Below are positions 1 to 64,000 of a stretch of DNA of 64,000 nucleotides, piece by piece. The notes beneath the pieces were generated by a model, which saw nothing but the letters and a program-made list of their open reading frames with translations, had not been told where the DNA came from and did no database searches. Where the stretch lies: positions 160,001-224,000 of IMG/VR virus record IMGVR_UViG_3300045988_170943; one strand, 5' to 3'. The stretch comes from a virus. The position numbers and the translations under genes were made by a program. The number at the start of each line of letters is the position of its first letter. Positions within the stretch are counted from its first letter, which is position 1.

Positions 1-19
1 TGCGATTCTTGTCTGTCAT
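1..19 (-). CDS. 5' end of a gene that runs off the left edge (partial)
   Basis: Minus-strand ATG at 19..17 (MTDKNR...) preceded by a strong RBS-like AAGGAGAAGAGGGA at about 24..37. The body of the gene lies outside the window. Confidence 0.3.
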
Positions 20-118
20 ACTGTCCCTCTTCTCCTTGCCTGTGTTCCTGTTCTTGGTCTTGTTGACGGCGGCTATGATGAGCCCACCGATGATGATTGT
101 CTCTAACATACGTATCGC

Positions 119-2956
119 CTACTTCTCGGAGTTCTCACCGTCACTGCTGGTGCCACCGTCTGAATCAAGGTCGTCGCCATCCTTGGGCCCGTCAACCTGA
201 GATGAGGCGCTATCCGTGTCGGTCTCGGTGTCATCAGCGGGTGTGATTTCACCGACCTCGCCTGCATTGTCAGGTGTGTTGTTATCCTCGTGGGCTCCAT
301 CGTTCGGGGTGTCACTGTCGCCGCTGATAGCGTCACTCAGGGCCGCCTGTACCTCACTACCTGGGTTTACCGGCACGTAGTCGCGCTTCTCCACCTGGAT
401 TGATAGGGAGTCCTCGCCGTCCACGTGGTCAATGATCACAAGGTCGTCGTCGTCGATGGTGCCGTTGAGGAGTAGGACGGAAGCCTTCGTCGTGCCGGTC
501 TCCTTCACCAGCCCAATCACTGGGCGGGCTCCGCGCTCAGGGTCGTATCCTTCAGTGGACAGCCACTTCTTCGCATTGTTCGTGATCTCGAACTTGATGC
601 GGCGGCGAGCCATACGTTTCGTGAACTTGCTCACCTCCTTGTCAATGATCCGGCCCAGGCCCTCCTCGGTGAGAGTGTGGAAGATCACCTGGTTGTCCAG
701 GCGGTTCAGGAACTCTGGGCGGAAGTGGCCACGGATCGCGTCATTGACGGCCTGAGCCTTCTCCTCCTCACTCAGGGTCGGGTCAATCATGGCCCTGGAG
801 CCGAGGTTAGACGTCAGGATAATCACTGTGTTGCGGAAGTCAACCCGTTTCCCCTTGCTGTCTGTCAGGTGACCCTCATCAAGGACCTGGAGGAGAACAT
901 CGAACACCTCCGCGTTAGCCTTCTCCACCTCGTCAAACAGGATCACCGAGTAGGGGCGCTTACGGACAGCCTCAGTGAGGACACCACCCTCATCGTAGCC
1001 CACGTATCCGGGAGGTGCGCCCATGAGTTTCGCAACCGAGTGCTTCTCGGAGAACTCGGACATGTCAATGCGCACCATAGCCTGCTCATCATCGAACAGG
1101 AACTCCGCGAGCGCCTTCGCTGCCTCTGTCTTACCGGTACCGGACGGGCCAGAGAACAGGAAAGACCCGGTGGGGCGGTTCGGGTCCGCCAACCCGGCAC
1201 GCGACACACGGATAGCGTCAGCGATACTGGAAATAGCCTCATCCTGACCGAACAGGCGACCGCCCATGCGCTCCTCAATATGGAGCAGTTTCTCAGCCTC
1301 CTCCTCAAGGACCTTACCTGCCTTGATGCCAGTCTTCGACTCTACGGCACGGGCGATCTCGTTACGGCCTACAGACTCAGCGATCAGGGCGTCATCCAGG
1401 GACTTGACAACCTTGGCGATCTCATTCTCCAGGGACCTGGCCTCAGTCGCGGCTTTCTCGGCGTCCTCAATGTTACCGGCGTCCGCCTCCTCCTGGTAGC
1501 GCGCCTGGGCGTCAGCGAGACGACCCCTGGTTTCATCCAGGTGCTTCTTCGTCTCCTGCTCGCTGGCCCACCTGGCCGTCAGGTCAGCCAGTTCCTCCTC
1601 AGCCTCCACGATCTTGGTGCGCACCTCATCTAGGGCGATGCGAGCCTCAATGGACTCCTGACCCTTCAGGGAGTCGGCGTCGTGGCGGAGGTTTTCAAGG
1701 CCCTGCTCCAGGAAGTAGATACGGTCCGGCTTCGAGTCGATCTCCTGACGCATCTTCGCGGCAGCCGAGTCCAGCAGGTCAATGGCCTTGTCCGGCAGCC
1801 GATCCGCCGGAACATACCGGACAGACATCTCGATAGCGGCAGCCAGGGCGTCGTCACTGATTTGCACCCGATGAAAATCCTGATACCCTGGGACGAGACC
1901 ACGCAGAATCATGAGCGTGTCACGGTCTGACGGCTCCTCCACATCTACCTGCTGAAGGTAGCGGGACACGGACTCCTTCTCGATGTGGATACGGTATTTG
2001 TCGTTCGTGGTCTCACCAATGATGAGGATGTCTTCACGGACGAGGAAACCTCGAAGCGTGTCGGCGGCAGCGGACCCAGAGTTCAGGGCGTGGATACCCT
2101 CGATAGCGAGAACAATTTCACCGTTAGAGTCCTTCACCTCGTTCAGGAGGCCAACGAAGTTCTTCTCAAACTCTCCCTGAGAGGCAGAACTGGAACGCAT
2201 TGACGTCAGGTCCAGCAGCAGGATACGCCTACCGGGCAGGAACTCGACACTGCCATCATATGCTCTCTGGGCGAGAGAGAAGATGACGGAGGTCTTACCA
2301 ACGCCAGGGTCCCCAACTAGGACAGGAGTGTTCTTGCTGCGGCGGGACAGTAGTTGGACAACCTCACGGATCTCACGGTCACGGCCAATGACGACAGGAA
2401 GATCACCCTTGCTGGCCTTCTCGGTCAGATCAATGCAGAACCGGCCAGTCAGGCCACCATCCAGAGGCTTACTGATCCTGCTGCTGGCGGCTGCGGATGA
2501 CGTGGAAACGGCGGCAGAAGTTGGGGTAGGGGAGGGCGTCGCGCTTACGATGCGGATCCCAGCGCGCTGAAACTCCCCCAGGTTGTCACACAAGGACTTA
2601 ACGAGGTCTAGGACAGCGATCACGCCCGCACGGTCGTCGTCAGCGGCGTACTTTTTTGCGTCCCGGACGATCTTAAGCACCTCGGGGCCGACAGTCACGT
2701 TCACGTTCACAGGTGTGGGGGCAACTTGCTTCCCAGACTCGTTAGTGACGACACGCCGGTTTGCCTCCTCAATGAGGGCGTCAATGTGGGCCATGTCCAC
2801 GTGCGCCTCAATCAGGGCGGCCAGAACGACTGGTTGGTTTTTCATTGTCGCCACAAGGTGGTGAGGCAGGATCTCACGGTACCCTTGCTTGCGGGCTAGA
2901 TCCATGGACTCCTGTAGCCATTTCTCGCCCCCACTGGACGCTACACTCTTAGCCAC
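119..2956 (-). CDS. Clp/Hsp100 double-AAA+ ATPase (ClpB-like, with a long coiled-coil M-domain); divergent, with a long acidic C-terminal tail
   Basis: 945 aa. Clp_N-like N-terminus. D1 Walker A GDPGVGKT. Long coiled-coil middle domain. D2 Walker A GPSGTGKTE and Walker B VILFDEVEKA. D1 Walker B reads LLLDLTS (the Glu is replaced). About 150 aa D/E/S/T/G-rich C-terminal extension. Confidence 0.85.
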   Translation of the reverse strand: MAKSVASSGGEKWLQESMDLARKQGYREILPHHLVATMKNQPVVLAALIEAHVDMAHIDALIEEANRRVVTNESGKQVAPTPVNVNVTVGPEVLKIVRDAKKYAADDDRAGVIAVLDLVKSLCDNLGEFQRAGIRIVSATPSPTPTSAAVSTSSAAASSRISKPLDGGLTGRFCIDLTEKASKGDLPVVIGRDREIREVVQLLSRRSKNTPVLVGDPGVGKTSVIFSLAQRAYDGSVEFLPGRRILLLDLTSMRSSSASQGEFEKNFVGLLNEVKDSNGEIVLAIEGIHALNSGSAAADTLRGFLVREDILIIGETTNDKYRIHIEKESVSRYLQQVDVEEPSDRDTLMILRGLVPGYQDFHRVQISDDALAAAIEMSVRYVPADRLPDKAIDLLDSAAAKMRQEIDSKPDRIYFLEQGLENLRHDADSLKGQESIEARIALDEVRTKIVEAEEELADLTARWASEQETKKHLDETRGRLADAQARYQEEADAGNIEDAEKAATEARSLENEIAKVVKSLDDALIAESVGRNEIARAVESKTGIKAGKVLEEEAEKLLHIEERMGGRLFGQDEAISSIADAIRVSRAGLADPNRPTGSFLFSGPSGTGKTEAAKALAEFLFDDEQAMVRIDMSEFSEKHSVAKLMGAPPGYVGYDEGGVLTEAVRKRPYSVILFDEVEKANAEVFDVLLQVLDEGHLTDSKGKRVDFRNTVIILTSNLGSRAMIDPTLSEEEKAQAVNDAIRGHFRPEFLNRLDNQVIFHTLTEEGLGRIIDKEVSKFTKRMARRRIKFEITNNAKKWLSTEGYDPERGARPVIGLVKETGTTKASVLLLNGTIDDDDLVIIDHVDGEDSLSIQVEKRDYVPVNPGSEVQAALSDAISGDSDTPNDGAHEDNNTPDNAGEVGEITPADDTETDTDSASSQVDGPKDGDDLDSDGGTSSDGENSEK

Positions 2957-3107
2957 TACTGCTCCTTAGCGGTCCTGTTGTTTGCCTTATTGTGGCCAAT
3001 AGTATCAGAGGTCACGCTCACTGTCAACAGGGTCAGGCACATCGGGGTCGTAATGCCCTGTCAGATGGTTTCTTGCATGTGGGTGGGGCTTGCTCTTGCT
3101 GGCTGAT

Positions 3108-3575
3108 TCAGGCAGCCGCAGCCATGACGGCTACCTGACGGTACGCACCCCGGAAGTCGTTACGCTCACGGATAGTGACACCGGGGCGGGCATAGGCGAA
3201 CATGTCTGACAGCGACTCGCTCATGCGACTAGTGGCCCTTGTGACACTGTGACGCACTTTGAAACGCCCCCATGACCGGAGTGCCGCCGCCTGGGCATCC
3301 CACGCCTCCACATACTCCAGAGGCTCAATGTACTCCATCTGCTGCCATGCATCCATGTATGCCCCATAGGTGTTCACTAGCAGGGCGAGGACGTGCCTGT
3401 CGTGCCTGCTGATGGAGGTGTCTCGGCGGGCGGCGATCTCTACTGACAGGGCCACGATGATACCAGCCATGGCGCGACGGTTGATGGTGTAGTTCAGGTC
3501 GCGTCGGGTCATGGCGAGGTCTCCTCTGGTAGGTGCTGGTGAGTGCCCGCCTTCACCTTGGCGGCACCACCTCAT
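3108..3575 (-). CDS. hypothetical protein (likely starts at the internal Met MTRRDLNY...)
   Basis: 155-aa ORF on the minus strand with coding-like codon bias. No recognisable motifs. Confidence 0.3.
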   Translation of the reverse strand: MRWCRQGEGGHSPAPTRGDLAMTRRDLNYTINRRAMAGIIVALSVEIAARRDTSISRHDRHVLALLVNTYGAYMDAWQQMEYIEPLEYVEAWDAQAAALRSWGRFKVRHSVTRATSRMSESLSDMFAYARPGVTIRERNDFRGAYRQVAVMAAAA

Positions 3576-3895
3576 CCTACCTCAGGAGGCACCTCTGACG
3601 CAACTGTGATTTGGCTCCATTTCAACGAAAGATGGTTGTTTATGTGTGCTTTTCCGCATGTGTTTACCAGGAGTGTTTATGTGGTACTATACACGGACAT
3701 TCTTGCCTCGCACACTCATTGAGCGGGTGGCGTTTTCGTTGACCAGTTTCTGGTTCGGGTGTGCTTTCTGGTTCCGTCCGGCGATATCGCGTGTTTCCTG
3801 TTTCAGAGGTAGTGGTAGCCGGTAAACCATTGCCAACTACAGGGGTGTTGTTCACTGGGTTTACCGGCTACCGACGTAGAGGGACTGATTGTGAT

Positions 3896-4273
3896 TTATG
3901 TGTGCCTGAAGCGTTTGCGGTAGAGGGCCTTGTTCAGGGTCTCCACCATGACCCTGGTTTCAGCGCAGTCAACCGCTGATACCACACGAAAACTGCCTGT
4001 GTCGGGGTTGTGGACCAGTTCAGCGGATGAGCACCTATCCCCTTGGAACCAGAACACTTCTGGGATGTTGGTGGTGTAGGCGTCCAGGAACTCTCGTCTC
4101 TTGTGTTGACAGAAGATCTTCGCCGCTTCGCTCATGTGTGGGAACTTGAACATTCTGACATGCTCATCTAGAAGATGATACAGGTTGCTGGCGTCTGCTA
4201 CTGACATCTTCGTCATAACGGATTCCCCTTTTGCTGATGTTCTGTCTTTTGAGGAAGGTCGGAGGTGGGCCAC
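3896..4273 (-). CDS. hypothetical protein
   Basis: 125-aa minus-strand ORF. No motif recognised. Confidence 0.3.
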   Translation of the reverse strand: MAHLRPSSKDRTSAKGESVMTKMSVADASNLYHLLDEHVRMFKFPHMSEAAKIFCQHKRREFLDAYTTNIPEVFWFQGDRCSSAELVHNPDTGSFRVVSAVDCAETRVMVETLNKALYRKRFRHT

Positions 4274-4417
4274 TATGGAGAGCGGCCCCCCCTGGGGACG
4301 CGAGGACTGGGCGCGTTACCTGAGGTTAATATCCCTGGGCAACCCGCTGACTCCCTACCTTACTGCCGCGGTAGAGCGTCCGGGCCGCGACACAGGAATC
4401 TGGATGGGGGCGTGTTG

Positions 4418-5473
4418 TCAATCGTCAGAACTGTGCTCATCGTTCAGGATCGGCATGTCGTAAAAACCTAGTGCCAACGTGCATGACTCCCCCATCCCCT
4501 GGGCGGCGAACAGGGCGCACGCCAGCAGTTGCTCAGGTGTGAAGTCTGTGCCCTCTGGGGTAAACGCCTTCAATACCTTGAAAGCCTCCCGTAGTGGCGG
4601 CTCATCGAATAGGTACAGGTACAGGGACAGTACCTCATCCCACTTGTCACTGTCCCAGTGGCCCCGTAGCATCAGTTTCAGATCACTGCCCTGCCCGGAG
4701 AACATGAACCACTGGGTCTTGCGCACGTCTTCCCACTCGGCCTCATCCTCGATCATGTTGACCAGTTCCAGGACCATGCGGACACCTCCGGTACTGCTGC
4801 TGGGGAGGGATAGTAGCAGTACCGCCCCAGCAGCAGTGGTTGCCTGGGATATGAGGTGCTGGCGTCTGCGCACCCGCCCCATGATGGCCTCCTGGGACTC
4901 TCTCATGGTTGCTGTGCGCATTACTTTTGATGCCGTTTCCATGCCCAGAGCGTCCACGAGGTCTGAGAACAGGGCGAACGTGTTCATTGTGGCATTCATG
5001 ATGATGGGGACCCCCATTTCCAGGAGGGCCGCAACGATAGGTTTGGTGCTGACTCTGTTCTTCACCTGTCTCAGGGTGGAGTGTACAGCATGGCCTCTAA
5101 GCCCGATGGAAAGCATCTCTTCCAAGAGTGCCACCCCACCAGCAGACACTCTGTGAACAAATACGTCTGATGGCCCCAACCCAGTCGTCTCCACCTCTGA
5201 ATAGCCGTCACTGTCAGGTGGGCTGATCCTGTAGGTGAAACCTAGACTCTCCTGGTGTGCAGTGATAGTGACTGTGCCGTCAGTGGCGACGGTTCTAGTC
5301 GTACTCGCCGTATTCACAGTCAGCATCAGGCATACTCCATAGGGTCCAAGTACAGGGGTTGGTGGTAGTCCGTTGGAAGGATAGCAGTCCAGGCGTAGTA
5401 GTGCAACCAGCCGCCTTGTCTCACTACCTGGCAACAGGCGCCCTACCCGTGAAAGGTGCGGAACGTGAACCAT
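4418..5473 (-). CDS. hypothetical protein
   Basis: 351-aa minus-strand ORF, the last gene of the minus-strand block. It diverges from the + strand array that begins at 5586. Confidence 0.4.
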   Translation of the reverse strand: MVHVPHLSRVGRLLPGSETRRLVALLRLDCYPSNGLPPTPVLGPYGVCLMLTVNTASTTRTVATDGTVTITAHQESLGFTYRISPPDSDGYSEVETTGLGPSDVFVHRVSAGGVALLEEMLSIGLRGHAVHSTLRQVKNRVSTKPIVAALLEMGVPIIMNATMNTFALFSDLVDALGMETASKVMRTATMRESQEAIMGRVRRRQHLISQATTAAGAVLLLSLPSSSTGGVRMVLELVNMIEDEAEWEDVRKTQWFMFSGQGSDLKLMLRGHWDSDKWDEVLSLYLYLFDEPPLREAFKVLKAFTPEGTDFTPEQLLACALFAAQGMGESCTLALGFYDMPILNDEHSSDD

Positions 5474-5585
5474 GTACCTCTCCCCACCTACCCTCGGCCC
5501 CTTTCTGTCCTACCAACCTAGTGATATTCGCCGCATTGAAGAAAACCGCCACCCCAGCCCCTCACTGAGGTGAGCAACCCCACAG

Positions 5586-6317
5586 GTGACGGCAGACACA
5601 AAAGACGAAACCTCCTTTTGGGAAGGGTTATGTATGACAGACTTCAGTGACCTCACCTTCGAGGACAATGCGGACCAGCGCGGGCCGGTAATGATCGTCC
5701 TCGACTGCTCCGACTCCATGACGGCCATCCAGGACGGTATGACACAGAGCCCTCTCCAGGAACTCAACGCAGCCCTAGATGTCCTTATCGCCGAGATCGA
5801 CCGGGACAAGTTGTCACGCCGACGCGCAGACATATCCTTCCTGCCCTATGGGACCGAGCCAGCAGCCCCCACACCTTTCGCTACCGTGGACTCACGACAG
5901 ATCATTGTTCCTGAACTCTACGGGATGGGGCTCACCTACACGGCGAAAGCCCTAGAAGCCGCTATCGACCACCTGGAGACCCGCAAACAGGAGTACCGGA
6001 ACAACGGGGTCCCCTACAACCGGCCACTACTGTTCCTCCTCAGTGACGGTCTCGCCATGGACGACCTGACCTCCGTGTCGCAGCGGATTAAGGACTTGGA
6101 GGCGCAGAAGAAACTCTCGTTCTTCCCGGTTGGGGTCACGGACGCCGACATGGATCAGTTGTCCAGCATCGGGACACGCAACGCCCTAAAGGTGTCGGAC
6201 GGGAAACTTGCAGAACTGTTCCAGTGGCTCTCCGCCTCCGTGGCCTCCGTGTCGGCGTCAGCCCCAGGTGACGACAAGGTGAAACTTCCTGCACCAACCG
6301 ACTGGGCAGAGTTCTAA
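5586..6317 (+). CDS. von Willebrand factor A (vWA) domain protein, TerY-like
   Basis: MIDAS motif in VMIVLDCSDSM (DxSxS), followed by the typical vWA beta-alpha pattern. The start may instead be the internal Met MTDFSDL at about 5634. Confidence 0.7.
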   Translation: MTADTKDETSFWEGLCMTDFSDLTFEDNADQRGPVMIVLDCSDSMTAIQDGMTQSPLQELNAALDVLIAEIDRDKLSRRRADISFLPYGTEPAAPTPFATVDSRQIIVPELYGMGLTYTAKALEAAIDHLETRKQEYRNNGVPYNRPLLFLLSDGLAMDDLTSVSQRIKDLEAQKKLSFFPVGVTDADMDQLSSIGTRNALKVSDGKLAELFQWLSASVASVSASAPGDDKVKLPAPTDWAEF

Positions 6318-6331
6318 ACCACCCAGTTCTT

Positions 6332-6385
6332 GAGCGCCCCTCCGGTCACCCTGCTACCACGGCCGGAGGGGCGCTCCATGTCTTT
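6332..6385 (+). terminator. intrinsic-terminator-like hairpin after the vWA gene
   Basis: Perfect 14-bp inverted repeat GAGCGCCCCTCCGG (6332..6345) / CCGGAGGGGCGCTC (6363..6376), then a T-rich CATGTCTTTTCCC. Confidence 0.55.
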
Positions 6386-6422
6386 TCCCACCCTCCGCAA
6401 AACCACGTGACACCAACAGGTG

Positions 6423-6451
6423 TTGACACTACCGGTTCTCTCCTGTACGAT
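6423..6451 (+). promoter_or_regulatory. sigma-70/sigmaA-type promoter (-35 TTGACA, 17-bp spacer, -10 TACGAT)
   Basis: TTGACA at 6423..6428, a 17-nt spacer, TACGAT at 6446..6451. It lies about 50 nt upstream of the small ORF at 6501 and its RBS AGGAAGG. Confidence 0.5.
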
Positions 6452-6500
6452 CCACGCCAGTTCAACTTATAGTCAACCACCAAAAGGAAGGTGAATGAGA

Positions 6501-6776
6501 ATGCCTAACGCAACACAGAACGCACTCACCGTCAGTCGTGAGGCTCACGCACTCGCCGTGCTCGGCATTGACACCAGCATCCCCGCATATGGGACTGGAT
6601 ACCCGACAATCCCTCGTGACCGCGTGTGGGACGTTGCCGCAGATCGTGACCACTTGGTTGTGACGCTCCTGGAGCGTGACACAAAGCGGGCCGTACGTAA
6701 GACGAGCCGCCACAAGTACAATGTTGACGGCCACGAGTCTGTGATCGAGATGATGCGAGAAATCGCCGAAAAGTAG
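6501..6776 (+). CDS. small hypothetical protein (91 aa) embedded in the vWA/PP2C/kinase cluster
   Basis: ATG at 6501 with RBS AGGAAGG (6485..6491) at 9-nt spacing. The near-consensus promoter lies upstream. A hairpin (6810..6860) follows. Confidence 0.4.
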   Translation: MPNATQNALTVSREAHALAVLGIDTSIPAYGTGYPTIPRDRVWDVAADRDHLVVTLLERDTKRAVRKTSRHKYNVDGHESVIEMMREIAEK

Positions 6777-7023
6777 GATCACTGTCGTTTGCAGTGTCAA
6801 CTTATTGCTCACTGGGCCCGCCCCACGCCTGAAACAATGGTGACTGAGGCGGGTCCAGTGCATACTCTGCCGCCCCCAAGCAACCCCGTAAATCCGTATG
6901 CCACTGCTGTTCAAACCATGTTTCCCTTGCAGTGATCTGTCGCATCCGCACGTTAGTGCCAGCGATATTTCACCCCATTAAAGCACCATTACAAGCACTA
7001 AAACGTTAACTGATCGGGGAACC

Positions 7024-7707
7024 ATGGACATTTACGCTGGCACCATCACCGGCCCCTACCATGAGCAACGTGGAGAAACCAGCCAGGACGCATACTGGTT
7101 CCTCCAAGAGAGAGGGTTCACAGTACTCGCAGTGGCCGATGGGGCTGGTAGCCTCCCCCGATCAGGGGTGGGTGCGGAGATCGCCGTGAACACTGCCGTC
7201 AATGAGACCATGGATGACCTGCTGGGTGGGGAGTCCTTTGAGGAGGCGGTCAGGAGTGGCATCGAGTGTGCCCAGACCTCTTTGACAATCCGGGACGACG
7301 CCCACGAGATCGGGTGCACACTCGCCTTGGCCGCCTACCATGAAGACGGCGGATGGGCGGCGGGAACTATCGGTGACTCCTTCATCGTTGTCACCGCTGA
7401 TCGGGACACGCACACTCTGATCACCTCCCCCAAACCAAGCGAGTTCAACAACATCACTCACCTACTCACCACCAGCAACGCGCAACCCACCATTGAGCAT
7501 GGGGAGGACCGACCACTCATGATCTCCGTCGCCACTGACGGGCTGGCCGGAGCGTCAACAAAATCTGGGGCACCCTCTGGGGCGTTCTGGGCCAAGGTCA
7601 GCGACTATGCCACCTCAGGTGAAGGACTCGATGTTGACGCGCTCCTAGAGTTCATGAACGCTGAGGGCCGGATCGAAGACGACACCACTCTCATCATTGG
7701 CACCTGA
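7024..7707 (+). CDS. PP2C-family Ser/Thr protein phosphatase
   Basis: PP2C-like motifs: VLAVADGAGS (compare aVaDGmGG), GDSFIVV (GDSR-like) and VATDGL. 227 aa. Confidence 0.7.
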   Translation: MDIYAGTITGPYHEQRGETSQDAYWFLQERGFTVLAVADGAGSLPRSGVGAEIAVNTAVNETMDDLLGGESFEEAVRSGIECAQTSLTIRDDAHEIGCTLALAAYHEDGGWAAGTIGDSFIVVTADRDTHTLITSPKPSEFNNITHLLTTSNAQPTIEHGEDRPLMISVATDGLAGASTKSGAPSGAFWAKVSDYATSGEGLDVDALLEFMNAEGRIEDDTTLIIGT

Positions 7708-7866
7708 CCCCCACCACGCCAGCACAAACACCCCGAGCACATAGCAGTCAAGCCAGCCCCACGCAAGACCATCCGTCAACGCCACACCGTCTCTCGCAGT
7801 GACTTGATTTGTTGTGGTTTCTGTGGTTCCTGATATTGTGTTCTGAGTTGTTGAGGAGGTTATGGT

Positions 7867-8466
7867 TTGTCTGGTCGGTTGTTGAAGATTGGTGAGGTTG
7901 CGCGTCTGCTGGGGGTGTCTACGTCTAGGGTGCGTGATTATGCTCGTGAGGGTCGTCTGGAGTTCTCGTTGACTCCGGGCGGGCAGCGGGTGTTCGACCG
8001 GGCTGTGGTGGATCAATTCATGGGTGCTTCCCCGGACGGTGGGTGTGTGTTCTATGTGCGCTCGTCGAAGGGCAACAAGGGTGCGATGGATACTCAGGTG
8101 CGGGAACTCACTGAAGTGTTTGGTGAGCCGTCTCGGGTATACCGTGATGCTGGGAGTGGCCTGAATGAGAACCGGAAGGGACTGTGGCGACTCATCAGTG
8201 ACGCTGAGCGCGGTGGTTTCTCCAAGGTGTGTGTAACTCACGAGGACCGCCTGTCCAGGTTCGGGGTCGCCTTCATCAGGAGAATCCTGAAGGATCGAGG
8301 CGTTGAGGTGGCCATCCTGCACGATGACAAGCGGTCTGACCGTGAGGAGATACTGTTGGACTTCATGGCGATCCTGGCTTCGTTCTCTGGGCGCTACTAC
8401 CGGCTCCGGTCCAGGCGTGAGCAGAACGACCTACTGGATGAGGCCAGGAGTGCCCTGAATGGGTAA
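7867..8466 (+). CDS. tnpA: IS607-type transposase TnpA (MerR-like HTH + serine recombinase catalytic domain)
   Basis: N-terminal MerR-type HTH (IGEVARLLGVSTSRVRDYAREG). Serine-recombinase core VFYVRSSKGNKGAMDTQ. 199 aa. Overlaps the tnpB start by 8 nt. Confidence 0.8.
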   Translation: MSGRLLKIGEVARLLGVSTSRVRDYAREGRLEFSLTPGGQRVFDRAVVDQFMGASPDGGCVFYVRSSKGNKGAMDTQVRELTEVFGEPSRVYRDAGSGLNENRKGLWRLISDAERGGFSKVCVTHEDRLSRFGVAFIRRILKDRGVEVAILHDDKRSDREEILLDFMAILASFSGRYYRLRSRREQNDLLDEARSALNG

Positions 8467-9901
8467 GGTCAGAACGTCTGTCGCCTTGCGGCACTTCGGC
8501 ACACCAGGCCATGATCATGATGCGGTGCATGTTGACCTGGTGTCGATGGTGCGTATGGTGCAGGCCGCCGCTACCGAGTTCACCATGTCACCGGCTTATG
8601 GTGACCTGATCAGGCGTATCCTGTCCGGCGACGTGAAGGTCGGGACACGGAAGAACCACAGCGGTAGGGGAAACGTCCCGGACGTGTTCTTCCCATGCAA
8701 CCGGTACAACATGAACGAGATGCTTCGCGCCCTGGTGATGGGGCACATCGAGACACATGCAGTAAGTACTGGACTGTTCCAGGTCATGGGCGACAACCCG
8801 ACCGAACGTGACCCCAAGACAGTGGCGTCCCTGTTCCGCGACGTCTACCCCAAAACCGCGTTGAGGGTCCCGTGGCGCACGGCCAGGTCCCACGTTCACC
8901 GGTACCATGACAAGGGCCAGAGGACACCACAGGACCCCAGAGTCCCAGCGAAGATCGACCTGTCTGCTTGCGACGGACACTACCTGAAACTAGAGGCCAA
9001 CAGACGTGACGTAACCTTGTGGTTTCGGAGGCTCCAGACAGCCAAAAACGTCACCCTGACGTTCCGCCTGCCCAGAGGGCAGAGGTTTCAGGGCAACAAG
9101 GTGTGCAAACCCACCATCCAGGTTGCGGGTGAGGAACTCATCTTCAGGTTCACCATCGAGAAGACCGTCGCAGACCGCGCCCCCTCCAAAGTGATGGGAG
9201 TGGATCTCGGTAAGGTCGAGCCCTACACCGCCACCATCATCAACGAGCAGGAGAACCACCACTCCGCACCATTTCAAGCATCCAGAAAGATCAAGCACCT
9301 CAACGGCCGCTACGACGACCTGATCCGACGCGCCCAACACCTTGAGGTCAAGGCGTCCCGCTGCCAGGCCAGCGGACACCGCCACAAAGCATCCGTACTC
9401 ACCAGCCACGCCCAGAACATCCGGGCGGCCGCCAGACGAGTCAAGGGCGAAACTACCCACCAGATCGCACATGAGATCGCCGAGACAGCATCCAAGCGCG
9501 ACACCGCCGTCGCCCTGGAGGACCTGTCCTGGCTGAACCACATGGGCGGACGCTGGAACCACTCAGAGACCCAGGAAGCCATCACCAACGCCTGCCGACG
9601 CCGAGGCATCCCCGTCAGAAAAGTCAACGCGCGCGACACCTCCAACACCTGCACCCGGTGCGGCAGCACAGTCACCCACAACCGGCGGAACAACACCTGC
9701 ACCACATGCAGATTCACCATCAACCGTGACGTCGCAGCATCCAGAGAGATCGCCTTACGCGCCACAAGAAACAAGCACAGGGAGCCGCTTCGCCAACGGA
9801 AGCGGCAGAGCATGACGGTCACGCACCAGTCAGCCCCGGCCACCACCATGAGTGGTACCGGCCCACAGGCAACCATGCCTGAAACGTCAGGTCAGGGGTG
9901 A
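8459..9901 (+). CDS. tnpB: TnpB (IS605/IS607 OrfB family RuvC-like, RNA-guided nuclease family)
   Basis: 480 aa. RuvC-like motifs (GVDLGKVEPYTATII). C-terminal zinc finger CTRCGSTVTHNRRNNTCTTC followed by INRDVAASREIALRA. Confidence 0.85.
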   Translation: MGKVRTSVALRHFGTPGHDHDAVHVDLVSMVRMVQAAATEFTMSPAYGDLIRRILSGDVKVGTRKNHSGRGNVPDVFFPCNRYNMNEMLRALVMGHIETHAVSTGLFQVMGDNPTERDPKTVASLFRDVYPKTALRVPWRTARSHVHRYHDKGQRTPQDPRVPAKIDLSACDGHYLKLEANRRDVTLWFRRLQTAKNVTLTFRLPRGQRFQGNKVCKPTIQVAGEELIFRFTIEKTVADRAPSKVMGVDLGKVEPYTATIINEQENHHSAPFQASRKIKHLNGRYDDLIRRAQHLEVKASRCQASGHRHKASVLTSHAQNIRAAARRVKGETTHQIAHEIAETASKRDTAVALEDLSWLNHMGGRWNHSETQEAITNACRRRGIPVRKVNARDTSNTCTRCGSTVTHNRRNNTCTTCRFTINRDVAASREIALRATRNKHREPLRQRKRQSMTVTHQSAPATTMSGTGPQATMPETSGQG

Positions 9902-9970
9902 GGCCCACAGAGAACACAGATTTTCTAGAAAACCCAACCCAACTGACGAGCGTAGAGAGAATACACACTG

Positions 9971-11917
9971 ATGAGAACCTGCCTTGTGAAAAGCCCGCAC
10001 GGGTCAGGACGAGTGACCCTCGGTGCCGAACTCGGTAGAGGCGGCGAAGGGTCAGTGTACACTGTCACTAGCGTGCAGGCACCAACCCTCGGCGCCCCCG
10101 ATAGCCTAGTCGCAAAGGTGTACCACACCCCAGGTGAAGGCAACCGGAGAGCCAAAATCCATGCCATGGTGTCCCGGCAGCCAGACGCCACGTCCCTCGC
10201 CTGGCCTGTCGCCGCCCTGTATGATGGGGTGGAGTTTATCGGCTACCTGATGCCGAAACTTGACGCTAGCCGGTTCCGTGACTGGTCCGACTTGGCGAAC
10301 GCAAAAACTCGCCGCGAGAGTGCACCGGACTTCGACTTCAAGTACGCGCTGCACGCATGCCGGAACCTTGCCGCAGCCATCGACAGTGCCCACAAGGTTG
10401 GGGCGGTCCTGGGGGACATCAACGAGTCCAACGACATGGTGGGTGCTGACGCCAGCATCCTTGTTGTTGACACAGACAGCGCCCAGATCACAGCCTCAAA
10501 CGGGCGAGTGTTCCCCTGCCTGGTCGGCAAGCCCGAGTATACGGCCCCAGAGATCTCGAAGGGGTCGTTCAAGGACAACCCTCGCACGGTCAGCACGGAT
10601 GTTTTCGCGTATGCGGTGATGGTGTTCCAGATGCTCACTGGTGGGGCACACCCTAGTGACGGGAAGTATACGGGTGGTGGGGACGCACCGGACACAAGGC
10701 ACAGGATCCTTCAGGGCGTGTACCCGGCCCTGGTGGACACGGCAGGCTTTCAGGCGGTGCAACGGATCCCCAGTGAGTGCGTCCCGAGCGTCATCATGGG
10801 AACAATCACTAGAGCAATGACTGGGAGACCTGACGCCCGGCCGAGCCTGTACGATTTTGTGAAAGACTACGATGATGTGCTGGCCGCGTTGAGACAGTGT
10901 CCACGTATCGGGTCGCACTGGTGGGATGGGCGGGACCATGCGGTGTGCCCCTGGTGTCTTCGCCGTGACGCTGGCTTGAATGACCCGTGGGGGCCTCCGG
11001 TGCAAAGGGCTCAGGCTGCGGTCCCGTCTAGTGGTGCGATCAGCCAGTCAACGCTTCCTCCGGTGGGGTTCAACTCGGCTAGCAGTGGGGGCTCACCGGC
11101 CGTCACGAGGAGAAGACTCACTCCGGCAGGCTCCAGCACCCCTCCAGGGCGTTCACAGCCTCCTGGTGGGACTGGTGCGCATCCTGGCTACCGTCCTCCC
11201 ACCCAGTACGCTCAGGCACCTGTGTCGGCGCCTCAGGCGGCCTCTAGCAGTGCTGGAGCCCCGCCGACTGGAGGCTATCACTCTCAGTCTTCTCTGCCGT
11301 TCACGAGTGGGTCTAGCGGCTCCACTGGGTCGTCCAGCAGTGTCCCGTCGAAGGTGAAAGGGAAGACTGTCCTGACGTACTCGGACGGTTCCGCTGCGGT
11401 GCGTCCACCTATCGCCACCCTGCTGAGGTCGAATCCTGGTGTCGCCTGGTACTGCATCAAGAACGAAACACCTGGTTTCGCTCAGGCTTGGTGGGATGTG
11501 AAGCGTCCCCTGGTGCTGCTGTGGGCGTCCGCCCTTGGTCTCCTGGTAGGGCTTCTTCTGTCGGGGACGTGGCTGATCGTTCTGCCGCAACTAGCACCGT
11601 ACCTTCAGTCACAGTACCCGTCGATGGACTGGATCTCTATCCTGGTTGGTTTGGGTGGCCTGGCGGCTGCTGCGACCGCATCCGTAGCGGTGCTCTGTTT
11701 GTTCCTGTCGTCAATGTGGGACTTCTTGAAGGCTAGGCGGCAGAACCGTGACCTCAATGTGTTCGAGCGTGACAAGTGGTGGGTGACCGTCCTGAGGTAC
11801 CTGCCGATCCCTGTGGTGTATGGGCCTCTGCTGGTGCTGGTGCTGGTGGCGTGCCTGATCGGTTTGGCGGTGAGTGCAGTGATCGGGATTCTGCGTATGA
11901 TCTTGGAGTCCGACTAA
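9971..11917 (+). CDS. Ser/Thr protein kinase-like protein with zinc ribbon, low-complexity S/P/G linker and 4 C-terminal TM helices
   Basis: Gly loop LGRGGEGSVYTV. Lysine in VAKVYH. Atypical catalytic loop LGDINESN. DTDS in the DFG position. APE motif in EYTAPEI. Cys pair CPWC after the kinase domain. Four hydrophobic helices in the last about 150 aa. Confidence 0.7.
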   Translation: MRTCLVKSPHGSGRVTLGAELGRGGEGSVYTVTSVQAPTLGAPDSLVAKVYHTPGEGNRRAKIHAMVSRQPDATSLAWPVAALYDGVEFIGYLMPKLDASRFRDWSDLANAKTRRESAPDFDFKYALHACRNLAAAIDSAHKVGAVLGDINESNDMVGADASILVVDTDSAQITASNGRVFPCLVGKPEYTAPEISKGSFKDNPRTVSTDVFAYAVMVFQMLTGGAHPSDGKYTGGGDAPDTRHRILQGVYPALVDTAGFQAVQRIPSECVPSVIMGTITRAMTGRPDARPSLYDFVKDYDDVLAALRQCPRIGSHWWDGRDHAVCPWCLRRDAGLNDPWGPPVQRAQAAVPSSGAISQSTLPPVGFNSASSGGSPAVTRRRLTPAGSSTPPGRSQPPGGTGAHPGYRPPTQYAQAPVSAPQAASSSAGAPPTGGYHSQSSLPFTSGSSGSTGSSSSVPSKVKGKTVLTYSDGSAAVRPPIATLLRSNPGVAWYCIKNETPGFAQAWWDVKRPLVLLWASALGLLVGLLLSGTWLIVLPQLAPYLQSQYPSMDWISILVGLGGLAAAATASVAVLCLFLSSMWDFLKARRQNRDLNVFERDKWWVTVLRYLPIPVVYGPLLVLVLVACLIGLAVSAVIGILRMILESD

Positions 11918-12138
11918 CCAGCAGCCTTACCCCTCTCTGGTTCACTGTTTGGGGGAGCCCGCTTTTGCGTATCCTATGAACCGCCTTTTTCTTCGCTCGC
12001 ACTGGACGTGTTCACTGCTCTCTTGTTTTTGGTGTGACCTGGGTCCTGTTGCCTGATGGTGCTGTATCCTGCTATGATCCGAGATAGTAAGCGGTGCCGC
12101 AACCATGTGGCCAGAAAGAAGGAAGGAGGGCGTACTCA

Positions 12139-12765
12139 GTGACGGATCCTGTACTCACGCACGCCCCATCGTTCAGTGACCTACTCAACGATGGTGTTTC
12201 CAACCTGGTTGTGCTGGACTTTGATGGCGTGATCAACCCTTTCGCTTCCCGGTTCAACATCAATCAGAAGCGGTTTTACCGGCCGAACCATTTAGTGCAC
12301 GTCAAGAGCCCCTGGAGCGGCAACGAGCAGTACCCGGTTAAATGGTCCGATGACCTCATGTCTGACCTTAGTGGCATCATGGGTGACCCTGGGACGGTGC
12401 TGATCTGGTTGACGGCCTGGAAACAGCATGTTGCCAAGCCAGTCAGTCTCATGGGATTGGAGACGCACCACCCCCAGTACTGGCTAGACTTCGACAAGGG
12501 TGTCTCCTACCGTCCGAACCAGGGCGCTAAACGTGACGCCATGAGAGACTACCTGGGTGGCGGCACCCTTCCGGAGGGGGTACGGGTCGCGTGGGCTGAC
12601 GATGAGGTTCTGACTGGGGCCCACTCTGCTGACGTCACTTCCATGTTCGGCCCCGGCCTGTTACCTGTCCGGTCGAACCCGATGAATGGCCTGTCCAAGT
12701 GGGATGTGACCCAGATCAGTAAGCACCTGGGTTGGGCCGCCAGCAAGAGGGAGGACTCCCTGTGA
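12139..12765 (+). CDS. HAD-superfamily hydrolase-like protein
   Basis: GTG start 9 nt after RBS GAAGGAAGGAGGG. Motif I LVVLDFDGVINPF (DxDGV). LTAW in the motif II position. WADDE acidic motif IV. Confidence 0.4.
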   Translation: MTDPVLTHAPSFSDLLNDGVSNLVVLDFDGVINPFASRFNINQKRFYRPNHLVHVKSPWSGNEQYPVKWSDDLMSDLSGIMGDPGTVLIWLTAWKQHVAKPVSLMGLETHHPQYWLDFDKGVSYRPNQGAKRDAMRDYLGGGTLPEGVRVAWADDEVLTGAHSADVTSMFGPGLLPVRSNPMNGLSKWDVTQISKHLGWAASKREDSL

Positions 12766-13538
12766 CCAGTGCCACCAATGAGGACAGCATGTTTGAGGGT
12801 TTGCTGCCGTGGATTCTGCGGCCATCCCAGGATCATGTGCGCCACGCCTTCCAGGCAGACACATGCGGCCTCCAGGAGGAGGATGAGACGGTCCTTTCTA
12901 ACGAAGGGTCTTCTTTCCCATCATACACGGTGGGGACGCTCATGGATGGTTGCCCAGTCGTCACAGTCAGGTATATCTCGCCGCGATACGGAGACGACCG
13001 AGACATGTTTTTGGCGGCACTGGACGCCCAGGATGCTTCGATGAGTATTGAGCGCCCCCCGAATGGCGGCGTGGCCCTGGTGCTTCATGCTGGTTTGCGG
13101 TTCTCTGACATCAACGAGCAGATGCGGGGGGTGGAACCGTACGGGACACAACAGGTACAGTCGTTCTACATCAACACGAACGAGGATCATCTGTGGATTG
13201 TGGTGAAGGTGGTTCGTGACGCCCTTGAGGCCGGAACCCTGGTTTCCTGGGGTGACGACAACATGGGACTCTCGTTCTGTGACGGCCGGGCCATGAGTGA
13301 CACTCAGGTGCAGGAGGTGCGGGATCGTATACGAGATGACCTGGCCCTGTACCGTGAAGCCGTTGGCGACAGCAGTGAGGGATGGCAGGCACGGGCGGTC
13401 AGACAGGCCAGCGTCACACATGGCGTCCATTACCCTGGCCTGTCTCACAAAGTCACTGTGCCAAAGCGAACACAGGTAAACGTGCGTGCAGGCAGACTCA
13501 TCAAGGATAAGATCACGAGAAAGAAGAGGGGTTGGTGA
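12732..13538 (+). CDS. hypothetical protein
   Basis: 268-aa ORF overlapping the end of the upstream gene. No motif recognised. Confidence 0.4.
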   Translation: MGRQQEGGLPVTSATNEDSMFEGLLPWILRPSQDHVRHAFQADTCGLQEEDETVLSNEGSSFPSYTVGTLMDGCPVVTVRYISPRYGDDRDMFLAALDAQDASMSIERPPNGGVALVLHAGLRFSDINEQMRGVEPYGTQQVQSFYINTNEDHLWIVVKVVRDALEAGTLVSWGDDNMGLSFCDGRAMSDTQVQEVRDRIRDDLALYREAVGDSSEGWQARAVRQASVTHGVHYPGLSHKVTVPKRTQVNVRAGRLIKDKITRKKRGW

Positions 13539-13896
13539 CATGACACTGACGGAGCGTGACGTCATGGTTAAGGCCAGGGAGAAGTATATGAGGCAACCTG
13601 TGAACTATGGGCCTGAACGTGGAGGAGATCACCTGGTGGACATAGTGGAGCAGGATGCTTTCGAGGCCGGGTTCGAAGCGGCCTTGAAGTGGATGCGTTC
13701 ATCACCAACCACATGATCGCACACCAGTATTGTTAAGGTGTGGTATCAGCAGGCAGAGTAGGTCCGGTCGGTATAATACGCCGAGTTAAGGTGTAGAGGA
13801 CACTGGAGTCATGCCCCATAGCCCCCTGCACCTTTTCTGCCTATTCCACTCTCAACATACTACTACCCCTTTTATCTTAAAAATAGAGGATCGGAG

Positions 13897-14031
13897 ATGA
13901 AAAATATGGACGCACTCACATCTTCTGGTGTTTTTGTACTGGTTGTTGCTGTCACGCTGGGGCTCGCCAGGGCCGGGTCGTGGGCTGTTATGAAACTCGC
14001 GGAACGGAGCAGCAACAAGTTCACACTCTAA
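13897..14031 (+). CDS. small hydrophobic peptide (44 aa, predicted single TM) in a low-GC islet
   Basis: ATG at 13897 after a GGAGAT/AGGATCGGAG RBS-like run. Translates to MKNMDALTSSGVFVLVVAVTLGLARAGSWAVMKLAERSSNKFTL. Too short for the ORF track. Confidence 0.25.
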   Translation: MKNMDALTSSGVFVLVVAVTLGLARAGSWAVMKLAERSSNKFTL

Positions 14032-14304
14032 CCCCACTCACAGGAAGGCCCTGTCTATTCCGCTCTCGTGCCAGCGTATTACGCTTTCAGTGCTCCCAGG
14101 TCGGGATCCTCTAGTTCTCAACCAGCGTGACATCAGAACGGTGTTTGTCACACTGGTTGATTCGCGCTCGGTTTCTATGTTAGGTTGGGCGCACGGAGGG
14201 CACCCCTCTTGAACCTGGGGGCACGAGCCTGTGCCTCCTTCGTCTCTACACTGGGCCAATATTCCAGTCGCACAATCTTCCGGCCAAACACAAGGCGGTA
14301 CCGC

Positions 14305-15561
14305 ATGTTCACTATTCTTCTATGGCTGTTGGGCGTAGCCGCCTTCATTGTCGTACTCCTCGCCAGTATTGGTCTGCACGAGGCGGGGCACATGGTTGCC
14401 GCCAGATGGTGTGGCCTGTATGTCCCTAAGTTCTTCGTTGGGTTCGGCCGCACCATCTGGTCGTTCAAACGGGGCGGCACCGAGTATGGACTGAAAGCCA
14501 TCCCTCTGGGTGGGTTTGTCAGTATCGAGGACCCGACCCGGCCGGAGGGTGAAGACGACAGGATGCTGCTGTCTCACGTACACCCCCTGAAACGGATCCT
14601 TGTGTTCATTGCCGGTCCGCTGGTGAACCTTGCGCTCGCGGTCGTGATCCTCATGGCCGGGCTCGTTGGCCAGCCGTACCGAGCCACCACGACCACGGTG
14701 CAGAACGTGACCGTATGTGAGCACACAGACGCGGAGCACACTCAACTGGTTGCCCCATGTGGAGCATACGCTGCTGGAATCTTCAAGGGTGACACGATCA
14801 CCTCAGTCAACGGGCGTCGAGTATCCACGCTGGCACAGGTTAGGCAGGCTCTCCAGGAAGTGCCGGACGGCCAGAAGGTGCCCGTGACGGTACACCGCGT
14901 GTTCCCCAATGGGGGCGGTGAGCGTGACTTCAACAAGATGGCTCGCGTCGAGGGAGGCACTATCGGGTTGACCGTGAAGACAGAGACCCGTCGGCTCAGT
15001 GTCGCAGAGTCAGCGAAGGTGCTGGGTGCGGTGAGTGTGCAACAGATTCAGGCCATCCCAAGCCTTGTGGGGCAGATCCCGGCGGTATGGCGCAACATCA
15101 TCGGGCAGGGCGATGGTAAGCCCGCGGCCACCTCCATCATCGCGGTAGGGAAGACGTATGGGGATGTGGCCGCGAATACTGGCCCTACTGCGTCATCTGG
15201 GTTCAGTGAGGTTGGTCGCGTTCGTACCCTTGTGTTGTTTAGTGGCCTGGTGAACCTGAGCCTGTTCGTCATGAATGCCTTGTTGCCGATGCTTCCCTTG
15301 GACTCGGGTCGTATCCTGATTGCGTTGGTTGACTTGGTGCGCATGGGGTGGGCTAGGTTCACCAGGGTGGTGTCGCGTGGTATGCGTGCGATGCGTGGGC
15401 GCCTTGATGCTGGCAGTGATGGGGGTGGCGGCTGGGTGTACCGGCCGTTGAGCAGTAAGGTCGTGAACACTCTGACGGTGGTGACATCTGTGCCCTTGTT
15501 CCTGTTTTTCATCATGCTTGTGGTGTCGGATGTGATGTCCACGATCCGGGGAAGCATCTAA
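14305..15561 (+). CDS. rseP: site-2 protease (M50 zinc metalloprotease, RseP/Rip1-like) with PDZ domain
   Basis: HEAGHMVAARWCG (HExxH) at the N-terminus between TM helices. PDZ-like GDTITSVNGRRVSTLAQV. C-terminal TM segments. The start is chosen at MFTILLWLLG. Confidence 0.8.
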   Translation: MFTILLWLLGVAAFIVVLLASIGLHEAGHMVAARWCGLYVPKFFVGFGRTIWSFKRGGTEYGLKAIPLGGFVSIEDPTRPEGEDDRMLLSHVHPLKRILVFIAGPLVNLALAVVILMAGLVGQPYRATTTTVQNVTVCEHTDAEHTQLVAPCGAYAAGIFKGDTITSVNGRRVSTLAQVRQALQEVPDGQKVPVTVHRVFPNGGGERDFNKMARVEGGTIGLTVKTETRRLSVAESAKVLGAVSVQQIQAIPSLVGQIPAVWRNIIGQGDGKPAATSIIAVGKTYGDVAANTGPTASSGFSEVGRVRTLVLFSGLVNLSLFVMNALLPMLPLDSGRILIALVDLVRMGWARFTRVVSRGMRAMRGRLDAGSDGGGGWVYRPLSSKVVNTLTVVTSVPLFLFFIMLVVSDVMSTIRGSI

Positions 15562-15622
15562 TCAGGCCATGCGGTAAACCAGCGTCTTTGTCTTTTTCAC
15601 TCTTGCCGCTTGTGAGATCAAT

Positions 15623-15669
15623 ACCATAGCACCAGACTCTACCATCACAGTGGGGTCTGGTGCTATAGT
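15623..15669. repeat. inverted repeat / hairpin downstream of the protease gene
   Basis: ACCATAGCACCAGAC (15623..15637) and GTCTGGTGCTATAGT (15655..15669). 15-bp arms with one mismatch and a 17-nt loop. Possible terminator or operator. Confidence 0.4.
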
Positions 15670-15775
15670 GTCCTTACATCCCCGTAAGTACATGGGGCAG
15701 CAGAATTAATCTCTAGACGTCGCCCTTACAGTGCATTGAGAAGCGAAAGCACAAGGGCGAGAAAGGGAAGCACAA

Positions 15776-16060
15776 ATGACACGACAGCCAAACGCACTAT
15801 TGTCAGGTGGCAAGGCGACTGGTAGGACCATCTGCCTTAAGTCCCGCGATGGCGACTTCTGGTGGGCTGAGGGGGACCAGAATCAGGTGTACAAGGTTCA
15901 CGTCTCAGATGTTGACTACCTGTCCTTGCATGGGTCCATTGAGTATGGGGAGACGTTTGGTGTCTGGTATGAGGACCAGGACAGTGACGGCACTGTGACT
16001 CTGATCCTTAAACGTGCGCCAGAACCCACTGTCAAGTCAGCCGTAGCCGCCATCGCCTAA
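15776..16060 (+). CDS. hypothetical protein
   Basis: 94-aa ORF with coding-like composition. Confidence 0.35.
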   Translation: MTRQPNALLSGGKATGRTICLKSRDGDFWWAEGDQNQVYKVHVSDVDYLSLHGSIEYGETFGVWYEDQDSDGTVTLILKRAPEPTVKSAVAAIA

Positions 16061-16082
16061 CCGGCTCCTCTTACCACCTTCT

Positions 16083-16625
16083 ATGACTGATCCTCCCAGC
16101 CGTAGCGAACCCAGTATACAACCAGTGGACCCAGACTGCACTCAGGATGCGTGCCCGCAAGTTCTTAGGGCGAGTTCACTACCGGACGGGCCTCGCATCA
16201 TCTACTTCTCCTCCAGCACGGAGAACACTCACCGGTTTGTTCAAAGAGTGGGGCTACCAGCAGTCAGGCTTCCGTTGCGCCGATCAGATCCGGCTGTTGC
16301 TGGCGATGCCCCCTATGTGCTCATCACCCCGTCCTATGGTGGTGGCAGGATGGAGCCAAGGTATGCGATCCCTAAACAGGTGATGGCGTTCTTGAAGGAT
16401 GAGACCAGCAGGAGTAACTGCGTCGGCGTCATCTCCAGCGGCAACACCAACTTCGGTGAAGCCTACCTTGTTGCGGGAAGACTCCTGTCGGCAAAACTTC
16501 AGGTGCCAGTCCTGTACGGGTTCGAGTTACTGGGCACACCAGATGACGTCACCAAGGTACGTGAGGGGTTAGTCGCGTCCTGGGGGCGTCTAGTGGGCGC
16601 CAAGATTGGGGATGTGTCACCATGA
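16083..16625 (+). CDS. nrdI: NrdI flavodoxin-like protein (ribonucleotide reductase class Ib accessory protein); no nrdEF nearby
   Basis: IIYFSSSTENTHRFVQRVG matches the NrdI FMN-binding signature (YFSSxSGNTxRFV). VLITPSYGGG and VISSGNTNFGEAY are also present. Confidence 0.7.
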   Translation: MTDPPSRSEPSIQPVDPDCTQDACPQVLRASSLPDGPRIIYFSSSTENTHRFVQRVGLPAVRLPLRRSDPAVAGDAPYVLITPSYGGGRMEPRYAIPKQVMAFLKDETSRSNCVGVISSGNTNFGEAYLVAGRLLSAKLQVPVLYGFELLGTPDDVTKVREGLVASWGRLVGAKIGDVSP

Positions 16626-16778
16626 CCGCCACGGATGTTCCGTAATCAAGAACCAGTCAAACAAAAGACACTTGACTAAACCACCCTACTCCCTGTGGTC
16701 GTAGCGCGCCAGTGGTGGAGTCAGGGGCAGGAATGGTGCAAGCCATCAAACATCAATCAAGCAAGATAGGGGCTAGGG

Positions 16779-17528
16779 GTGTCAATCTTGAAGCCAGTGA
16801 GGGGGCACAGAATGGATCCTAAGGGCTACGAGGGCCTGTCGAGGGGTGAGCGAGCCAATCTTGACCGGGCCGTGCACCGGTGGGCCACTGAAGGAGGAGA
16901 GGCCGGACCCGGGGTGGTATTTGAGGTAACCGCTAAGATACTCACCGTCGTGCATAATTCCCTCAGACGCCAGGTCATTGATAAGGGTATACTGGATGCT
17001 GCCGCAAATAATGGGTGGGCCTCCATGGACAATGATGCCCTACTGAATCGGTTAAAGACGACCCCGTGCTATGAGGTCGCCCCAGAGTGCCGCCTGGGGG
17101 TTGGTACCCGTCTTGACAAGGAGGGCGTGTGTATCGCGTTCGAGTCGGCAGAACTGAGGATGTGGTTCACTAAGACGGAACGTGAGGCTCTTGGTGACTC
17201 TATAACAGACATTGAAGATGTTATTGAGGAGGTCGCCAGGGCGGACACGGAACGTAAGTACACGATGACCCGGTTCGTTGGCTCATTGGGAGCATGGGCG
17301 CTTGAGAACGGGTCTCGGGACGTATTCTTTAATTTCGTGTCTCATAGTGTGACAAACCAGGACCTTTTCATCAAGATCATGGGTAGCCAGAAGGCTCGGC
17401 AGGTGATCATGGATCATTGCTCTGAGGCATCTCACTGCGAGATTGACAAGTTGCTTAATCTTCATCAGGTTTTCTCCACTGAAGGTGAGGAACCCAAGGA
17501 AGAAGAGTACGACTACCCCTTGGGGTGA
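16779..17528 (+). CDS. hypothetical protein
   Basis: 249-aa ORF. No motif recognised. Confidence 0.45.
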   Translation: MSILKPVRGHRMDPKGYEGLSRGERANLDRAVHRWATEGGEAGPGVVFEVTAKILTVVHNSLRRQVIDKGILDAAANNGWASMDNDALLNRLKTTPCYEVAPECRLGVGTRLDKEGVCIAFESAELRMWFTKTEREALGDSITDIEDVIEEVARADTERKYTMTRFVGSLGAWALENGSRDVFFNFVSHSVTNQDLFIKIMGSQKARQVIMDHCSEASHCEIDKLLNLHQVFSTEGEEPKEEEYDYPLG

Positions 17529-17618
17529 AACGCCACATCTACTGTATCTCCAATAGATAGGTTCTCCTTCAGGGCTGTCGTACCGGGGATGGTCCACGAG
17601 TTAGAAACCATCCTGTGA

Positions 17619-18656
17619 ATGCGAGGCTGGTTTCTTCACACCACAGGAGAACTTGACTCGCACAGTTCTTTGACCCTAGCGGAGGAGCCCGCCATGTCGA
17701 AACCGTTGAAGAAGATGCACCAGAGTGACCGCGGAGAGTGGGTCGAGTGTGGGGCAGATAAACGTGCGTGCCCGAAGAAAGGCCCCAATGGGGAACCCGC
17801 TGAGCACATTTGGGCGGAGAACCCGGAGCATGCCGCAGAGATATCCGCAGCCAGGCAGCACCCAGACAGCATGTTCCCCGCCACCTCCCAGCAGTCCACT
17901 AAGCCCAGTGATGGCACCCCACTCCCTGGAGGATTCGACTTCAGGGGTAAGAGCGACTGGCAGATCGTGGATGCCTGGGACAGCAGCATGAAGTCAATCA
18001 GGGAGGGACGCTACGACTACGCCGACATCGCTGTGGACGACGACAGTGACGGCATGGCGGAATGGGCGCACAATCTCGGCTACCAGGCCAAGGCAATAGG
18101 TGACAACAAGGTCCGCCTATACAACACTGCTGAACTGCCCTCCCATGAGGGATTCTCCTCTGAAGACATGTACAACAGTGTCGAATGGCACACTGCACAG
18201 TGTCGAGAACTGGGTATCCCCAGAGTGTGGGAGGGGCGCTCTGACATATACCTGCACATGCTCGCCAGCGACAACCCCAGACACAAGGATGTCCTCTTTA
18301 AGGAGATGCATGACCATGTTGACAAGACTGCTACCAGGTACCTGAGTGACGAGTCCACGAGCAGGGAGGCTGGACTAAGAGCAGAAGCGGCAGACAGGGT
18401 ACAGTCGGGGCGGATCTCCACTGAGCCACCAGTGAGGACCACGTTCCATGAAGGGCCAGATGGGGAGCGTGTACCGGATAGTTTTGGTGACTGGAACCAT
18501 GAGGTGGAACGAATCTGGGAGTCGTCACCCAAGGACCGTCACGCATTAAAGAATCGGGCACCGGTCCTCATTGACGCACTCCGTCGCGGTGACGCTAAAA
18601 CCTTCAGGGAGCAGATGGACGCCCTGAAGAAGGAGACAACCGACATCAACTGGTGA
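17619..18656 (+). CDS. hypothetical protein (start possibly at MSKPLKK, about 17694)
   Basis: Long ORF with coding-like composition. Acidic and aromatic-rich. No motif recognised. Confidence 0.45.
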   Translation: MRGWFLHTTGELDSHSSLTLAEEPAMSKPLKKMHQSDRGEWVECGADKRACPKKGPNGEPAEHIWAENPEHAAEISAARQHPDSMFPATSQQSTKPSDGTPLPGGFDFRGKSDWQIVDAWDSSMKSIREGRYDYADIAVDDDSDGMAEWAHNLGYQAKAIGDNKVRLYNTAELPSHEGFSSEDMYNSVEWHTAQCRELGIPRVWEGRSDIYLHMLASDNPRHKDVLFKEMHDHVDKTATRYLSDESTSREAGLRAEAADRVQSGRISTEPPVRTTFHEGPDGERVPDSFGDWNHEVERIWESSPKDRHALKNRAPVLIDALRRGDAKTFREQMDALKKETTDINW

Positions 18657-18782
18657 AGCAAGGTGACACCCTTGTGTGGGGCCATGTAGCGCCCCCATGT
18701 GACTAACACGACACAAGAAGCCGGGCAGCAGGTATGAAAACCCTGCTGCCCGGCTTGCTCTACCCCCACAGCGTGACCTACA

Positions 18783-19667
18783 ATGACCCGTATGAGACGT
18801 AAACGAGTACCAAGCAAGCGGAGAGTTAAGGATGTGACCCTCCGGGAGGCCCTGGAGGGTAGGGATCCCGTGGCGTTTCTGTCACGCCAAGTAGAGAGAC
18901 GCACCATCCACCGTGTCAGCCCGCACCTGGCTGACCTCAGGATGCACGACACACAGGGGATGCACAAGGACGTGCTCAACCATTCCATCAAGGTACTCGC
19001 TAACGCTATCCGCATGGAGAACCATGGAATGGATGTTGTTCTACGTGCTGCCGCCCTGCTGCACGACATTGGCAAGCCCGCCACCCGACTCATCACCCCT
19101 GACGGGAACGTGTCGTTCACTCATCATGAGTTTGTGGGTGCACGCATGATCCCCAAGGTGCTTGCAGGGCAGGGGTTTAGTACCCGTGAGGTTAGGCAGG
19201 TGAAAGAACTGGTGCGCCTGCATATGCGGTCTCACGGATTCCGAGAATCCGGTCGAGGGGCGTGGTCTGACTCTGCTGTGCGCCGGTTCATGCGTGACCT
19301 GCCAGAGGATGAGGATCAGGTGCGTCGCCTGTTTATCCTGTACCGCAGTGACGTCACCTCCAAGAATCCGAAGCGTCGAGCCAAGATACGTCGCACGATT
19401 GACAGACTGGAGGCCGCCATGGCCCGAGTGAAGGTTGCTGATGAGCGTCAGGCGGCTAGGCCAGCACTGGATGGCCACGACGTGATGCGATTGTTCGACC
19501 TAACCCCTGGGCGTCGTCTGGGTGAGGTAATGCGGTTCCTGAAAAGTGATGAGGGGATCAGGCTGGGTCGGGCTGAGGCTGTTGAAGCCATCAGATCCAG
19601 GTTCCCGAACCTCGAACCAGGATACAGCAGTAGCACAGGAAGCACGAACGGGAGTGGTGTATGGTGA
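18783..19667 (+). CDS. stand-alone HD-domain protein matching the C-terminal HD region of class II CCA-adding enzymes/PcnA, without the NTase head
   Basis: MHKDVLNHSIKVL...AALLHDIGKPATR...SFTHHEFVGARM...LVRLHMRSHGF aligns with the HD region of bacterial CCA tRNA nucleotidyltransferases. No pol-beta NTase motif lies upstream. Confidence 0.55.
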   Translation: MTRMRRKRVPSKRRVKDVTLREALEGRDPVAFLSRQVERRTIHRVSPHLADLRMHDTQGMHKDVLNHSIKVLANAIRMENHGMDVVLRAAALLHDIGKPATRLITPDGNVSFTHHEFVGARMIPKVLAGQGFSTREVRQVKELVRLHMRSHGFRESGRGAWSDSAVRRFMRDLPEDEDQVRRLFILYRSDVTSKNPKRRAKIRRTIDRLEAAMARVKVADERQAARPALDGHDVMRLFDLTPGRRLGEVMRFLKSDEGIRLGRAEAVEAIRSRFPNLEPGYSSSTGSTNGSGVW

Positions 19668-21016
19668 CTCATCGTTTCGGCAAGTACCCGATTGTGCGTA
19701 TTGATCGTGACGGGTCTACGAATATGGGCCTGTATGACCTGACTGGTGATGAGGCAGCCCTGTTGGAGGGTCTTGGCCCTGGTGTTTACGTGCTGTCTCC
19801 TGAGTTGTCTGACTATGCTGGCGTATTCTCGCATCGTGGCGGCAATTGGGTAGACGCTGCTGGCATGCGCATGGTGCCTGGCCCGATCCCTGGCGTGGAT
19901 CTGAGGATGGTGGAGAAGTCTTTCAAGGAGTACTACAGCCTGTGGATGGGTGATGTCGCCTGGGAGTACGCCCTGATCCGCGCATATGGGCGTGGTGATA
20001 GCCGTCATTTGGGGAATCTTGTCGCCCATACGCTCAGATCTGCCACCACAACCAGCAGAGCGTACTGGTATGGTGAGGTGTTTCTGATGCTGGTCGCCTA
20101 CAGCAGGTTCCTGATCGGCTACTACGTGGACGACCGAAAACAGACTTTCGGACGATTCGTCCCTAAGAATCGTGACAGCATACTGGGGGCACTACGGCGC
20201 CGGTACGTGTCCATCAGCCCCAACACAAACCTGATCGCCCAGTCGATAACCCAGGGCGGCTTGTTCTGGTGGGGGAACATAACCCCTGAGACCCGGAAAA
20301 TGATGTGTGGCATGACACATGGGGAAGTCACGGACCTGTGTCGCACACCCGGCATCATCCCGCACCTGGGGCACGACACGGACCCCATGGTGCGTGAGTC
20401 CAGGATCCGTGAAATGTTGGAGACCCTGAGAGGAGAAAACGTGGACAGCACACATGGCCGCATTATGGCGCTCATCAACAACCCCGACAGGGACGTACCT
20501 AAGGGTGTGTCTCGGGCGGAGGTGGTTCACGACTATCTTGGTTCGGCCCTGTTCATCACCGAGAACACCCCCAAGGGTACGGTTGACAGGCTCCTGACAC
20601 GCATGGAGGAGTTGGAGGGCCTGTCGGCGTTCGAGATCATGTGCCTCATGTACGCGGCCACCCACCCAACCTACCTGGTGCGCACCGGGTCCACTGCTGA
20701 CGTGGTTGAACTGATCACAGAGGCACTGGAGAACAAGGACGAGAACGCTATCGGTTTCGCACTCCTACTCAAGGAGATCATCACCACCTATGATGGCCCA
20801 CTACCAACCCTGAGAGAGTGGCGTCAGGCGGTAGAATACGGCGGCGGTGACTTCCTGTTTATGGAGGGATCGGCTATGGTCATTCAATCAGTGTCACCGA
20901 CAATTCGTCAACGATCCATCAGCCGGGATGTGATCGGTGACCTGGTTGCGTTCCGACACAAGTATGAGGCAGCAAAAAGTGACTATGCGTCCCAGTACCA
21001 GTGGCCCCCACGGTAG
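19661..21016 (+). CDS. hypothetical protein
   Basis: 451-aa ORF, translationally coupled to the HD gene (start overlaps its stop). Confidence 0.5.
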   Translation: MVTHRFGKYPIVRIDRDGSTNMGLYDLTGDEAALLEGLGPGVYVLSPELSDYAGVFSHRGGNWVDAAGMRMVPGPIPGVDLRMVEKSFKEYYSLWMGDVAWEYALIRAYGRGDSRHLGNLVAHTLRSATTTSRAYWYGEVFLMLVAYSRFLIGYYVDDRKQTFGRFVPKNRDSILGALRRRYVSISPNTNLIAQSITQGGLFWWGNITPETRKMMCGMTHGEVTDLCRTPGIIPHLGHDTDPMVRESRIREMLETLRGENVDSTHGRIMALINNPDRDVPKGVSRAEVVHDYLGSALFITENTPKGTVDRLLTRMEELEGLSAFEIMCLMYAATHPTYLVRTGSTADVVELITEALENKDENAIGFALLLKEIITTYDGPLPTLREWRQAVEYGGGDFLFMEGSAMVIQSVSPTIRQRSISRDVIGDLVAFRHKYEAAKSDYASQYQWPPR

Positions 21017-21893
21017 TCCTCCCCCTCAACTGCTGAAGTGGGTTGGGAATAAGCAACGGGTAGCGTCTCAGATTGTGAGATACTTCCCGGATAGGTTCGG
21101 CACCTATTTTGAGCCGTTCCTGGGTTCTGGTGCTGTCCTTGGGGGTGTCGCACCCGATCATGGGGTGGCGTCAGATGTGCTGGAGCCATTGATTGACATC
21201 TGGCAGGCTGTAGTGGACGACCCAGAGGGGCTGGTGGCTGCCTATGACAGGTGGCGCTCTCAAGTCGAGATGGGGCGTGACCCTCGTGAGGTGTACGAGG
21301 AGGCCCGCACCGAGTTCAACCAGCACCGGCGGGGTGGCGACTTCCTGTATTTGAGTTGTGTATGTTATGGTGGGGTGATCCGTTTTAGGAAGAGCGATGG
21401 TCACATGTCTACGCCTGTCGGGTCGCACACGCCGATCTCAACGGAGTCTTTTAGGGGCCGCGTCTACCAGTGGCGTGAGCGCGTCAAGGGTGTGTCTTTT
21501 GTGTGTGCTGGTTATGAGTATGCGTTTGATCGGGCACAGGCCGGGGACCTGATTTACTGTGACCCGCCCTATGTTGATAGTCAGAAGATCCTGTATGGTG
21601 CGCAAGAGTTCAGGTTTGAGGAACTGGTTGACAGGATTCAGGATGCTGCCAGTCGTGGGGTCCGTGTCGCCTTGTCGATTGATGGGTCGAAGAAGAGTGG
21701 TGCGAGACGTATTCCGTTGACGTTTCCAGATGGCTTGTTTGAGGCGGAGGCTGAGGTGGCACTGGGTGGTTCCATGCTCAGGCGTTTTCAACTTCATGGT
21801 CAGGACACGAGCGGAGAGCACGTGCGGGACAGGCTGCTGCTCACGTACCCCCAGATGTTCTCAACACCCAGTCACAGGGCACGCAGAAGGTAG
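20985..21893 (+). CDS. dam: DNA adenine methyltransferase (Dam-like, N6-adenine MTase)
   Basis: LLKWVGNKQRVASQI (compare Dam LKWAGGK). SAM motif FEPFLGSGAV. Catalytic DPPY in LIYCDPPYVD. The start is chosen at the internal Met MRPST. Confidence 0.8.
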   Translation: MRPSTSGPHGSPPPQLLKWVGNKQRVASQIVRYFPDRFGTYFEPFLGSGAVLGGVAPDHGVASDVLEPLIDIWQAVVDDPEGLVAAYDRWRSQVEMGRDPREVYEEARTEFNQHRRGGDFLYLSCVCYGGVIRFRKSDGHMSTPVGSHTPISTESFRGRVYQWRERVKGVSFVCAGYEYAFDRAQAGDLIYCDPPYVDSQKILYGAQEFRFEELVDRIQDAASRGVRVALSIDGSKKSGARRIPLTFPDGLFEAEAEVALGGSMLRRFQLHGQDTSGEHVRDRLLLTYPQMFSTPSHRARRR

Positions 21894-21906
21894 GGTGAGC
21901 GGGGCC

Positions 21907-22422
21907 ATGACTACCAGCAGGTACCAGTATACGAAAGCGGCCTTGACTGGGCACAGGGTTTTCAACTTGAGCGAGACGCAGCGACGAAACATGGATGCTG
22001 GGCTGCCGCTCGTTGTGAGAACGTTGGCCCGCTGGTACGGCACTACTACCCTGATCTCTGGCATGGCACTGGGTGCTGACATGATCTGGGCTCACCTGGC
22101 GGTCTCACACGGCCTGGACCTGCACGCTTATGTGCCATTCACGGGTCAGGAGGCCAAGTGGACGCACACGGATCAGGCAGCCTACCATGAGTTGCTGAGT
22201 CAAGCGGCCATGGTGCGCGTGTTCGGCCAGTCGTACTCGAACCACCTTTACCATGTGCGTAATGAGGCGATGCTGGCGGACTGTGACCTGATGGTGGCAG
22301 CATGGTGCCCGAGCAAGAAGAGGGGTGGTACGGCGTCCACTGTCCGCAAGGCCAGAGAGTCCGGCAAACCTCTGCTGGTCCTGGATCTGGACTCAGGTGA
22401 GGTGAACTGGTTCCAGAAGTGA
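21907..22422 (+). CDS. DprA/Smf-like Rossmann-fold (SLOG superfamily) protein
   Basis: GMALGADMIWAHLAVSHGL and GGTASTVRKARESGKPLLVL resemble the DprA/Smf Rossmann core. 171 aa. Confidence 0.5.
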   Translation: MTTSRYQYTKAALTGHRVFNLSETQRRNMDAGLPLVVRTLARWYGTTTLISGMALGADMIWAHLAVSHGLDLHAYVPFTGQEAKWTHTDQAAYHELLSQAAMVRVFGQSYSNHLYHVRNEAMLADCDLMVAAWCPSKKRGGTASTVRKARESGKPLLVLDLDSGEVNWFQK

Positions 22423-22608
22423 ACTAGAATTCGTTCCAGCAAACACCGGAGAGCCCCTTGCGGTTTCTTACCCGCCCCGCCCGTCCACTGGACACACCGC
22501 CATATATGACGTTTATTGTTCCTTGTTTAGAAAACGTGTGAGAACAGGAGAAAACACCCCATAGCATCATGCCCCACAAGCGTGCGTGGGGCGCGGAGGT
22601 TATTCACG

Positions 22609-24231
22609 ATGGTAGCAGTCAGGTGGCACTTCAACCCGGACACGGGTCAGACCGGCAGGTGCAGGGCGGAGATCAAGTGCGACTTCGGTGAGGGCACCCC
22701 ACACTATGAGACCAAGGAAGCCGCTCAGAGGGGATACGAGGAGTATCAGGCCATCATTGACGGATGGGTGAGCACACTGGGGCGTGAAGCCGTCTATGGA
22801 CCAGAAGACGACGCCACCAAGATCACCCAAGGTGCCGAGCAGGTGCAGGACGACTCAGGTGAGGAGCACGCTAGTGACACTGGGCAAATGGTCGCTAATG
22901 TGGGCGGCGACTCGCAACCCAGTCAGGGTGACCGGAAGGTGCAGGATCCTGGGGATGAGGAGGCCCGGATTGAGGCCCTGGACCAGCAGGCGTTTGAGGA
23001 GCATGACGGTCCAGACACGTTCGCCGTCCCTGCCGGTGCTGTAGAGGATGCCAGGAAACTAATCGACCGGGCCAACAAGCGCCTGGAGCGGGCTGGGATC
23101 AGTGAACGCTTTAAAATCCTGGAGGAGACTCCATTCTCGTACACGACTGTCAACGACCGCGGGTTCAAGGAGCACCGCAACTATGTGGCTCTGCGACTGA
23201 ACCACCCGTCCATATCCTACTCCGGGTACCGGTTCCTCGCAGTTGTTGACAAGGCAGACAGCGGACTGGTAGTGCGCGGAAGTGAGGAACTAGGCGGCTG
23301 GAAGCCAGAGAAGCAAGTCTGCGAGCACTGTGGGAAGAACATGCGACGCTCCAAGACCTACCTTGTGGAGGACAAGGAGGGCAACAGGCTCCAGGTTGGG
23401 TCTACGTGCATGAAAGCATACCTGGGGGTGAAGCCGGAGGGCCTGTGGGCTGTCGGCACGAACCCCCTGAACAAACTGGATCGCAGTAACCGCGGATATG
23501 GGGGCCTTGACATTGATAACAGGAGTGCTATCGCCTATGCGCTCGCCTTGTCTGAGAATGGCCACCACTTCGTGTCCAAGTCCATGTGGGAACGTGACTA
23601 CAGGTACAAGGAAACCACCAAGGATCTTGTGTATCAGGCTATGTATGGGACAGGCAATGACCGCTGGTCCGCTAAGGTCGCACAGAAGGCTGAGGAGTAC
23701 ATTCGGTCTGGCCGGGCGGACGAAGTTCTTGAGCAGGCTCGCAACGTAGAAGGGGATAGCGACTACTGCGAGAACATGCGCACACTGGCTTCAGGTAAGT
23801 ACATCCACAAGAAGCACCTCGGAATGCTGGTGTCCGCTGTCGCTATTGACGCCAAGAACCGGCGAGACGCTGAGAAGAAGAAGCGCAAGGAGGAGGAACT
23901 GAAGTCCTGGACTCCTGGCTATGCTGCTAACGTTGGGGACAACCTGAAGGGAAGGCAGATGAGGGTGGTTCACAACCGCATCGTTGACGGGTACGACTAC
24001 CATGGCAACTCGATCAGGAAGTCCGTCGTCACTCTCCGGGACAAGGAGGGTCACCAGGTCACATGGTTCGCATCCCGCCCCATCAGGATCAAGGAAGGCG
24101 AGGACATCACGCTGGGATCCGCGAAGGTCAAGAAGCATGGCCAGTATGAGGGTGTAGACCAGACTGTGATCTCAAACGTGCGCGTACCAGGCGAGATGAG
24201 CCAGAAGGACTGGAATGACTACTACGGGTGA
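22609..24231 (+). CDS. hypothetical protein with an internal Cys4 zinc ribbon
   Basis: ATG at 22609 after GGAGG. CEHCGKNMRR...VGSTCMKAY. 540 aa. Confidence 0.5.
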   Translation: MVAVRWHFNPDTGQTGRCRAEIKCDFGEGTPHYETKEAAQRGYEEYQAIIDGWVSTLGREAVYGPEDDATKITQGAEQVQDDSGEEHASDTGQMVANVGGDSQPSQGDRKVQDPGDEEARIEALDQQAFEEHDGPDTFAVPAGAVEDARKLIDRANKRLERAGISERFKILEETPFSYTTVNDRGFKEHRNYVALRLNHPSISYSGYRFLAVVDKADSGLVVRGSEELGGWKPEKQVCEHCGKNMRRSKTYLVEDKEGNRLQVGSTCMKAYLGVKPEGLWAVGTNPLNKLDRSNRGYGGLDIDNRSAIAYALALSENGHHFVSKSMWERDYRYKETTKDLVYQAMYGTGNDRWSAKVAQKAEEYIRSGRADEVLEQARNVEGDSDYCENMRTLASGKYIHKKHLGMLVSAVAIDAKNRRDAEKKKRKEEELKSWTPGYAANVGDNLKGRQMRVVHNRIVDGYDYHGNSIRKSVVTLRDKEGHQVTWFASRPIRIKEGEDITLGSAKVKKHGQYEGVDQTVISNVRVPGEMSQKDWNDYYG

Positions 24232-24303
24232 CTTCCCTATCTACCAATGTTCTTATCGGCTGATCTTCACCTGGCCTAATGCTAGTGTGATTAAGCCGCG
24301 GGT

Positions 24304-24684
24304 TTGACATCTAGAGGCAGCAGGACTATGCCCCTGTGGGAAGTGCTGGCGGGTGGAGTGATATTCGCCGCCCACATGAATCAACCATGTATTATTTTAC
24401 GTCCTCTTATTGATGAGGTTGCATCTGTGTCGTATCTGCTATTATTTTCTGCTGTTGCTGGCGTAGCCTGTGTGTCGTATACGGTCTTTGCTGTCATATC
24501 TAGGAGGCGAGCGCGTCAGGATGTGTCGGCCTCTGACGCGGATTGTGACGGCCTTGTCGCTAGGTTGCGGAAGCATCATGAGGTGAACTGCGTGAGTAGT
24601 CTTGAATCTACTGACGGGGACGTCTTGGACGAACATCGCCTGCTGATGAGGTCCAGGAAGCGCAGACGAGTGACCGGCCGGTAA
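24304..24684 (+). CDS. small membrane protein (low-GC segment)
   Basis: 126-aa ORF with one or two predicted TM helices (SYLLLFSAVAGVACVSYTVFAVI). The N-terminal half is noticeably AT-richer than its surroundings. Confidence 0.3.
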   Translation: MTSRGSRTMPLWEVLAGGVIFAAHMNQPCIILRPLIDEVASVSYLLLFSAVAGVACVSYTVFAVISRRRARQDVSASDADCDGLVARLRKHHEVNCVSSLESTDGDVLDEHRLLMRSRKRRRVTGR

Positions 24685-24695
24685 CGCGAAAATGA

Positions 24696-24725
24696 TTGAC
24701 GGGCAGAAGGCGACTGGTGTAGTAT
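24696..24725 (+). promoter_or_regulatory. candidate promoter (-35 TTGACG, 18-bp spacer with TG, -10 TAGTAT)
   Basis: TTGACG at 24696..24701 and TGTAGTAT at 24718..24725. It would give an about 225-nt leader for the secreted-protein gene at 24951. Confidence 0.35.
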
Positions 24726-24950
24726 GGCCCGTATGATTATTTTGAGGATCATCGAGAAAATCCTGACCTACCGCGCCCACCGAGCCGTAAGGGCAGGCAA
24801 TCAGGCATGGTTCACGGAACAGCAAGCCATGTTCCGTGATAGACGAGGATGATCTAAGGCAGGAGAGTCCTCCCGTGCGCCCAGTGTGATGCATATCATC
24901 TGGGTGCTTTTGCTGTCATTGACATATGTCTGCTATCCTGCATCCAGTCA

Positions 24951-25769
24951 TTGATGTCTCAACCAGGAGTGATGATGCTTCCCCTCTCAACCAGGCAGGT
25001 TGCTATGGCTGCCATTTCTGCTGTCAGCGTGTCGGGGTTGTGCTTGTCTGCTGGCGTGGCCGCAGTCAGCATGTACCCGAACAGAGTCAAGAGCGAGGTG
25101 GTCGCTGGCCGCACGATCTTGGAGCCTGACACAAATAGGGCGGGCGGGCATGTGCGTATCACTAAGATCGTGGACTGGGCACCAGCCAAGGAGACAACAC
25201 GTGTTGACGCTATCGCCCCGAGGGAAGATACCAGCGTCAGCAATGATGCAACCAGTTCAGGAAAATCAGACCCCAATGGTATCCAGGAGACCGTGCCACC
25301 TGCACCCTCAAGCGGTGACGCCACAAACTCACCGGGTAGCACACCGGATGCCACCTCCAACGCAAACGCCACAGCACAACAGGACAGTAACACGGCAGAA
25401 AGTATCCAGAGCGACGCGACTCAGCAGCAGGACTCAGGCTACGACTATGCACTAGACGTGCCTGGCTACTGCGGTGGTGGATGGGACTGCGCACAGGCAG
25501 CAGTCAACTCTATGTCACTGTCGTATGTGTACTATGCCCCAAACTTCAGTATCATTGCGGGCCACAACTACGGGCCCGCTGGCGTTATAGCGAACTTCCG
25601 TCCCGGCACTGTCGTCAAGGTGACTGGAAATGGGGCGGGCCTGTATCGGGTGACCCACACGCACTGGATGCAGTACACGACTGACTACCAGCAGGTGCAC
25701 GGTACCTTCGCGTTTCAGACCTGTGTGGGCGACCAGATCCTTCACGCCTATGCGGAGCGGATCGGCTGA
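24951..25769 (+). CDS. secreted protein with an S/T/N/D/Q-rich linker and a C-terminal Cys-containing globular domain
   Basis: N-terminal signal-peptide-like MMSQPGVMMLPLSTRQVAMAAISAVSVSGLCLSAGVAA. Low-complexity linker. C-terminal CGGGWDCAQAAV...AGHNYGPAG... Confidence 0.5.
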   Translation: MMSQPGVMMLPLSTRQVAMAAISAVSVSGLCLSAGVAAVSMYPNRVKSEVVAGRTILEPDTNRAGGHVRITKIVDWAPAKETTRVDAIAPREDTSVSNDATSSGKSDPNGIQETVPPAPSSGDATNSPGSTPDATSNANATAQQDSNTAESIQSDATQQQDSGYDYALDVPGYCGGGWDCAQAAVNSMSLSYVYYAPNFSIIAGHNYGPAGVIANFRPGTVVKVTGNGAGLYRVTHTHWMQYTTDYQQVHGTFAFQTCVGDQILHAYAERIG

Positions 25770-25970
25770 CGTTCCATCCAGTGTTACCTCCTCCTGCACT
25801 GGCCGATTCTCGCGGGGCACCTCTCTGACCCAATGCCGCATCCCGTCGCACAGGTGTACTCATGCTGGACGGAAGCCGGAAAACTTGCCGTCCTGCCGTG
25901 ATATTCCCGCCGCAAGCAAGAGCCAGGTATCTGTTCCACCCTCAAAAACGCAGCAGGAAGACATGGTGAG

Positions 25971-26312
25971 ATGAAGGCCAGCAAGAGCAATGTAGCGTCC
26001 CTAGCAAGTATCGTTCGAGACAAGGTGAATCCTGTGACGGTTAGCGACACCAACCTGATCGCCTACTACCTGGATGACATCACGGTCCTATTTTCCCCGA
26101 AGGGCAACCAGGACGCCTTCTATGGGGTCGTTGTGGACGTGCTTGGGCGCACATTCCACATCGCCGCCAACCTCAAGGTGCTTATTGAGGACGACGCCAC
26201 AACCGGTGATGAGGAGCCCGCAATCTATGAGATCGAGGAGCCCTCACTGATCGAGTTCGTGAACAACTTCCTGTCTCTTCGCGTCCACCTGTTAGAAAAA
26301 CTGGGTGTATAG
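25971..26312 (+). CDS. hypothetical protein
   Basis: 113-aa ORF, acidic. Confidence 0.4.
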   Translation: MKASKSNVASLASIVRDKVNPVTVSDTNLIAYYLDDITVLFSPKGNQDAFYGVVVDVLGRTFHIAANLKVLIEDDATTGDEEPAIYEIEEPSLIEFVNNFLSLRVHLLEKLGV

Positions 26313-26354
26313 CCAGTAAACCACTCACCAGCACCCTGGAGGCGATGACAGAAC

Positions 26355-27656
26355 ATGGCAGGCGCAACGAAATACCACATCGCACCGCAAGGGCCGATGT
26401 TCTGTGAGGCCGAGATCCGGGAGTGCCCATACGCCCAAGCGGGCGGCAAACACTACGGAACCTTCGAGAAGGCCCAGCAGGTGTGGCGTGAGCAGATGGT
26501 AGAGAAGTTCGGGGAACTGGACACCCAAGGAACAAACCCCGAGCAACGCAGAACAGCCGCCGAAGCCATGCTGGACATACTGGAAAGAGACCACGACTTC
26601 CAAAAGAGGATGATCCAGTACAGGAACCGTGAGGCTGTAATCGCGTCCCTGAAGAAGAAGATAGCCGACGGAGGAGATCAGAAAGCCTTACAGCAGATGA
26701 AGGCGATTCACAACATGCCTCCCGTGCCGCCACCCCCCGGCAACCTTGACCTTTCCGTACTGCCCCCTCCGCCTCCGGCACAGCAGGGCAAGTCTCAGGA
26801 CGCAGCAGTAGAACAAGCACCAGGGGTACCGCCTACACACACAGAAGGAGCCCCCTTAGAAACACAGCCTGGGGCACTGCCCTTTCCTGATCATGCGCTC
26901 ACCCTGGACGGCCACCCGCTTCCCCCTCCGCCTCCTGGGAACCAGATGCCGCCACAGCAAGAGCACCTAGCAGAGCAGCCACCGAGAATCCCGGTCATGG
27001 TTGGTGACGGTGCTGGTGTTGGCCGTAAGCCTCCGCTGCGAGAACGTTTCAGAGGCATGTTCAAGGGAATCCGCATAGCAGCCATGGGGCGGGTACGTCG
27101 TCTTGGTAACTCTCAGGGTGACCGTCTTAGCCGCCACCAGGTGTCTACGATGAGTGATACTAGAGCCAGGCGACCACTAACGCCCGCACAGGTACGCAGA
27201 CAGCGACGCATGGATGCTTTCGCGCGCGGTGCAGCCCAGAAGGCAGTCGCGGCAGAAAAGGCCATCAAAGACGCCTACAACACTCCCGGGAAGACAGTCT
27301 ACAAGAGACCTGCCGCCGTGCAGATAGGGGACGTGGACCTCAGGTACGGTAAGGTGGTAGGGGTCATTCAGCAGAGTTTCGGAAACAGGGTTATCCAGTT
27401 CCAGAGGGGTGACAACAGCACCGTTGCGCTTAGACTGAACCACGATCACACGTTACACATTCAGGGTGAGTCCAAGAGGGAAAGAGTGGAACGTAGCCCT
27501 ATCTTCCGTGGCGCGAAGCGGGCCTACAAGGAGGTTCATTGGATTCTGACTGCCCCGCCGCCCCGCTACGACAAGTATGATGAGGCGTGGCGGAACACCT
27601 CATCTTCAAGGGCTCACCAGCAGAACGGGCGTCGATCAGTAGCGCACGAATCCTGA
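26355..27656 (+). CDS. hypothetical protein with a proline-rich central linker
   Basis: 433 aa. N-terminal Cys-containing segment (MFCEAEIRECPY). PPPP-rich middle. Basic C-terminal domain. Confidence 0.5.
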   Translation: MAGATKYHIAPQGPMFCEAEIRECPYAQAGGKHYGTFEKAQQVWREQMVEKFGELDTQGTNPEQRRTAAEAMLDILERDHDFQKRMIQYRNREAVIASLKKKIADGGDQKALQQMKAIHNMPPVPPPPGNLDLSVLPPPPPAQQGKSQDAAVEQAPGVPPTHTEGAPLETQPGALPFPDHALTLDGHPLPPPPPGNQMPPQQEHLAEQPPRIPVMVGDGAGVGRKPPLRERFRGMFKGIRIAAMGRVRRLGNSQGDRLSRHQVSTMSDTRARRPLTPAQVRRQRRMDAFARGAAQKAVAAEKAIKDAYNTPGKTVYKRPAAVQIGDVDLRYGKVVGVIQQSFGNRVIQFQRGDNSTVALRLNHDHTLHIQGESKRERVERSPIFRGAKRAYKEVHWILTAPPPRYDKYDEAWRNTSSSRAHQQNGRRSVAHES

Positions 27657-27882
27657 CCCCGCTACTTCATCACTCTCGCTTCTTCATGCAGGTGGCGATC
27701 CGCCTCACCCGGTCAGGCCCAGCATCAAGACGCGCCTGACCGGGTGAGGTCTCTTGTTAGAATGCCAGGTAGTTGACGCCCCTAGCAGCCCCTTAGCCAA
27801 CCATGTATCACACATCAGCGTAACAGGGGTTTTGCTGGGGTCGTTCTCATGATGTTGCCAGGTTGCTTGATCCTGTTGGAGC

Positions 27883-30800
27883 GTGTTTACAATGAGTAAG
27901 GTTACGAAGCGGGTTGTTGGCATGGAGATCATCTCTCCAGGCAGTCCCCCTGACATTGACTCCGACTTCTCTACAGTGAGCAAGGACAGGGCATATGATT
28001 ATGTGTCTGACCTGTACGGCCATGACAACGTGTCCCATATTGTGACGTTCAATACTCTGGGCGCTAAGAGCGCGTTCAAGCGCATGTGCACGATCTACAG
28101 TGTCCCGTTTTCTCAAGCCAACCGTATCGCCGGAATGATGCCTGAGGGGGTAGAGGGCCACAAGATCACATTCAATGACATCTATGATGAGAAGTCAGAC
28201 TACTATGAGGATGCTGCCGACTTCCGTGCAGCCACCTCCGGGTCTGAGTGGCTGCCAATCATCACTGGGGCCAGGTCTATTGCGAACAAGGTGCAGGGGA
28301 CGGGAGTACATGCCTGTGGCGTGATCATCTCGAACAAGCCGTTGACTGACACGATCCCGCTGATGGTGGACAGCAAGGACGGGAAAGTCACTACCCAGTG
28401 GTCGTACCAGGAGTGTGAGGCGCTAGGCCTGATCAAGATGGACTTCCTGGGGCTGGACACGGTTGACCTGATCCAGCACACGGTCCAGTTCATTCAGAGG
28501 TCCGGTAAGGAGCCCCCGAACATGACTGAGATCATTCACGGAAAGATGGATGATGAGGACACGTACCGCCTGTTCCAACACGGCGAGACCATTGGTGTGT
28601 TCCAGTTCGGGTCAGAGATGGTGCGAGGCCTGCTGAAGCACATGAAACCAACCGAGTTCAACGACCTGGCAGCATGTACCGCTGTCGCCCGGCCGGGACC
28701 GATGGGCATGAACTCGCACACCATGTATGCGGACCGTAAGAATAACCTGGCTCCGGTTGAGCCGATCCACCCCGACTTCGTTGGGTCCCCTCTGGAGGAG
28801 ATCCTGGGCGGCACCTATGGGCTGTGCGTACCGGCGGGAACCTTGATTGAGGACTCCACAACTGGGAGGCGCGTACCTATTGAGTCGTTCCGGGAGGGAC
28901 ACTGCACGCCCTCCTGGAACCCGGACACTGGGAGTGTAGTGCACTCGCCAGTGTTCAAGGTCATCCACACTGGTATGCAGGATGTTGTCAAAGTGCGCAC
29001 ATGGGACGGCTGGAAGACAACCGTTGGTGTGGATCATGAGATGTTGACGCCTTCCGGGTTTGTGAAGGCTGGTGAACTCACTACCCATGACAGTGTTGGC
29101 GTCATCTCCCAGGGTCGCCTTAGGTGGGACCGTGTCACCGCCTTGGAGGCTGCTGGCGTCGTGGACTGTTACGACCTGGATGTGGACGACACGCACACTT
29201 ACCTTGTGGACGGTTTCGTCACCCACAACTGCGTCTACCAGGAGCAGATCATGCAGTTAGCGCAGCGGATCGCGGGCATGAGCCTCCAGGAGGGCGACAA
29301 ACTTCGCAAAGCCATGGGTAAGAAGAAGGCCGACGTTATGGCGAAGATGAAGCCGCGATTCATCCAGGGCGGAGTTGACAACGGGTACTCCGAGGAGGCC
29401 ATGAACAAACTCTGGGACATCCTGGAGCCATTCGCCAAGTACGCCTTCAATAAGTGCTTACATGGGAATACAGAAGTTCTCATCAGTCAGAATACTAAGA
29501 CGACAGTTAAGGATCTTTATCGCAGATTCAAGAATGGCGAGAAGAACATTAAGATTCTCTCCATGTTTGAGAGTGGTGACCTGCACTTTCACAACATCTC
29601 TGAGATTGTTCAGACCGGGGAAAAACCACTGTGGACAGTTGAAACTGAATCAGGCAAGACGATAAGTATCACTGAGAATCATCGCATGCTGACCACTGAT
29701 GGCTACCAAACCATCAAAAACGGTGGCATTCGGGTTGGCTCGGAACTGGTTAATGACAAGTACTGGAACAACAGGTTCAGAACAGTTCAAAGAAGACCAG
29801 CCCCTAGAAGAGGCTGGTCACATAAATCCAGTTCTTACCGTAAAGTCAAGAACATTTCTTTCAGTAGTGATGTTGACAAGGCCCTTGTTGAGAACTATCT
29901 GATTGTTCGCGGTGCCATATTTGAGACCAACAAGATAATCTCATCTCCTAACGAAGAGATCCTTGGTGCTGCTGACTTCTTTGTCAATGGCACCTACTTT
30001 GAGATGGATGGTAAAGGCCTCGGTCGCCAGTACCTCATTGACAACAAGTACGGTACCGTCCCGTTCGTCTACTTGACTCCTGAAAACTATAGAGACGAGA
30101 TTGATGCTGCCCTTATGGGTCATCATAAGAGCAGTGGTGACAAGGTGGTGTCCATCACTCCTCCAGAGGTTCTTGAGGACGGATCAGTTCTGCGTGAGAT
30201 GACGTATGACATTACAATGTCTGATGATGGTCCAGCGAACTTCATCGCCAATGGTCTAGTGTCCCACAACTCTCACAGTGTCGCCTATGCGATGAATGCC
30301 TACCAGGCTGCCTATCTGAAGACCCACTACCCGGTTGAGTTCATGTCCGCGCTGGTAGCACAGACCATCAGTGACCGGGACAAGACCCTCAACAATCTGC
30401 GTGAGGCCAGGCGTATGGGCCTGGCTATAGGGACGGTGGACATCAACCTGTCTGAGGTGCGAATGGCCCCAGACTACTCGGGTGAGTCGCCGTTCGAGAT
30501 CTTGTACGGCATCTCTGGTGTGAAGTCCGTCAGTGAGGATACCGCCCGTCTCATTGTTGCGGAGCGGGAGAGGGGCGGCAGGTTCACATCGGTCTACGAC
30601 GCTGCGACCCGGTGTGTGGCCGCTGGGGTGAACAACAAGACCGTGCTGGTGAATCTTGCCTTAGCGGGCGCGTTTGACGGCTTGGAACCGAACCGGAGGC
30701 GTGTTGTTGAGGCTATTCCCGCTCTGTTGAGTGTGGGTCGGGACGAGTCCTCCAAGGGCATGTCGCTGCTCGCTGCCTTGGATGTTCCTGGTGAGGACAT

Positions 30801-31905
30801 TTTCACAATGCCGGATGTGGAGGATTACTCGTACACGGACCGCCTGGGCATGGAGGCTGACATGGTGGGCCTGTACCTGTCTGGCCACCCGATGGATCAC
30901 GCCGACCTGTCCCCGTTCGGTGCCACCCCTTTGAAGGCTGTGGCGTCAGCGGCCAGCGGGTTCGGTTCTGGGACTGCAAGAGTGGTGGCGGCCGTGTCTG
31001 GCATCGAGATGAGGACAACTGGGCGGGGGAAGATGTGCACCCTGCATCTTGATGACGGTGACGGGTTCCTGTCTGTACGCCTGTCCCCTAAGGTGATTTC
31101 AGGGGTGGAGAAGTTCGAGGCAATGGAGGACATTAAGACCCGGTTCTGTAAGGGTGAGATGGAGGTGCCTAAGTCTACGGTCGGCAAAGCGTTGAAAGAT
31201 GTGCCTGTGGTGGAGACGATCAGGCAGAACATGGTTTATGTGATGGATGTCACCTACCGTAAGTTGTTCGGTGGCGGACAAGTGAGTGTGTGGGTTGATA
31301 GCATCCGGCCGGTGACGTTCACCCGTGACGGTGGCTTGCCGGTCAGGGTACGTATCAACGTTGACCGGCTTGGTGTGGAGCGGGCGAGGAAGGCGTATGT
31401 TGCGATTCCGCGCATTCTGGCGGAGAAAGCCCCCGGCAGTACCCCTATTATGATCGCCCACTACCGGCCGGGTGATGGTGTGGCAACATCCGAGGAGGAC
31501 AGGTGCCGGTATGCTCTGGAGGTCATGAGGCGCGAGAAGGTGACTGATGGTAGCGCTGACGACACTCACAAGAGCAAGAAGAAGAGCGGCCGCAACGGTG
31601 CGGGGGGCGGTGGCGGTAAAACGCCCTCACTGCTCGGTGACGACAACGGTCATGATGAAAGCGAGACCGAGCCCCGCGTGAAGGATCGGGTTGGTAGGCA
31701 GTGGCCCACAGAGGTTCCGGCTGAGTTCATCAAGGATAGTGAGGCGAGCGTGGAGGACATGAGATCGTTCGCGGACGCCTTGGAGTACAGGGACACTGGC
31801 CTCACCGTCGCCCCGAGTACGGATGCCAGCAGGATCCTGGAGAAGTATCTGGGGCACGAGAACTATGACTTCGGCATGTATGTGCCGGTAGTTACCTACT
31901 CCTGA
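27883..31905 (+). CDS. dnaE: DNA polymerase III alpha (DnaE-type C-family polymerase) lacking the N-terminal PHP domain and interrupted by two inteins
   Basis: The ORF starts (GTG 27883 or ATG 27892) right after in-frame stops at 27850 and 27868. The N-terminus aligns to the palm region of E. coli DnaE at about residue 380 (PDIDSDFS). Conserved HACGVIIS, KMDFLGL, ARPGP, YQEQIMQLAQ, RKAMGKKK and FNK...SHSVAYA motifs. OB-fold and a G-rich C-terminal tail. Confidence 0.85.
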   Translation: MFTMSKVTKRVVGMEIISPGSPPDIDSDFSTVSKDRAYDYVSDLYGHDNVSHIVTFNTLGAKSAFKRMCTIYSVPFSQANRIAGMMPEGVEGHKITFNDIYDEKSDYYEDAADFRAATSGSEWLPIITGARSIANKVQGTGVHACGVIISNKPLTDTIPLMVDSKDGKVTTQWSYQECEALGLIKMDFLGLDTVDLIQHTVQFIQRSGKEPPNMTEIIHGKMDDEDTYRLFQHGETIGVFQFGSEMVRGLLKHMKPTEFNDLAACTAVARPGPMGMNSHTMYADRKNNLAPVEPIHPDFVGSPLEEILGGTYGLCVPAGTLIEDSTTGRRVPIESFREGHCTPSWNPDTGSVVHSPVFKVIHTGMQDVVKVRTWDGWKTTVGVDHEMLTPSGFVKAGELTTHDSVGVISQGRLRWDRVTALEAAGVVDCYDLDVDDTHTYLVDGFVTHNCVYQEQIMQLAQRIAGMSLQEGDKLRKAMGKKKADVMAKMKPRFIQGGVDNGYSEEAMNKLWDILEPFAKYAFNKCLHGNTEVLISQNTKTTVKDLYRRFKNGEKNIKILSMFESGDLHFHNISEIVQTGEKPLWTVETESGKTISITENHRMLTTDGYQTIKNGGIRVGSELVNDKYWNNRFRTVQRRPAPRRGWSHKSSSYRKVKNISFSSDVDKALVENYLIVRGAIFETNKIISSPNEEILGAADFFVNGTYFEMDGKGLGRQYLIDNKYGTVPFVYLTPENYRDEIDAALMGHHKSSGDKVVSITPPEVLEDGSVLREMTYDITMSDDGPANFIANGLVSHNSHSVAYAMNAYQAAYLKTHYPVEFMSALVAQTISDRDKTLNNLREARRMGLAIGTVDINLSEVRMAPDYSGESPFEILYGISGVKSVSEDTARLIVAERERGGRFTSVYDAATRCVAAGVNNKTVLVNLALAGAFDGLEPNRRRVVEAIPALLSVGRDESSKGMSLLAALDVPGEDIFTMPDVEDYSYTDRLGMEADMVGLYLSGHPMDHADLSPFGATPLKAVASAASGFGSGTARVVAAVSGIEMRTTGRGKMCTLHLDDGDGFLSVRLSPKVISGVEKFEAMEDIKTRFCKGEMEVPKSTVGKALKDVPVVETIRQNMVYVMDVTYRKLFGGGQVSVWVDSIRPVTFTRDGGLPVRVRINVDRLGVERARKAYVAIPRILAEKAPGSTPIMIAHYRPGDGVATSEEDRCRYALEVMRREKVTDGSADDTHKSKKKSGRNGAGGGGGKTPSLLGDDNGHDESETEPRVKDRVGRQWPTEVPAEFIKDSEASVEDMRSFADALEYRDTGLTVAPSTDASRILEKYLGHENYDFGMYVPVVTYS
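28825..29229 (+). other. intein 1 (135-aa mini-intein) within dnaE
   Basis: Inserted between extein ...GGTYGL and CVYQEQIMQ. Begins CVPAGTLIED and ends FVTHN, followed by Cys+1. In frame. No endonuclease domain. Confidence 0.7.
29455..30270 (+). other. intein 2 (272 aa) within dnaE at FNK/SHS, with a low-GC central insert
   Basis: Inserted between extein ...AKYAFNK and SHSVAYAMNAYQ. Begins CLHGNTEVL and ends LVSHN, followed by Ser+1. 29455..29900 is conspicuously AT-rich relative to the gene. Confidence 0.65.
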
Positions 31906-32070
31906 CCGCACTCCTTCACCAGTTCACGCAAGCACCCGTGTCTCCTGTCTCGGCAGGAGCAGGGGTGAAGGTGCGCCCCGGTAGATATTCGTTGCATCAT
32001 ATTCCGCCCATGATTACGGTGGTTTCGTAGAGTCGAGGGCGCACCCGGTGGCGTCAGGAAGAGGACACTG

Positions 32071-33582
32071 ATGGCGTTCGAGAACCCATTCCTGGATGAC
32101 GACAGCCTGGACGAGGAGGACCTAGACCAGGAGTTGGGGCTCTCCTCTCCGCCCGCCAGTGACCTTGATGGCGGGTTTGGTGGTCTACCTGACCTGGGCG
32201 ACCTGTCCAGCCTGACCACGCACCCACACCATGACGCTCACCCCGAGTACAGTAGCGGCGACTACGGTGAGAGGGCTGACGGTGGGGGATACATCAGTGA
32301 GGATGCTACCAGTGATCCCGGGTACGCAGACGAGTACGAGGGTGGCGTTTACGACACTGACGGGTTTGATGGTGACGACAGTGTTGCTGGTGGTGATGGT
32401 GAGGGTTGGGACCGCGGATACCAGAACCATGAGGCAACAGGTGTTGACGGCTACGATGTTGATGAAGAGGATGCTCTAGATGGGATAGACCTGGACACCC
32501 TCATCGACCAGAAGAAGTCAGAGATCGAGCAGAAGGACTCCTCAGGATCAGCCGGTTGGGGAGGCCTCGATGGTGACGGTGACTGGGGGTTCGACGAGGA
32601 GATGCCAGAGGACGACGAGCCCTACCATGACCCCCGCCTGGATGAGGACGACGATGAGGATGAGGACTGGGGGGAGAACCTGGATGGCGAGTCAGGTGGT
32701 GACGACACGGGTGAGGAGTATGTTCCTCCTGCTGGAGACCTGTTCGGTGAGGCCACAACAGGCACCCGCAGCAACCAAGGGGACAGCAGCGATGACGACA
32801 ACAGCAATCCCAAGGCAGGTGGTGGAGACGACGGCAGCAAGACGGATGGCCTGAAAGGCATCATTGAGAGCATCAAAGCGAAGGTGACTGAGGTCGTCTC
32901 CAGTGTGCGATCCGAGTTGACTGGCAGTCCCACAGACGGCAAGAAAAACGGTGAACCCAAACCCGGCACCGAGGCCAGTACAGGAGGCGGCAGTGATGGT
33001 GAAGGCCAGGGCGGCGGCGACGCAACCGAGGTCCCGCCCAGCAAGTCCCCCATGGGTGCTGCCCTGTCGAAGGTGACCGGCCTGTACGGGAAGTTCACTG
33101 GTGTCTTTGAGCGCATGATCGCAACCCTTCTCGGTTGGGTGGGGAAGATACCGGGAATGGAGAAGCATGTGCTGCGTATCGTCATGACCACCCGCATCGT
33201 GCAGGTCACCGCCAGGCTGATCCCTGTGTTGATCATTCTTGGGGTGCTTGCCACGTTCTCCTACCTGTCGGTCGCCCGAGAGACCACCTCGGAACTGCCG
33301 GACAGTGGCTCTGTCACCATGTCCCAGTTCTCCTACAGCAATGGTGGTACCGCCCTTGGGGTCGTGAAGAACACCAGTGAGACCACAGTTGAGCCGGTCA
33401 TTAACTTCACCGTGTACTCGATTCAACCCTCCCTGAACCCGAAGACGTGGTTCATGTACCAGAAGGACCTGACCTGCCAGTCGGACCCTGTAACCCTGGA
33501 TATTGGGGAGCAGAAGGAGGCTAGTGCCCCATGCGGACAGGCCAGAGGATGGTTCCCGAGAGTCAGCAGCGCAGCAGAATGA
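32071..33582 (+). CDS. highly acidic D/E/G-rich low-complexity protein with a C-terminal TM segment
   Basis: 503 aa. D/E/G-rich over the first about 350 aa. Predicted TM helix ARLIPVLIILGVLATFSYL near the C-terminus. Confidence 0.5.
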   Translation: MAFENPFLDDDSLDEEDLDQELGLSSPPASDLDGGFGGLPDLGDLSSLTTHPHHDAHPEYSSGDYGERADGGGYISEDATSDPGYADEYEGGVYDTDGFDGDDSVAGGDGEGWDRGYQNHEATGVDGYDVDEEDALDGIDLDTLIDQKKSEIEQKDSSGSAGWGGLDGDGDWGFDEEMPEDDEPYHDPRLDEDDDEDEDWGENLDGESGGDDTGEEYVPPAGDLFGEATTGTRSNQGDSSDDDNSNPKAGGGDDGSKTDGLKGIIESIKAKVTEVVSSVRSELTGSPTDGKKNGEPKPGTEASTGGGSDGEGQGGGDATEVPPSKSPMGAALSKVTGLYGKFTGVFERMIATLLGWVGKIPGMEKHVLRIVMTTRIVQVTARLIPVLIILGVLATFSYLSVARETTSELPDSGSVTMSQFSYSNGGTALGVVKNTSETTVEPVINFTVYSIQPSLNPKTWFMYQKDLTCQSDPVTLDIGEQKEASAPCGQARGWFPRVSSAAE

Positions 33583-34388
33583 TGAAAAGAAGCAACATCA
33601 GGGTCACTCCATTACCATACAACCTGAGGGATAACAAGGGTGCTAACATGGTGCATGACGCCCTCGTGAAAGGCCAGCGCGTGTTCGGTACCCCTGGTGG
33701 TTTTATGAGCCATCAGGTGCACGACCCCAAGTACACTAGTGCTGAAGGGGCAGACACGAGTGCAGCGAGCGAGATGATGGACGCCGAGAAAGAGACCTAT
33801 GAGGTCATCGAGGAGTGGCTGAAGGATAAGCCTAACGGCGTCCACTTCTCCTCTGTGCGCCCCATGGATGAGCCTGTACCAGCACTAGACCCTGAGACCG
33901 GTCTCATCATGGGTCACGACTTCGATCACATCATCCTGTTCGGTAACGAGATGATCATTATTGACACATTCAGGTGGCCGAAGAACAAGACTTACACGGT
34001 AGACAGCGATCACAAGTCTATCCTCATGACTAAGCGTCACTTCCCCGGCAACCAGCCTATGACAGGTGAGTACATCGGTCGAATGACCAACCGTGAAGGG
34101 GGACTCCTGCCGGACGACGAGGACCTGAACTTCGTTGGCCTGGTCCTCGTGAACAACGACAAGGCGAAGTCCGTGTGGGACAAGAACTGGTATGAGTCCT
34201 ACAACTTCAGGCTCGTGGAGATCGACCGGTTCACCGAGTTGCTAGACAAGAAGTACGCCACACTAGGACCGGGAGACCTGGACGTCATCAACTCCAACAT
34301 CGTCTACCACATAGTGCAAAGGTGTGTACAGCCGTACAATGAGTTCCGGCGCGTAATCGGGGAGAAGCACCTCAGGGAGTTCATGTGA
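33579..34388 (+). CDS. NERD-domain (nuclease-related domain) protein, paralog 1
   Basis: DFDHIILFGNEMIIIDTFRWPKNKTYTV fits the NERD core (DHvvi...g.fviEvK.w.g). The start is taken at MMKRSN, overlapping the upstream stop. Confidence 0.5.
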   Translation: MMKRSNIRVTPLPYNLRDNKGANMVHDALVKGQRVFGTPGGFMSHQVHDPKYTSAEGADTSAASEMMDAEKETYEVIEEWLKDKPNGVHFSSVRPMDEPVPALDPETGLIMGHDFDHIILFGNEMIIIDTFRWPKNKTYTVDSDHKSILMTKRHFPGNQPMTGEYIGRMTNREGGLLPDDEDLNFVGLVLVNNDKAKSVWDKNWYESYNFRLVEIDRFTELLDKKYATLGPGDLDVINSNIVYHIVQRCVQPYNEFRRVIGEKHLREFM

Positions 34389-34404
34389 TCACCACCACAC
34401 AACC

Positions 34405-35184
34405 ATGACAACAGACGTTGAGATCACAGCCCCGAGCAGCAAAGTCACCGGGACCCGGCTACTCAGACACCAGGCCGTCCACCAGGCGCTCCAAGGCGGG
34501 CGCAGACACTTCGGGGTGGCGGGCGCGTCCCTCACCCACCAGATCGACAACCCAGCCATAACCTCCGACTTCAAACCTGGTGCGATCAAGGCTGGCATCT
34601 TGGGTGAGCAAAAGACCTCCAAGGTGATCCGACAGTGGATGATCAGGTACCCGGCGGCAGTACTCATCGACTCTGTACACATCAAAGACGCACCACAGAA
34701 CACGCCCGCCAGCACTGGATCCAGTGATGGGTATGATGACAAGCCAGACACCGACCATGTTCTCATCATTGGGAGCCACGTCATTCTCATCGACTCCAAG
34801 GCGTGGAAAAGTAAACGCAAGTACACGGTCAACGACAAGGGCGTTGTGCTGCGTGGCGGGAGAACCTTCCCTGGCGGAAACGTCCACGCCCGGCAAGCGG
34901 CCCACCTGTGGTCGCGTCACCTAGGTGGAAGCGTCAAGGTGAACAGCATCGTGTGTGTCAGCAGTGATAAGGTGTTCGTCCAGTTTAAGAAAGAGTGGCC
35001 CAAGCAAGGTTTCCAACTCGTGGCTTTGGACAACCTCACGCGCACTCTCGACTACAGGGTGGGCCGCATGAGCCCCAAGGACACTGGTCGGATCAGGACC
35101 CCGCTGGTGGCTGAGGTGGCGGCACTATGCATCAAGCCCTACATGAGATTTCAGGAGTTCTTCGGCCAGGATATACGCCTGTAG
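34405..35184 (+). CDS. NERD-domain protein, paralog 2
   Basis: DHVLIIGSHVILIDSKAWKSKRKYTVNDKG parallels the upstream gene. The two are co-linear paralogs. Confidence 0.5.
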   Translation: MTTDVEITAPSSKVTGTRLLRHQAVHQALQGGRRHFGVAGASLTHQIDNPAITSDFKPGAIKAGILGEQKTSKVIRQWMIRYPAAVLIDSVHIKDAPQNTPASTGSSDGYDDKPDTDHVLIIGSHVILIDSKAWKSKRKYTVNDKGVVLRGGRTFPGGNVHARQAAHLWSRHLGGSVKVNSIVCVSSDKVFVQFKKEWPKQGFQLVALDNLTRTLDYRVGRMSPKDTGRIRTPLVAEVAALCIKPYMRFQEFFGQDIRL

Positions 35185-35394
35185 GCAGACCCCCGCACCA
35201 GAGGGCGCTTCATGGCCTCTCCAGGGTGTGAAAACGTGACCGGGTACACCATCATCCATGCGGCAGCCAGATGAGCAGTTAAAAGGCTGCCGGATGGTTT
35301 CAGAGTGTACCCGGTCACGTCCCCTTGCCTAGCCCCTCAACCCGCGATAGAGTCGAGGTGACACTCAGGAAGGGAGGACTGTTGGGTCAGGACT

Positions 35395-36870
35395 TCACAG
35401 TGAGTTGATGAAGTCGTCGCCGGTCTCCATGGGAGAGGATCCGCCTCCTGATGTGGGGGCCTGGCCACTGATGATCATTGAGGCGGTCTGCACCTGACGC
35501 TTGTGGTAGGCTTCCTTGGCTGCCTCAATGTCCGCCTCGGCCTTTCTGATCCTAGCGAAGGACTCGGCGCGTTTCTGGATGCCAGCCTCCTGCTGCTTGC
35601 CCAGGGTGTCGTATACCTTCTGGAGGCTGGCGGAGATGTTGTCAATCGTACTCAGGTCGATCAGGGTTGCGCTGTTGATTTCGGCGGCCGACTCGGCCAT
35701 GGAGGCGGTCTGCTGGAAGGCGTTGGAAATCAGTTTGTTGATGTCCTGAATAATAGCCTGATTGGTTTTCGCGGAACGCTCATTATCAAGAGCCAACTGC
35801 CAGTTCACCAACTGGTGGCGGGCGGCCGGGATGGCATGCTTACGGATCATCTGACACGTTTCCAGCGTCTTCAGGCTTGTGTTGATGATCGTGGTGGAAG
35901 ACTCGATGTTCATTCGAGACAGGAAGAACTGCTGCCTCCAAGACAGCCAAGTGCGTTGAATCTCACCCAGGGCCTCAGCGTACTTCTGGTAGTAGACGCG
36001 GAACTCTTGAACCGTGTAGTACTTCCCGTCAAAGATGACTGGGGCTCCGTCGCCGTTCACCTCAGCCGCGTCCTTGATTGCACGGATCCTTTCGGCCCGC
36101 TCACTGGCGATGTTGACGACCTCCTCCAAGGCGGCGAGAACCTTCACCATATCACGCATGGTTTCTACAGTGGTCTCACGCATCAACTTGCCTCGGACAG
36201 CATTCTCGTGGAGGCGAGTCTCAGTGTCCTTCAACTTGCTGACGGCCTCCTCCATCTTCTCTGAGATGTTCATGGCGTCAATTTGCATGTCACGGCGGCG
36301 GGCCTCGAAGCGTTCCTTGCTGTCGCGGGCCTTGTTCTTCATAGCCTGGAGGAACTGGGCTATCTTACCGGGATCGTTGTACTTGTGCTGGAAGCCGTCT
36401 AGTTCGCGGATGATGTTCTTCATGATGGACTCGGCTTCGGGCACGGAGATGTCCTTCTGCTCCTCCAGTAGCCGCTTGGAGAGGGTGTCTAGTTTCTCCA
36501 TGACCTGGCGGCCGAACTCGATCCGGTAGGCGTCATCATTGATCATCATGTCGGCGATGCTGGGGGCTTTTGCCTTGATCTTCTGCTGTTGGTCCACGGG
36601 CAGGGAACCGAGGAAATTGTCTGCTGCATGTAGTTTGTTGCTGGAGGAGTTCGCGCCTTCTGGGTTCAGGGAGCCGACGACAGGTTGTGGCTTATCTGCC
36701 TTCTGTTCCTGCTGAGCCTTCATGGCCTCAACCTCAGGGTCCTTCACCTCAACGATTGTCGGTGCAGCCTCAGGCTCGTCGTCCTGGGGGATAACAATGT
36801 CATCGAAGTCCAGTGCCGCTAGTGCCGGGTCACTAGAGATGTCTGTGTTAAAGTCCGTGCTTGTGCTCAT
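35395..36870 (-). CDS. TelA-like (toxic anion resistance / YaaN-like) coiled-coil protein
   Basis: The N-terminal region LPVDQQQKIKAKAPSIADMMINDDAYRIEFGRQVMEKLDTLSKRLL follows the TelA/YaaN signature (L..eEqkKv.el...I...D..a...YG..aQ..i..fSd..L). Long coiled coil. Confidence 0.5.
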   Translation of the reverse strand: MSTSTDFNTDISSDPALAALDFDDIVIPQDDEPEAAPTIVEVKDPEVEAMKAQQEQKADKPQPVVGSLNPEGANSSSNKLHAADNFLGSLPVDQQQKIKAKAPSIADMMINDDAYRIEFGRQVMEKLDTLSKRLLEEQKDISVPEAESIMKNIIRELDGFQHKYNDPGKIAQFLQAMKNKARDSKERFEARRRDMQIDAMNISEKMEEAVSKLKDTETRLHENAVRGKLMRETTVETMRDMVKVLAALEEVVNIASERAERIRAIKDAAEVNGDGAPVIFDGKYYTVQEFRVYYQKYAEALGEIQRTWLSWRQQFFLSRMNIESSTTIINTSLKTLETCQMIRKHAIPAARHQLVNWQLALDNERSAKTNQAIIQDINKLISNAFQQTASMAESAAEINSATLIDLSTIDNISASLQKVYDTLGKQQEAGIQKRAESFARIRKAEADIEAAKEAYHKRQVQTASMIISGQAPTSGGGSSPMETGDDFINSL

Positions 36871-36981
36871 AGTTCTTTTCCTTTGTGCTGCTCGTCTAGA
36901 GTATGGGTTGACTTATTTTAATCTAAGGGCGTGCTGATTGTGGACCTGTGCCCCTTCGAGAGGAGGCTCTGAGGATTGGGT

Positions 36982-37707
36982 TTACATGGTAGCGGCCTGA
37001 GTGCGAGCCTCCGTCTCGATCTCAGTGGGCCATGGGGTCAGTTCCTCTACGTCCGTGGCGGGGCCGAGACTGAGGATGTCGCTGTCGTCGATTTGCTCGA
37101 TCTTGCTGTCCTCGGTGTCGCGGACGAGTGTGTCGAGGACCCTCATGTTGAAGTTGATCTCTGTGGACTCTGAGTTCTTGAAGGAGATCGTGTCCCTCTT
37201 GACTCTGGCGATCATATTGTCGATAGTCTGCTGCATACGGGCGACGTCTTTCTCTGGTTCCTTGTACTTCTTCTTAGTGTCGAAGTCGAGGATCCTTGCC
37301 ACGTACTGCCCCTTGTCCAGGTGAGGGTTCAGCATCTTCAGGGCGTTCGTGTAGAACCGGTAGATGACTGCCCTGTCCCCACTGTCCAGGGATGTCTTGG
37401 CCTGTTCGTTCATGAGGCTCAGGGCCTCACCAAGTTCGTTGATCTGCTGGGCAGCCTTCCTGATGTCCTGATTTCCCTGGTACTGCTCATTCTTCGCCAT
37501 GTCCCGGTAGATGATCTTCAGATCGTAGACAGCATTGTAGAAATCTGTCCGAGCCTCTTCCACCCACTCCTTCATCTTGTCCGGCTCCGCATCAGTATCC
37601 TCGGTTAAAACCTCGTCATCGTCCTTACCTTCGGAGAAGGCTGCCACGATCAAACCCACGAAGAAAAGGACAGCAGTGGTTACAGCCGCACCTGTGAGTA
37701 CGCTCAT
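36982..37707 (-). CDS. membrane protein, possible XpaC-like partner of TelA
   Basis: Start at MSVLTGAAV (RBS GGAAGGGG 6 nt upstream). N-terminal TM helix and acidic linker. Sits immediately upstream of the TelA-like gene, as in the xpaC-yaaN pair. The family call is an inference. Confidence 0.35.
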   Translation of the reverse strand: MSVLTGAAVTTAVLFFVGLIVAAFSEGKDDDEVLTEDTDAEPDKMKEWVEEARTDFYNAVYDLKIIYRDMAKNEQYQGNQDIRKAAQQINELGEALSLMNEQAKTSLDSGDRAVIYRFYTNALKMLNPHLDKGQYVARILDFDTKKKYKEPEKDVARMQQTIDNMIARVKRDTISFKNSESTEINFNMRVLDTLVRDTEDSKIEQIDDSDILSLGPATDVEELTPWPTEIETEARTQAATM

Positions 37708-37842
37708 TTCTTCACCCCTTCCAAGATTCTCTTCCCATGTCTCAGCGCCTCTACCCAGTTCATGTGACCTGGGGGACACTATCTTTCTGCGCGTAATTGT
37801 AGCATCCGCCACATCGTAATGTCAAGCACCACACCCTCCCTT

Positions 37843-39588
37843 TTACAGGGTTGCCGTGTCCTTCAAGATCTTCTCCATGGTGTCGCCACTGAGGTCACCA
37901 ATCTGGTCCAGCAACTCCACCGACTCGTCATCTGATGAGTTATTGCTCAGCATCTCCATGTCTACGTTAAGGTTGAAGGTACCAGACTCGTTGATGTTCA
38001 CGATACGCTGGTTCAACGTCCTGACGACTTTCTCCAGGACGTCAGCAACGGCACGAGCCTTCTTGTCTGGACTCTCCCAGTTCTCCGGTTTCCTGACGAA
38101 ACTCTGGAGTGCCCTCTTGCCCACAATGTTCAGCACCCTGGTGAGTTGGTCCTCTATCTCCGTGTTAATGGCGGGGAGTTCCTGCTCCTGACCCTGTTCT
38201 TGCACTGTGGCGTAGAGGCGGTTGATGGCTTTGATGAGTTGCCCCAGGGTGTCCCGGATACTCTCGGTCGCCTCCTGGATCGCGGCCAGTTTCTCCTTCT
38301 CATCCACGTTCTTCCTCGGCACCTTCGACAGCCTGGACTTCAGGATAGTGTTGGCTGCGTCAATGTCAGGTATGGTCTTCTTCAGGGCCGTCAGGAGGGT
38401 GTCAACCTTCTTGCTCTTACCGCCCAGGCGCTCCCGTTCGGCCTCCTCCGCCTTGGCTTTCTCCTCAGCGATGAGACGTTCTTTCTCGGCCTCCTCCTCA
38501 GCCGCCTTCCTAGCATCCTCGCGTTTACTCATCCAGTCAGAGAACGACTTAATCCCGGCCCCTAACGTGGCGACAATGACAACGACACCAACGAGAGAGA
38601 GCCCAAGTTCAATGGCCCCATTGAGAAATTCTTTCGCCTCCTCGTCTGCCTTCTGCTTTGCGGCTGCCGCCTGTGCATGAACCTGGGATACTGCACCAGT
38701 GATACTGCTGGCGTGACCCATGAGCCATTCACCAGACTTACCGGCCTCAACCTGAGTGTTGTCCGGGATGATGGAGCCGAGTTTCGCGGCCATCTCCTTG
38801 TTACTTGATGCGACAGCGATGGTTTCTTTGCCGTTGCCCCTGCCTTGAAGGACGACGATGGAGGCCCCGTGGCTACTGTTGCTGGCGATACGCTCAGCGA
38901 TGGACGCTGCCGTGTCGTCTGGGGCTGCGCTCTGGGGGACAACGGTCACCTTCACGTCGGAGTTTCCAAGAGCGTCAGCAACCTCTTGACCCTGATCCAG
39001 TGTGGTGCCGTCCATCTTGTACACAGTGTACTTGTCCTGTGCGTTGACAGCCTTGTCGATGTTGCTAGACACAGTGTTGTTGTACTGGTTGAGCACGCCA
39101 ACACTTTTCCCAGAAACGTCCCCGCCGAGGCTCTTGTAGCGGGCGAGGATCCTGCCGGACGAGTTGTAAAGGGTGTCTCCGGCGTCCTTGACCTCGGTGC
39201 CAGTGATGGTGGTGACAGCGTTGGCAAAGCCTTCCAGGTTGGATGAGGCGACAATCTTGTCTGTGCCGTTGTTCTGCTTGACGACCATGATAACCGTGTC
39301 ACGACTGGGGTTAGCGTTAAGGATCGCCTTAGTCGCGGTCTGCGGGTCTGCGCCACCCAGGTCGTTCTCCTTGACGACAGTCATGAAGATGTCTGTGCCT
39401 GAGAAGTTCGCACCAATGTCGTTACCGAAGGACAGTTTTGCGTCATTCTGCCGGTAGACGACGTATCTGCTCGCGTTGTCGTTGGCGTCCTTAATGATCT
39501 GGTTGACGTCTGCTGAGGCTACTGGGGATAGTGCGGTCACCCCTAGACCAACGGCAGCGGTCGCGGCACCTGCTCTTATGCCGGTCAT
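37843..39588 (-). CDS. secreted/membrane-anchored protein with two repeated about 140-aa extracytoplasmic domains (TPM-like?), a TM helix and a cytoplasmic coiled-coil tail
   Basis: Start at MTGIRAG (RBS AGGAGAGAGG). Signal peptide ...ALSPVASA. Two similar domains (…IVASSNLEGFANAV… / …IAVASSNKEMAAKL…). TM helix LGLSLVGVVVIVATLGAGI. K/E-rich coiled coil. Confidence 0.45.
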   Translation of the reverse strand: MTGIRAGAATAAVGLGVTALSPVASADVNQIIKDANDNASRYVVYRQNDAKLSFGNDIGANFSGTDIFMTVVKENDLGGADPQTATKAILNANPSRDTVIMVVKQNNGTDKIVASSNLEGFANAVTTITGTEVKDAGDTLYNSSGRILARYKSLGGDVSGKSVGVLNQYNNTVSSNIDKAVNAQDKYTVYKMDGTTLDQGQEVADALGNSDVKVTVVPQSAAPDDTAASIAERIASNSSHGASIVVLQGRGNGKETIAVASSNKEMAAKLGSIIPDNTQVEAGKSGEWLMGHASSITGAVSQVHAQAAAAKQKADEEAKEFLNGAIELGLSLVGVVVIVATLGAGIKSFSDWMSKREDARKAAEEEAEKERLIAEEKAKAEEAERERLGGKSKKVDTLLTALKKTIPDIDAANTILKSRLSKVPRKNVDEKEKLAAIQEATESIRDTLGQLIKAINRLYATVQEQGQEQELPAINTEIEDQLTRVLNIVGKRALQSFVRKPENWESPDKKARAVADVLEKVVRTLNQRIVNINESGTFNLNVDMEMLSNNSSDDESVELLDQIGDLSGDTMEKILKDTATL

Positions 39589-39827
39589 CTGCACCTCTCT
39601 CCTGTTCACTCACCAATTACAGGGTGAGCGTATACTGTGCCCGAACCCCTTGACTCCTGGCTGGCCCCATGGGTTGCGGATCTGCTAGATAGTGCAGAGT
39701 GTAGCACAGGCCACACGGGTGCGCAAGCCCCTACAGCAACGATCCCCACAAGGGGCCGGTCACCCTGTGAAAGTTACGTTACACTCGTTGATATTCGCCA
39801 CATAAGTGAGTTTCAGCGCTTTCATAG

Positions 39828-40436
39828 ATGGAGATAGCAGTGCCTTTCATCCCTTACAACCAGGATGCCGCAAACAAGTTGCGTCAGGAGATGAGCAACC
39901 ACCCATTCTTCAAGGACCCGGAGACGTTCGTCGCAATCTTCAACCAGGGCTTCCTGAACAAGCGCGACGATGAGATTATGCGGCTCCTCGGTGAGATCGA
40001 GTCGGCCTTCAAGGACGTCAAGGTCGATAACCGCCTTGGTGTTATCACCATGCTCTCCGATAGTGAGGTATTCCTTGAAGATGCCGTGCTCAGGGTCGAG
40101 GCGTGGGCGTCCGTACTAAGAACTATCCGTAAGGTCCAGGACCACATTAATGCTGGTAAGTTGGGGAAGGACGCGACCCTGCACTTTTTCAAGGACAAGT
40201 CTCGCGTCACAGTCTCAGAGGTACTGCGGGACGAGGAAGGCCACACCGTCGATGGCGAGGCCCTGATGACACTGAGCAACAGCGACCTGGAGGCCGTCAG
40301 CGCGGTTGAGGGCGCACACGCCACCGAGAATGGAGTGGTTGTGCCTGTTGGCGTGCTTCTGCGTGTCGGCGATCAGTTCCTCCGCCAGGTGGCCGGATCT
40401 ATCCCTCCGATCCGTGGACAACGCGAGGGTCAGTGA
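39828..40436 (+). CDS. hypothetical protein
   Basis: 202-aa ORF, followed by a strong hairpin. Confidence 0.45.
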   Translation: MEIAVPFIPYNQDAANKLRQEMSNHPFFKDPETFVAIFNQGFLNKRDDEIMRLLGEIESAFKDVKVDNRLGVITMLSDSEVFLEDAVLRVEAWASVLRTIRKVQDHINAGKLGKDATLHFFKDKSRVTVSEVLRDEEGHTVDGEALMTLSNSDLEAVSAVEGAHATENGVVVPVGVLLRVGDQFLRQVAGSIPPIRGQREGQ

Positions 40437-40465
40437 CCCCGAGCGCCCTTGACGCCCTCATAGGA

Positions 40466-40511
40466 CGAAGGCGGGTAAGAGAGTACGATTTGCCTCTCTT
40501 ACCCGCCTTCG
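40466..40511. terminator. strong hairpin, possibly a bidirectional terminator
   Basis: Perfect 18-bp inverted repeat CGAAGGCGGGTAAGAGAG (40466..40483) / CTCTCTTACCCGCCTTCG (40494..40511) with a 10-nt loop. Confidence 0.55.
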
Positions 40512-40597
40512 CTGTATCCTATATCTGCCTATGCGACTTGCCGCTCAGGCAGTGGCGCTAGGAGGGGTTACGTTTAGTCCCTGCCTGCCCCATATGC

Positions 40598-40885
40598 TCA
40601 CCATGGGTAGATGATCTCTTCCAGATCACAACGGGCAAGGCGAGTTTCTGACAGCATAGCGTCCTCATGGTCCAGGAACATGCTGGGCTCATCGAGGCAG
40701 GGGTAGTCAACCACCCTGATGGTGAACGACCGGGTAGACATGGCGTCGTCCTCTGCCCAGCCGTTCTCATTCTTCACCTCCATGTGCAGGGTGAGAGTGA
40801 TGCTGGCTGTCCCACGCATGGGATTATTGCGGGTGGCCACCCAGTGGAGGCGGCGAGGCTGACGGGATGGTGGAGGGGTTGTCAT
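40598..40885 (-). CDS. hypothetical small protein (convergent)
   Basis: 95-aa minus-strand ORF ending toward the 40466..40511 hairpin. Weak. Confidence 0.25.
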   Translation of the reverse strand: MTTPPPSRQPRRLHWVATRNNPMRGTASITLTLHMEVKNENGWAEDDAMSTRSFTIRVVDYPCLDEPSMFLDHEDAMLSETRLARCDLEEIIYPW

Positions 40886-41040
40886 AAGGCTGGCTTTCTG
40901 GCTCGGCTTGTGGCTGCTACAGACCCAACTGTCGTCCGCAGTCGCTAGAATCTATTGCGCTTCCTTGACCTGTAGTAATACAACTGATGTGCTACAATAC
41001 ACTATATAGATGCTACTAGTCAACCCAGGGAGGTGAGTCT

Positions 41041-42570
41041 GTGAGGTTCTACGATACAGTGACTAGGTACAGGTTCGCCACTGATAATGGGGTTGACGTG
41101 GAGCAGGTCAGTCGTGATCTGACCCGGATGGTTACTTGGATGGCTCAGTCGGAGCGGGAGGTGCTTGCCAGTTCAGAGTTTCACGACCTGGCAGTGAAAG
41201 TTCTACGGGGTGGCAGGCCGACCGGTTCTCTGAACTCCTGGGGTCGTAAACGCCTTAGTCGTTACGACTTTGAGTTTCAGAAACACAACATGAATGAGAT
41301 GCTGGTCTCAAACGTGGTGAGTACTCTGGAACTGTACACCATGAGTGTCGGCCTGTTTCAGGTGATGAGCACTCATTCTAAGGAGACCAGGCCAGAGAGA
41401 ATCCTCTCTTATTACAGGGGCACTTATCCTGGTGCTCCGCAGCCGACTAGCGGCATGGTTCGTGCTCACTTGAGGCGCTACCACCTTAAAGGAGACAGGA
41501 AGGCGTCACTTCCTGGAGTTAGTGCCAAATTGAACCTGGCGGTATGCGATACCTACTTTGCTCCTAAGGCGTTTAGAGGTGATAGTGATCCACTAGACGT
41601 TGTTGTTCAGGTGAAGATACCCAGTCACGGCCTCACAAAACTCTACTTTAGGCTTCCAGATAATGAGTTACGTTTTAGCGAAGGCAAGGTTTGCCGCCCA
41701 ACCATCCGCCTGAACAACAAAGGCCAGGTTGTCTTTGACCTCGCTATCGAGCACGAAGCGCAGCAGCGAGACACGAACAAGGTCGTTGGCGTTGATTTGG
41801 GTAAGGTCGAGCCTTTTGTCGCTACAGTCATTGACCCTAGGGCGAAGCACAGGTCTACTCCGTATCACGCTAACTATAAGAGACGGCTTGGATCGCTAGT
41901 CAAGAAAGAACAGCAGCGTCGCACTTTAGCCACTCATCTGTACGAGCGAGCGAATCTCTGCGAGAAGCACAGTCGAGATCAGCACGCTCTGGTTCTCAGG
42001 ACTGAGGCGAAGCGCGTCAGTGCCAAGGCCACTCGTATCAAGCATGAGATTAGCCAGTGCATCGCCAGTCAGATCGTCTCTGTGGCTGACAAGAATAATG
42101 CTCATGTTTCTCTGGAGAACCTGTCCTGGCTGGACGCCAAGGGCGGTCGCTGGCCTCACGCCGAGATACAGCACAGGATCGAAAGCACCGCTAAGCGTTA
42201 TGGCCTGAAGGTAGTCAGGGTGAGCGCCAAGGACACCTCTAGGACCTGCTCTCGTTGCGGCGGCAAGGTATCCAACAACGCGAAGAGCAGGGTCGGTACC
42301 TGTAGCGTCTGCGGTTTCTCACTGAATCGTGATGTGAGTGCCAGTCGTGAGATTGCCTTGCGTGCTGTCTCGAACGCGAGAAACCGTGATAGGATGCGTT
42401 CTCTGCTTCGCCAGAGGGCGCTAGAGCGAAGTTCGACTGTTACGCGACAGTCGAAACCGGTCACTGCCCTGAGTGGAATCCAGGGACACACCGGTACCTC
42501 CAACAATCGTTTGGAGGCGACGCTGATGATGGTGAGAGAGAATCTAGACTCTAGAGGATCCCCAACCTAG
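41041..42570 (+). CDS. tnpB: solo TnpB (IS605/IS607 OrfB family), paralog of the TnpB at 8459
   Basis: 509 aa. Shares NEMLxxxVxxxxExxxxSxGLFQVM, GVDLGKVEPFVATVID and the C-terminal zinc finger CSRCGGKVSNNAKSRVGTCSVCGFSLNRDVSASREIALRA with the first TnpB. No tnpA adjacent. Confidence 0.85.
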   Translation: MRFYDTVTRYRFATDNGVDVEQVSRDLTRMVTWMAQSEREVLASSEFHDLAVKVLRGGRPTGSLNSWGRKRLSRYDFEFQKHNMNEMLVSNVVSTLELYTMSVGLFQVMSTHSKETRPERILSYYRGTYPGAPQPTSGMVRAHLRRYHLKGDRKASLPGVSAKLNLAVCDTYFAPKAFRGDSDPLDVVVQVKIPSHGLTKLYFRLPDNELRFSEGKVCRPTIRLNNKGQVVFDLAIEHEAQQRDTNKVVGVDLGKVEPFVATVIDPRAKHRSTPYHANYKRRLGSLVKKEQQRRTLATHLYERANLCEKHSRDQHALVLRTEAKRVSAKATRIKHEISQCIASQIVSVADKNNAHVSLENLSWLDAKGGRWPHAEIQHRIESTAKRYGLKVVRVSAKDTSRTCSRCGGKVSNNAKSRVGTCSVCGFSLNRDVSASREIALRAVSNARNRDRMRSLLRQRALERSSTVTRQSKPVTALSGIQGHTGTSNNRLEATLMMVRENLDSRGSPT

Positions 42571-42750
42571 TCAGCGAGTGTATACCCTGCCATCCATCAA
42601 TGCCAACCAGAAAGATGTTTACTACGTCACACTCACACTTGTGTCCACGCATATACAAGCGATTCCCCGGAGCGGGGCTACCCCAGGGAGTCACGTTCAG
42701 GCAACTTGTGAGGTGACACATCTCACGATCTGCCTTGCAAGTTGCGTGTG
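42571..42750 (+). ncRNA. candidate TnpB-associated omegaRNA / right-end region
   Basis: A 180-nt non-coding stretch immediately 3' of the solo tnpB with stem-forming segments (CCCCGGAGCGGGGCTACCCCAGGG). Placed by analogy to characterised TnpB systems. Inference only. Confidence 0.25.
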
Positions 42751-42751
42751 A

Positions 42752-43420
42752 TCAGTCGTGCACGATCTCGTTGACCATGTGGCTGACTGCCGCGTGGGTG
42801 TCAGCGTTGGGGTCTACGAGGATTCGCCAGTTCGCGCACTCCAGCAGGGGGACGTCGCTGCGGGTGTCACCAAACGCTACAACTGAGGGGTAGCGTTCCA
42901 GGTGCAGTCCCTTCAGGTAGGTCCGCTTGGACTCGCTGGTGAACATGCCGCGGTACTCGCCGGTGAAGCGACCCTGGGAGTCTGTGAGATACCTGGTGGC
43001 GGCGGTGTCGAACCCGAACCGTGTACCGAGTTTGTCTACGAGGAACGAGGGGGAACCGCTGACGAGGACTACTCTGGTGCCTCGGCTTCGCATGAGGCGG
43101 AGCCTGTATAGTGTGGTGTAGAAGTTGGCGGGGTTGCTGGCAATGAACTTGACATACTTGTCGGCCATGATGTCGGCCTCCGTCTTGCCGATGATGGCTT
43201 CACGGTATGCCTCAGCGAGGGCCTGGATCAGGGTCTCGTTCTTCTGGTCTCGCCGCCACCGGTCTGGCAGGTCACCCAGGTCAAGGATGTTGGAGTCGTG
43301 AAGCAGGCATGCGTGCCTCAGAACGAGAGATCCTTTGATGATGGTCCCATCCACATCGGATAGGGCGATTCCGTTTGCGCGGCTGGTGCGCGGGCGTGTC
43401 GGGCGGCCAACGTTCCTCAT
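42752..43420 (-). CDS. HAD-superfamily subfamily IB hydrolase (phosphoserine-phosphatase-like)
   Basis: Motif I LSDVDGTII (DxDGT). VLVSGSPSFLV (motif II). K, then AFGDTRSDVPLL (GDxxxD motif IV). The start is chosen at MRNVGRP. Confidence 0.5.
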   Translation of the reverse strand: MRNVGRPTRPRTSRANGIALSDVDGTIIKGSLVLRHACLLHDSNILDLGDLPDRWRRDQKNETLIQALAEAYREAIIGKTEADIMADKYVKFIASNPANFYTTLYRLRLMRSRGTRVVLVSGSPSFLVDKLGTRFGFDTAATRYLTDSQGRFTGEYRGMFTSESKRTYLKGLHLERYPSVVAFGDTRSDVPLLECANWRILVDPNADTHAAVSHMVNEIVHD

Positions 43421-43735
43421 GTTTTGGTTTTTCTTCGCGTATTTACTTGCATATTTTGGCATGGTGCGAACCATATCACGGGCTCTTAGCACGTGTCAAG
43501 GTGATGTGCGTCTCATGCTCATGCGCTATGTCGGCGGACTAGCCCACACCAGGGTGCGTGACTACTATTTACGCTAGGTTTCTGCGTGACTTTTCCACTA
43601 AAGTAGCGTCATTGAATACTGTTTGTGGGTGCGTCCATCTCACGTTTTAGGTTATTGATATTTGTGCCGTTTACTGAAACGAGATAAGCGCTCTGTATTT
43701 TATGGGCGCTTTCCAGTAAAAGGGATTTATGCAGT

Positions 43736-46273
43736 ATGAACAAAGGTGTCTACAAAACCGCGGTAGGGATCATAGCCGCAGCATCCACAATAATCACTGG
43801 TCTCACAGCACTGTCGCCAACGGCACAGGGTGAACCCACCCAGCAAATCCACGTATCCGCATCCAGAGGGAACGACGCTGGGGACGGCAGCCAGACCTAC
43901 CCATACAGGACGATCCGCACCGCCCTGAAAACAGCCAAGGATGGTGCTGACATCACTGTGGAGGGAGGAACCTACCGTGAGGGTGAGTTGTGGGCGACCA
44001 AGACTGTGAACCTGCACGCGAAGGCCGGTGAGCAGGCGGTCCTGTCCGGCGCGGAGGTGCCCACCAACTGGGTGCAGGACGGCCGCACCTACAGGGCCGA
44101 CAATCAGGTGAGACACTGCACCGTGTGCACAGTGAACTCAGACCCAAGGAGAGAAGGTCTGGCCGCGCACCCTGAGCAGGTTTACGTGGATGGCAAACCC
44201 CTCCGCCAGGTGCTTTCACTGGGAGAGGTGGACGCTGGGTCATTCTATGTGGCCGACAGTGATCCAATCACCACGAAGACCCCGAACAACAACACGTCCG
44301 GTTATAACGTGAAACCGCATCGTGGCACCAGCGTCCACATCGGCGTCAACCCGGCGGGGCACACGGTGGAAGTCGTATCTCACTCGCGTGCCCTGACCAT
44401 CACTGGCAACGACGTAGAACTATCTGGGTTCAGGGTAGAGAAGTATGCACCCCTCCAGTCGTGGAACTACCGCGACCCAGAGATCGATTCCCTTGTGGGT
44501 GGAGCCATGGTGTTTGTTGTTGGTCAGCGTAACCACATCCACGACAACACGTTCACCCAGTCCACTGCCGCGACCGCCTTAGCACTGAGTTCATCGAACG
44601 GCTCCAACGTGCACCACAACCAGTTCACAGGTAACGGTGGCGGAGGATTTGGCATCAACCGCGCCAGTGACGTCACTGTTGAATACAACACGTGGTCAAG
44701 CAACAACCAGGCCGGGTTCATCACCTCAAACTGCGGAGCATACTGCACCCTGGGGGACACGAAGATCACCCACTCTGAACGGATCCGGTACGCCTACAAC
44801 ACACACGACTACTCCAGTGTCGGCTATGACAACTCTGACCCGAACGTGAACTCACCGTACAGGCTCAACGGGGTCTGGTTCGACGAAGGCGTCATGAACT
44901 CTGCCATAGTCAACAACTTCTTCACCAATGTTGGGCGGGCCGCCATCATGGATGAGGTGTCCAGCCATAACGTGATCGCCTCCAACATTATCGAGTCTTC
45001 CAACATGGGTGTGCTCATTTCAGGTAGCGACAGGGACGACCTCTACAACAACACCATTGACGGCACCTTGGACCCTATAGTGATCCAGGAGGACGACCGC
45101 ACAAAGGGCTGCAACGCCCGCAACACTGACGGATCCTGCCAGTACCCGGAGTCATGGTCCGTTGGGAAGGGGCTGTCTTGGGACACGACCGACACCAAGG
45201 TCTACAACAACATCATCTCCAACAAGCAGACGAAGCAACTCTCCTGGGACAAGTGGCGTCACCTGCTCATGCTCAGAGTCACCGGACACACTAACTGGGA
45301 TGGCTCCAAGATCTACGCGAACCAGATGATCTCCGGGATCGACAACAATACTTATGTTCGCGCCAGCACCCAGAGCGAGCCGTACACGCTGCACTGGCAC
45401 TACGCCCCAGGTAACGGCAATAGCGTCAGTTTCAACGCCCAAAAGGTCAGTGACTTCACCAGCAACTCGAACGTCACCAAAACCATTGACGGCCGGGAGG
45501 CGCACGCTAGCGACATCATGAGGGCGCGTGGCGGCAGCGGCTTCTACCGAAACCAGGCGAGAAACATCACCGACTACAAGAGCAGCGACTACCGGCTGGC
45601 AGACAGGACTCAGGTGCGCACTGGCCGTGGGCTCCCACCCCATGTAGCCAAGGCCATCGACCCCACCGGAAGAGCCCTGAAACCAAATGCGGTGGTGGAC
45701 CGTGGCGCATTACTGAACTACTACCAGGGGTTCGCATCCACCAGTAGTAACGCCCGCACCAGTGACGTCAAGGCTCTACCCAATGGAGACCAGGACACAT
45801 CAGAGGGCGGGCAGTCGGCAGCACCCAGCAAGCCGACCACGGAGAAGCCCGCTAGCCCAACACCCTCAAGGAACCCTCAAGCGGAGCGCACCAACTACCT
45901 GAAGACCCACCCGCGCCGCGACCAGTTGAGGCAGGGAGCCCAGATCCGGCTTGCGCCAGACTACAGCACCCACGCAAAAAAGGTGGGTGAGCGCATGTAC
46001 TACACTCTCACCATCAAGAACACTGGGCAGCCAGCAGCGTTCACCTACACGAGCGGAGACCTGACTGACAAGCGATCTAAAGCCAGGTGGGGTTACGTGG
46101 GTACCGGAGAGACGAAGACACTAGCCGGGGTGCTTTATCATACAGTCACACAGGCAGACATTGACAGGGGCTACTATTCGCCTGAGGTTACGTTCACCAG
46201 GTATGGCACATGGTACAGGTGGGGTCAGGGTACGTACACGGTGAGAGGTGACGTCTGGGAGGTCGGCAAGTAG
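43736..46273 (+). CDS. secreted right-handed parallel beta-helix protein (pectate-lyase/NosD-like fold) with a C-terminal extension
   Basis: Signal peptide MNKGVYKTAVGIIAAASTIITGLTALSPTAQG. Repeated N/H/G-rich beta-helix rungs (NHIHDNTF, NVHHNQFTGNGG, AIVNNFFTN). 845 aa. Confidence 0.65.
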   Translation: MNKGVYKTAVGIIAAASTIITGLTALSPTAQGEPTQQIHVSASRGNDAGDGSQTYPYRTIRTALKTAKDGADITVEGGTYREGELWATKTVNLHAKAGEQAVLSGAEVPTNWVQDGRTYRADNQVRHCTVCTVNSDPRREGLAAHPEQVYVDGKPLRQVLSLGEVDAGSFYVADSDPITTKTPNNNTSGYNVKPHRGTSVHIGVNPAGHTVEVVSHSRALTITGNDVELSGFRVEKYAPLQSWNYRDPEIDSLVGGAMVFVVGQRNHIHDNTFTQSTAATALALSSSNGSNVHHNQFTGNGGGGFGINRASDVTVEYNTWSSNNQAGFITSNCGAYCTLGDTKITHSERIRYAYNTHDYSSVGYDNSDPNVNSPYRLNGVWFDEGVMNSAIVNNFFTNVGRAAIMDEVSSHNVIASNIIESSNMGVLISGSDRDDLYNNTIDGTLDPIVIQEDDRTKGCNARNTDGSCQYPESWSVGKGLSWDTTDTKVYNNIISNKQTKQLSWDKWRHLLMLRVTGHTNWDGSKIYANQMISGIDNNTYVRASTQSEPYTLHWHYAPGNGNSVSFNAQKVSDFTSNSNVTKTIDGREAHASDIMRARGGSGFYRNQARNITDYKSSDYRLADRTQVRTGRGLPPHVAKAIDPTGRALKPNAVVDRGALLNYYQGFASTSSNARTSDVKALPNGDQDTSEGGQSAAPSKPTTEKPASPTPSRNPQAERTNYLKTHPRRDQLRQGAQIRLAPDYSTHAKKVGERMYYTLTIKNTGQPAAFTYTSGDLTDKRSKARWGYVGTGETKTLAGVLYHTVTQADIDRGYYSPEVTFTRYGTWYRWGQGTYTVRGDVWEVGK

Positions 46274-46299
46274 GGTCCAGTAACCTGGCCGTGTACCCC

Positions 46300-46710
46300 T
46301 TATCGGGCGGCTGGCTCATCTTTCCTGACCCACCACGCCGCAGCCAGGCCGCCGAGCACTAGCAGTGGGGGCAGCACCCACAGGAGTGTGTTAGCGACAC
46401 TGAACGACACCCGGAACAGTCCTGGAGCGCCCAGGAGGAATAGGCCGATTAGGGTGACCCACACGATAGATAGTGGGAGCCTGCTGCCGCCCTCCTTTAG
46501 CCTGCTGGTGATGACGAACCCGGAACCGATCACACCGGCGAGGATGGCGATCACGAACACGGAGGCGAGCAGGAACGCCAGCAACTTGGAGGCGAGCCCG
46601 ATTAGTGCTATCGCAACGGTCGCCAGAGGGATGAAGGCAACCAGGATCAGCAGAACCTTGAACAGGGTGCTCATGGGGCTCCCTTTGGTGTAAGAGTTGA
46701 GGAACTTCAT
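46300..46710 (-). CDS. small integral membrane protein (4 predicted TM)
   Basis: 136 aa, almost entirely hydrophobic helices. Confidence 0.45.
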   Translation of the reverse strand: MKFLNSYTKGSPMSTLFKVLLILVAFIPLATVAIALIGLASKLLAFLLASVFVIAILAGVIGSGFVITSRLKEGGSRLPLSIVWVTLIGLFLLGAPGLFRVSFSVANTLLWVLPPLLVLGGLAAAWWVRKDEPAAR

Positions 46711-46929
46711 GTGTGCGTCTCCGTCTTCGAAAACAGGGGTGGGTGTTTGTTACGCCGCCATGCTACCCAGTAAGATCAACCACACCTGGGCTGTGAGTCA
46801 ACGCTGGCCTGCTGGCGAGTGTGCAATGCGTCACCCCGTGTCGGCTCTTCTTGACACCTCCTGCTAGCCTCCCCTATAATGCCTGGCAGAAGTGTACTTG
46901 GCGTACAAATGAAAGAACAGGAATCTTAG

Positions 46930-48993
46930 ATGACGAAGGATAACTCCAACACTGCCAACAGTAAGGGCAACAACTATGAGGGTATCGACACTCATTTCCT
47001 GGAGCCTTACCTGGAGTTTGACGAGACAGTGCCTCTCCAGGAGTGGTACAAGACGTTGAAGGGGTTCATCAGGGCGCGCGGTGAGGACCCGGAGTATCAG
47101 GAGATGCTTCGCCAGCGTGACGAGTTGCGGGAGCGCATCTGGGGGCACAACAAGAGGATTGAGAAACTGCGGGACCCGAAAAAGCGCGACCCGCTGGTTG
47201 ACAACATGGAAGATGCGACCCAGGTGCAGATCCGGGACGCGATTCTTGAGGTGCGACCCGACTTTGAGGAATATGCGGCTCTGCGCAACCGAATCGACCA
47301 ATGGCGGGCACCTGCTGCTGCCGCAGCCCTCGTCGCCTCCCAGATCCGAGACAGGTTGGACAAGGATGCGGGCGTGTTCCTTGAGTATGATGATGACTCT
47401 ATCGGGGACCTTGTGACTATTGGCGAGTTCGAGATCGGCTCACCTGAGTGGCACGCTGCACGTAATGTGGGTGTGGGAGGATCTGACGTGGGTCGTATCT
47501 TGAAGGCTGGTGACCCGGAGTACGTCAACGAGGAGTACAGGGCGTTCCTGACCGAGAAGGCTGGGGTGGCTGAGGTAGAGGAGCATGACCGGTACGACTT
47601 CACTACCGCCATCGGCCGTGGATGCTCGTGGGAGGAGTATATTCGGCAGATGTTCACCGACATGCACCCAGAACTGAACGTGGCGTTCTGCAAGACGTCC
47701 TGGGCTGGGGCTGGCTTGGACGCCTACCGGCATGCGAACTTTGACGGCCTGCTGCTGAATGATGACGGTACCCCTGAGGGTGTCCTGGAGATCAAGACCG
47801 GCACCGTGGACCCCAGAAAGTGGGGGCCGTCCGGCGACCTGGATGTGCGCGACTACTACTCGCCGCTTCGTGAGGGTCCCATCAACACTGACATGTGGCA
47901 TAGTGACACCCCTTGGGATTGTCCGTTCATCCCCGCCCAATACCTGCTACAGGTCCTCTGGTACGCGGTGAACGCTGGCCTCAAGTACGGGATCCTGTTC
48001 GCTGTGCTTGACGACCATGATGTGCGTGAATACCGGATCGATGTAGCGAAGTTCAGTAAGTTCTTCCACTGGGTTGATCAAGAAGTCGAGAAGGCTTGGG
48101 CTAAGGTCGAGAAGTACCAGGAGAAGATCGCGGAAGGTAAGAACCCGTTCCCTCAGCCACGGAAGGGGTTTGCGAGGAAAACCAGTGTCAGTTCTGTCAG
48201 CAAGTGGCTCAGCCCCTACCTGGACATTGACGTCAAGGACGCTGGGGCCATCATCAGGGACTTCCATATGGATCTTGACCCTTACCGGCTGGCACTGGCG
48301 AGTGAGAAGACCGGTAACGATGACGACTTTGGGTGCGACTACCACCCCTATAACGACCTGTTCTTCAAGTACACCGAGATGTACCGGGAGCGCCCGTTCA
48401 TAGGTATCGACCTGGAGACGAACCACCTGGCAACAAAGTTTGGTCGCATCATCGAGACCGGCGTTGTCAGCCTGGACAAACGCGGGAAGATTGAGGTCCT
48501 TGTTGACCAGTTGCATGGAGTGCCGGACCTGACCCTGGCTGGTGTCTCCACCGGTATGGTTGACGTACACCGCATCACCCCAGAGATGTTGAAGGATAAG
48601 CCACCGTTCGAGGAGCCCCAGTTCCAGAAGGATCTACTGGATATGCTCACTAGTGGCGTCATGGTTGCCCACAACGCTGGTTTTGAGAAACAGTGGCTCG
48701 CCGTGAACCTGAAGGGCTTCGCCGAAGCAATGGACAAGGACGGCATCAGGGTCCTTGACACTAGGATGCTCACATGGAAGTTCATGATGGATGCACCAGA
48801 CAACACCCTGGAGTCATTCGCCGAGTACAACGGTATCCCATATGAGGGGGCTCACGCCGCCACCCAGGACACGATCATCATGATGCGCGCCCTGTGGCGG
48901 TTCATGACTTGCGTGCGCGAGAACGGCAGGTTCATCACGCTACGTCCGACTGATGAGCAGAGGAAGAAAGAAGCCGCCCAGGTCACCCGGTAG
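46930..48993 (+). CDS. fusion protein: YqaJ-like PD-(D/E)xK phage-type exonuclease domain + DnaQ-like DEDDh 3'-5' exonuclease domain
   Basis: YqaJ signature GSPEWHAARNVGVGGSDVGRIL in the middle. C-terminal FIGIDLETNHL (Exo I), HNAGFEKQWL (Exo II) and HAATQDTIIM (Exo III, H...D). Confidence 0.7.
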   Translation: MTKDNSNTANSKGNNYEGIDTHFLEPYLEFDETVPLQEWYKTLKGFIRARGEDPEYQEMLRQRDELRERIWGHNKRIEKLRDPKKRDPLVDNMEDATQVQIRDAILEVRPDFEEYAALRNRIDQWRAPAAAAALVASQIRDRLDKDAGVFLEYDDDSIGDLVTIGEFEIGSPEWHAARNVGVGGSDVGRILKAGDPEYVNEEYRAFLTEKAGVAEVEEHDRYDFTTAIGRGCSWEEYIRQMFTDMHPELNVAFCKTSWAGAGLDAYRHANFDGLLLNDDGTPEGVLEIKTGTVDPRKWGPSGDLDVRDYYSPLREGPINTDMWHSDTPWDCPFIPAQYLLQVLWYAVNAGLKYGILFAVLDDHDVREYRIDVAKFSKFFHWVDQEVEKAWAKVEKYQEKIAEGKNPFPQPRKGFARKTSVSSVSKWLSPYLDIDVKDAGAIIRDFHMDLDPYRLALASEKTGNDDDFGCDYHPYNDLFFKYTEMYRERPFIGIDLETNHLATKFGRIIETGVVSLDKRGKIEVLVDQLHGVPDLTLAGVSTGMVDVHRITPEMLKDKPPFEEPQFQKDLLDMLTSGVMVAHNAGFEKQWLAVNLKGFAEAMDKDGIRVLDTRMLTWKFMMDAPDNTLESFAEYNGIPYEGAHAATQDTIIMMRALWRFMTCVRENGRFITLRPTDEQRKKEAAQVTR

Positions 48994-49098
48994 AGGAAGA
49001 GAACCTTTAGTGGCGGACGTCACTTGTACCCTGATTTTCTGTGGTGATATAGTCGCGTGCGAGCGTCGTCAAGCCCAATCTTGAAAAGGAGAAGAAAG

Positions 49099-49476
49099 AT
49101 GTCGCGCACCGACAAGGACGCCCCTAGCAGGGTGAAGATCGAGCAGATGGCTCGTCGAGGGGACCTTAGGGTTGAGCACTCGCACGGGAAGGATGAGCCG
49201 TGCCCTCTTGATCACATGACTCCTGGGGCTGGTGTGAACAGTTCTCGCTACGGGTGTTTCGTCCCTGTCTCTGAGTTCAGGAGGACGAACCTTATTGACG
49301 GTTGCGACTGCTACCAGGACACCAATAGGAGCATGAGTACGAGGCGTCAGGCTACCCTGAGGCGTGCCGCTGACGCCTACAACTCGGGCGATGATGACGA
49401 GTTTGACGCCCTGGTTGAGGACTACTCTATGGGGCGTGCTCCGCATGACTACCACTGCCCTTACCGTGGACACTGA
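49099..49476 (+). CDS. Cys/His-rich hypothetical protein
   Basis: ATG after AAAGGAGAAGAAAG. CPLDH...GCFVP...GCDCYQD...HCPYRGH suggests metal binding. Confidence 0.4.
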   Translation: MSRTDKDAPSRVKIEQMARRGDLRVEHSHGKDEPCPLDHMTPGAGVNSSRYGCFVPVSEFRRTNLIDGCDCYQDTNRSMSTRRQATLRRAADAYNSGDDDEFDALVEDYSMGRAPHDYHCPYRGH

Positions 49477-49624
49477 GGGTCATCATGTCATCGCTTCCTG
49501 AGGCTGCGTCGGAAGTTGCTCTAACATCCGACGCAGCCTCAGGAAGTGCTAGTCGGTGGTCACAATTGACGCCTGAATGCAGCAGTCAACTGTCCAGACG
49601 GCAGGCTGAGGTTCTTCTAGGACG

Positions 49625-50227
49625 TTGTGGCGCACACATAGGGAGGGCAGAATCGTCGCCTATGGGCTCACTGGATCTACCCTGTACAACCTGCACACGC
49701 CATCCAGTGACCGGGATGCGACCATCATCACTGACGTCAAGTCAAGGAAGGATTGGCACCGCGTCTTTGATGACGGCGAGGACGTGCGTGTCGTGTCAGT
49801 CCACTCTTTCGCCAGCCGCATCCTGAACTCGCAGCCAACAGATGTTGACTTCCTGATGTCGGGGGCCCTCACCTTCGACACCTCACCTTACGAGACATAC
49901 CTCAGGTCGTTGCGTTTCGACGCGAACACCTACCTTGACAGGTGCGAATCGCACTCTATCGAATACATTAAGAAAGCGGCCGGTGACAAGAACGACAGAC
50001 GGAAGCACAAGAGCCTCAAGACGGCTTTCCGTAACGCGGTCCTGTTCAACCGGGTTCGACGCGACGGGACCAGGTATACGTCTTGGTTCAATGAGGAGCA
50101 ACGTATACGTTTCTATGATCATCTTGGTGGCATCTATACGAACTTTGAGGTGCACGGCAGAGGACAGCACTCGACCCATGTGTTCGAGATGCTTCTTGAG
50201 GTGGCGAAAGATGTTGACGGGGCGTAG
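49625..50227 (+). CDS. minimal pol-beta-superfamily nucleotidyltransferase (MNT-like)
   Basis: GLTGSTLYNLHTPSSDRD matches the NTase hG[GS]x9-13Dh[DE]h signature. TTG start. About 200 aa. Confidence 0.45.
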   Translation: MWRTHREGRIVAYGLTGSTLYNLHTPSSDRDATIITDVKSRKDWHRVFDDGEDVRVVSVHSFASRILNSQPTDVDFLMSGALTFDTSPYETYLRSLRFDANTYLDRCESHSIEYIKKAAGDKNDRRKHKSLKTAFRNAVLFNRVRRDGTRYTSWFNEEQRIRFYDHLGGIYTNFEVHGRGQHSTHVFEMLLEVAKDVDGA

Positions 50228-50410
50228 TGGCCCCTTAACCAAGGAAGGTCAGCATAGGGTGTTGCGCTTGCGTCCTTAGCATCCGTGACCCTTGGGGCCA
50301 GTACGTGGCCGTGTATTTCGTGCTATTGACCTTACTTCAATATAGATATATCCTAGTGTTATCAATGAAGTCATAGGGTGAACCACGCCCGGAAAAATCC
50401 TAGGAGAATC

Positions 50411-50764
50411 ATGAGTAGAGTACACGTGCTTGCTGGGGCTTGCCTGATTGGACTGGCAGTAGGAGCCATAACCAGAGCCGTCATACCCAAAACCAGTGAT
50501 GCTGCGATCGTGGAGTCACCGTCGGGCGAGTTGCCCATGGTTTCGGATGCTTGTCAAGGTGGGGTGCTGATCTTTCGTAGTGAGGTTGATCACAATGGGG
50601 TCGCGTGGGCCGTGGAGTCGGCGGCCGTAGAAAACGGTTGTCTTTACCTGAAGGTTTCACCACGAATCCAGTATCCTGGGTGCGGTAACGTCATTCAGTG
50701 CGTCATTCCGGCGGACAGTAAGGTGCTGTGCCGTAAGCCCAAAGTGATCGTTGCCTTCCAGTAG
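50411..50764 (+). CDS. small secreted protein
   Basis: ATG after AGGAGAATC. Signal-peptide-like MSRVHVLAGACLIGLAVGAITRA. Four Cys. Confidence 0.45.
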   Translation: MSRVHVLAGACLIGLAVGAITRAVIPKTSDAAIVESPSGELPMVSDACQGGVLIFRSEVDHNGVAWAVESAAVENGCLYLKVSPRIQYPGCGNVIQCVIPADSKVLCRKPKVIVAFQ

Positions 50765-50974
50765 TTTAAACCTGTAGGACGCCACCTGACCTGGAGATAT
50801 GCGCACATCCGCCATGCGCCGTGGATATTGAGTTGATGCCAAGCAAGAAAATCCGCGCCTGCTATTAAGGTGAGGTAACTATTGATTTTTGTGTTTGCAA
50901 AAACGATGCAGATGCTATAAGGTAACCCACGTATCAACTACGTACACCCTCAACACATAGGGAGGCACCCAGGA

Positions 50975-53281
50975 ATGGGCATTCTTCACTCAACCGCTGG
51001 CCGGTCCACCATCGCTATGGCTATGGTCGCACTATCACTGGCAGCCTGCTCCAGCCCGGCCCCTAAGAACAGTGCAACCACAAAGCCAACTGCTAAGGCG
51101 ACAGCCAGCACTAACGACAAGACGAAGGTTAAGAAGGACTCGGCGAAGAACAACCTGGGTAAGAAGTCTGACCCTAAGGGTGCTAACAGTCCCACTGTCC
51201 CTGGTCAGCCTGGTTCTGCCGCCTCCCCTGCCCCGGCTTTCCCGTCACCTGCTGTCAACGGCACCACTGGCACGGTTGTCAGCCCGTTCGGATCATTCAG
51301 TGCTGGCCCGGCCCTGCCTAAGCCGCCAATGCCTGTTCCGTTTGTGAACGTCCCTGGTAACCCCTCAGGTGGCGCCAGTATCGCCATCGCTGACCCCACT
51401 CAGGGTGATGGTGGGCAGGTTGGCTCTGCGGTCACGAACCCGGCCGCCCCGTGGACCCCACCGACCACCACGTACCCGGCGTCATCCAGCAAGGATGAGG
51501 GTGTCACTACTGATGTTCCGCACACTGTGCCGTCACTGGCCCCTGGTGGTACGAGCCAGCCAGATGCGGCAACCCCTGGCGGTAACGACTGGGGTACAGA
51601 CGACCCGTCTGGCATCCCGCCGATCAGCATCCCGGACACTCCTGACCTGCCAGTAAACCCGTCCACTCCTGGTAATGAGGGCGGCAACCAGACTGAGCCC
51701 ACAAACCCGGTGACGCCGGACGTCCCTGTGGCTCCGCCGACCCCTGGTGGGGACCCGGCCGCCCCGGTCAACCCTGGTGGCAACAATGGTGGTGGCGACA
51801 AGCCCGTGACCCCACCGGTGAAGCCCGTCAGCCCAGCACAGCAGGCACGTATCGACGCGGCCCAGAAGGTCCTGTCTGATGCGTCCGCGAAGGTCGTTCA
51901 GGCGAAGACTGACCTGGCCGCCGCGCAGTCTAAGAGTGCCGCCGCCCACAAGACTCTCAACCAGGCCCGTAAGGATCTTGCTGCCGCTAAGGCCCGGCAG
52001 GCTGACGCTATCGCAAACCTGGCGACTGTGCAGGCTGAGGTTGACTCCACCAGCGGCATGGTGAGTATGCGAGCACAGTACGCTGATGCTGCCGCGCGCT
52101 CTCAGTTCTCCAAGGCTGGGGCCATTGACTGGAGTAAGGTCAGTGAGAATGATCGTGCCCGTATCACTGCGTCGATCCTGGCGGCGAAGATCAACTCCTA
52201 CCGTGAGAACATGGGGCTGCCTGCTCTGCCTTCTGTGGAGTCACTGACCGAGTTCTCCCAGGAGTGGTCTACGGCAATGGCTACTGGTAAGGTCGGGTTC
52301 GGGCATGATCGTGCACGCCTGTCCGGGTACCTGGGTAACAAGCCGACTGGTGCTCGCATCACGAACATCAACGAGAATGTGGCGTACACCAACAGCAATA
52401 ACCCGGTGTCCGACGCAAACTACCTGTTCTCCCTGTGGCGCAACAGCGATGAGCATAACAAGAACATGAAGGCTGACGACACGAACGCTATGGGTGTGTC
52501 TGTCGCCTATGATCAGGAGCGGGGCGTGTACGCTACCATGAACATGGTTCGTTTCCAGGGTGGTGACCCGCACGAGAAGGCCACGTTCACTGACGTGTCT
52601 GAGGTTGATGGTAATGTCGCCTGGAACACGAACACGAAGGAGCGTCACCTGCCGTCCGTCACCCCGCAGATCAAGGGTGCTGAGACCAAGGTTGTGAAGG
52701 CTGAGGACCTGCCGAAGCGGGCCACCTCGGAGTTCACTGTCGCTGACATTCAGAAGCCGGTCATTGAGAAGGACATCGCTGACCGCGAGGCGGCTGCTAG
52801 GGTTGATCGCGCTGAGGCTGTCCTGAACCAGGCGAACGCGGATGCAGCCCGCGCTGACACGATTGTCCACAACGCGGAGGACGCCGCCGGGTATGCTGAT
52901 GTGGATGTGCACCACGCCCAGGATGCTCTTGAGGATGCCCAGGGTGAGCAGGCCCAGGCTCAGGCTGCCCTTGACGAGGTGATCGCCAACCCGGTTGAGG
53001 AGCCTGCCGGTGCTCCGGTTGAGGGGGAGTCCCCTGTGGCGGCTGTGTCCGAGGAGAGCCCCATGATGTCAACGGATGTTGAGTCGGAGGCTGTTTCTGA
53101 GGCCTCGGTTGAGGATCACGCTGAGCCGGTCGCTGAGGAGGCTGCACCTACTGAGGAAGTAGCGCCAGTCGATAAGGCTGAGGCTCCGGCTACTGGTGCG
53201 GAGGCACCCCAGGCTGACGCTGACGCTGACGCTGGCGCTGGTGATGTCGAGGCCGCACCTGAGGCACCTGCCGCTAAGTGA
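50975..53281 (+). CDS. lipoprotein with a P/T/G-rich linker, central CAP (SCP/PR-1-like) domain, coiled coil and acidic C-terminus
   Basis: Lipobox LSLAACSS. Long Pro/Thr-rich region. CAP-like GHDRARLSGYLG...ENVAYT...LWRNSDEHNKNM. A/E/D-rich tail with a short GCTGAC tandem repeat at about 53215. Confidence 0.65.
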   Translation: MGILHSTAGRSTIAMAMVALSLAACSSPAPKNSATTKPTAKATASTNDKTKVKKDSAKNNLGKKSDPKGANSPTVPGQPGSAASPAPAFPSPAVNGTTGTVVSPFGSFSAGPALPKPPMPVPFVNVPGNPSGGASIAIADPTQGDGGQVGSAVTNPAAPWTPPTTTYPASSSKDEGVTTDVPHTVPSLAPGGTSQPDAATPGGNDWGTDDPSGIPPISIPDTPDLPVNPSTPGNEGGNQTEPTNPVTPDVPVAPPTPGGDPAAPVNPGGNNGGGDKPVTPPVKPVSPAQQARIDAAQKVLSDASAKVVQAKTDLAAAQSKSAAAHKTLNQARKDLAAAKARQADAIANLATVQAEVDSTSGMVSMRAQYADAAARSQFSKAGAIDWSKVSENDRARITASILAAKINSYRENMGLPALPSVESLTEFSQEWSTAMATGKVGFGHDRARLSGYLGNKPTGARITNINENVAYTNSNNPVSDANYLFSLWRNSDEHNKNMKADDTNAMGVSVAYDQERGVYATMNMVRFQGGDPHEKATFTDVSEVDGNVAWNTNTKERHLPSVTPQIKGAETKVVKAEDLPKRATSEFTVADIQKPVIEKDIADREAAARVDRAEAVLNQANADAARADTIVHNAEDAAGYADVDVHHAQDALEDAQGEQAQAQAALDEVIANPVEEPAGAPVEGESPVAAVSEESPMMSTDVESEAVSEASVEDHAEPVAEEAAPTEEVAPVDKAEAPATGAEAPQADADADAGAGDVEAAPEAPAAK

Positions 53282-53505
53282 CACTCCTTCGTGCACTCGT
53301 CATAAGACTCTAGCCTGACGGCACAAGGGTCTCATGTCTGGGGCTGGTAGTGGAAAATAACTTCTGCTACCAGCCCCATTTCTGTGTCTGTGAACCTTGG
53401 GCGCCCTGGCAACAAGGCCTACATGATTCGACTAGGGTGTTATGTGTGATACATCACTGCCGGACGTTTTGGTGGCACGTCCACTACTGCGCTATCATCG
53501 GGTAC

Positions 53506-54210
53506 ATGACCGACATTACCTCTCCTGTCATCGTTAAACCTATCGAGCCGTCCAAGGAGGAGATTCAGTTTCTCCTTCATGCTGTCAATGAGTATGCGGT
53601 CTCGTATGGGACTGCCGGTCTTCAGGAGGTGATGGACTACGTGTTCACTATCCTGTCTGGGCAGATCCCGGAGGCTGTACCTGATCTCCTTGTTCATGAC
53701 TCTGGGGCCATGTCAGTGCTCGGGATCCGTGTCCACACGTTCCTCACCCAGGAGGCGGGCTACTATGCTCGCGTAACCCGCCAGTTCGCGGAAACACTGT
53801 CTAATGCTATCGGCCCTGATGCAAGAGTGCTTGACCCTATGGCTGGTCGGGGACTCCTGGTGAAGGCACTCCAGGAGCAGGGCGTCGAGGTGCTGGGGAC
53901 GGACAACAACTCATGGGGGCTTTCTGATTCCATTGAGGTCATGGATGTCCTGAAGTCCATTAGGGCGCATGGGGGCTGGGCTACACACCTGGTGCTGGCG
54001 TGGCCGCCCTACAATGACAGTGTTGACGTGAAGATCCTTCAGGAGGTGCGCACCAACTTCCCACATCTGAAGGTTGTATACATTGGTGAGGTTGACGGGT
54101 GCACCGGGTCGGAGGGATTCTGGGAGGTCGCCCAGGTATCCGAGTTCGATTCTCCGGTCATGTACGAGACCTTTGGATGCGTGCATGACTATGTGTACCT
54201 GGTGAAGTGA
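53506..54210 (+). CDS. putative SAM-dependent methyltransferase-like protein
   Basis: VLDPMAGRGLL (motif I-like, compare DPFxGSG). VEVLGTDNN (acidic residue after beta-2). LVLAWPPY (motif IV-like xPPY with W in the catalytic D/N position). Confidence 0.3.
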   Translation: MTDITSPVIVKPIEPSKEEIQFLLHAVNEYAVSYGTAGLQEVMDYVFTILSGQIPEAVPDLLVHDSGAMSVLGIRVHTFLTQEAGYYARVTRQFAETLSNAIGPDARVLDPMAGRGLLVKALQEQGVEVLGTDNNSWGLSDSIEVMDVLKSIRAHGGWATHLVLAWPPYNDSVDVKILQEVRTNFPHLKVVYIGEVDGCTGSEGFWEVAQVSEFDSPVMYETFGCVHDYVYLVK

Positions 54211-54343
54211 GACCAGGCCATTTATCGCAGCCTCACTGTGCTCCCGCCACTACCCCCAACCGGTTCCTGTTTAGATAGGGACAGGATGGGGAGGGAGCAC
54301 ACACCGATACGAAGTTAACACCCCCAGAAGAAGGATCCCACCC

Positions 54344-55546
54344 GTGAGTAACAGCAAACGACTCATCATGTGTCACGGACTGCCCGGCTCGGGTAAGTCC
54401 ACGTGGGCTGCCCGCTATGTCGAGGCTAATCCTGGAACGGTTATCGTCAACAAGGACGTGCTGCGCACTGAGGTCGCGGGCGAGAACTACCACCGGGCGG
54501 GGCACGATCCGAGAGTGGAGAAGCGAGTCGCCCAGTTGCAGCGTGAGCGCCTGGAGGCCGCTTTCACTGACCCCAATGTGCTTGTTGTGGTCAGTGATGA
54601 CACGAACCTGGACGCAAAGGATGTGAAGCGCGTGTGGGACCTGGCTGAGGCCCATGGGGTGCAGGTTGAGCACAAGTACCTGGATGTGCCTGTCAGCGTG
54701 TGCAAGGAACGCAACCGCGCTCGTGCGACTGCCGGTGGGCGCCTTGTCCCAGAGAACATGATTGACGCCATGGCCGTGAAGGGCTACGACGAGCCGATCC
54801 ACCTGTTCGGTGACGACGGAGTAGTTGAGCCGGGCCACATCAAGCACTTCATTCGTGATGAGCGCAATGGTCAGGTGATGGCGGTGTCGCACATTCATCA
54901 GGGGAGTGTGGACCTGGATGCGTTCAATCAGGCTGCCGCACTTGCCTACCCGATCCGTGGGCGCTCGGTTGTGATACTGGATGCTGACGGCACCCTATTC
55001 AACAACAAGGACGACTCTAGGCGGTTTCTGAATCGTAGTCGCCCTGACTTCCCTGGGTTCTACCGGTCCATTGCGAACGCCTCAGTGAACCAGAAGGTGT
55101 TGCGGCTGGTTCAGGAGATGCGAGACTGTGACGGCCTGAACATTATCCTGGTGACGGGCCGGTCGAACGACTACGCCAGGGCCTTGATTGACGCCGTGTC
55201 CAGGTCTGGCGCCCCAGTGTCCAGGGTGATCATGAAGCGTGCTGGTGATGCCAGGCCATCTAGTGTCCACAAGGAGGAGGCCCTGAGGTCACTGCGGGGT
55301 GAGGGCCTGGTTGTGGTGCATGCTGTGGATGACCGGGGTAAGGACATCGCCATGTTTGAGCGTAACGGGGTCATGGTGTCCAGGGTTGCTGAGCCGGACA
55401 CTGACGGTGTGGAGCCGGATGTGGACACCATGTATGGTTCTGGAAGGTGTATCCGTTGCGGTCGGCCTTTGTCAGGTGGTGGCAGTATTGGGAGGACCTG
55501 CCGCACAAAGATGGATTCATGGTGGCAGATTGTGACTGGACAGTAA
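54344..55546 (+). CDS. polynucleotide kinase-phosphatase (T4 Pnk-like: N-terminal P-loop kinase + C-terminal HAD phosphatase) with a C-terminal zinc ribbon
   Basis: GTG start after GAAGAAGGA. P-loop MCHGLPGSGKSTWA. HAD motif I VVILDADGTLFNN (DxDGT). IILVTGR (motif II). CIRCGRPL...CRTK. Confidence 0.7.
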   Translation: MSNSKRLIMCHGLPGSGKSTWAARYVEANPGTVIVNKDVLRTEVAGENYHRAGHDPRVEKRVAQLQRERLEAAFTDPNVLVVVSDDTNLDAKDVKRVWDLAEAHGVQVEHKYLDVPVSVCKERNRARATAGGRLVPENMIDAMAVKGYDEPIHLFGDDGVVEPGHIKHFIRDERNGQVMAVSHIHQGSVDLDAFNQAAALAYPIRGRSVVILDADGTLFNNKDDSRRFLNRSRPDFPGFYRSIANASVNQKVLRLVQEMRDCDGLNIILVTGRSNDYARALIDAVSRSGAPVSRVIMKRAGDARPSSVHKEEALRSLRGEGLVVVHAVDDRGKDIAMFERNGVMVSRVAEPDTDGVEPDVDTMYGSGRCIRCGRPLSGGGSIGRTCRTKMDSWWQIVTGQ

Positions 55547-55630
55547 GCACTGGCCGCCAGGTGAGGACATTGCATCCTTCTGGCGGTCAGTGCTGTACGC
55601 GACGGGGTGTGGTTGCAAGGATAAGATGAT

Positions 55631-56785
55631 CTACTCAATGACGACTGTGCTCGTGTCCTTAGGGCGGTCGTGGACGTCCCATCCTTCAAACCCAATAGTG
55701 ACATGGTAGTCATATTTCGGCAGGCCAAGTGACTCACGGATCTGGTCGGCCTGTGGGCACGTGGCGACAACATACCATGTCTCCTTCGCGCGACTCCCCC
55801 TCCCTCTGCTGATGGTTCCGATGCCGCCGAGAGTGAAGTCCAAGTCGTGACCCCTGAACGCCTCACGCACCTTGTCAAGTCCGACCTGCTGCATCTCTGA
55901 TGGCCTGACAACAGTGATGTGGCGGCCGCTGTCTCGGTCACGACGGACCCGGTTGTCCGCTAGACGTTTGGCGTTCTCTTCACCGACGTACCGAGCCCAT
56001 GCTTTCAGCCTGGATTCCATGGCCTCATCCGGGAGGGCGACTGATGCGTACTGACCTCCGACATTCATCTCCACTGGTAGGGCGCCTGTCTGTGTCGCGT
56101 TGGGGCCACTGACCTGCTGTTGCGGGAAGTCATCGTAGTCATAGGATCTGCTCTCGTGGTCGAGGACGATTGCCTGTCTGGCAAAACCGTTCAGGGATTC
56201 GTCATCATCTAGCAGCGTGCGCATGATGTCCAGGTTGCTTCCAGCGTCCATGATGTTTGCGTCGCCACCGTAGAATTTCTTGACCTCATCGGCCGTGTGC
56301 ACCCCGTATGCATCCAGGTAGACGCCCGGCTGCCTGGTGGTGACCATGACGTGCGCGATCTGGCTGGTGTCACCAGGGTTGGCCTCCAGGTGTGCATCCA
56401 GCCTGTCACTGGTATCTAGGTCATAGGTGACGAACACGGGACGCCTGGTTGGGTCCTTCCTGATGATGGCTGCCGCGAGGTCCCCACATAGCCCGTTGGC
56501 GAGCGCGTACCGGTTCCTGGGGTCGGCAAGATCTCCGTCACGCATCCTCATTGTGCCCCACAGGCTGGTCGGGACATCCACGAACCTACCTGCCCCACTG
56601 ATACCGCCCGTGGTCGGGGTATGATCAATGGTCTGTGTGAGGTCAGTGCGGAGACCTCTCCTTTTGAGGTCGTTGTACTGGCGAGCCTCTTCCATGGAGG
56701 TGAACTGGGGACCGAACGGACATCGCCCCAGTTTCGCCTCGCACGGGCCGGAGACCCCTTGGGTATTGGTGTGGATGAGTGTCAT
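55631..56785 (-). CDS. protein with a C-terminal 2H phosphoesterase (LigT/CPDase-like) domain and an uncharacterised N-terminal domain
   Basis: Two H-x-T-x motifs, RHITVVRP and YHVTIGF, about 75 aa apart at the C-terminus. Convergent with the Pnk-like gene. Confidence 0.55.
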   Translation of the reverse strand: MTLIHTNTQGVSGPCEAKLGRCPFGPQFTSMEEARQYNDLKRRGLRTDLTQTIDHTPTTGGISGAGRFVDVPTSLWGTMRMRDGDLADPRNRYALANGLCGDLAAAIIRKDPTRRPVFVTYDLDTSDRLDAHLEANPGDTSQIAHVMVTTRQPGVYLDAYGVHTADEVKKFYGGDANIMDAGSNLDIMRTLLDDDESLNGFARQAIVLDHESRSYDYDDFPQQQVSGPNATQTGALPVEMNVGGQYASVALPDEAMESRLKAWARYVGEENAKRLADNRVRRDRDSGRHITVVRPSEMQQVGLDKVREAFRGHDLDFTLGGIGTISRGRGSRAKETWYVVATCPQADQIRESLGLPKYDYHVTIGFEGWDVHDRPKDTSTVVIE

Positions 56786-56939
56786 AACAGGAATCTCCTT
56801 TAGGTTTCAACCCCTGTTGCTCGCCTCGCAGTCGTGTTGACTTGAGATATATCCTCTCATTGTGGCATTAGTCCTGGACTCTTGTCAACACCCTCAACCA
56901 CCTGGGTGGATACGGAAACTCACGACGTCGCCATAGCTT

Positions 56940-57650
56940 TTGTTGAACATTCACCTCAGCGATATTTTGTACGATTCACATAATTTTCAGAATGGAGAAG
57001 GAACATTGTCCCAGCAGGACCAGATGCCGGAAGAGGATAGTTTGGCAGATGGCGACACCATTGATAATGTCACCACTGTTGACCTGACAGAGGGGGAGAT
57101 TAGGGAAAGGGCCAATGACCTTCTCAGTATGGCCCAGCAGTTGCACGACCAGTACATCACGAACGCCAAGCGTGAAGCGTCAGTCACAGTGAAGTCGGCA
57201 CAGACTGAGGCTGATTACATGCTCCGGGAGGCCGAGATGAAGGCTGAGCGTATCGTCAACGAGGCTCGGGCGGATGCTGAACGTATCCTGGACAATTTGG
57301 AGACGCGCAAACAGGCCCTTCTGGGGGATGTCGCAAAACTCCAGACGTTCGAGTCTCAGTATCGGAGCAGGTTACTGGCTCTGGTATCTGAGGCTGCTGA
57401 GACACTGGAGGTGGATGCGCTTATTGACAACGACAATGGGGTCGAAGACGGCGGTGGCAATTCTGCTGCTGACTCACCCGTAGCGAAGGACCTGCCAGAC
57501 GGGGAGGATGTTTCGGAGACCGTGCCTCTTGGGGGCGCCCTAAGCGAGATGGACGTGCCTCCTGTCGCCGACTATGTGTCTGCTGACAGTGACTCCGTAG
57601 AGGACGAGGCGGACGGTTCGACGGCAGGTGGTGTTCTCATGGTGGAGTAG
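56940..57650 (+). CDS. DivIVA/Wag31 C-terminal coiled-coil-like protein lacking the canonical N-terminal DivIVA domain
   Basis: LSMAQQLHDQYITNAKREAS...ADAERILDNLETRKQALLGDVAKLQTFESQYRSRLLALVSEAAETLE parallels the C-terminal half of actinobacterial Wag31. The start position is uncertain. Confidence 0.4.
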   Translation: MLNIHLSDILYDSHNFQNGEGTLSQQDQMPEEDSLADGDTIDNVTTVDLTEGEIRERANDLLSMAQQLHDQYITNAKREASVTVKSAQTEADYMLREAEMKAERIVNEARADAERILDNLETRKQALLGDVAKLQTFESQYRSRLLALVSEAAETLEVDALIDNDNGVEDGGGNSAADSPVAKDLPDGEDVSETVPLGGALSEMDVPPVADYVSADSDSVEDEADGSTAGGVLMVE

Positions 57651-57726
57651 TGTTGGCTTTTGTTGGTATTCCGGGGTTCAGAATGGTTCCTGAGCCCCGG
57701 TTTTCTTGCTCCTGGAGGGTTAGGGG

Positions 57727-57755
57727 TTTCAATGTTCGTGTTGTGCTGATATAAT
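57727..57755 (+). promoter_or_regulatory. promoter of the NAD salvage operon (extended -10 TGATATAAT)
   Basis: TGATATAAT at 57747..57755 with a weak -35-like TTTCAA at about 57727. Confidence 0.45.
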
Positions 57756-57766
57756 AGATGCAAGAG

Positions 57767-57787
57767 TAAAGGTCAAAGTGACCTTTA
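57767..57787. promoter_or_regulatory. perfect palindromic operator TAAAGGTCA-AAG-TGACCTTTA, candidate NrtR binding site
   Basis: Perfect 9-bp arms separated by 3 nt, positioned 12 nt downstream of the -10 and 35 nt upstream of pncB. The Nudix-type regulator gene nrtR is in the same operon. Confidence 0.5.
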
Positions 57788-57821
57788 CTGGTTCGGGTGA
57801 GATAACGACAGGAAGACAACT

Positions 57822-59126
57822 ATGGAGACTACCGCTTTCCTCACAGACAAGTACGAAGTGACGATGCTCCAAGCCATGCTTCGTGCTGGCCGGGCGGACC
57901 ACAGAGCAGTCTTTGACCTGTTCGCCCGCCGCCTGCCTAAGGGTCGCCGGTACGGGGTCGTTGGTGGAGTCGGCCGCGTCGTCAAGGCGGTCAAGAACTT
58001 CAGGTTCACAAATGAGCAGATCGCCTACCTTGAGGCCGACCCGATCATTGATGAGGCGACAGTCAGATACCTCCGCGACTACAAGTTCCGCGGCATCATC
58101 GTCGGCCAGCCGGAAGGATCCCTGTACTTCCCGAACACCCCCATTCTCACGGTTATTGGCACGTTCGTTGACTGTGTGCTGCTGGAGACGCTGCTGCTGT
58201 CCATCATGAACCACGACAGTGCGGTCATGTCTGCTGCCAGCCGAATGGTGACCGCCGCCGAGGGTATACCCATGATCGAGATGGGATCCAGGCGCACCAG
58301 TGAGACCAGCGCCGTCGCCGCAACCAGGGCCGCCTATATCGCTGGGTTCAATGCGACCAGCAACCTTCAGGCCGGGCACCTGTACCAGATCCCCACGACC
58401 GGGACCAGCGCCCACGCCTACACGCTCGCTTATGGGCCGGACGGTGAGGAGCAGTCCTTCTACGACCAGATGGTAGCGCTCGGCACAGGCACCACGATCC
58501 TGGTTGACACCTACAACATTCCTGAGGGTATCCGGCGAGCCGTCCACGCCGCCAACGCCCTGGGTGCCAGCGGGCCAGGAGGGATCCGCATCGACTCTGG
58601 TGACCTGCATGAGGAGGCCGTCAATGCCAGGACGCTACTAGACTCCTTGGGGGCTATAGACACGAAGATCGTGCTCTCATCTGACATCGACGAGTACACG
58701 ATCTCAGAGATGAAGGAGCGTGGAACACCGGTTGACGCTGTGGGGGCGGGCACTAGGGTTGTCACTGGCTCTGGTGCCCCGACGGCGGAGATGGTGTACA
58801 AGTTGGTGCAGATCAACGATACGCCGGTGTCGAAGCGGGCTGAGGGGAAGGTCTCTACTGGTGGTATCAAGGTCACCTACCGTGAGTTCCATGAGGATGG
58901 GACCATGGCTGGTGAGTTCTTCAAGGTCGGGGCCACTAGCGCCCCGTTCACCAGTGGACAGCACCCCACCCAGGTTCTTCTTGTGGATGGGCAGAGCGGC
59001 TACTTTCACCAGGAGGACATTGAGGTGTCTCGGGCTCGTCACAAGGAGCAGGTTGCGTACCTGCCTGAGAGTGCGCGCCTGATCCTCGCTGGTGATGCCG
59101 CGTTCACCGCTCAGCAGGCAGACTGA
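57822..59126 (+). CDS. pncB: nicotinate phosphoribosyltransferase
   Basis: 434 aa with the NAPRTase family layout. Conserved N-terminal YEVTMLQAMLRAG. Central and C-terminal PRTase barrel motifs. Confidence 0.8.
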   Translation: METTAFLTDKYEVTMLQAMLRAGRADHRAVFDLFARRLPKGRRYGVVGGVGRVVKAVKNFRFTNEQIAYLEADPIIDEATVRYLRDYKFRGIIVGQPEGSLYFPNTPILTVIGTFVDCVLLETLLLSIMNHDSAVMSAASRMVTAAEGIPMIEMGSRRTSETSAVAATRAAYIAGFNATSNLQAGHLYQIPTTGTSAHAYTLAYGPDGEEQSFYDQMVALGTGTTILVDTYNIPEGIRRAVHAANALGASGPGGIRIDSGDLHEEAVNARTLLDSLGAIDTKIVLSSDIDEYTISEMKERGTPVDAVGAGTRVVTGSGAPTAEMVYKLVQINDTPVSKRAEGKVSTGGIKVTYREFHEDGTMAGEFFKVGATSAPFTSGQHPTQVLLVDGQSGYFHQEDIEVSRARHKEQVAYLPESARLILAGDAAFTAQQAD

Positions 59127-59167
59127 CACACCCCAACCCATAGGATCTGAGAAAAAGAGGTGCAGTT

Positions 59168-60679
59168 ATGAAGGTAGCAGTAGGACAGATCAACCCGCTC
59201 ACTGGGGACTGGGATGGCAACGCGGACAGGATTATTGCTGCTGCCAGCAGTATAGATCAGGCGTGGTTCCGTGGCAGCGAGCCGGTTCTTGTGCTCCCAA
59301 GGTTCGCTCTATCTGGCACAGGGTTGGGTGACATGACTGGTAGTCCTGACATGGTGAAGGGTATGCGGGCCGCTGAGACGAAGATTGCCGTCAGCGTGCC
59401 CGCGTGGTTGACAGTTGTCTATGGGACTGTGAGCCCGCTGGGTGTTGAAGAGGTCATTGTGGCCCGTGCGGGGGTGGTGAAGCGTCTGGCGGGTGATGGA
59501 ACATCGAATCTGGTGTCACTGGGTGAGGACTGGGTTCAGATCGTTCTGGAGGGGAAGGGGGTCAACTACAAGGATGTGACAGAGGAGAACCTTATTGTTC
59601 TGGCTGCTGATCCTTACACGCCTGATGCCATTGGGGAGCGTGTGAAACGGGTGGATGATCTCATGTGGGCGACCTGGTGCCGTAATGCTGTCTATGTGAA
59701 TCTTGTGGGTGGTCAGGATGAACTTGTCTATGATGGTATGTCCCTGATTATGGACCGTAATGGGGCGGTCGTGGATCATCTGCCGCGTTTTGAGGAGGAG
59801 GTCAGGTTTGTGGACACTGACGCCTTGGTTGCGGGTAGACGCTGCGATCTGGCCCGTGATGAGGTTGCTGACACGTACCGGGCTATCGTCCTGGGTGTTC
59901 GGGACTATGCTCGACGTAACCAGATGGGGAAGGTGGTGCTTGGTGCTTCTGGTGGTATCGACAGCGCCTTGGTTCTGACGATTGCTGCTGACGCCATTGG
60001 GGCGGAGAATGTGATCGGTATCTCTATGCCTAGCGAGTATTCTTCCCAGCACTCCCAGGATGATGCGGAGGAGTTGATGCGCCGTTTGGAGGGTGAGTTC
60101 CGTAAGGTGCCTATCGCCCCGATGGTTGACGTCTTCCAGGATGCGCTCGCACTGGACGGGGTTGCTGAGGAGAACCTTCAGGCTCGTGTGCGTGGCGTCA
60201 TTGTGATGGGGGTTGCAAACACGGAGAACGCCCTGCTGCTAGAGCCTGGTAACGCCTCAGAAGCGGCCGTGGGGTATGCGACGATCTATGGTGACACGGT
60301 TGGGGGTTACGCTCCAATCAGTGACGTGTACAAGACGGATGTGTACCGGCTGGCGGCCTGGAGGAATACGCTCCCTGACTCGCCAATCCCTGAGTCAACG
60401 ATGATGAAGGCCCCAAGTGCGGAACTGCGCCCTGGGCAGGTGGACTCTGACTCTCTGCCGGACTATGAGGTACTGGATGCTGTACTGCGGGACATGTTTG
60501 AGGGCGGGCTGGAGTTTGACCGTGACGCCTTGTACGCCCACCATGATAAGGATGTGGTTGACTTGGTGCTGTGGAAGGTGCGTACCGCTGAGTGGAAACG
60601 TCGCCAGACAGCGTTCGGCCCTAGAGTGTCATCGTACTCGTTCGCCCACGACCGGCGAGTACCAGTGAGTCGAGCGTGA
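59168..60679 (+). CDS. nadE: NAD+ synthetase (NadE) with a degenerate N-terminal nitrilase-like domain
   Basis: PP-loop VVLGASGGIDSALV. NadE C-terminal motifs (AVGYATIYGD, YKTDVYRLAAW). The about 235-aa N-terminal CN-hydrolase-like domain lacks an obvious Glu-Lys-Cys triad. Confidence 0.75.
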   Translation: MKVAVGQINPLTGDWDGNADRIIAAASSIDQAWFRGSEPVLVLPRFALSGTGLGDMTGSPDMVKGMRAAETKIAVSVPAWLTVVYGTVSPLGVEEVIVARAGVVKRLAGDGTSNLVSLGEDWVQIVLEGKGVNYKDVTEENLIVLAADPYTPDAIGERVKRVDDLMWATWCRNAVYVNLVGGQDELVYDGMSLIMDRNGAVVDHLPRFEEEVRFVDTDALVAGRRCDLARDEVADTYRAIVLGVRDYARRNQMGKVVLGASGGIDSALVLTIAADAIGAENVIGISMPSEYSSQHSQDDAEELMRRLEGEFRKVPIAPMVDVFQDALALDGVAEENLQARVRGVIVMGVANTENALLLEPGNASEAAVGYATIYGDTVGGYAPISDVYKTDVYRLAAWRNTLPDSPIPESTMMKAPSAELRPGQVDSDSLPDYEVLDAVLRDMFEGGLEFDRDALYAHHDKDVVDLVLWKVRTAEWKRRQTAFGPRVSSYSFAHDRRVPVSRA

Positions 60680-60789
60680 GTGCCATGGAACCTATAAAAC
60701 CAGCAAAAGCGACCACATGGCAGAAACCAGTGAAAGGCCCTGGGGAGACAACACCTGGGCAGAGAATCTACAACAAGGGAGACGAGCAC

Positions 60790-61416
60790 ATGAGTGTACA
60801 GAACAGCAGGAAGACCGGGCGAGCACTGATCGTCGTTGACGTCCAGAACGACTTCGTGGAGGGCGGTGCGCTCGCCGTCACCGGAGGCAATGACCTGGCG
60901 GCACGTATCGCCGTCCTCTTGAAGGACCCAGATTTCATGGGACGCTACGATCAGATCATCCTCACCCGCGACTGGCACATCGACCCCGGCAGCCACTTCT
61001 CTGACTCCCCAGACTACGTTAAATCCTGGCCTGTTCACTGCGTCGCCGGGACACCTGGGGCAGCCTTCGTTGACCCTCTTGAGCAGGCCCGCCACGGCAT
61101 CAAGGTCACCATTGTAGACAAGGGTATGTTTGACGACGCCTACTCCGGGTTTCAGGGCATCACCTCTTTCAGTACGCCACTGGCAGGGTTCCTTCGTAGC
61201 AGGGGCGTCAAGGCTGTGGATGTTGTGGGTATCGCCACTGACTACTGCGTGAAAGCAACCGCCCTGGACGCAGCGCGCGAGGGGTTCGACACCACTGTCA
61301 TCGCCAGCCTGTGTGTTGGCATCAACCCGGACAGCATCACACAGGCCCTAAAGGTGGACCTGCCAGCCGCCGGAGTGAACGTCACGGACACCATTCCAAC
61401 TGAGGGCGCGGTATGA
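60790..61416 (+). CDS. pncA: nicotinamidase/pyrazinamidase (isochorismatase family)
   Basis: ALIVVDVQNDFVEGGALAV signature. Start at MSVQN after AGGGAG. Stop overlaps the nrtR frame. Confidence 0.75.
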   Translation: MSVQNSRKTGRALIVVDVQNDFVEGGALAVTGGNDLAARIAVLLKDPDFMGRYDQIILTRDWHIDPGSHFSDSPDYVKSWPVHCVAGTPGAAFVDPLEQARHGIKVTIVDKGMFDDAYSGFQGITSFSTPLAGFLRSRGVKAVDVVGIATDYCVKATALDAAREGFDTTVIASLCVGINPDSITQALKVDLPAAGVNVTDTIPTEGAV

Positions 61417-61472
61417 CAGGATCCCAGCCAGTGGTGTACAATCAGAACAGGCCAACAGCAGAAGGATCACAC

Positions 61473-62240
61473 ATGAGTAACCTTGACTACGAGCAGGCAG
61501 ATACGGAAGAGGAGTTCCTGAAGGAATACGACCTCAAGAACTTCCCCAGCGTGGGTTTAACGGTGGACCTTCTCATCTTCACTATCCGTGACGGACGACT
61601 GTCCCTGCTGCTCATCCGCCGTGGGGCCCACCCAGAGAAGGGTAAGTGGGCTCTACCAGGCGGGTTCGTGAATACCACAGAATCGTTGGATGAGGCGGCA
61701 GCCCGCGAACTCACGGAAGAGACAGGCCTGGAGATGGCTGGGTACCTGGAGCAGTTACGCACCTATGGGTACCCTGGGCGTGACAAGAGGGGTTTCATCG
61801 CCTCCACCGCATATGTGGCCCTCGTCCCAAATGCCAGCACTCCGCACGCTGGCGACGACGCGGCAGATGCCCACTTCTTCGCTGTCGAGGATGTTCTGGG
61901 TGACGAGGATGGTGTGGAGTTCGATCTCGCGTTTGATCACCGCGACATCATAGTGGATGGCCTGGAGCGGGTGCGCGCAAAGATCGAGTACGCGCCCGTT
62001 GCACACAAGTTCCTCTCTGGGGAGACGTTCACTATCCCAGAGATCCGTAAGGTGTACGAGATCATCTGGGGGCGGGAACTGAACGCCTCGAACTTCCGGC
62101 GTAAGATGCTGTCTACACCAGGTCTGCTGGAGTCGGTGGGTGAGAAGAACCGGGATAACCCATGGCGTCCCTCTCACCTGTATCGGGCCGGTGAGGCGAC
62201 CGAGATCTTCCCGCCTCTTCAACGTAACCGCATCAAGTGA
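61473..62240 (+). CDS. nrtR: NrtR-type Nudix-related transcriptional regulator (Nudix domain + C-terminal winged helix)
   Basis: Intact Nudix box GGFVNTTESLDEAAARELTEETGL (Gx5Ex7REUxEExGU). C-terminal region typical of NrtR (TFTIPEIRKVYEIIWGRELNASNFRRKM). Confidence 0.65.
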   Translation: MSNLDYEQADTEEEFLKEYDLKNFPSVGLTVDLLIFTIRDGRLSLLLIRRGAHPEKGKWALPGGFVNTTESLDEAAARELTEETGLEMAGYLEQLRTYGYPGRDKRGFIASTAYVALVPNASTPHAGDDAADAHFFAVEDVLGDEDGVEFDLAFDHRDIIVDGLERVRAKIEYAPVAHKFLSGETFTIPEIRKVYEIIWGRELNASNFRRKMLSTPGLLESVGEKNRDNPWRPSHLYRAGEATEIFPPLQRNRIK

Positions 62241-62577
62241 TCTGAGAGGCCATAGCGAGTACAGAATCGGGTGGGCCGCATTGGTAGCATCATCTACTAC
62301 CAATGCGGCCCACTTTCCGTTGTCCTGTTACTCCACCCACACCTGGACCTTATCAACATCTGTGGATAAACCTGTGGACGGTTTCATGTAAGGTGTCCGT
62401 CACCAGTAGACACACTCAGGCACAGGAATAGTTCGAGGAGCGCTGTTCACCTGATGCGGTAGTAGTGGCCTACATTCACATGATCGCGCATGGCACTCAC
62501 CGCGAGTCCCAGAGACGACACCGCTGACTCCGCAACCAGAGCCCCCATTGTAAATGCCCAGATGAAGTCAGTCACAG

Positions 62578-63339
62578 TCACGACCCGCTCACCTCGTTCC
62601 TCATTATCTCGGCCATGTGTTCCAGGATCAGCCCCACCGGCCCTGTCACCTCATCCTCATCATTGCGGACAACCAGGTCGAAACAGTGATCATCCAGGGC
62701 TGTCTCGGAGGCATGTGACTGCATGTGGTGGTAGTACCAAGGCGGTGCTGGTGGCTGCCCTGGACGGTCCCTGGCGTCGAGGCGGGCGTTACGGACGTGA
62801 ATGTCCGCCTCGATACGAACTAGTGTCCCGCTGTTGTTCCTGATGTAGGCGGCCTCGTCTGGGAAGCGCACGTCGGTCACCACCACTGAGTCCCCGCCAG
62901 TCATGATTCTGTCTACCTCTTGGGCCAGCAGGTCGATCCAGTATGACGGGTTGCTGGCTTTGCGGACGTTCGTGCCCCAGTATTGGAATGCTTCACGTCG
63001 CCTAGATGTCTTCTCCCCGTTCAAGACCATCTCTCGCCCGTTCTCCAGTACGTCCAGGAAGATGGTGTCTGCGATGTGTGTCGCCTCGTCCTGTGTGCAT
63101 CCTGTGGCTGCCATGATGTCCTTGGCTGCGTCGCCTGGGTCGAAGTCGTGCTGGTCCATGATCTGAATCAGATGGGAGACCTCGTTCTTGAGTCCTGCCG
63201 CGAAAGATACTGTGGCGGTGCTGGTCTTATGGGGTAGACGTGGTGCCAGGTGTGTGGCCACTGTGTCCTTACCGGCTGCCATCTTTCCAGACAGTCCGAT
63301 CAGGACAGGGGTCTTCTCTTGTGTGGGGGTGTCTGTCAT
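62578..63339 (-). CDS. deoxynucleoside monophosphate kinase, phage T4 gp1-like
   Basis: Start at MTDTPTQ. P-loop VLIGLSGKMAAGKDTVA (compare T4 LIFLSGVKRSGKDTTA). Co-linear matches further on (REAFQYWGTNV, YWIDLLAQEV, VVTDVRFPDE, LVVRNDEDE). Confidence 0.65.
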   Translation of the reverse strand: MTDTPTQEKTPVLIGLSGKMAAGKDTVATHLAPRLPHKTSTATVSFAAGLKNEVSHLIQIMDQHDFDPGDAAKDIMAATGCTQDEATHIADTIFLDVLENGREMVLNGEKTSRRREAFQYWGTNVRKASNPSYWIDLLAQEVDRIMTGGDSVVVTDVRFPDEAAYIRNNSGTLVRIEADIHVRNARLDARDRPGQPPAPPWYYHHMQSHASETALDDHCFDLVVRNDEDEVTGPVGLILEHMAEIMRNEVSGS

Positions 63340-64000
63340 ATGTTTGTCTTTGTTGTGCTTGTACCTGTAGGGCGCGACCAATCGTATCACAGTCTGGGCT
63401 GAGGTGCCACATCGTGATAGGGAGGGGCGGGTCTCGTCTGGTTTCTGTGGGGCGTCAGTTGTGGCACTCTGTGCTATGCTGCTGCGTGTCGGTACGGCTG
63501 AGTTCGCTTGCGTGCTGAAACCCGGCACGTACATCTACTTTTCGTTGCTATTGCAACATAAGCCTCGTGCACATAAGGTCGTGTACGCTAGTCTCGTCCT
63601 TGCGGTTAGGGGAACCTAATCTGAGAGGGTCATGTCTCGCTCTCCTCCTCGCCGTAACAAACCGGTCTTTGAGGCTTGGTTCGTTGCGACGGTAAGGGAA
63701 CGTCGCCGTGCGTAAGGTTGACTCAATCAGTGTGATCCTGTGCAGGTAACAGGGTTTTGAGCGTACACCATATGAAAAAGAGATCTTGTATATAAGAGTA
63801 CGCTGCACGGGCAACTCATTATTCTGACTCACCACTTTCTCGCCCACTTCCCGCAAGTACCTCCAGCCCACACACTCAGAGGCCTCTGCACCCGTCTAGA
63901 GTGGTTCCAGGAGGGAGTTCTGCATCGAGAGGATCCTGGGTGGGCCAACTGGTGGGTGTCCGGGCACTGTAGCCTTGCGGACGGCCTGCTAGCATTCATC

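Follow-up and report, generated by a model that had tools for sequence, protein, structure and literature searches.

Window segment 5634..11917 (the window being the whole 64,000-nucleotide stretch of viral DNA that we analyzed) encodes what we identify from sequence as a vWA/MIDAS protein, a PP2C phosphatase and a zinc-ribbon-bearing Ser/Thr kinase with a predicted C-terminal membrane anchor. These are most likely a phage-borne copy of the three-gene Ser/Thr phospho-switch known as YegL-PphC-YegI or TerY-P. We have high confidence in this molecular identity taken alone; identity, mechanism and a conflict-type role taken jointly form a proposal that we favor with moderate confidence. The kind of cassette is already known, both from E. 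coli (YegL-PphC-YegI) and under the name 'TerY-P'; in this case, it is most probably carried by a phage of about 420 kb, and its operon is split.

Components of the triad

The first gene (5634..6317, plus strand) codes for a 227-aa YegL/TerY-like vWA/MIDAS protein (Pfam VWA, 3.9e-14), whose MIDAS motif DxSxS reads DCSDS directly in the sequence. It aligns with E. coli YegL at 35% identity (E 2e-36), is matched by TerY1, TerY2 and TerY3 of the IncHI2 ter locus (E 1e-6 to 1.6e-10), and matches phrog_28389 (6.6e-36); JGI labels the exact 227-aa protein 'uncharacterized protein YegL'. The longest ORF begins at GTG 5586, the start adopted in the original prediction, but gene callers give exactly the 227-aa protein from ATG 5634, which is most likely the true start. 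The second component (7024..7707, plus strand) is a 227-aa PphC/YegK-like PP2C-type Ser/Thr phosphatase (Pfam PP2C_2, 8.7e-31) that aligns with E. coli PphC (27% identity, E 2e-11), including the metal-binding Asp of its ADGAG motif. The third (9971..11917, plus strand) is a YegI-like Ser/Thr kinase. It matches Pfam Pkinase at 1.2e-8 (35.1 bits, above the cutoff of 31.7), and a 334-aa alignment with YegI shows 32% identity (E 9e-40). The three domain calls of the original prediction were each recovered by profile searches and are not spurious. Its picture of three co-oriented genes holds as well, whereas its count of a single additional small ORF does not, there being six co-oriented ORFs once the tnpA and tnpB genes of an IS607 element are included.

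The catalytic domain of the kinase (aa 1-306; 9971..10888), supported by the Pfam Pkinase match and YegI homology, is modeled by AF2 with a pLDDT of about 90 (81.5 for the kinase model), and the best Foldseek match is PknB (5u94; E 1.5e-10, TM 0.70). The motifs of the kinase read VLGDINESN, VVDTDSAQI and CPWC, and the G-loop, K49, D149, N151-E152-S153-N154, D167, D169 and S170 are invariant in 25 homologs. This domain is followed by a zinc-ribbon-like module (10889..10969; C310, H316, C326-x2-C329), modeled as a β-hairpin and then a helix, whose four ligands are invariant in the same 25 homologs, and by a disordered S/P/G-rich linker (aa 347-456; 11009..11338) with an AF2 pLDDT <50 and a gappy, poorly conserved homolog alignment. 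The protein ends in a clade-specific juxtamembrane domain (aa 459-499) and three long hydrophobic helices (aa 512-647; together 11345..11911) that would serve as a membrane anchor. Hydropathy blocks at 512-543, 554-586 and 605-647 coincide with AF2 helices at 517-548, 555-591 and 612-647 (pLDDT 81-97); hence, membrane helices are indeed predicted, but three long ones rather than clearly the four originally proposed. A search of 1.84 billion proteins returned 65 matching representatives of this membrane module, which, among the matches listed, lies mostly at the C-terminus of 576-654-aa proteins; it is private to a metagenomic, phage-linked clade.

The LGDINESN loop, the DTDS in the DFG position, the CPWC zinc ribbon and the S/P/G linker were all read or modeled as originally described, and a membrane-anchored kinase with soluble partners is supported as a prediction. 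The claim that the kinase is unusual fared differently: YegI has a closely similar GDxN loop, DSD for the D-(S/T)-D signature and the identical CPWC, and the exact GDxNESN, DTD and zinc ligands are invariant in the 25 clade members. GDxN, D-T-D and CPWC are hence family or subfamily traits and not peculiarities of this protein. All three ORFs of the triad are full length with every catalytic and metal-binding residue intact. Relative to the related contig L100, the codon differences are mainly synonymous or in the third position, with synonymous to non-synonymous counts of 37:8 for the vWA, 30:7 for the PP2C and 65:32 for the kinase gene. From these homologies and motifs, we would expect two active enzymes, a membrane-bound topology for the kinase and possibly a vWA-kinase interaction.

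Two interruptions of the operon

The vWA and PP2C genes are separated by a self-contained, moron-like transcription unit on the same strand. Beyond the vWA stop, a strong hairpin with a 14-bp perfect stem (6332..6376; -36.6 kcal/mol, z -5.7) and a UCUUUU tract behind it form a likely terminator; the hairpin is kept in L100. Downstream of it lies a sigma-70-like promoter, TTGACA-17-TACGAT (6423..6451), which agrees with the consensus at 10/12 positions and is the best of 6 sites in a region that yields 1.8+/-1.6 sites when shuffled; L100 conserves the -35 hexamer and has TACAAT as the -10. The ORF itself (6501..6776) is preceded by the Shine-Dalgarno sequence GGAAGGTG and specifies a 91-aa protein of unknown function; since the upstream ATG at 6495 is ACG in L100, its start is at 6501. 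Two stem-loops follow (6777..6860; -40.9 kcal/mol, z -3.9). The originally described ORF with its near-consensus promoter and bracketing hairpins is therefore upheld as a real, self-promoted gene. Only 8 database relatives were found; a 32%-identity homolog occupies the same position in contig L088. Pfam, PHROG, PADLOC and NCBIfam returned no match, and the AF2 model is unusable (pLDDT 53.8). The gene is lineage-restricted and not a general component of the conserved triad. The vWA/small-ORF/PP2C layout, common to the window and L088 (whose kinase is 57% identical), is old and stable. An older insertion would have placed the promoter-ORF-hairpin unit between the vWA and PP2C genes of a compact ancestral operon.

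The second interruption, between the PP2C and kinase genes, is a 2163-bp IS607-family element on the plus strand, occupying 7791..9953 or, equally possibly, 7788..9950, the ambiguity arising because CGT is shared at both junctions. Its tnpA (7867..8466; NCBIfam transpos_IS607, 120 bits, above the cutoff of 110) combines a MerR HTH with a Resolvase domain in Pfam, and is overlapped by tnpB (8459..9901), which has a Cas12f1-like TNB domain. In these respects, as in the absence of a target duplication, the short shared CGT core and the precise empty site, the element resembles its family; unlike it, its TnpB falls under the NCBIfam guided_TnpB cutoff (79.6 versus 100 bits). In four relatives (L002, L003, L100 and L101), the site is empty and PP2C is separated from the kinase gene by a spacer of 124 nt. 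Because the flanks exactly equal the empty site, the insertion is strain-specific and recent. Only 17-20 nt separate it from the downstream kinase ATG, and it probably makes expression of the kinase independent of that of the phosphatase; 3' of it a Shine-Dalgarno-like GAGAGAA tract persists, and we found no promoter-like site between the element and the ATG. In this strain, the element may have shut off the kinase.

Distribution and genomic setting

Neighborhood comparisons reveal that homologs of the three genes strongly co-occur, as expected of a TerY-P-type triad: of 64 eligible bacterial loci, 45 keep the order vWA>PP2C>kinase, as do 11 of 13 loci on huge contigs. Further, 548 of 600 candidate bacterial stretches were confirmed as homologous stand-alone triads. 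The window copy likewise stands alone, as originally stated, with tblastn at E<=1 finding no match in the window to TerD, TerC, TerB, TerZ or TerA. As a separate observation, the minus strand carries, 23 kb from the triad, a TelA-like gene (35395..36870) that matches Pfam TelA at 5.8e-8; this gene, the IS607 element and the huge-phage setting are three points that the original prediction overlooked.

That prediction placed the triad in a mobile region; instead, the whole window resembles a huge-phage genome and is most probably part of a phage of about 420 kb. IMG/VR viral contigs (248 and 394 kb) contain near-identical DNA, and many contigs with lengths of 414-424 kb encode the exact window proteins. 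Related contigs spanning 0.08-0.76 Mb also have the triad; some of these measure 673-765 kb, and one of the latter carries an rIIB gene. The window shows PHROG matches, many ORFs without any family match, PNKP with an RNA-repair set, NAD salvage genes, a solo tnpB and an intein-bearing PolIII alpha, and no tRNA, rRNA or Rfam match. The assignment to a phage is indirect, as these 64 kb contain no structural hallmark gene. None of the best 120 full-length relatives of the kinase has NCBI among its sources; one member of the window kinase's own 90% cluster does.

Relationship to known systems

All three proteins are homologous to those of the chromosomal E. coli yegL-pphC(yegK)-yegI operon, in identical order, although the window triad resides in a huge phage. 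Like the window kinase, YegI has a non-canonical G-D-x-N loop, D-(S/T)-D-S at the DFG position and a CPWC zinc ribbon, and is membrane-anchored without an extracytoplasmic sensor domain. The two differ in the catalytic loop, with Asn at +5 in the window kinase (GDINESN) and Ser in YegI (GDVNQNS), and in their anchors: YegI has two central TM helices (about residues 400-435) and then a cytoplasmic tail of about 200 aa, whereas the extreme C-terminus of the window kinase consists of three hydrophobic helices, preceded by a disordered linker of 110 aa and a small juxtamembrane domain. A lineage-specific small gene (yegJ in K-12) also interrupts the operon in some lineages; to yegJ the 91-aa ORF is unrelated. 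YegI is an active, Mn-preferring, membrane-bound kinase (bioRxiv 10.1101/819920, 10.1101/303594) that is dephosphorylated by PphC (bioRxiv 10.1101/303594).

PMC11090510 defines the TerY-P triad, following Anantharaman, Iyer and Aravind (2012), by adjacent, co-oriented genes for a TerY-like vWA, a PP2C and an STK with a C-terminal zinc ribbon, as in the window. In the IncHI2 ter locus, PP2C and kinase genes likewise come after TerY3; the PP2C of that locus matches that of the window weakly (3e-5, tblastn), and its kinase shows no tblastn similarity to the window kinase at E<=1. The window differs from such loci in having neither TerD, TerC, TerB or TerZ genes nor McrBC/CoCoNuT partners, and its vWA lacks the TerY-C extension. 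The original statement that TerY-P function is essentially untested is outdated: TerY-P triads confer anti-phage defense in two studies (Gao 2020, cited by PMC11090510 and PMC7699616; for a P. aeruginosa variant, Costa et al., bioRxiv 10.1101/2022.08.12.503731), and there is the YegI and PphC biochemistry. The validated systems act against T7-like phages (Autographiviridae), with most infected cells surviving (bioRxiv 10.1101/2022.08.12.503731; Gao 2020, as relayed by citing papers). They share the three-domain logic and the independent cassette format with the window triad but are host-encoded. No PADLOC model named for TerY-P recognizes the window vWA or kinase, but the control triads are missed too, which makes this negative uninformative. 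The vWA is matched by no PADLOC model at all, and the kinase draws only generic kinase models, e.g., PD-T4-6 and mad6.

Alternative readings

The same device might serve host takeover, a reading that we regard as possible but tentative: the membrane-tethered kinase would phosphorylate host envelope, division or RNA-metabolism proteins, reprogramming the cell for the long infection cycle of a huge phage, with the PP2C and vWA setting timing and targeting. T7 Gp0.7 is a precedent for a phage kinase acting on host proteins. The triad is kept in huge contigs whose kinases are deeply diverged (33-57% identical), several of which share an M50/PDZ protease or NrdI next to it, although a search anchored on the M50 protease gave only 3 loci on which to base a core status. 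The clade-private membrane module suggests long adaptation within phages, and the closest bacterial triads lie among housekeeping genes rather than in defense islands. That the triad persists in phages whose kinases share a mere 33-40% identity is as compatible with a life-cycle function as with a defensive one, and as roles go, host-takeover signaling is nearly as likely as superinfection exclusion. Against takeover, the one biological phenotype demonstrated for TerY-P triads is anti-phage defense; against a defensive role in turn weigh the OB fold that ends the validated TerY-P kinase, where that of the window ends in a zinc ribbon and membrane module, and the E. coli YegLKI system, for which physiological role and substrates are not known and no expression condition has been found.

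It is improbable that the triad is non-functional or decaying, its ORFs being relics of an operon dismantled by the IS607 and the earlier small-ORF insertion. The proximity of the element to the kinase ATG, the lack of a promoter-like site between them and the strong hairpin after the vWA gene would fit such decay; the intact ORFs and residues, the mostly synonymous or third-position changes relative to L100, the surviving GAGAGAA tract, the recency of a strain-specific insertion with possible tnpB read-through into the kinase, and the old layout shared with L088 speak against it. Least probable is the originally envisaged stand-alone defense or stress-sensing module in a mobile region, taken as an island of a bacterial chromosome that serves the bacterium. 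The bacterial stand-alone triads, the IS element and the lack of TerD and TerC agree with it, but against it speak the viral contigs bearing near-identical DNA, the contigs of 414-424 kb with the exact proteins, the phage-like gene content, the lack of tRNA and rRNA genes and the absence of NCBI from the sources of the best 120 full-length kinase relatives.

Proposed mechanism and role

Returning to the phospho-switch in a conflict-type role, the phage would deploy the module during infection. The kinase would face the cytoplasm, tethered to the host inner membrane via its zinc ribbon, 110-aa linker and three-helix module. By analogy with YegI, it would be Mn2+/Mg2+-dependent and activated by autophosphorylation in the D-T-D-S segment, in which all members of its clade keep the Ser that corresponds to YegI Ser162. 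The PP2C would reset it, as PphC does YegI, and the MIDAS-bearing vWA protein might be an adaptor, sensor or substrate coupling the switch to its target. By analogy with the bacterial stand-alone TerY-P systems, the triad would then most likely be a conflict module guarding the infected cell against competing phages, i.e., a means of superinfection exclusion.

Composition and affinities of the triad

The window carries a new, phage-borne triad of the YegL-PphC-YegI or TerY-P kind; its kinase has a distinct tail, and two secondary insertions interrupt its genes. In the ORF listing of the window its span holds six co-oriented ORFs, all on the plus strand: a vWA protein (5586/5634..6317; Pfam VWA, 3.9e-14), a 91-aa ORF (6501..6776), a PP2C phosphatase (7024..7707; Pfam PP2C_2, 8.7e-31), an IS607 tnpA (7867..8466), a tnpB with a Cas12f1-like TNB domain in Pfam (8459..9901) and a 648-aa kinase (9971..11917; Pfam Pkinase, 1.2e-8, 35.1 bits against a cutoff of 31.7). 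The original prediction had named three genes and one small ORF; the profiles recover its vWA, PP2C and kinase calls, and the tnpA and tnpB ORFs are those it had left unmentioned. The vWA gene most likely starts at the ATG at 5634, giving a 227-aa product identical to public gene calls, with the JGI name YegL.

The E. coli yegL-pphC-yegI genes came to light through a tblastn search of plasmid records with the vWA protein; they have the same order, and their three products are all homologous to those of the window: YegL to the vWA protein (35% identity, E 2e-36), PphC to the PP2C (27%, E 2e-11) and YegI to the kinase (32% across 334 aa, E 9e-40). The last alignment includes the GDVNQNS loop, the DSDS segment and the CPWC of YegI, and the two kinases have in common the non-canonical G-D-x-N in place of HRDxK and D-(S/T)-D-S in place of DFG. 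The vWA domain keeps the MIDAS residues DxSxS...T...D (DCSDS...T...D in the alignment with YegL), and the PP2C keeps the metal-binding Asp of ADGAG, which is essential in PphC (bioRxiv 10.1101/303594). Between the window and L100, a close relative lacking the IS607, synonymous and non-synonymous codon changes stand at 37:8 in the vWA gene, 30:7 in the PP2C gene and 65:32 in the kinase gene; decay of the triad in the window genome is unlikely.

The E. coli proteins have been characterized biochemically. YegI is an active, Mn2+-preferring Ser/Thr kinase and a two-pass inner-membrane protein, which loses activity when its DSD is changed to DFG or DSG and needs Ser162, the equivalent of S170 in the window kinase (Rajagopalan and Dworkin, bioRxiv 10.1101/819920). 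PphC, a PP2C dependent on Mn, removes the phosphate from YegI (bioRxiv 10.1101/303594). The E. coli operon is not known to be switched on under any condition.

A conserved kinase core with a private, predicted membrane module

The LGDINESN loop, DTDS, CPWC and S/P/G linker described in the original prediction are all present in the kinase, whose characterization there as unusual is not supported, the odd catalytic motifs being invariant across 25 homologs (34-72% identity) and alignable with YegI. The invariant positions comprise the Gly-rich loop, K49, D149, N151, E152, S153, N154, D167, D169 and S170; E189, T191, A192 and E194 of the APE segment, where P188 is nearly so; and the zinc-ribbon ligands C310, H316, C326 and C329. 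Thus, the G-D-x-N loop and DTD are conserved features of a subfamily rather than signs of decay.

In an AlphaFold2 model (mean pLDDT 81.5), the bilobed kinase domain is followed by a zinc knuckle formed by a beta-hairpin and a helix. Residues 347-456 are disordered, and beyond them the model has an ordered juxtamembrane domain of small size and three long helices (517-548, 555-591 and 612-647) that coincide with the three blocks of the hydropathy profile; the top Foldseek match is PknB of M. tuberculosis (5u94, E 1.5e-10, TM 0.70). The kinase is hence predicted to be membrane-anchored, in keeping with the original prediction, albeit with three hydrophobic helices where that had counted four; a fourth may yet be present since the last hydrophobic block is 43 aa long. 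The connecting loops are short by both hydropathy and the model, which would fit an integral membrane kinase whose catalytic domain is cytoplasmic and which lacks an extracytoplasmic sensor. These three predicted helices, however, differ in number and position from the two passes of YegI, while the bacterial relatives have one or more TM segments near residue 400-450, followed by other domains. The C-terminal module of the window kinase (aa 440-648) has only 65 representatives among 1.84 billion proteins, and most of the matches listed place it at the C-terminus of 576-654-aa proteins, the shorter ones having the appearance of fragments. It is private to a metagenomic, phage-linked clade.

Two secondary insertions in the gene cluster

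Elsewhere the vWA and PP2C genes abut, as in the more distant huge contig L006, or overlap, as they often do in bacteria. In the sub-lineage of the window they are separated by a hairpin, a promoter, a Shine-Dalgarno sequence, the 91-aa ORF and more hairpins. The promoter reported earlier (TTGACA-17-TACGAT) is found at 6423-6451, and the bracketing hairpins do fold better than shuffled sequences (z -5.7 and -3.9). The 91-aa ORF is a real gene: it is intact in L100, where 14 codons differ synonymously and 11 non-synonymously; L100 also keeps the Shine-Dalgarno sequence and the -35 hexamer, and its -10 improves to TACAAT. Its start is at 6501, since an upstream ATG at 6495 reads ACG in L100. A protein of 32% identity to its product lies at the same place in L088, another of the distant huge contigs, whose kinase is 57% identical to that of the window. 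The 91-aa protein has only eight database relatives, matches no family and yields an unusable structure prediction (pLDDT 53.8); we considered it as a relative of YegJ, but it has no similarity to the E. coli protein. The paucity of relatives, together with the presence of different genes at this junction in other phage lineages, indicates a lineage-restricted, moron-like unit rather than a component of the triad.

The small ORF and the intergenic regions on either side of it lie in a block, from 6336 to at least 7099 (at least 764 nt), that matches the IMG/VR viral contig L002 at 100% identity, whereas the flanking vWA and PP2C sequences differ from it by approximately 4-5%. An RNA gene as the cause of this identity was rejected because L100 differs throughout the block, with substitutions of the coding type. 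For the same reason, recent recombination between co-circulating strains is the probable origin of the block.

The second insertion lies between the PP2C and the kinase. Its tnpA encodes a serine recombinase with an N-terminal MerR-type HTH, as is typical of IS607 (Pfam Resolvase and MerR/HTH_17; NCBIfam transpos_IS607, 120 bits against a cutoff of 110). As befits a discrete element, it has an empty site: four close relatives (L002, L003, L100 and L101) have a PP2C-kinase spacer of 123-124 nt, to which the window adds 2163 bases (7788/7791..9950/9953), the junction being ambiguous by a shared CGT. From the right end of the element to the kinase ATG the distance is 17-20 nt; downstream of this end, both the kinase reading frame and its ribosome-binding tract, GAGAGAA, are intact. 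Between this end and the ATG, a scan found no promoter for the kinase and no significant RNA fold (z -0.5). Most other loci keep PP2C and kinase in tight linkage; here the insertion, which is recent and strain-specific, has probably uncoupled the expression of the two genes.

Several further features concern this junction and its element. In E. coli K-12 (NC_000913.3, 2149039..2153128), yegJ (DUF2314) sits between pphC and yegI, a lineage-specific interruption of the very junction occupied by the IS607. A perfect 12-bp palindrome, TTTTCTAGAAAA, is found at 9921-9932, near the right end. By analogy with other TnpB elements, the DNA flanking that end would supply the omega-RNA guide; it overlaps the ribosome-binding site of the kinase. 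A second, solo tnpB (41041..42570, plus strand; Cas12f1-like TNB, 2.2e-16) is 37% identical to that of the IS607, and tblastn detected no tnpA beside it.

Phage context and distribution

The original prediction placed the triad in a mobile region. The evidence points instead to a phage genome: two IMG/VR viral contigs, of 247,899 and 394,300 bp, carry near-identical DNA (93.5% identity), and the exact vWA and kinase proteins recur on many contigs of 414-424 kb. The genes of the window include those for a ClpB-like protein, an M50/PDZ protease, NrdI, a D12 methylase, the solo tnpB, an intein-bearing PolIII alpha, RNA repair proteins of the PNKP, 2H and HAD types, and a NAPRTase with an NAD synthetase; many ORFs have no family match, and tRNA and Rfam scans of the window found nothing. 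Searched by megablast, plasmids and phages gave no match to the locus, and tblastn against phages gave only two weak human-faecal contigs per query, in one of which (MT836238.1) the vWA and kinase lie approximately 0.9 kb apart.

Relatives of the kinase number at least 603 at E<=0.001 among 8000 candidates scored. The best 120 are mostly 570-702 aa long and none has NCBI among its sources; the window kinase's own 90% cluster has one member with an NCBI source. Three relatives lie on contigs of 673-765 kb, each again with vWA, PP2C and kinase, accompanied by an M50 protease and NrdI in two and a rIIB gene in one, and 10 further IMG/VR contigs of 83-361 kb carry the kinase. In bacterial genomes, at least 548 of 600 candidate stretches were confirmed in one scan. 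The 80 bacterial loci kept, mostly from cyanobacteria with Chthonomonadaceae and other phyla, match only the kinase and zinc ribbon (residues ~15-350) at 31-38% identity. With iterated profiles, the order vWA>PP2C>kinase on one strand was recovered in 45 of the 64 bacterial loci whose upstream DNA is long enough, as well as in 11 of 13 huge-contig loci; the original prediction would have fallen had the three genes never co-occurred in other genomes, and this wide recurrence sustains it. The bacterial triads are flanked by housekeeping genes, with no recurrent partner. A comparative review of jumbo phages (PMC7824862) contains none of the terms TerY, PP2C and 'protein kinase'. Hence, the module itself is of a known kind, and it is the phage context that is the new element.

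Other genes of the window deserve comment. An M50 site-2 protease with a PDZ domain (14185/14305..15561, plus strand) has homologs 0.1-4 kb downstream of the kinase in L002 and in three of the distant huge contigs (L006, L007 and L089), often with NrdI nearby; the membrane kinase may be functionally linked to intramembrane proteolysis by this enzyme. An IMG/VR search anchored on the protease, which asked if the triad belongs to the core of the phage clade, returned only three loci, all already known. Upstream of the triad, and kept there in L002 and L100, is a ClpB-like double-AAA+ chaperone (119..2956, minus strand; TIGR03346, 2e-222, below the equivalog cutoff), which also matches the PADLOC models PDC-M37B and DolB. 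The PolIII alpha (27883..31905, plus strand) has an intein at residues 534-796 (Intein_splicing) and a second Hint-type match, a weak one below cutoff, to PT-HINT at residues 332-446. The NAPRTase and NAD synthetase genes adjoin (57822..60679, plus strand; phrog_36784, 7.9e-101, for the latter), and an NAD salvage pair of this sort is reported for gut jumbo phages (PMC11662467). The RNA-repair-type set comprises a HAD_SAK_2 protein (12094..12765), a PNKP with AAA_33 and HAD_PNKP domains (54344..55546) and a 2H-SAK phosphoesterase (55631..56785).

Relationship to TerY-P systems

As described in two later accounts (PMC11090510, PMC4978471), TerY-P joins a TerY-like vWA and a PP2C to an STK that bears a zinc ribbon at its C-terminus. 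The window presents these traits: a MIDAS vWA, a PP2C encoded next to it, a kinase-zinc ribbon fusion and a co-oriented cassette. In the ter locus of an E. coli IncHI2 plasmid (NZ_OY754383.1), TerY1, TerY2 and TerY3 match the window vWA by tblastn at E 1e-6 to 1.6e-10, and downstream of TerY3 come a PP2C and a kinase in the original TerY-P arrangement, though this kinase has no BLAST similarity to that of the window. The linkage to Ter or McrBC-type genes that is frequent, not obligatory, in TerY-P is absent, the neighbors of the triad being unrelated. The window had been thought free of Ter genes; TerD and TerC are indeed missing, as are TerZ, TerA and TerB (no tblastn match at E<=1), but there is a TelA-like gene 23 kb from the triad (35395..36870, minus strand; Pfam TelA, 5.8e-8, 32.6 bits against a cutoff of 30; weak phrog_5890 'tellurite resistance' match), the only Ter-associated family in the window apart from the vWA.

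The earlier description of TerY-P function as essentially untested is outdated, since triads with anti-phage activity are in the literature. Variants in which an OB fold replaces the ribbon act as stand-alone anti-phage systems (Gao 2020 via PMC11090510; PMC7699616), and a TerY-P of P. aeruginosa defends cells against Autographiviridae, the majority of them surviving infection (bioRxiv 10.1101/2022.08.12.503731). The kinase of the Gao 2020 type, as described in PMC11090510, ends in the OB fold, whereas the AlphaFold2 model of the window kinase has none.

Against PADLOC, the window vWA had no match even at E<=10, the PP2C matched only PDLC02222 (2e-4) and the kinase only PD-T4-6, mad6 and MkoA. 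As YegLKI and the canonical ter-locus triad likewise gave no TerY-P match, this negative is uninformative and PADLOC was dropped as a test of membership. In the ter locus (13998..18200 of the plasmid record), the triad kinase is annotated as a 'lipopolysaccharide kinase InaA family protein' and none of the TerY3, PP2C and kinase proteins matches a PADLOC model named for TerY-P; hence, automated defence finders probably miss most triads of this type.

Possible roles in infection

Briefly, we advance the following mechanism. By extrapolation from the E. coli homologs, the kinase would undergo Mn-dependent autophosphorylation in the DTDS segment and the PP2C would reset it. The vWA protein, judging by its architecture and by precedents such as ArnB, a phosphorylated archaeal vWA protein, might act as a MIDAS-dependent adaptor or substrate.

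As to what this switch serves, we slightly favor the exclusion of competing phages because anti-phage defence is the only phenotype recorded for any such triad and because a role in superinfection exclusion has been proposed for the Ter-type components of jumbo phages (PMC7824862). Signaling in host takeover is nearly as likely, as it would be consistent with the deep retention of the triad in huge phages and with the clade-private membrane module of the kinase. A more specific scenario, which we consider rather improbable, is that a clade of huge phages (contigs of 0.2-0.76 Mb) has kept the triad vertically over the long term as part of its infection programme. In such a case it would be no borrowed defence gene but a membrane-signaling device under phage control, its kinase held by a private anchor. 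The device would decide on envelope remodeling or the exclusion of rivals, perhaps in partnership with the M50/PDZ protease.

The YegL-PphC-YegI or TerY-P triad is widespread in bacteria (at least 548 loci confirmed), and a phage-borne version would presumably be expressed during infection. The switch would then be on under natural conditions, and phosphoproteomics could identify its substrates, be they proteins of the host or of rival phages. The naturally IS607-interrupted and IS-free alleles provide a ready-made comparison. Such a triad would add a Ser/Thr phospho-switch to the devices used by huge phages in conflict or takeover; and, were the scenario of a vertically kept signaling device true, phages would be both a major reservoir of an enigmatic bacterial module and a tractable setting for the discovery of its substrates.

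Follow-up and report, generated by a model that had tools for sequence, protein, structure and literature searches.

A probable accessory operon for NAD+ salvage on a huge phage-like element and its likely repression by the co-encoded NrtR

NAD+ depletion is a major strategy by which bacteria act against phages. On the phage side, three NAD+ pathways, NARP1 (Adps and Namat), NARP2 (Nampt and Nmnat) and NARP3 (PnuC and a NadR-like protein), have been shown to counter NADase defences, and in the papers searched they are described as enzyme sets, with no dedicated regulator mentioned. PncA, PncB, NadE and the term Preiss-Handler receive no mention in the NARP1/2 preprint; the three proteins are also absent from the NARP3 paper, where 'Preiss-Handler' occurs in one cited title alone. 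Phage-borne NrtR-like, PncA, PncB, NadD and NadE proteins are already known from the annotation of Bacillus phage G (NC_023719), which includes gp273 (Nudix), gp275 (isochorismatase), gp277 (NaPRTase), gp281 (NadD) and gp283 (NadE), and no functional or regulatory study of this cluster was found in the literature searched. The published sites of bacterial NrtR repressors are 21-bp palindromes with a GT-N7-AC core (PMC2330246).

In this study, we analyzed a 64-kb stretch of an IMG/VR virus record (the window), in which pncB, nadE, pncA and nrtR follow an extended -10 promoter and a 21-bp palindrome within one terminator-bounded unit at 57671..62313. The features of the unit are as follows.

57671..57700, + strand: intrinsic-terminator-like hairpin, 11-pair stem with 8 G-C pairs, then TTTTCTTGCT
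57747..57755, + strand: extended -10 element TGATATAAT, with a weak -35 (TTTCAA, 3/6)
57767..57787, strand. (none assigned): very probable NrtR-type operator TAAAGGTCAAAGTGACCTTTA, 21 bp, roughly +5 to +25 from the predicted transcription start
57822..59126, + strand: pncB, nicotinate phosphoribosyltransferase type II, 434 aa, ATG at 57822
59168..60679, + strand: nadE, two-domain NAD+ synthetase, 503 aa, PF02540, SGGIDS
60790..61416, + strand: pncA, nicotinamidase, 208 aa from a Shine-Dalgarno-supported ATG (longest ORF from GTG 60676)
61413..61442, + strand: sigma-70-like site (ATGACA-18-TACAAT) between pncA and nrtR, identified by consensus match alone
61473..62240, + strand: nrtR, Nudix and winged-helix transcription factor, 255 aa (longest ORF from 61413)
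62271..62313, + strand: hairpin with a 17-bp stem and a 9-nt loop, then TTTCCGTT, between the convergent nrtR and dNMP kinase genes

Judged by its sequence, the first hairpin ends an upstream DivIVA-like gene and thereby forms the 5' boundary of the unit, and the last one is the probable 3' end of the operon. AAGGGAG lies 9 nt 5' of the pncA ATG, and 208 aa is also called for pncA in other assemblies; AGAAGGA precedes the nrtR ATG at 61473, and the full-length listed members of the nrtR 90% cluster are all 255 aa. With Shine-Dalgarno-supported starts and the calls of other gene callers, the intergenic gaps are 41, 110 and 56 nt, and the overlapping stop and start codons described in the original prediction are true for the longest ORFs only. 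The site at 61413..61442 might, speculatively, be a separate promoter for nrtR.

All four protein identities had been assigned correctly, as Pfam, NCBIfam and PDB matches demonstrated. PncB scored 536.8 bits against NF006698 (cut-off 531) and 399.8 bits against TIGR01513 (cut-off 297.4), and also matched PF17767 (2.7e-30) and PDB 2f7f (2e-59). A weak match of PncB to the PHROG Nampt family (1.1e-10) was observed as well; an identity as a Nampt- or Namat-like enzyme was rejected on the NCBIfam thresholds, by which the phosphoribosyltransferase of the operon is an NaPRTase. No PRPS-like, NMNAT, PnuC or NadR match was found in the window, in which none of the signature enzyme pairs of NARP1-3 was recognised. 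PncA aligned with M. tuberculosis PncA 3pl1 (3.2e-52), with conservation of the catalytic triad (Asp of VDVQNDF, Lys of KG and Cys of ATDYCV) and of the metal-binding Asp/His cluster (DWHIDPGSHF..HCV); its score against NF008623 was 105.6 bits, below the cut-off of 174.

The operon had further been called complete, and a Preiss-Handler route of its own had been raised as a possibility for the element; the completeness did not hold. No NaMN adenylyltransferase (NadD, NadM or NadR) was detected in the 64-kb window or in the flanks of close relatives, and none of the 36 window ORFs scanned gave a CTP_transf-type Pfam match. A tblastn search with phage G NadD gave no match in the window, L001 or L019-L027 (L numbers denote the loci compared), and matches in L028 and several cellular loci. 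Lacking a NadD match in the DNA covered, the route is incomplete, and the phage genes found cannot by themselves make NAD+.

The synthetase domain of NadE is well supported (PF02540, 1.4e-59; TIGR00552, 162 bits against a cut-off of 63.65) and its SGGIDS P-loop is intact. The whole protein scored 421.5 bits against NF010588, below the cut-off of 479, and its N-terminal domain reached 17.7 bits against the CN_hydrolase cut-off of 23.2. The loss of the Glu-Lys-Cys triad suspected earlier was confirmed by alignment: an Arg (PRF) stands in place of the Glu, and both the Lys segment KHHLPNYGVFDE and the Cys segment ICEDIW are deleted. The AlphaFold2 model (pLDDT 85.5) matched 3n05 in Foldseek over its full length (TM 0.83, 588 columns), and the N-terminal domain matched nitrilase-family amidases. 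By alignment and model, this domain is a retained nitrilase fold without Glu, Lys and Cys, a predicted catalytically dead glutaminase. NadE is probably ammonia-dependent; it would use free ammonia because the glutaminase site is gone.

We consider it probable that the locus serves a huge phage of ~415-420 kb as an accessory operon for NAD+ salvage, which is repressed by its own NrtR at the 21-bp box and needs the NadD of the host. We infer the binding of NrtR to the box, its response to ADP-ribose, the use of ammonia and the purpose of the operon as follows. First, a single transcript would start at the extended -10 promoter, pass through pncB, nadE, pncA and nrtR and end at the strong hairpin, and an NrtR dimer bound to the box just downstream of the -10 would repress its own operon. 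Second, ADP-ribose would release NrtR from DNA, by analogy with characterised NrtR proteins; as ADP-ribose is a product of NAD+ cleavage, the operon would switch on during NAD+ breakdown. Third, PncA would convert the released nicotinamide to nicotinate, PncB would make NaMN, host NadD, required because the operon has no such gene, would turn NaMN into NaAD, and the phage NadE would amidate NaAD to NAD+ with free ammonia. NAD+ would thus be restored in the course of infection, the drain being due either to host NADase defences or to the phage's own demand.

The purpose might also be a more general one, and we give somewhat less than an even chance to the view that the operon simply boosts metabolism, providing more NAD+ to replicate a very large genome and to supply phage enzymes that consume NAD+ (RNA repair, ligation), with NrtR acting as ordinary homeostatic feedback and having no specific link to host NADase defences. 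Jumbo-phage NAD-salvage islands are usually read as auxiliary metabolic genes (PMC13573597). In agreement with this view, the RNA-repair genes PNK, 2H-SAK and HAD_SAK_2 adjoin the operon, and phage G carries KptA, an NAD+-consuming RNA 2'-phosphotransferase, inside its NAD cluster. A TnpB ORF splits pncB in L027, which also favors a booster role and demonstrates that the operon is dispensable at least there. However, nicotinamide entry and an ADP-ribose-sensing type of regulator match both products of NADases, so that a role in counter-defence fits at least equally; the two roles are compatible, and the present evidence does not discriminate between them.

A counter-defence could even be sensor-controlled, a tentative reading that we find rather doubtful. 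By analogy, NrtR would silence the operon until a host NADase (TIR, SIR2, SEFIR or similar) cleaves NAD+, whereupon ADP-ribose would serve as inducer and nicotinamide as substrate for a rebuild through deamidated intermediates. In addition, the conserved Nudix site of NrtR would be active, removing ADP-ribose and thereby resetting the switch. In this reading, phage and host NrtR may also cross-regulate each other's regulons, because high-GC nrtR loci of probable actinobacterial origin (L111, L114) have boxes that resemble the phage one. If true, NAD+ reconstitution would gain a fourth type of pathway, an inducible one.

NrtR contains both expected domains, PF00293 (1.2e-18; 67.8 bits, cut-off 21.1) and PF21906 NrtR_WHD (1.9e-16; 60.4 bits, cut-off 27), and both were covered by the match to S. 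oneidensis NrtR 3gz5 (1.4e-35, residues 31-259). Against the NCBIfam equivalog NF050029, a narrow one, it scored 152 bits, under the cut-off of 400, and this was still the best-scoring model. As predicted, the Nudix box G-x5-E-x7-REUxEExGU is intact (GFVNTTESLDEAAARELTEETGL), and residues G84, E90, R98, E99, E102 and E103 are invariant in 29 homologues of the clade. ADP-ribose is the described NrtR ligand (PMC2330246, PMC6800001); the effector here is nevertheless uncertain, because C. glutamicum NrtR (NdnR), as cited in PMC6800001, reportedly responds to NAD+ and not to ADP-ribose.

The invariance of a canonical Nudix signature in 29 clade members would also be expected if NrtR were mainly an enzyme that hydrolyses ADP-ribose or ADP-ribose-derived immune signals, with DNA binding as a secondary function. 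The characterised regulators of M. smegmatis (PMC6800001) and S. oneidensis (RKLAEKT) have degenerate boxes and no activity, and the degradation of ADPR-based signals by phage enzymes is known (PMC13232231). Yet conservation across the clade extends to the winged-helix domain and to the cognate box, which argues that the DNA-binding function is under selection. In addition, enzymatic and DNA-binding roles can coexist, and we regard a mainly enzymatic NrtR as unlikely.

The palindrome TAAAGGTCA-AAG-TGACCTTTA occupies 57767..57787, and its arms extend to 10 bp at 57766..57788. Its start is 11 nt past the -10 hexamer, and 34 nt remain from its end to the pncB start codon (57822); these coordinates agree with the predicted location between promoter and start codon, a position at which a repressor would block the promoter. 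The perfect symmetry stressed in the original prediction is real and is not remarkable for its size, as two distinct perfect inverted repeats (9-bp arms, 0-6 nt spacer) were found in the window against a mean of 2.5 in 30 Markov simulations. A perfect palindrome alone, without comparative support, is within chance expectation; the significance of this one comes from position and conservation and not from perfect symmetry itself.

The scan of related genomes provided such conservation. A box of the shape TAAnnnTCAnnnTGAnnnTTA, which is also the clade consensus, was located in or against the pncB, pncA or nrtR promoter in 10/10 distinct related elements fetched (GC 34-64%), the box-bearing relatives being L019, L024/25/27, L185, L188, L187, L022, L186, L026 and L028. 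The exact TAAnnnTCAnnnTGAnnnTTA pattern occurred just 4 times among 104 loci, each time in an NAD cluster. G6 and T7 together with A15 and C16 of the window box make up the published GT-N7-AC core; in the relatives, the invariant columns are TCA..TGA alone, that is, T7/A15 plus C8 A9/T13 G14. Changes in the arms are symmetric, for example GG..CC to CA..TG in L024. The extended -10 TGATATAAT is kept in L019 and L024 has TTGACA-17-TAAGAT, and the distance from the -10 hexamer to the box start is exactly 11 nt in the window, L019 and L024 despite diverged flanking DNA. In the AT-rich relatives (L186, L026 and L022) the order is inverted, the box preceding the -10 element. Boxes of the type TCGTCA-N3-TGACGA were observed upstream of nrtR in high-GC relatives. 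No further copy indicating a wider regulon was found in the 64-kb window, where the operator occurrence is unique. Because the box is conserved in NAD-cluster promoters and fits the published type of NrtR site, its sequence makes it very probably the NrtR operator.

We consider it very unlikely that the palindrome acts instead as an RNA hairpin in the 5' UTR, be it an mRNA stabiliser, a processing site or an attenuator. The window palindrome would be transcribed with an 11-bp stem and a 3-nt loop, the minimum free energy of the 5' leader is -15.3 kcal/mol, and symmetric arm changes are expected of a hairpin as well. The fold z-score is just -1.9, however, and 8/200 shuffles fold equally well; arm mismatches are not wobble pairs, and the bases TAA, TCA, TGA and TTA are conserved across GC 34-58%, although pairing alone needs no such bases. 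An Rfam scan of 57500..62700 yielded no match, to an NAD+ riboswitch or any other RNA. A purely RNA role is excluded because the box of L186, L026 and L022, being upstream of the -10, is outside the transcript from that promoter.

Whether the locus is chromosomal or extrachromosomal was raised with the original prediction, and the contig and gene evidence places the operon on a huge phage-like element and not on a core chromosome. Many independent assemblies have contigs of 393-424 kb that encode members of the NrtR and NadE 90% clusters, including identical proteins, and the same proteins recur at contig sizes of about 410-424 kb. Such sizes exceed the 200-kb limit for a jumbo phage. The phage-clade relatives, gathered via exact-protein look-ups and IMG/VR, are IMG/VR viral contigs of 197-398 kb (197-727 kb for all relatives' contigs). 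Genes for a polynucleotide kinase, a 2H phosphoesterase, a dNMP kinase, an intein-bearing DnaE, TnpB and a YqaJ-type exonuclease are neighbours, and by gene content the window looks like a replication and nucleotide-metabolism region. No capsid, portal or terminase gene was detected among the ORFs of the 64-kb window scanned with PHROGs and Pfam, so the viral status rests on IMG/VR inclusion, gene content and genome size. For one window protein, the closest matches are phage proteins of Gordonia and Rhodococcus; we infer an actinobacterial host, and sample names suggest human, probably oral, metagenomes as the source.

A DNA search of a phage collection returned a single short match (69%), and a plasmid collection gave weak 65-68% matches to actinobacterial pncB/pncA with <=18% query cover and no close plasmid relative. 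Actinomyces oris plasmid NZ_CP116225.1 (415,503 bp) was rejected as a relative, as it carries metG, rsmA, rsmI and only the host's own pncA. Scanning with an NrtR peptide pattern recovered distant Firmicutes-type NrtR loci alone from genome contigs (32-50% identity) and relatives of <=51% identity, outside the phage clade, from metagenome contigs. It is hardly credible that the locus is an ordinary housekeeping one on an actinobacterial chromosome, or part of a misassembled host fragment, although the nearest named NadE, PncA and NrtR homologues are from Actinomycetota, given that phage-type synteny around the operon is conserved in all relatives, that the 393-424 kb contigs are repeated in independent assemblies with relatives in IMG/VR, that cellular homologues are at most about 50% identical, that no tRNA gene is present in the window, and that scanning its larger ORFs with Pfam and PHROG revealed no ribosomal-protein or other core-translation gene.

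Compared with bacterial NrtR regulons (Rodionov et al. 2008, PMC2330246; 3gz5/3gz6; PMC6800001), the phage locus shares a Nudix and winged-helix repressor, a 21-bp GT-N7-AC palindromic box in NAD-gene promoters, and the linkage of nrtR with pncA, pncB and nadE under autoregulation, which is predicted here. Their regulons are chromosomal, in contrast to the huge phage-like element; the Nudix box is canonical and invariant here and degenerate in the characterised regulators, and the clade differs in its box consensus and in the distance of NrtR from the equivalog cut-off (152 bits versus 400). The box is a defined DNA motif that can be used for finding more such regulons.

NadE resembles the two-domain glutamine-dependent NAD+ synthetases of S. 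avermitilis (3n05) and M. tuberculosis (3dla) in architecture, fold and the intact synthetase domain with its P-loop, and differs from them in lacking the Glu-Lys-Cys triad and in an N-terminal domain ~70 residues shorter. In it, a two-domain NAD+ synthetase has thus retained a glutaminase domain that is predicted to be dead. The words 'degenerate' and 'inactive' are absent from a classification paper (PMC3376133), which therefore appears not to describe this form.

Phage G, a cultured giant phage (497 kb), likewise combines PncA, PncB, NadE and an NrtR-like protein (31% identity over both domains) in one region. It differs in having NadD, a single-domain NadE and genes interspersed with unknown ORFs, and no operator could be called in its cluster, where the AT-rich intergenic DNA contains too many low-complexity palindromes. 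The phage-borne repressor-operator pair itself looks undescribed. Across a whole huge-phage lineage, in which GC ranges from 34 to 64% and contigs reach 727 kb, the module from nicotinamide to NAD+ is retained along with a repressor of the ADP-ribose type and its putative operator, which suggests that phages can sense NAD+ breakdown and respond transcriptionally. In addition, the operon offers a testable case of metabolic dependence on one host enzyme, NadD. Like NARP1-3, it would be a phage-encoded means of restoring NAD+ from breakdown products or precursors; unlike them, it would proceed by deamidated Preiss-Handler intermediates via PncA, PncB and NadE, depend on host NadD and carry a dedicated, predicted transcriptional sensor.

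The pncB-nadE-pncA-nrtR operon reads as one compact transcription unit that runs from the promoter and palindrome through pncB, nadE, pncA and nrtR to an end hairpin, and nrtR lies inside its own operon.

Features of the operon (window coordinates)
57671..57700, terminator-like hairpin closing the upstream DivIVA-like gene
57747..57755, extended -10 element TGATATAAT, with a weak -35
57767..57787, palindrome TAAAGGTCA-AAG-TGACCTTTA, starting 11 nt past the -10 hexamer
57822..59126, pncB ORF, ATG at 57822 with AGGAAG just 5'
59168..60679, nadE ORF
60790, ATG of pncA (208 aa), AAGGGAG 5' of the start; 208 aa also in the calls of eight other assemblies
61413..61442, sigma-70-like site ATGACA-18-TACAAT in the pncA-nrtR gap, a consensus match only
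61473..62240, nrtR (255 aa), ATG after AGAAGGA; 255 aa in all listed full-length members of the 90% cluster
62271..62313, hairpin with a 17-bp stem, 30 nt past the nrtR stop, facing the convergent dNMP kinase gene

The palindrome arms reach 10 bp when positions 57766 and 57788 are counted. The overlapping stop and start codons described in the original prediction hold for the longest ORFs and are lost with the better-supported starts of pncA (ATG 60790) and nrtR (ATG 61473), which therefore leave intergenic gaps of about 41, 110 and 56 nt (pncB-nadE, nadE-pncA and pncA-nrtR). From the sigma-70-like site, nrtR could be expressed to some extent even while the main promoter is repressed.

Family models and structures matched the products to PncB, NadE, PncA and NrtR, as originally assigned. 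PncB exceeded two curated NaPRTase equivalog thresholds (NF006698, 536.8 bits, cut-off 531; TIGR01513, 399.8 bits, cut-off 297.4) and aligned with the E. faecalis NaPRTase 2f7f at 2e-59. PncA aligned with M. tuberculosis PncA 3pl1 at 3.2e-52 and keeps its Asp-Lys-Cys catalytic residues as well as the Asp/His cluster that binds the metal. Both enzymes are intact, as is the synthetase domain of NadE (NAD_synthase, 1.4e-59, SGGIDS motif present). In addition, some relatives carry PncA-NrtR fusions of 445-473 aa (Isochorismatase, NUDIX and NrtR_WHD domains; P0004, at 7001-8422 of the related locus L185, and the homologues P0064, P0067 and P0072), which directly and physically link the nicotinamide-consuming enzyme to the regulator.

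Alignment of NadE against two-domain enzymes of Micrococcales and Streptomyces bore out the claim of a nitrilase-like N-terminal domain without a Glu-Lys-Cys triad: Arg (PRF) replaces the catalytic Glu of FPE, and both the Lys-bearing KHHLPNYGVFDE segment and the Cys-bearing ICEDIW segment are deleted. P0122 and P0123, the two phage homologues most similar to it, show these losses too. On its own, the N-domain reached only 17.7 bits with Pfam CN_hydrolase, and the protein fell below the cut-off of the NCBIfam two-domain NadE equivalog. Superposition of the entire AlphaFold2 model (pLDDT 85.5) on NadE 3n05 of S. avermitilis gave a TM of 0.83, and in structure comparison of the model stand-alone nitrilase-family amidases matched the N-domain. 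The glutaminase site is dead, and the alignment and the model indicate that the nitrilase fold is kept and the glutaminase chemistry lost, from which ammonia dependence is the natural reading; the domain is probably kept for assembly. Further two-domain NadE proteins from metagenomic contigs (P0126-P0136, about 505-512 aa, 43-44% identical to the window NadE) form a separate group that keeps the Glu and lacks the Lys and Cys segments, so keeping the N-domain while losing its glutaminase site is a recurrent pattern.

Conversion of nicotinamide to NAD+ by this route requires PncA, PncB, NadD and NadE. A search with the NadD of phage G found no NadD-like gene, either in the window or in the DNA flanking the locus in close relatives, and no cytidylyltransferase-type domain was present among the window ORFs scanned. 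The same query matched homologues in the related element L028 and in several cellular loci; the search was therefore capable of detecting one. The operon is thus not the complete NAD salvage operon that had been proposed, and the element relies on the host for the NadD step unless NadD is encoded elsewhere in its genome.

By analogy with its family, NrtR would repress the operon, and ADP-ribose would free it from DNA (PMC2330246, PMC6800001). In this gene context, if NAD+ is split into ADP-ribose and nicotinamide, either by a host NADase defence or through heavy turnover, the operon would be induced and could turn the nicotinamide back into NAD+, with host NadD supplying the missing step. The present data do not distinguish between counter-defence and an ordinary role as a metabolic booster. 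In one IMG/VR relative (L027), an apparent TnpB insertion splits pncB, and the NAD module is therefore dispensable there.

A perfect palindrome by itself is not beyond chance: the window holds two distinct perfect inverted repeats (9-bp arms, 0-6 nt spacer), against a mean of 2.5 in first-order Markov simulations. We therefore rest the assignment on comparison. Ten distinct related elements were fetched, with NrtR identities of 63-76% in nine and 48% in L028; all the homologues at 63-76% lie on large metagenomic or IMG/VR contigs. In each of the ten, the NAD-gene promoters contain a 21-bp box of matching shape.

Boxes in the window and in related elements
Window, TAAAGGTCAAAGTGACCTTTA, before pncB
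L019 (contig 363 kb; locus GC 54%), TAAAGGTCATAGTGACCTTAA, before pncB
L024/25/27 (IMG/VR, 197-398 kb, GC 50%), TAAACATCAGAGTGATGTTAA, before pncB
L024/25/27, weaker second box, TTATAGTCAAAGTGATTGCAA, before pncA
L185, TAAAACTCAATGTGAGTATTA, before pncB
L188 (671 kb), TTGGTATCATAGTGATATCTA, before pncB
L187 (682 kb), TAAGTATCAAGTTGATATTTA, upstream of small ORFs that lead into pncB
L022 (728 kb), TAAGTATCAACTTGATATTTA, upstream of small ORFs that lead into pncB
L022, second box, TAATAATCAGTTTGACTTTTA, upstream of HAD_SAK, which leads into pncA
L186, TAAGTATCAATTTGATTTTTA, before pncA
L026 (345 kb), TAATAATCATATTGATTCTTA, before nrtR
L028 (GC 64%), TATAAGTCAGAATGACTTGAC, before pncB

The consensus is TAAnnnTCAnnnTGAnnnTTA, and substitutions are symmetric between the two arms. 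The exact pattern occurred only four times among 104 loci, each time in a NAD cluster, and 12 of the 25 TCA/TGA-core palindromes with at least 8/9 arm matches (roughly 2.2 Mb of loci) came from these clusters. The box starts exactly 11 nt past the -10 hexamer in the window, L019 and L024, while the linker and untranslated leader have diverged; in the AT-rich relatives it lies directly upstream of, or overlaps, an extended -10 element. The conserved site occupies a promoter-blocking position, and a bound dimer would obstruct RNA polymerase in every case. In high-GC relatives (about 47-48% identity), TCGTCA-N3-TGACGA boxes lie upstream of nrtR. On this comparative evidence, we regard the box with high confidence as the putative NrtR operator, as the original prediction had proposed.

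The box also lies inside the predicted transcript in the window, where the 5' leader has a fold of -15.3 kcal/mol minimum free energy whose 11-bp stem is the box, as would be expected if the palindrome acted as an RNA hairpin rather than a protein operator. However, the z-score of this fold is only -1.9, the operon region has no Rfam match, particular bases of the box are kept across very different GC contents, and in three relatives the box is upstream of the -10 element; the hairpin reading is therefore unlikely.

The proposed operator-binding protein consists of a NUDIX domain and the NrtR winged helix PF21906 (Pfam), and S. oneidensis NrtR 3gz5 aligns with it across both domains (1.4e-35). 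Its Nudix box had been called intact, and indeed GFVNTTESLDEAAARELTEETGL conforms to G-x5-E-x7-REUxEExGU, with G84, E90, R98, E99, E102 and E103 invariant in 29 homologues. In contrast, S. oneidensis NrtR has RKLAEKT at this motif, and M. smegmatis NrtR carries three Nudix-motif substitutions and has no detectable activity (PMC6800001). Retention of ADP-ribose pyrophosphatase activity in the window NrtR is plausible.

The window encodes polynucleotide kinase/phosphatase, 2H phosphoesterase, HAD_SAK_2, dNMP kinase, NrdI, a YqaJ/RNase T exonuclease and a DNA methyltransferase, together with many ORFs without any match and no tRNA genes.

Other features of the window and of two relatives
119-2956 (-), 5586-6317, 7024-7707, 9971-11917, 14185-15561, 35395-36870 (-), host-like signalling and proteostasis genes (ClpB-like AAA+, VWA, PP2C phosphatase, Ser/Thr kinase, M50 site-2 protease with PDZ, TelA-like)
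8459-9901 and 41041-42570, two TnpB (Cas12f1-like_TNB) ORFs
12094-12765, 21730-22422, 54344-55546, 55631-56785 (-), with L022 7300-7833 and L187 4979-5506, RNA-repair and NAD/ADP-ribose-conflict-type genes around the operon (HAD_SAK_2, YpsA-SLOG protein, polynucleotide kinase/phosphatase, 2H-SAK)
26355-27656, 433-aa ORF without family match, upstream of the DnaE-like ORF
27883-31905, DnaE-like polymerase, 1340 aa, with intein and HINT domains

Since the DnaE match starts within the pol3_alpha NTPase domain, the 433-aa ORF may separately encode the N-terminal portion of the polymerase. In AT-rich relatives a HAD_SAK_2 gene lies between pncB and pncA; that of L022 is directly downstream of an NrtR box and may therefore belong to the regulon. 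A further TnpB copy lies beside the dNMP kinase gene in another strain's contig (L194 4945-6462), and the ORF splitting pncB in L027 (3509-5038, 509 aa) has the length of the TnpB at 41041-42570 and a Cys-rich zinc-ribbon-like motif. TnpB elements thus appear mobile within the phage population.

A 122.9 kb Logan contig contains the window, and the 90% clusters of NrtR and NadE are found on a very large number of contigs, for the longest of which independent assemblies repeatedly give 393-424 kb; sample labels such as HMPC12, ZHAN15 and CHEN22 suggest human cohorts. Two examples near 415 kb are ENA ERZ28666825 ZHAN15-1_SAMEA2738092 scaffold_3 (416,421 bp) and ERZ21615932 NODE_1 (411,538 bp). 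Related elements comprise IMG/VR viral contigs (197-398 kb) and metagenome contigs reaching 727 kb; they keep synteny and phage-type neighbours (RNA ligase, ribonucleotide reductase, Mom-like, SMC-like, NT5C). The contigs, synteny and viral relatives for practical purposes exclude a chromosomal housekeeping locus and place the operon on the element, as predicted. One window protein is closest to Gordonia and Rhodococcus phage proteins, the nearest named homologues of NadE (about 40-53% identity), PncA and NrtR (48%) are from Actinomycetota, and one distant relative encodes an Amidase_2 and LGFP protein, a domain combination associated with cell-wall-binding lysins of Actinobacteria. PLSDB contained no close plasmid relative. 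The circular 415,503-bp Actinomyces oris 'plasmid' NZ_CP116225.1 (L197 340998-359222) matched only via the host's own pncA and was rejected as a relative; it carries metG, rsmA, rsmI and other housekeeping genes, its content looks chromosomal, and its likeness in size is coincidental. PHROG and Pfam scans of the ORFs found no virion genes in the 64-kb window, so the identification as a huge phage has good support but falls short of proof.

Bacterial NrtR regulons including pncA, pncB and nadE are classical (PMC2330246), and phage NAD+ synthesis is already known from KVP40 NadV and NatV, from NARP1 to NARP3, and from the 'NAD-salvage islands' of jumbo phages (PMC13573597). In the searchable literature we found no description of a phage-encoded NrtR with its operator, nor of a phage Preiss-Handler route acting against defence. 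The individual components are familiar. What appears undescribed is their pairing on a phage, a sensor together with its operator, kept throughout a lineage of huge phages. For a NadE with a dead glutaminase site, this literature likewise yielded no description. A known parallel is Bacillus phage G, in which an annotated NrtR-like Nudix protein, PncA, PncB, NadD and NadE are already encoded in one region. This cluster (L104, NC_023719.1 200123-207372) also has a KptA-like RNA 2'-phosphotransferase, gp280, between PncB and NadD. Such enzymes consume NAD+, and gp280 again ties phage NAD supply to RNA repair.
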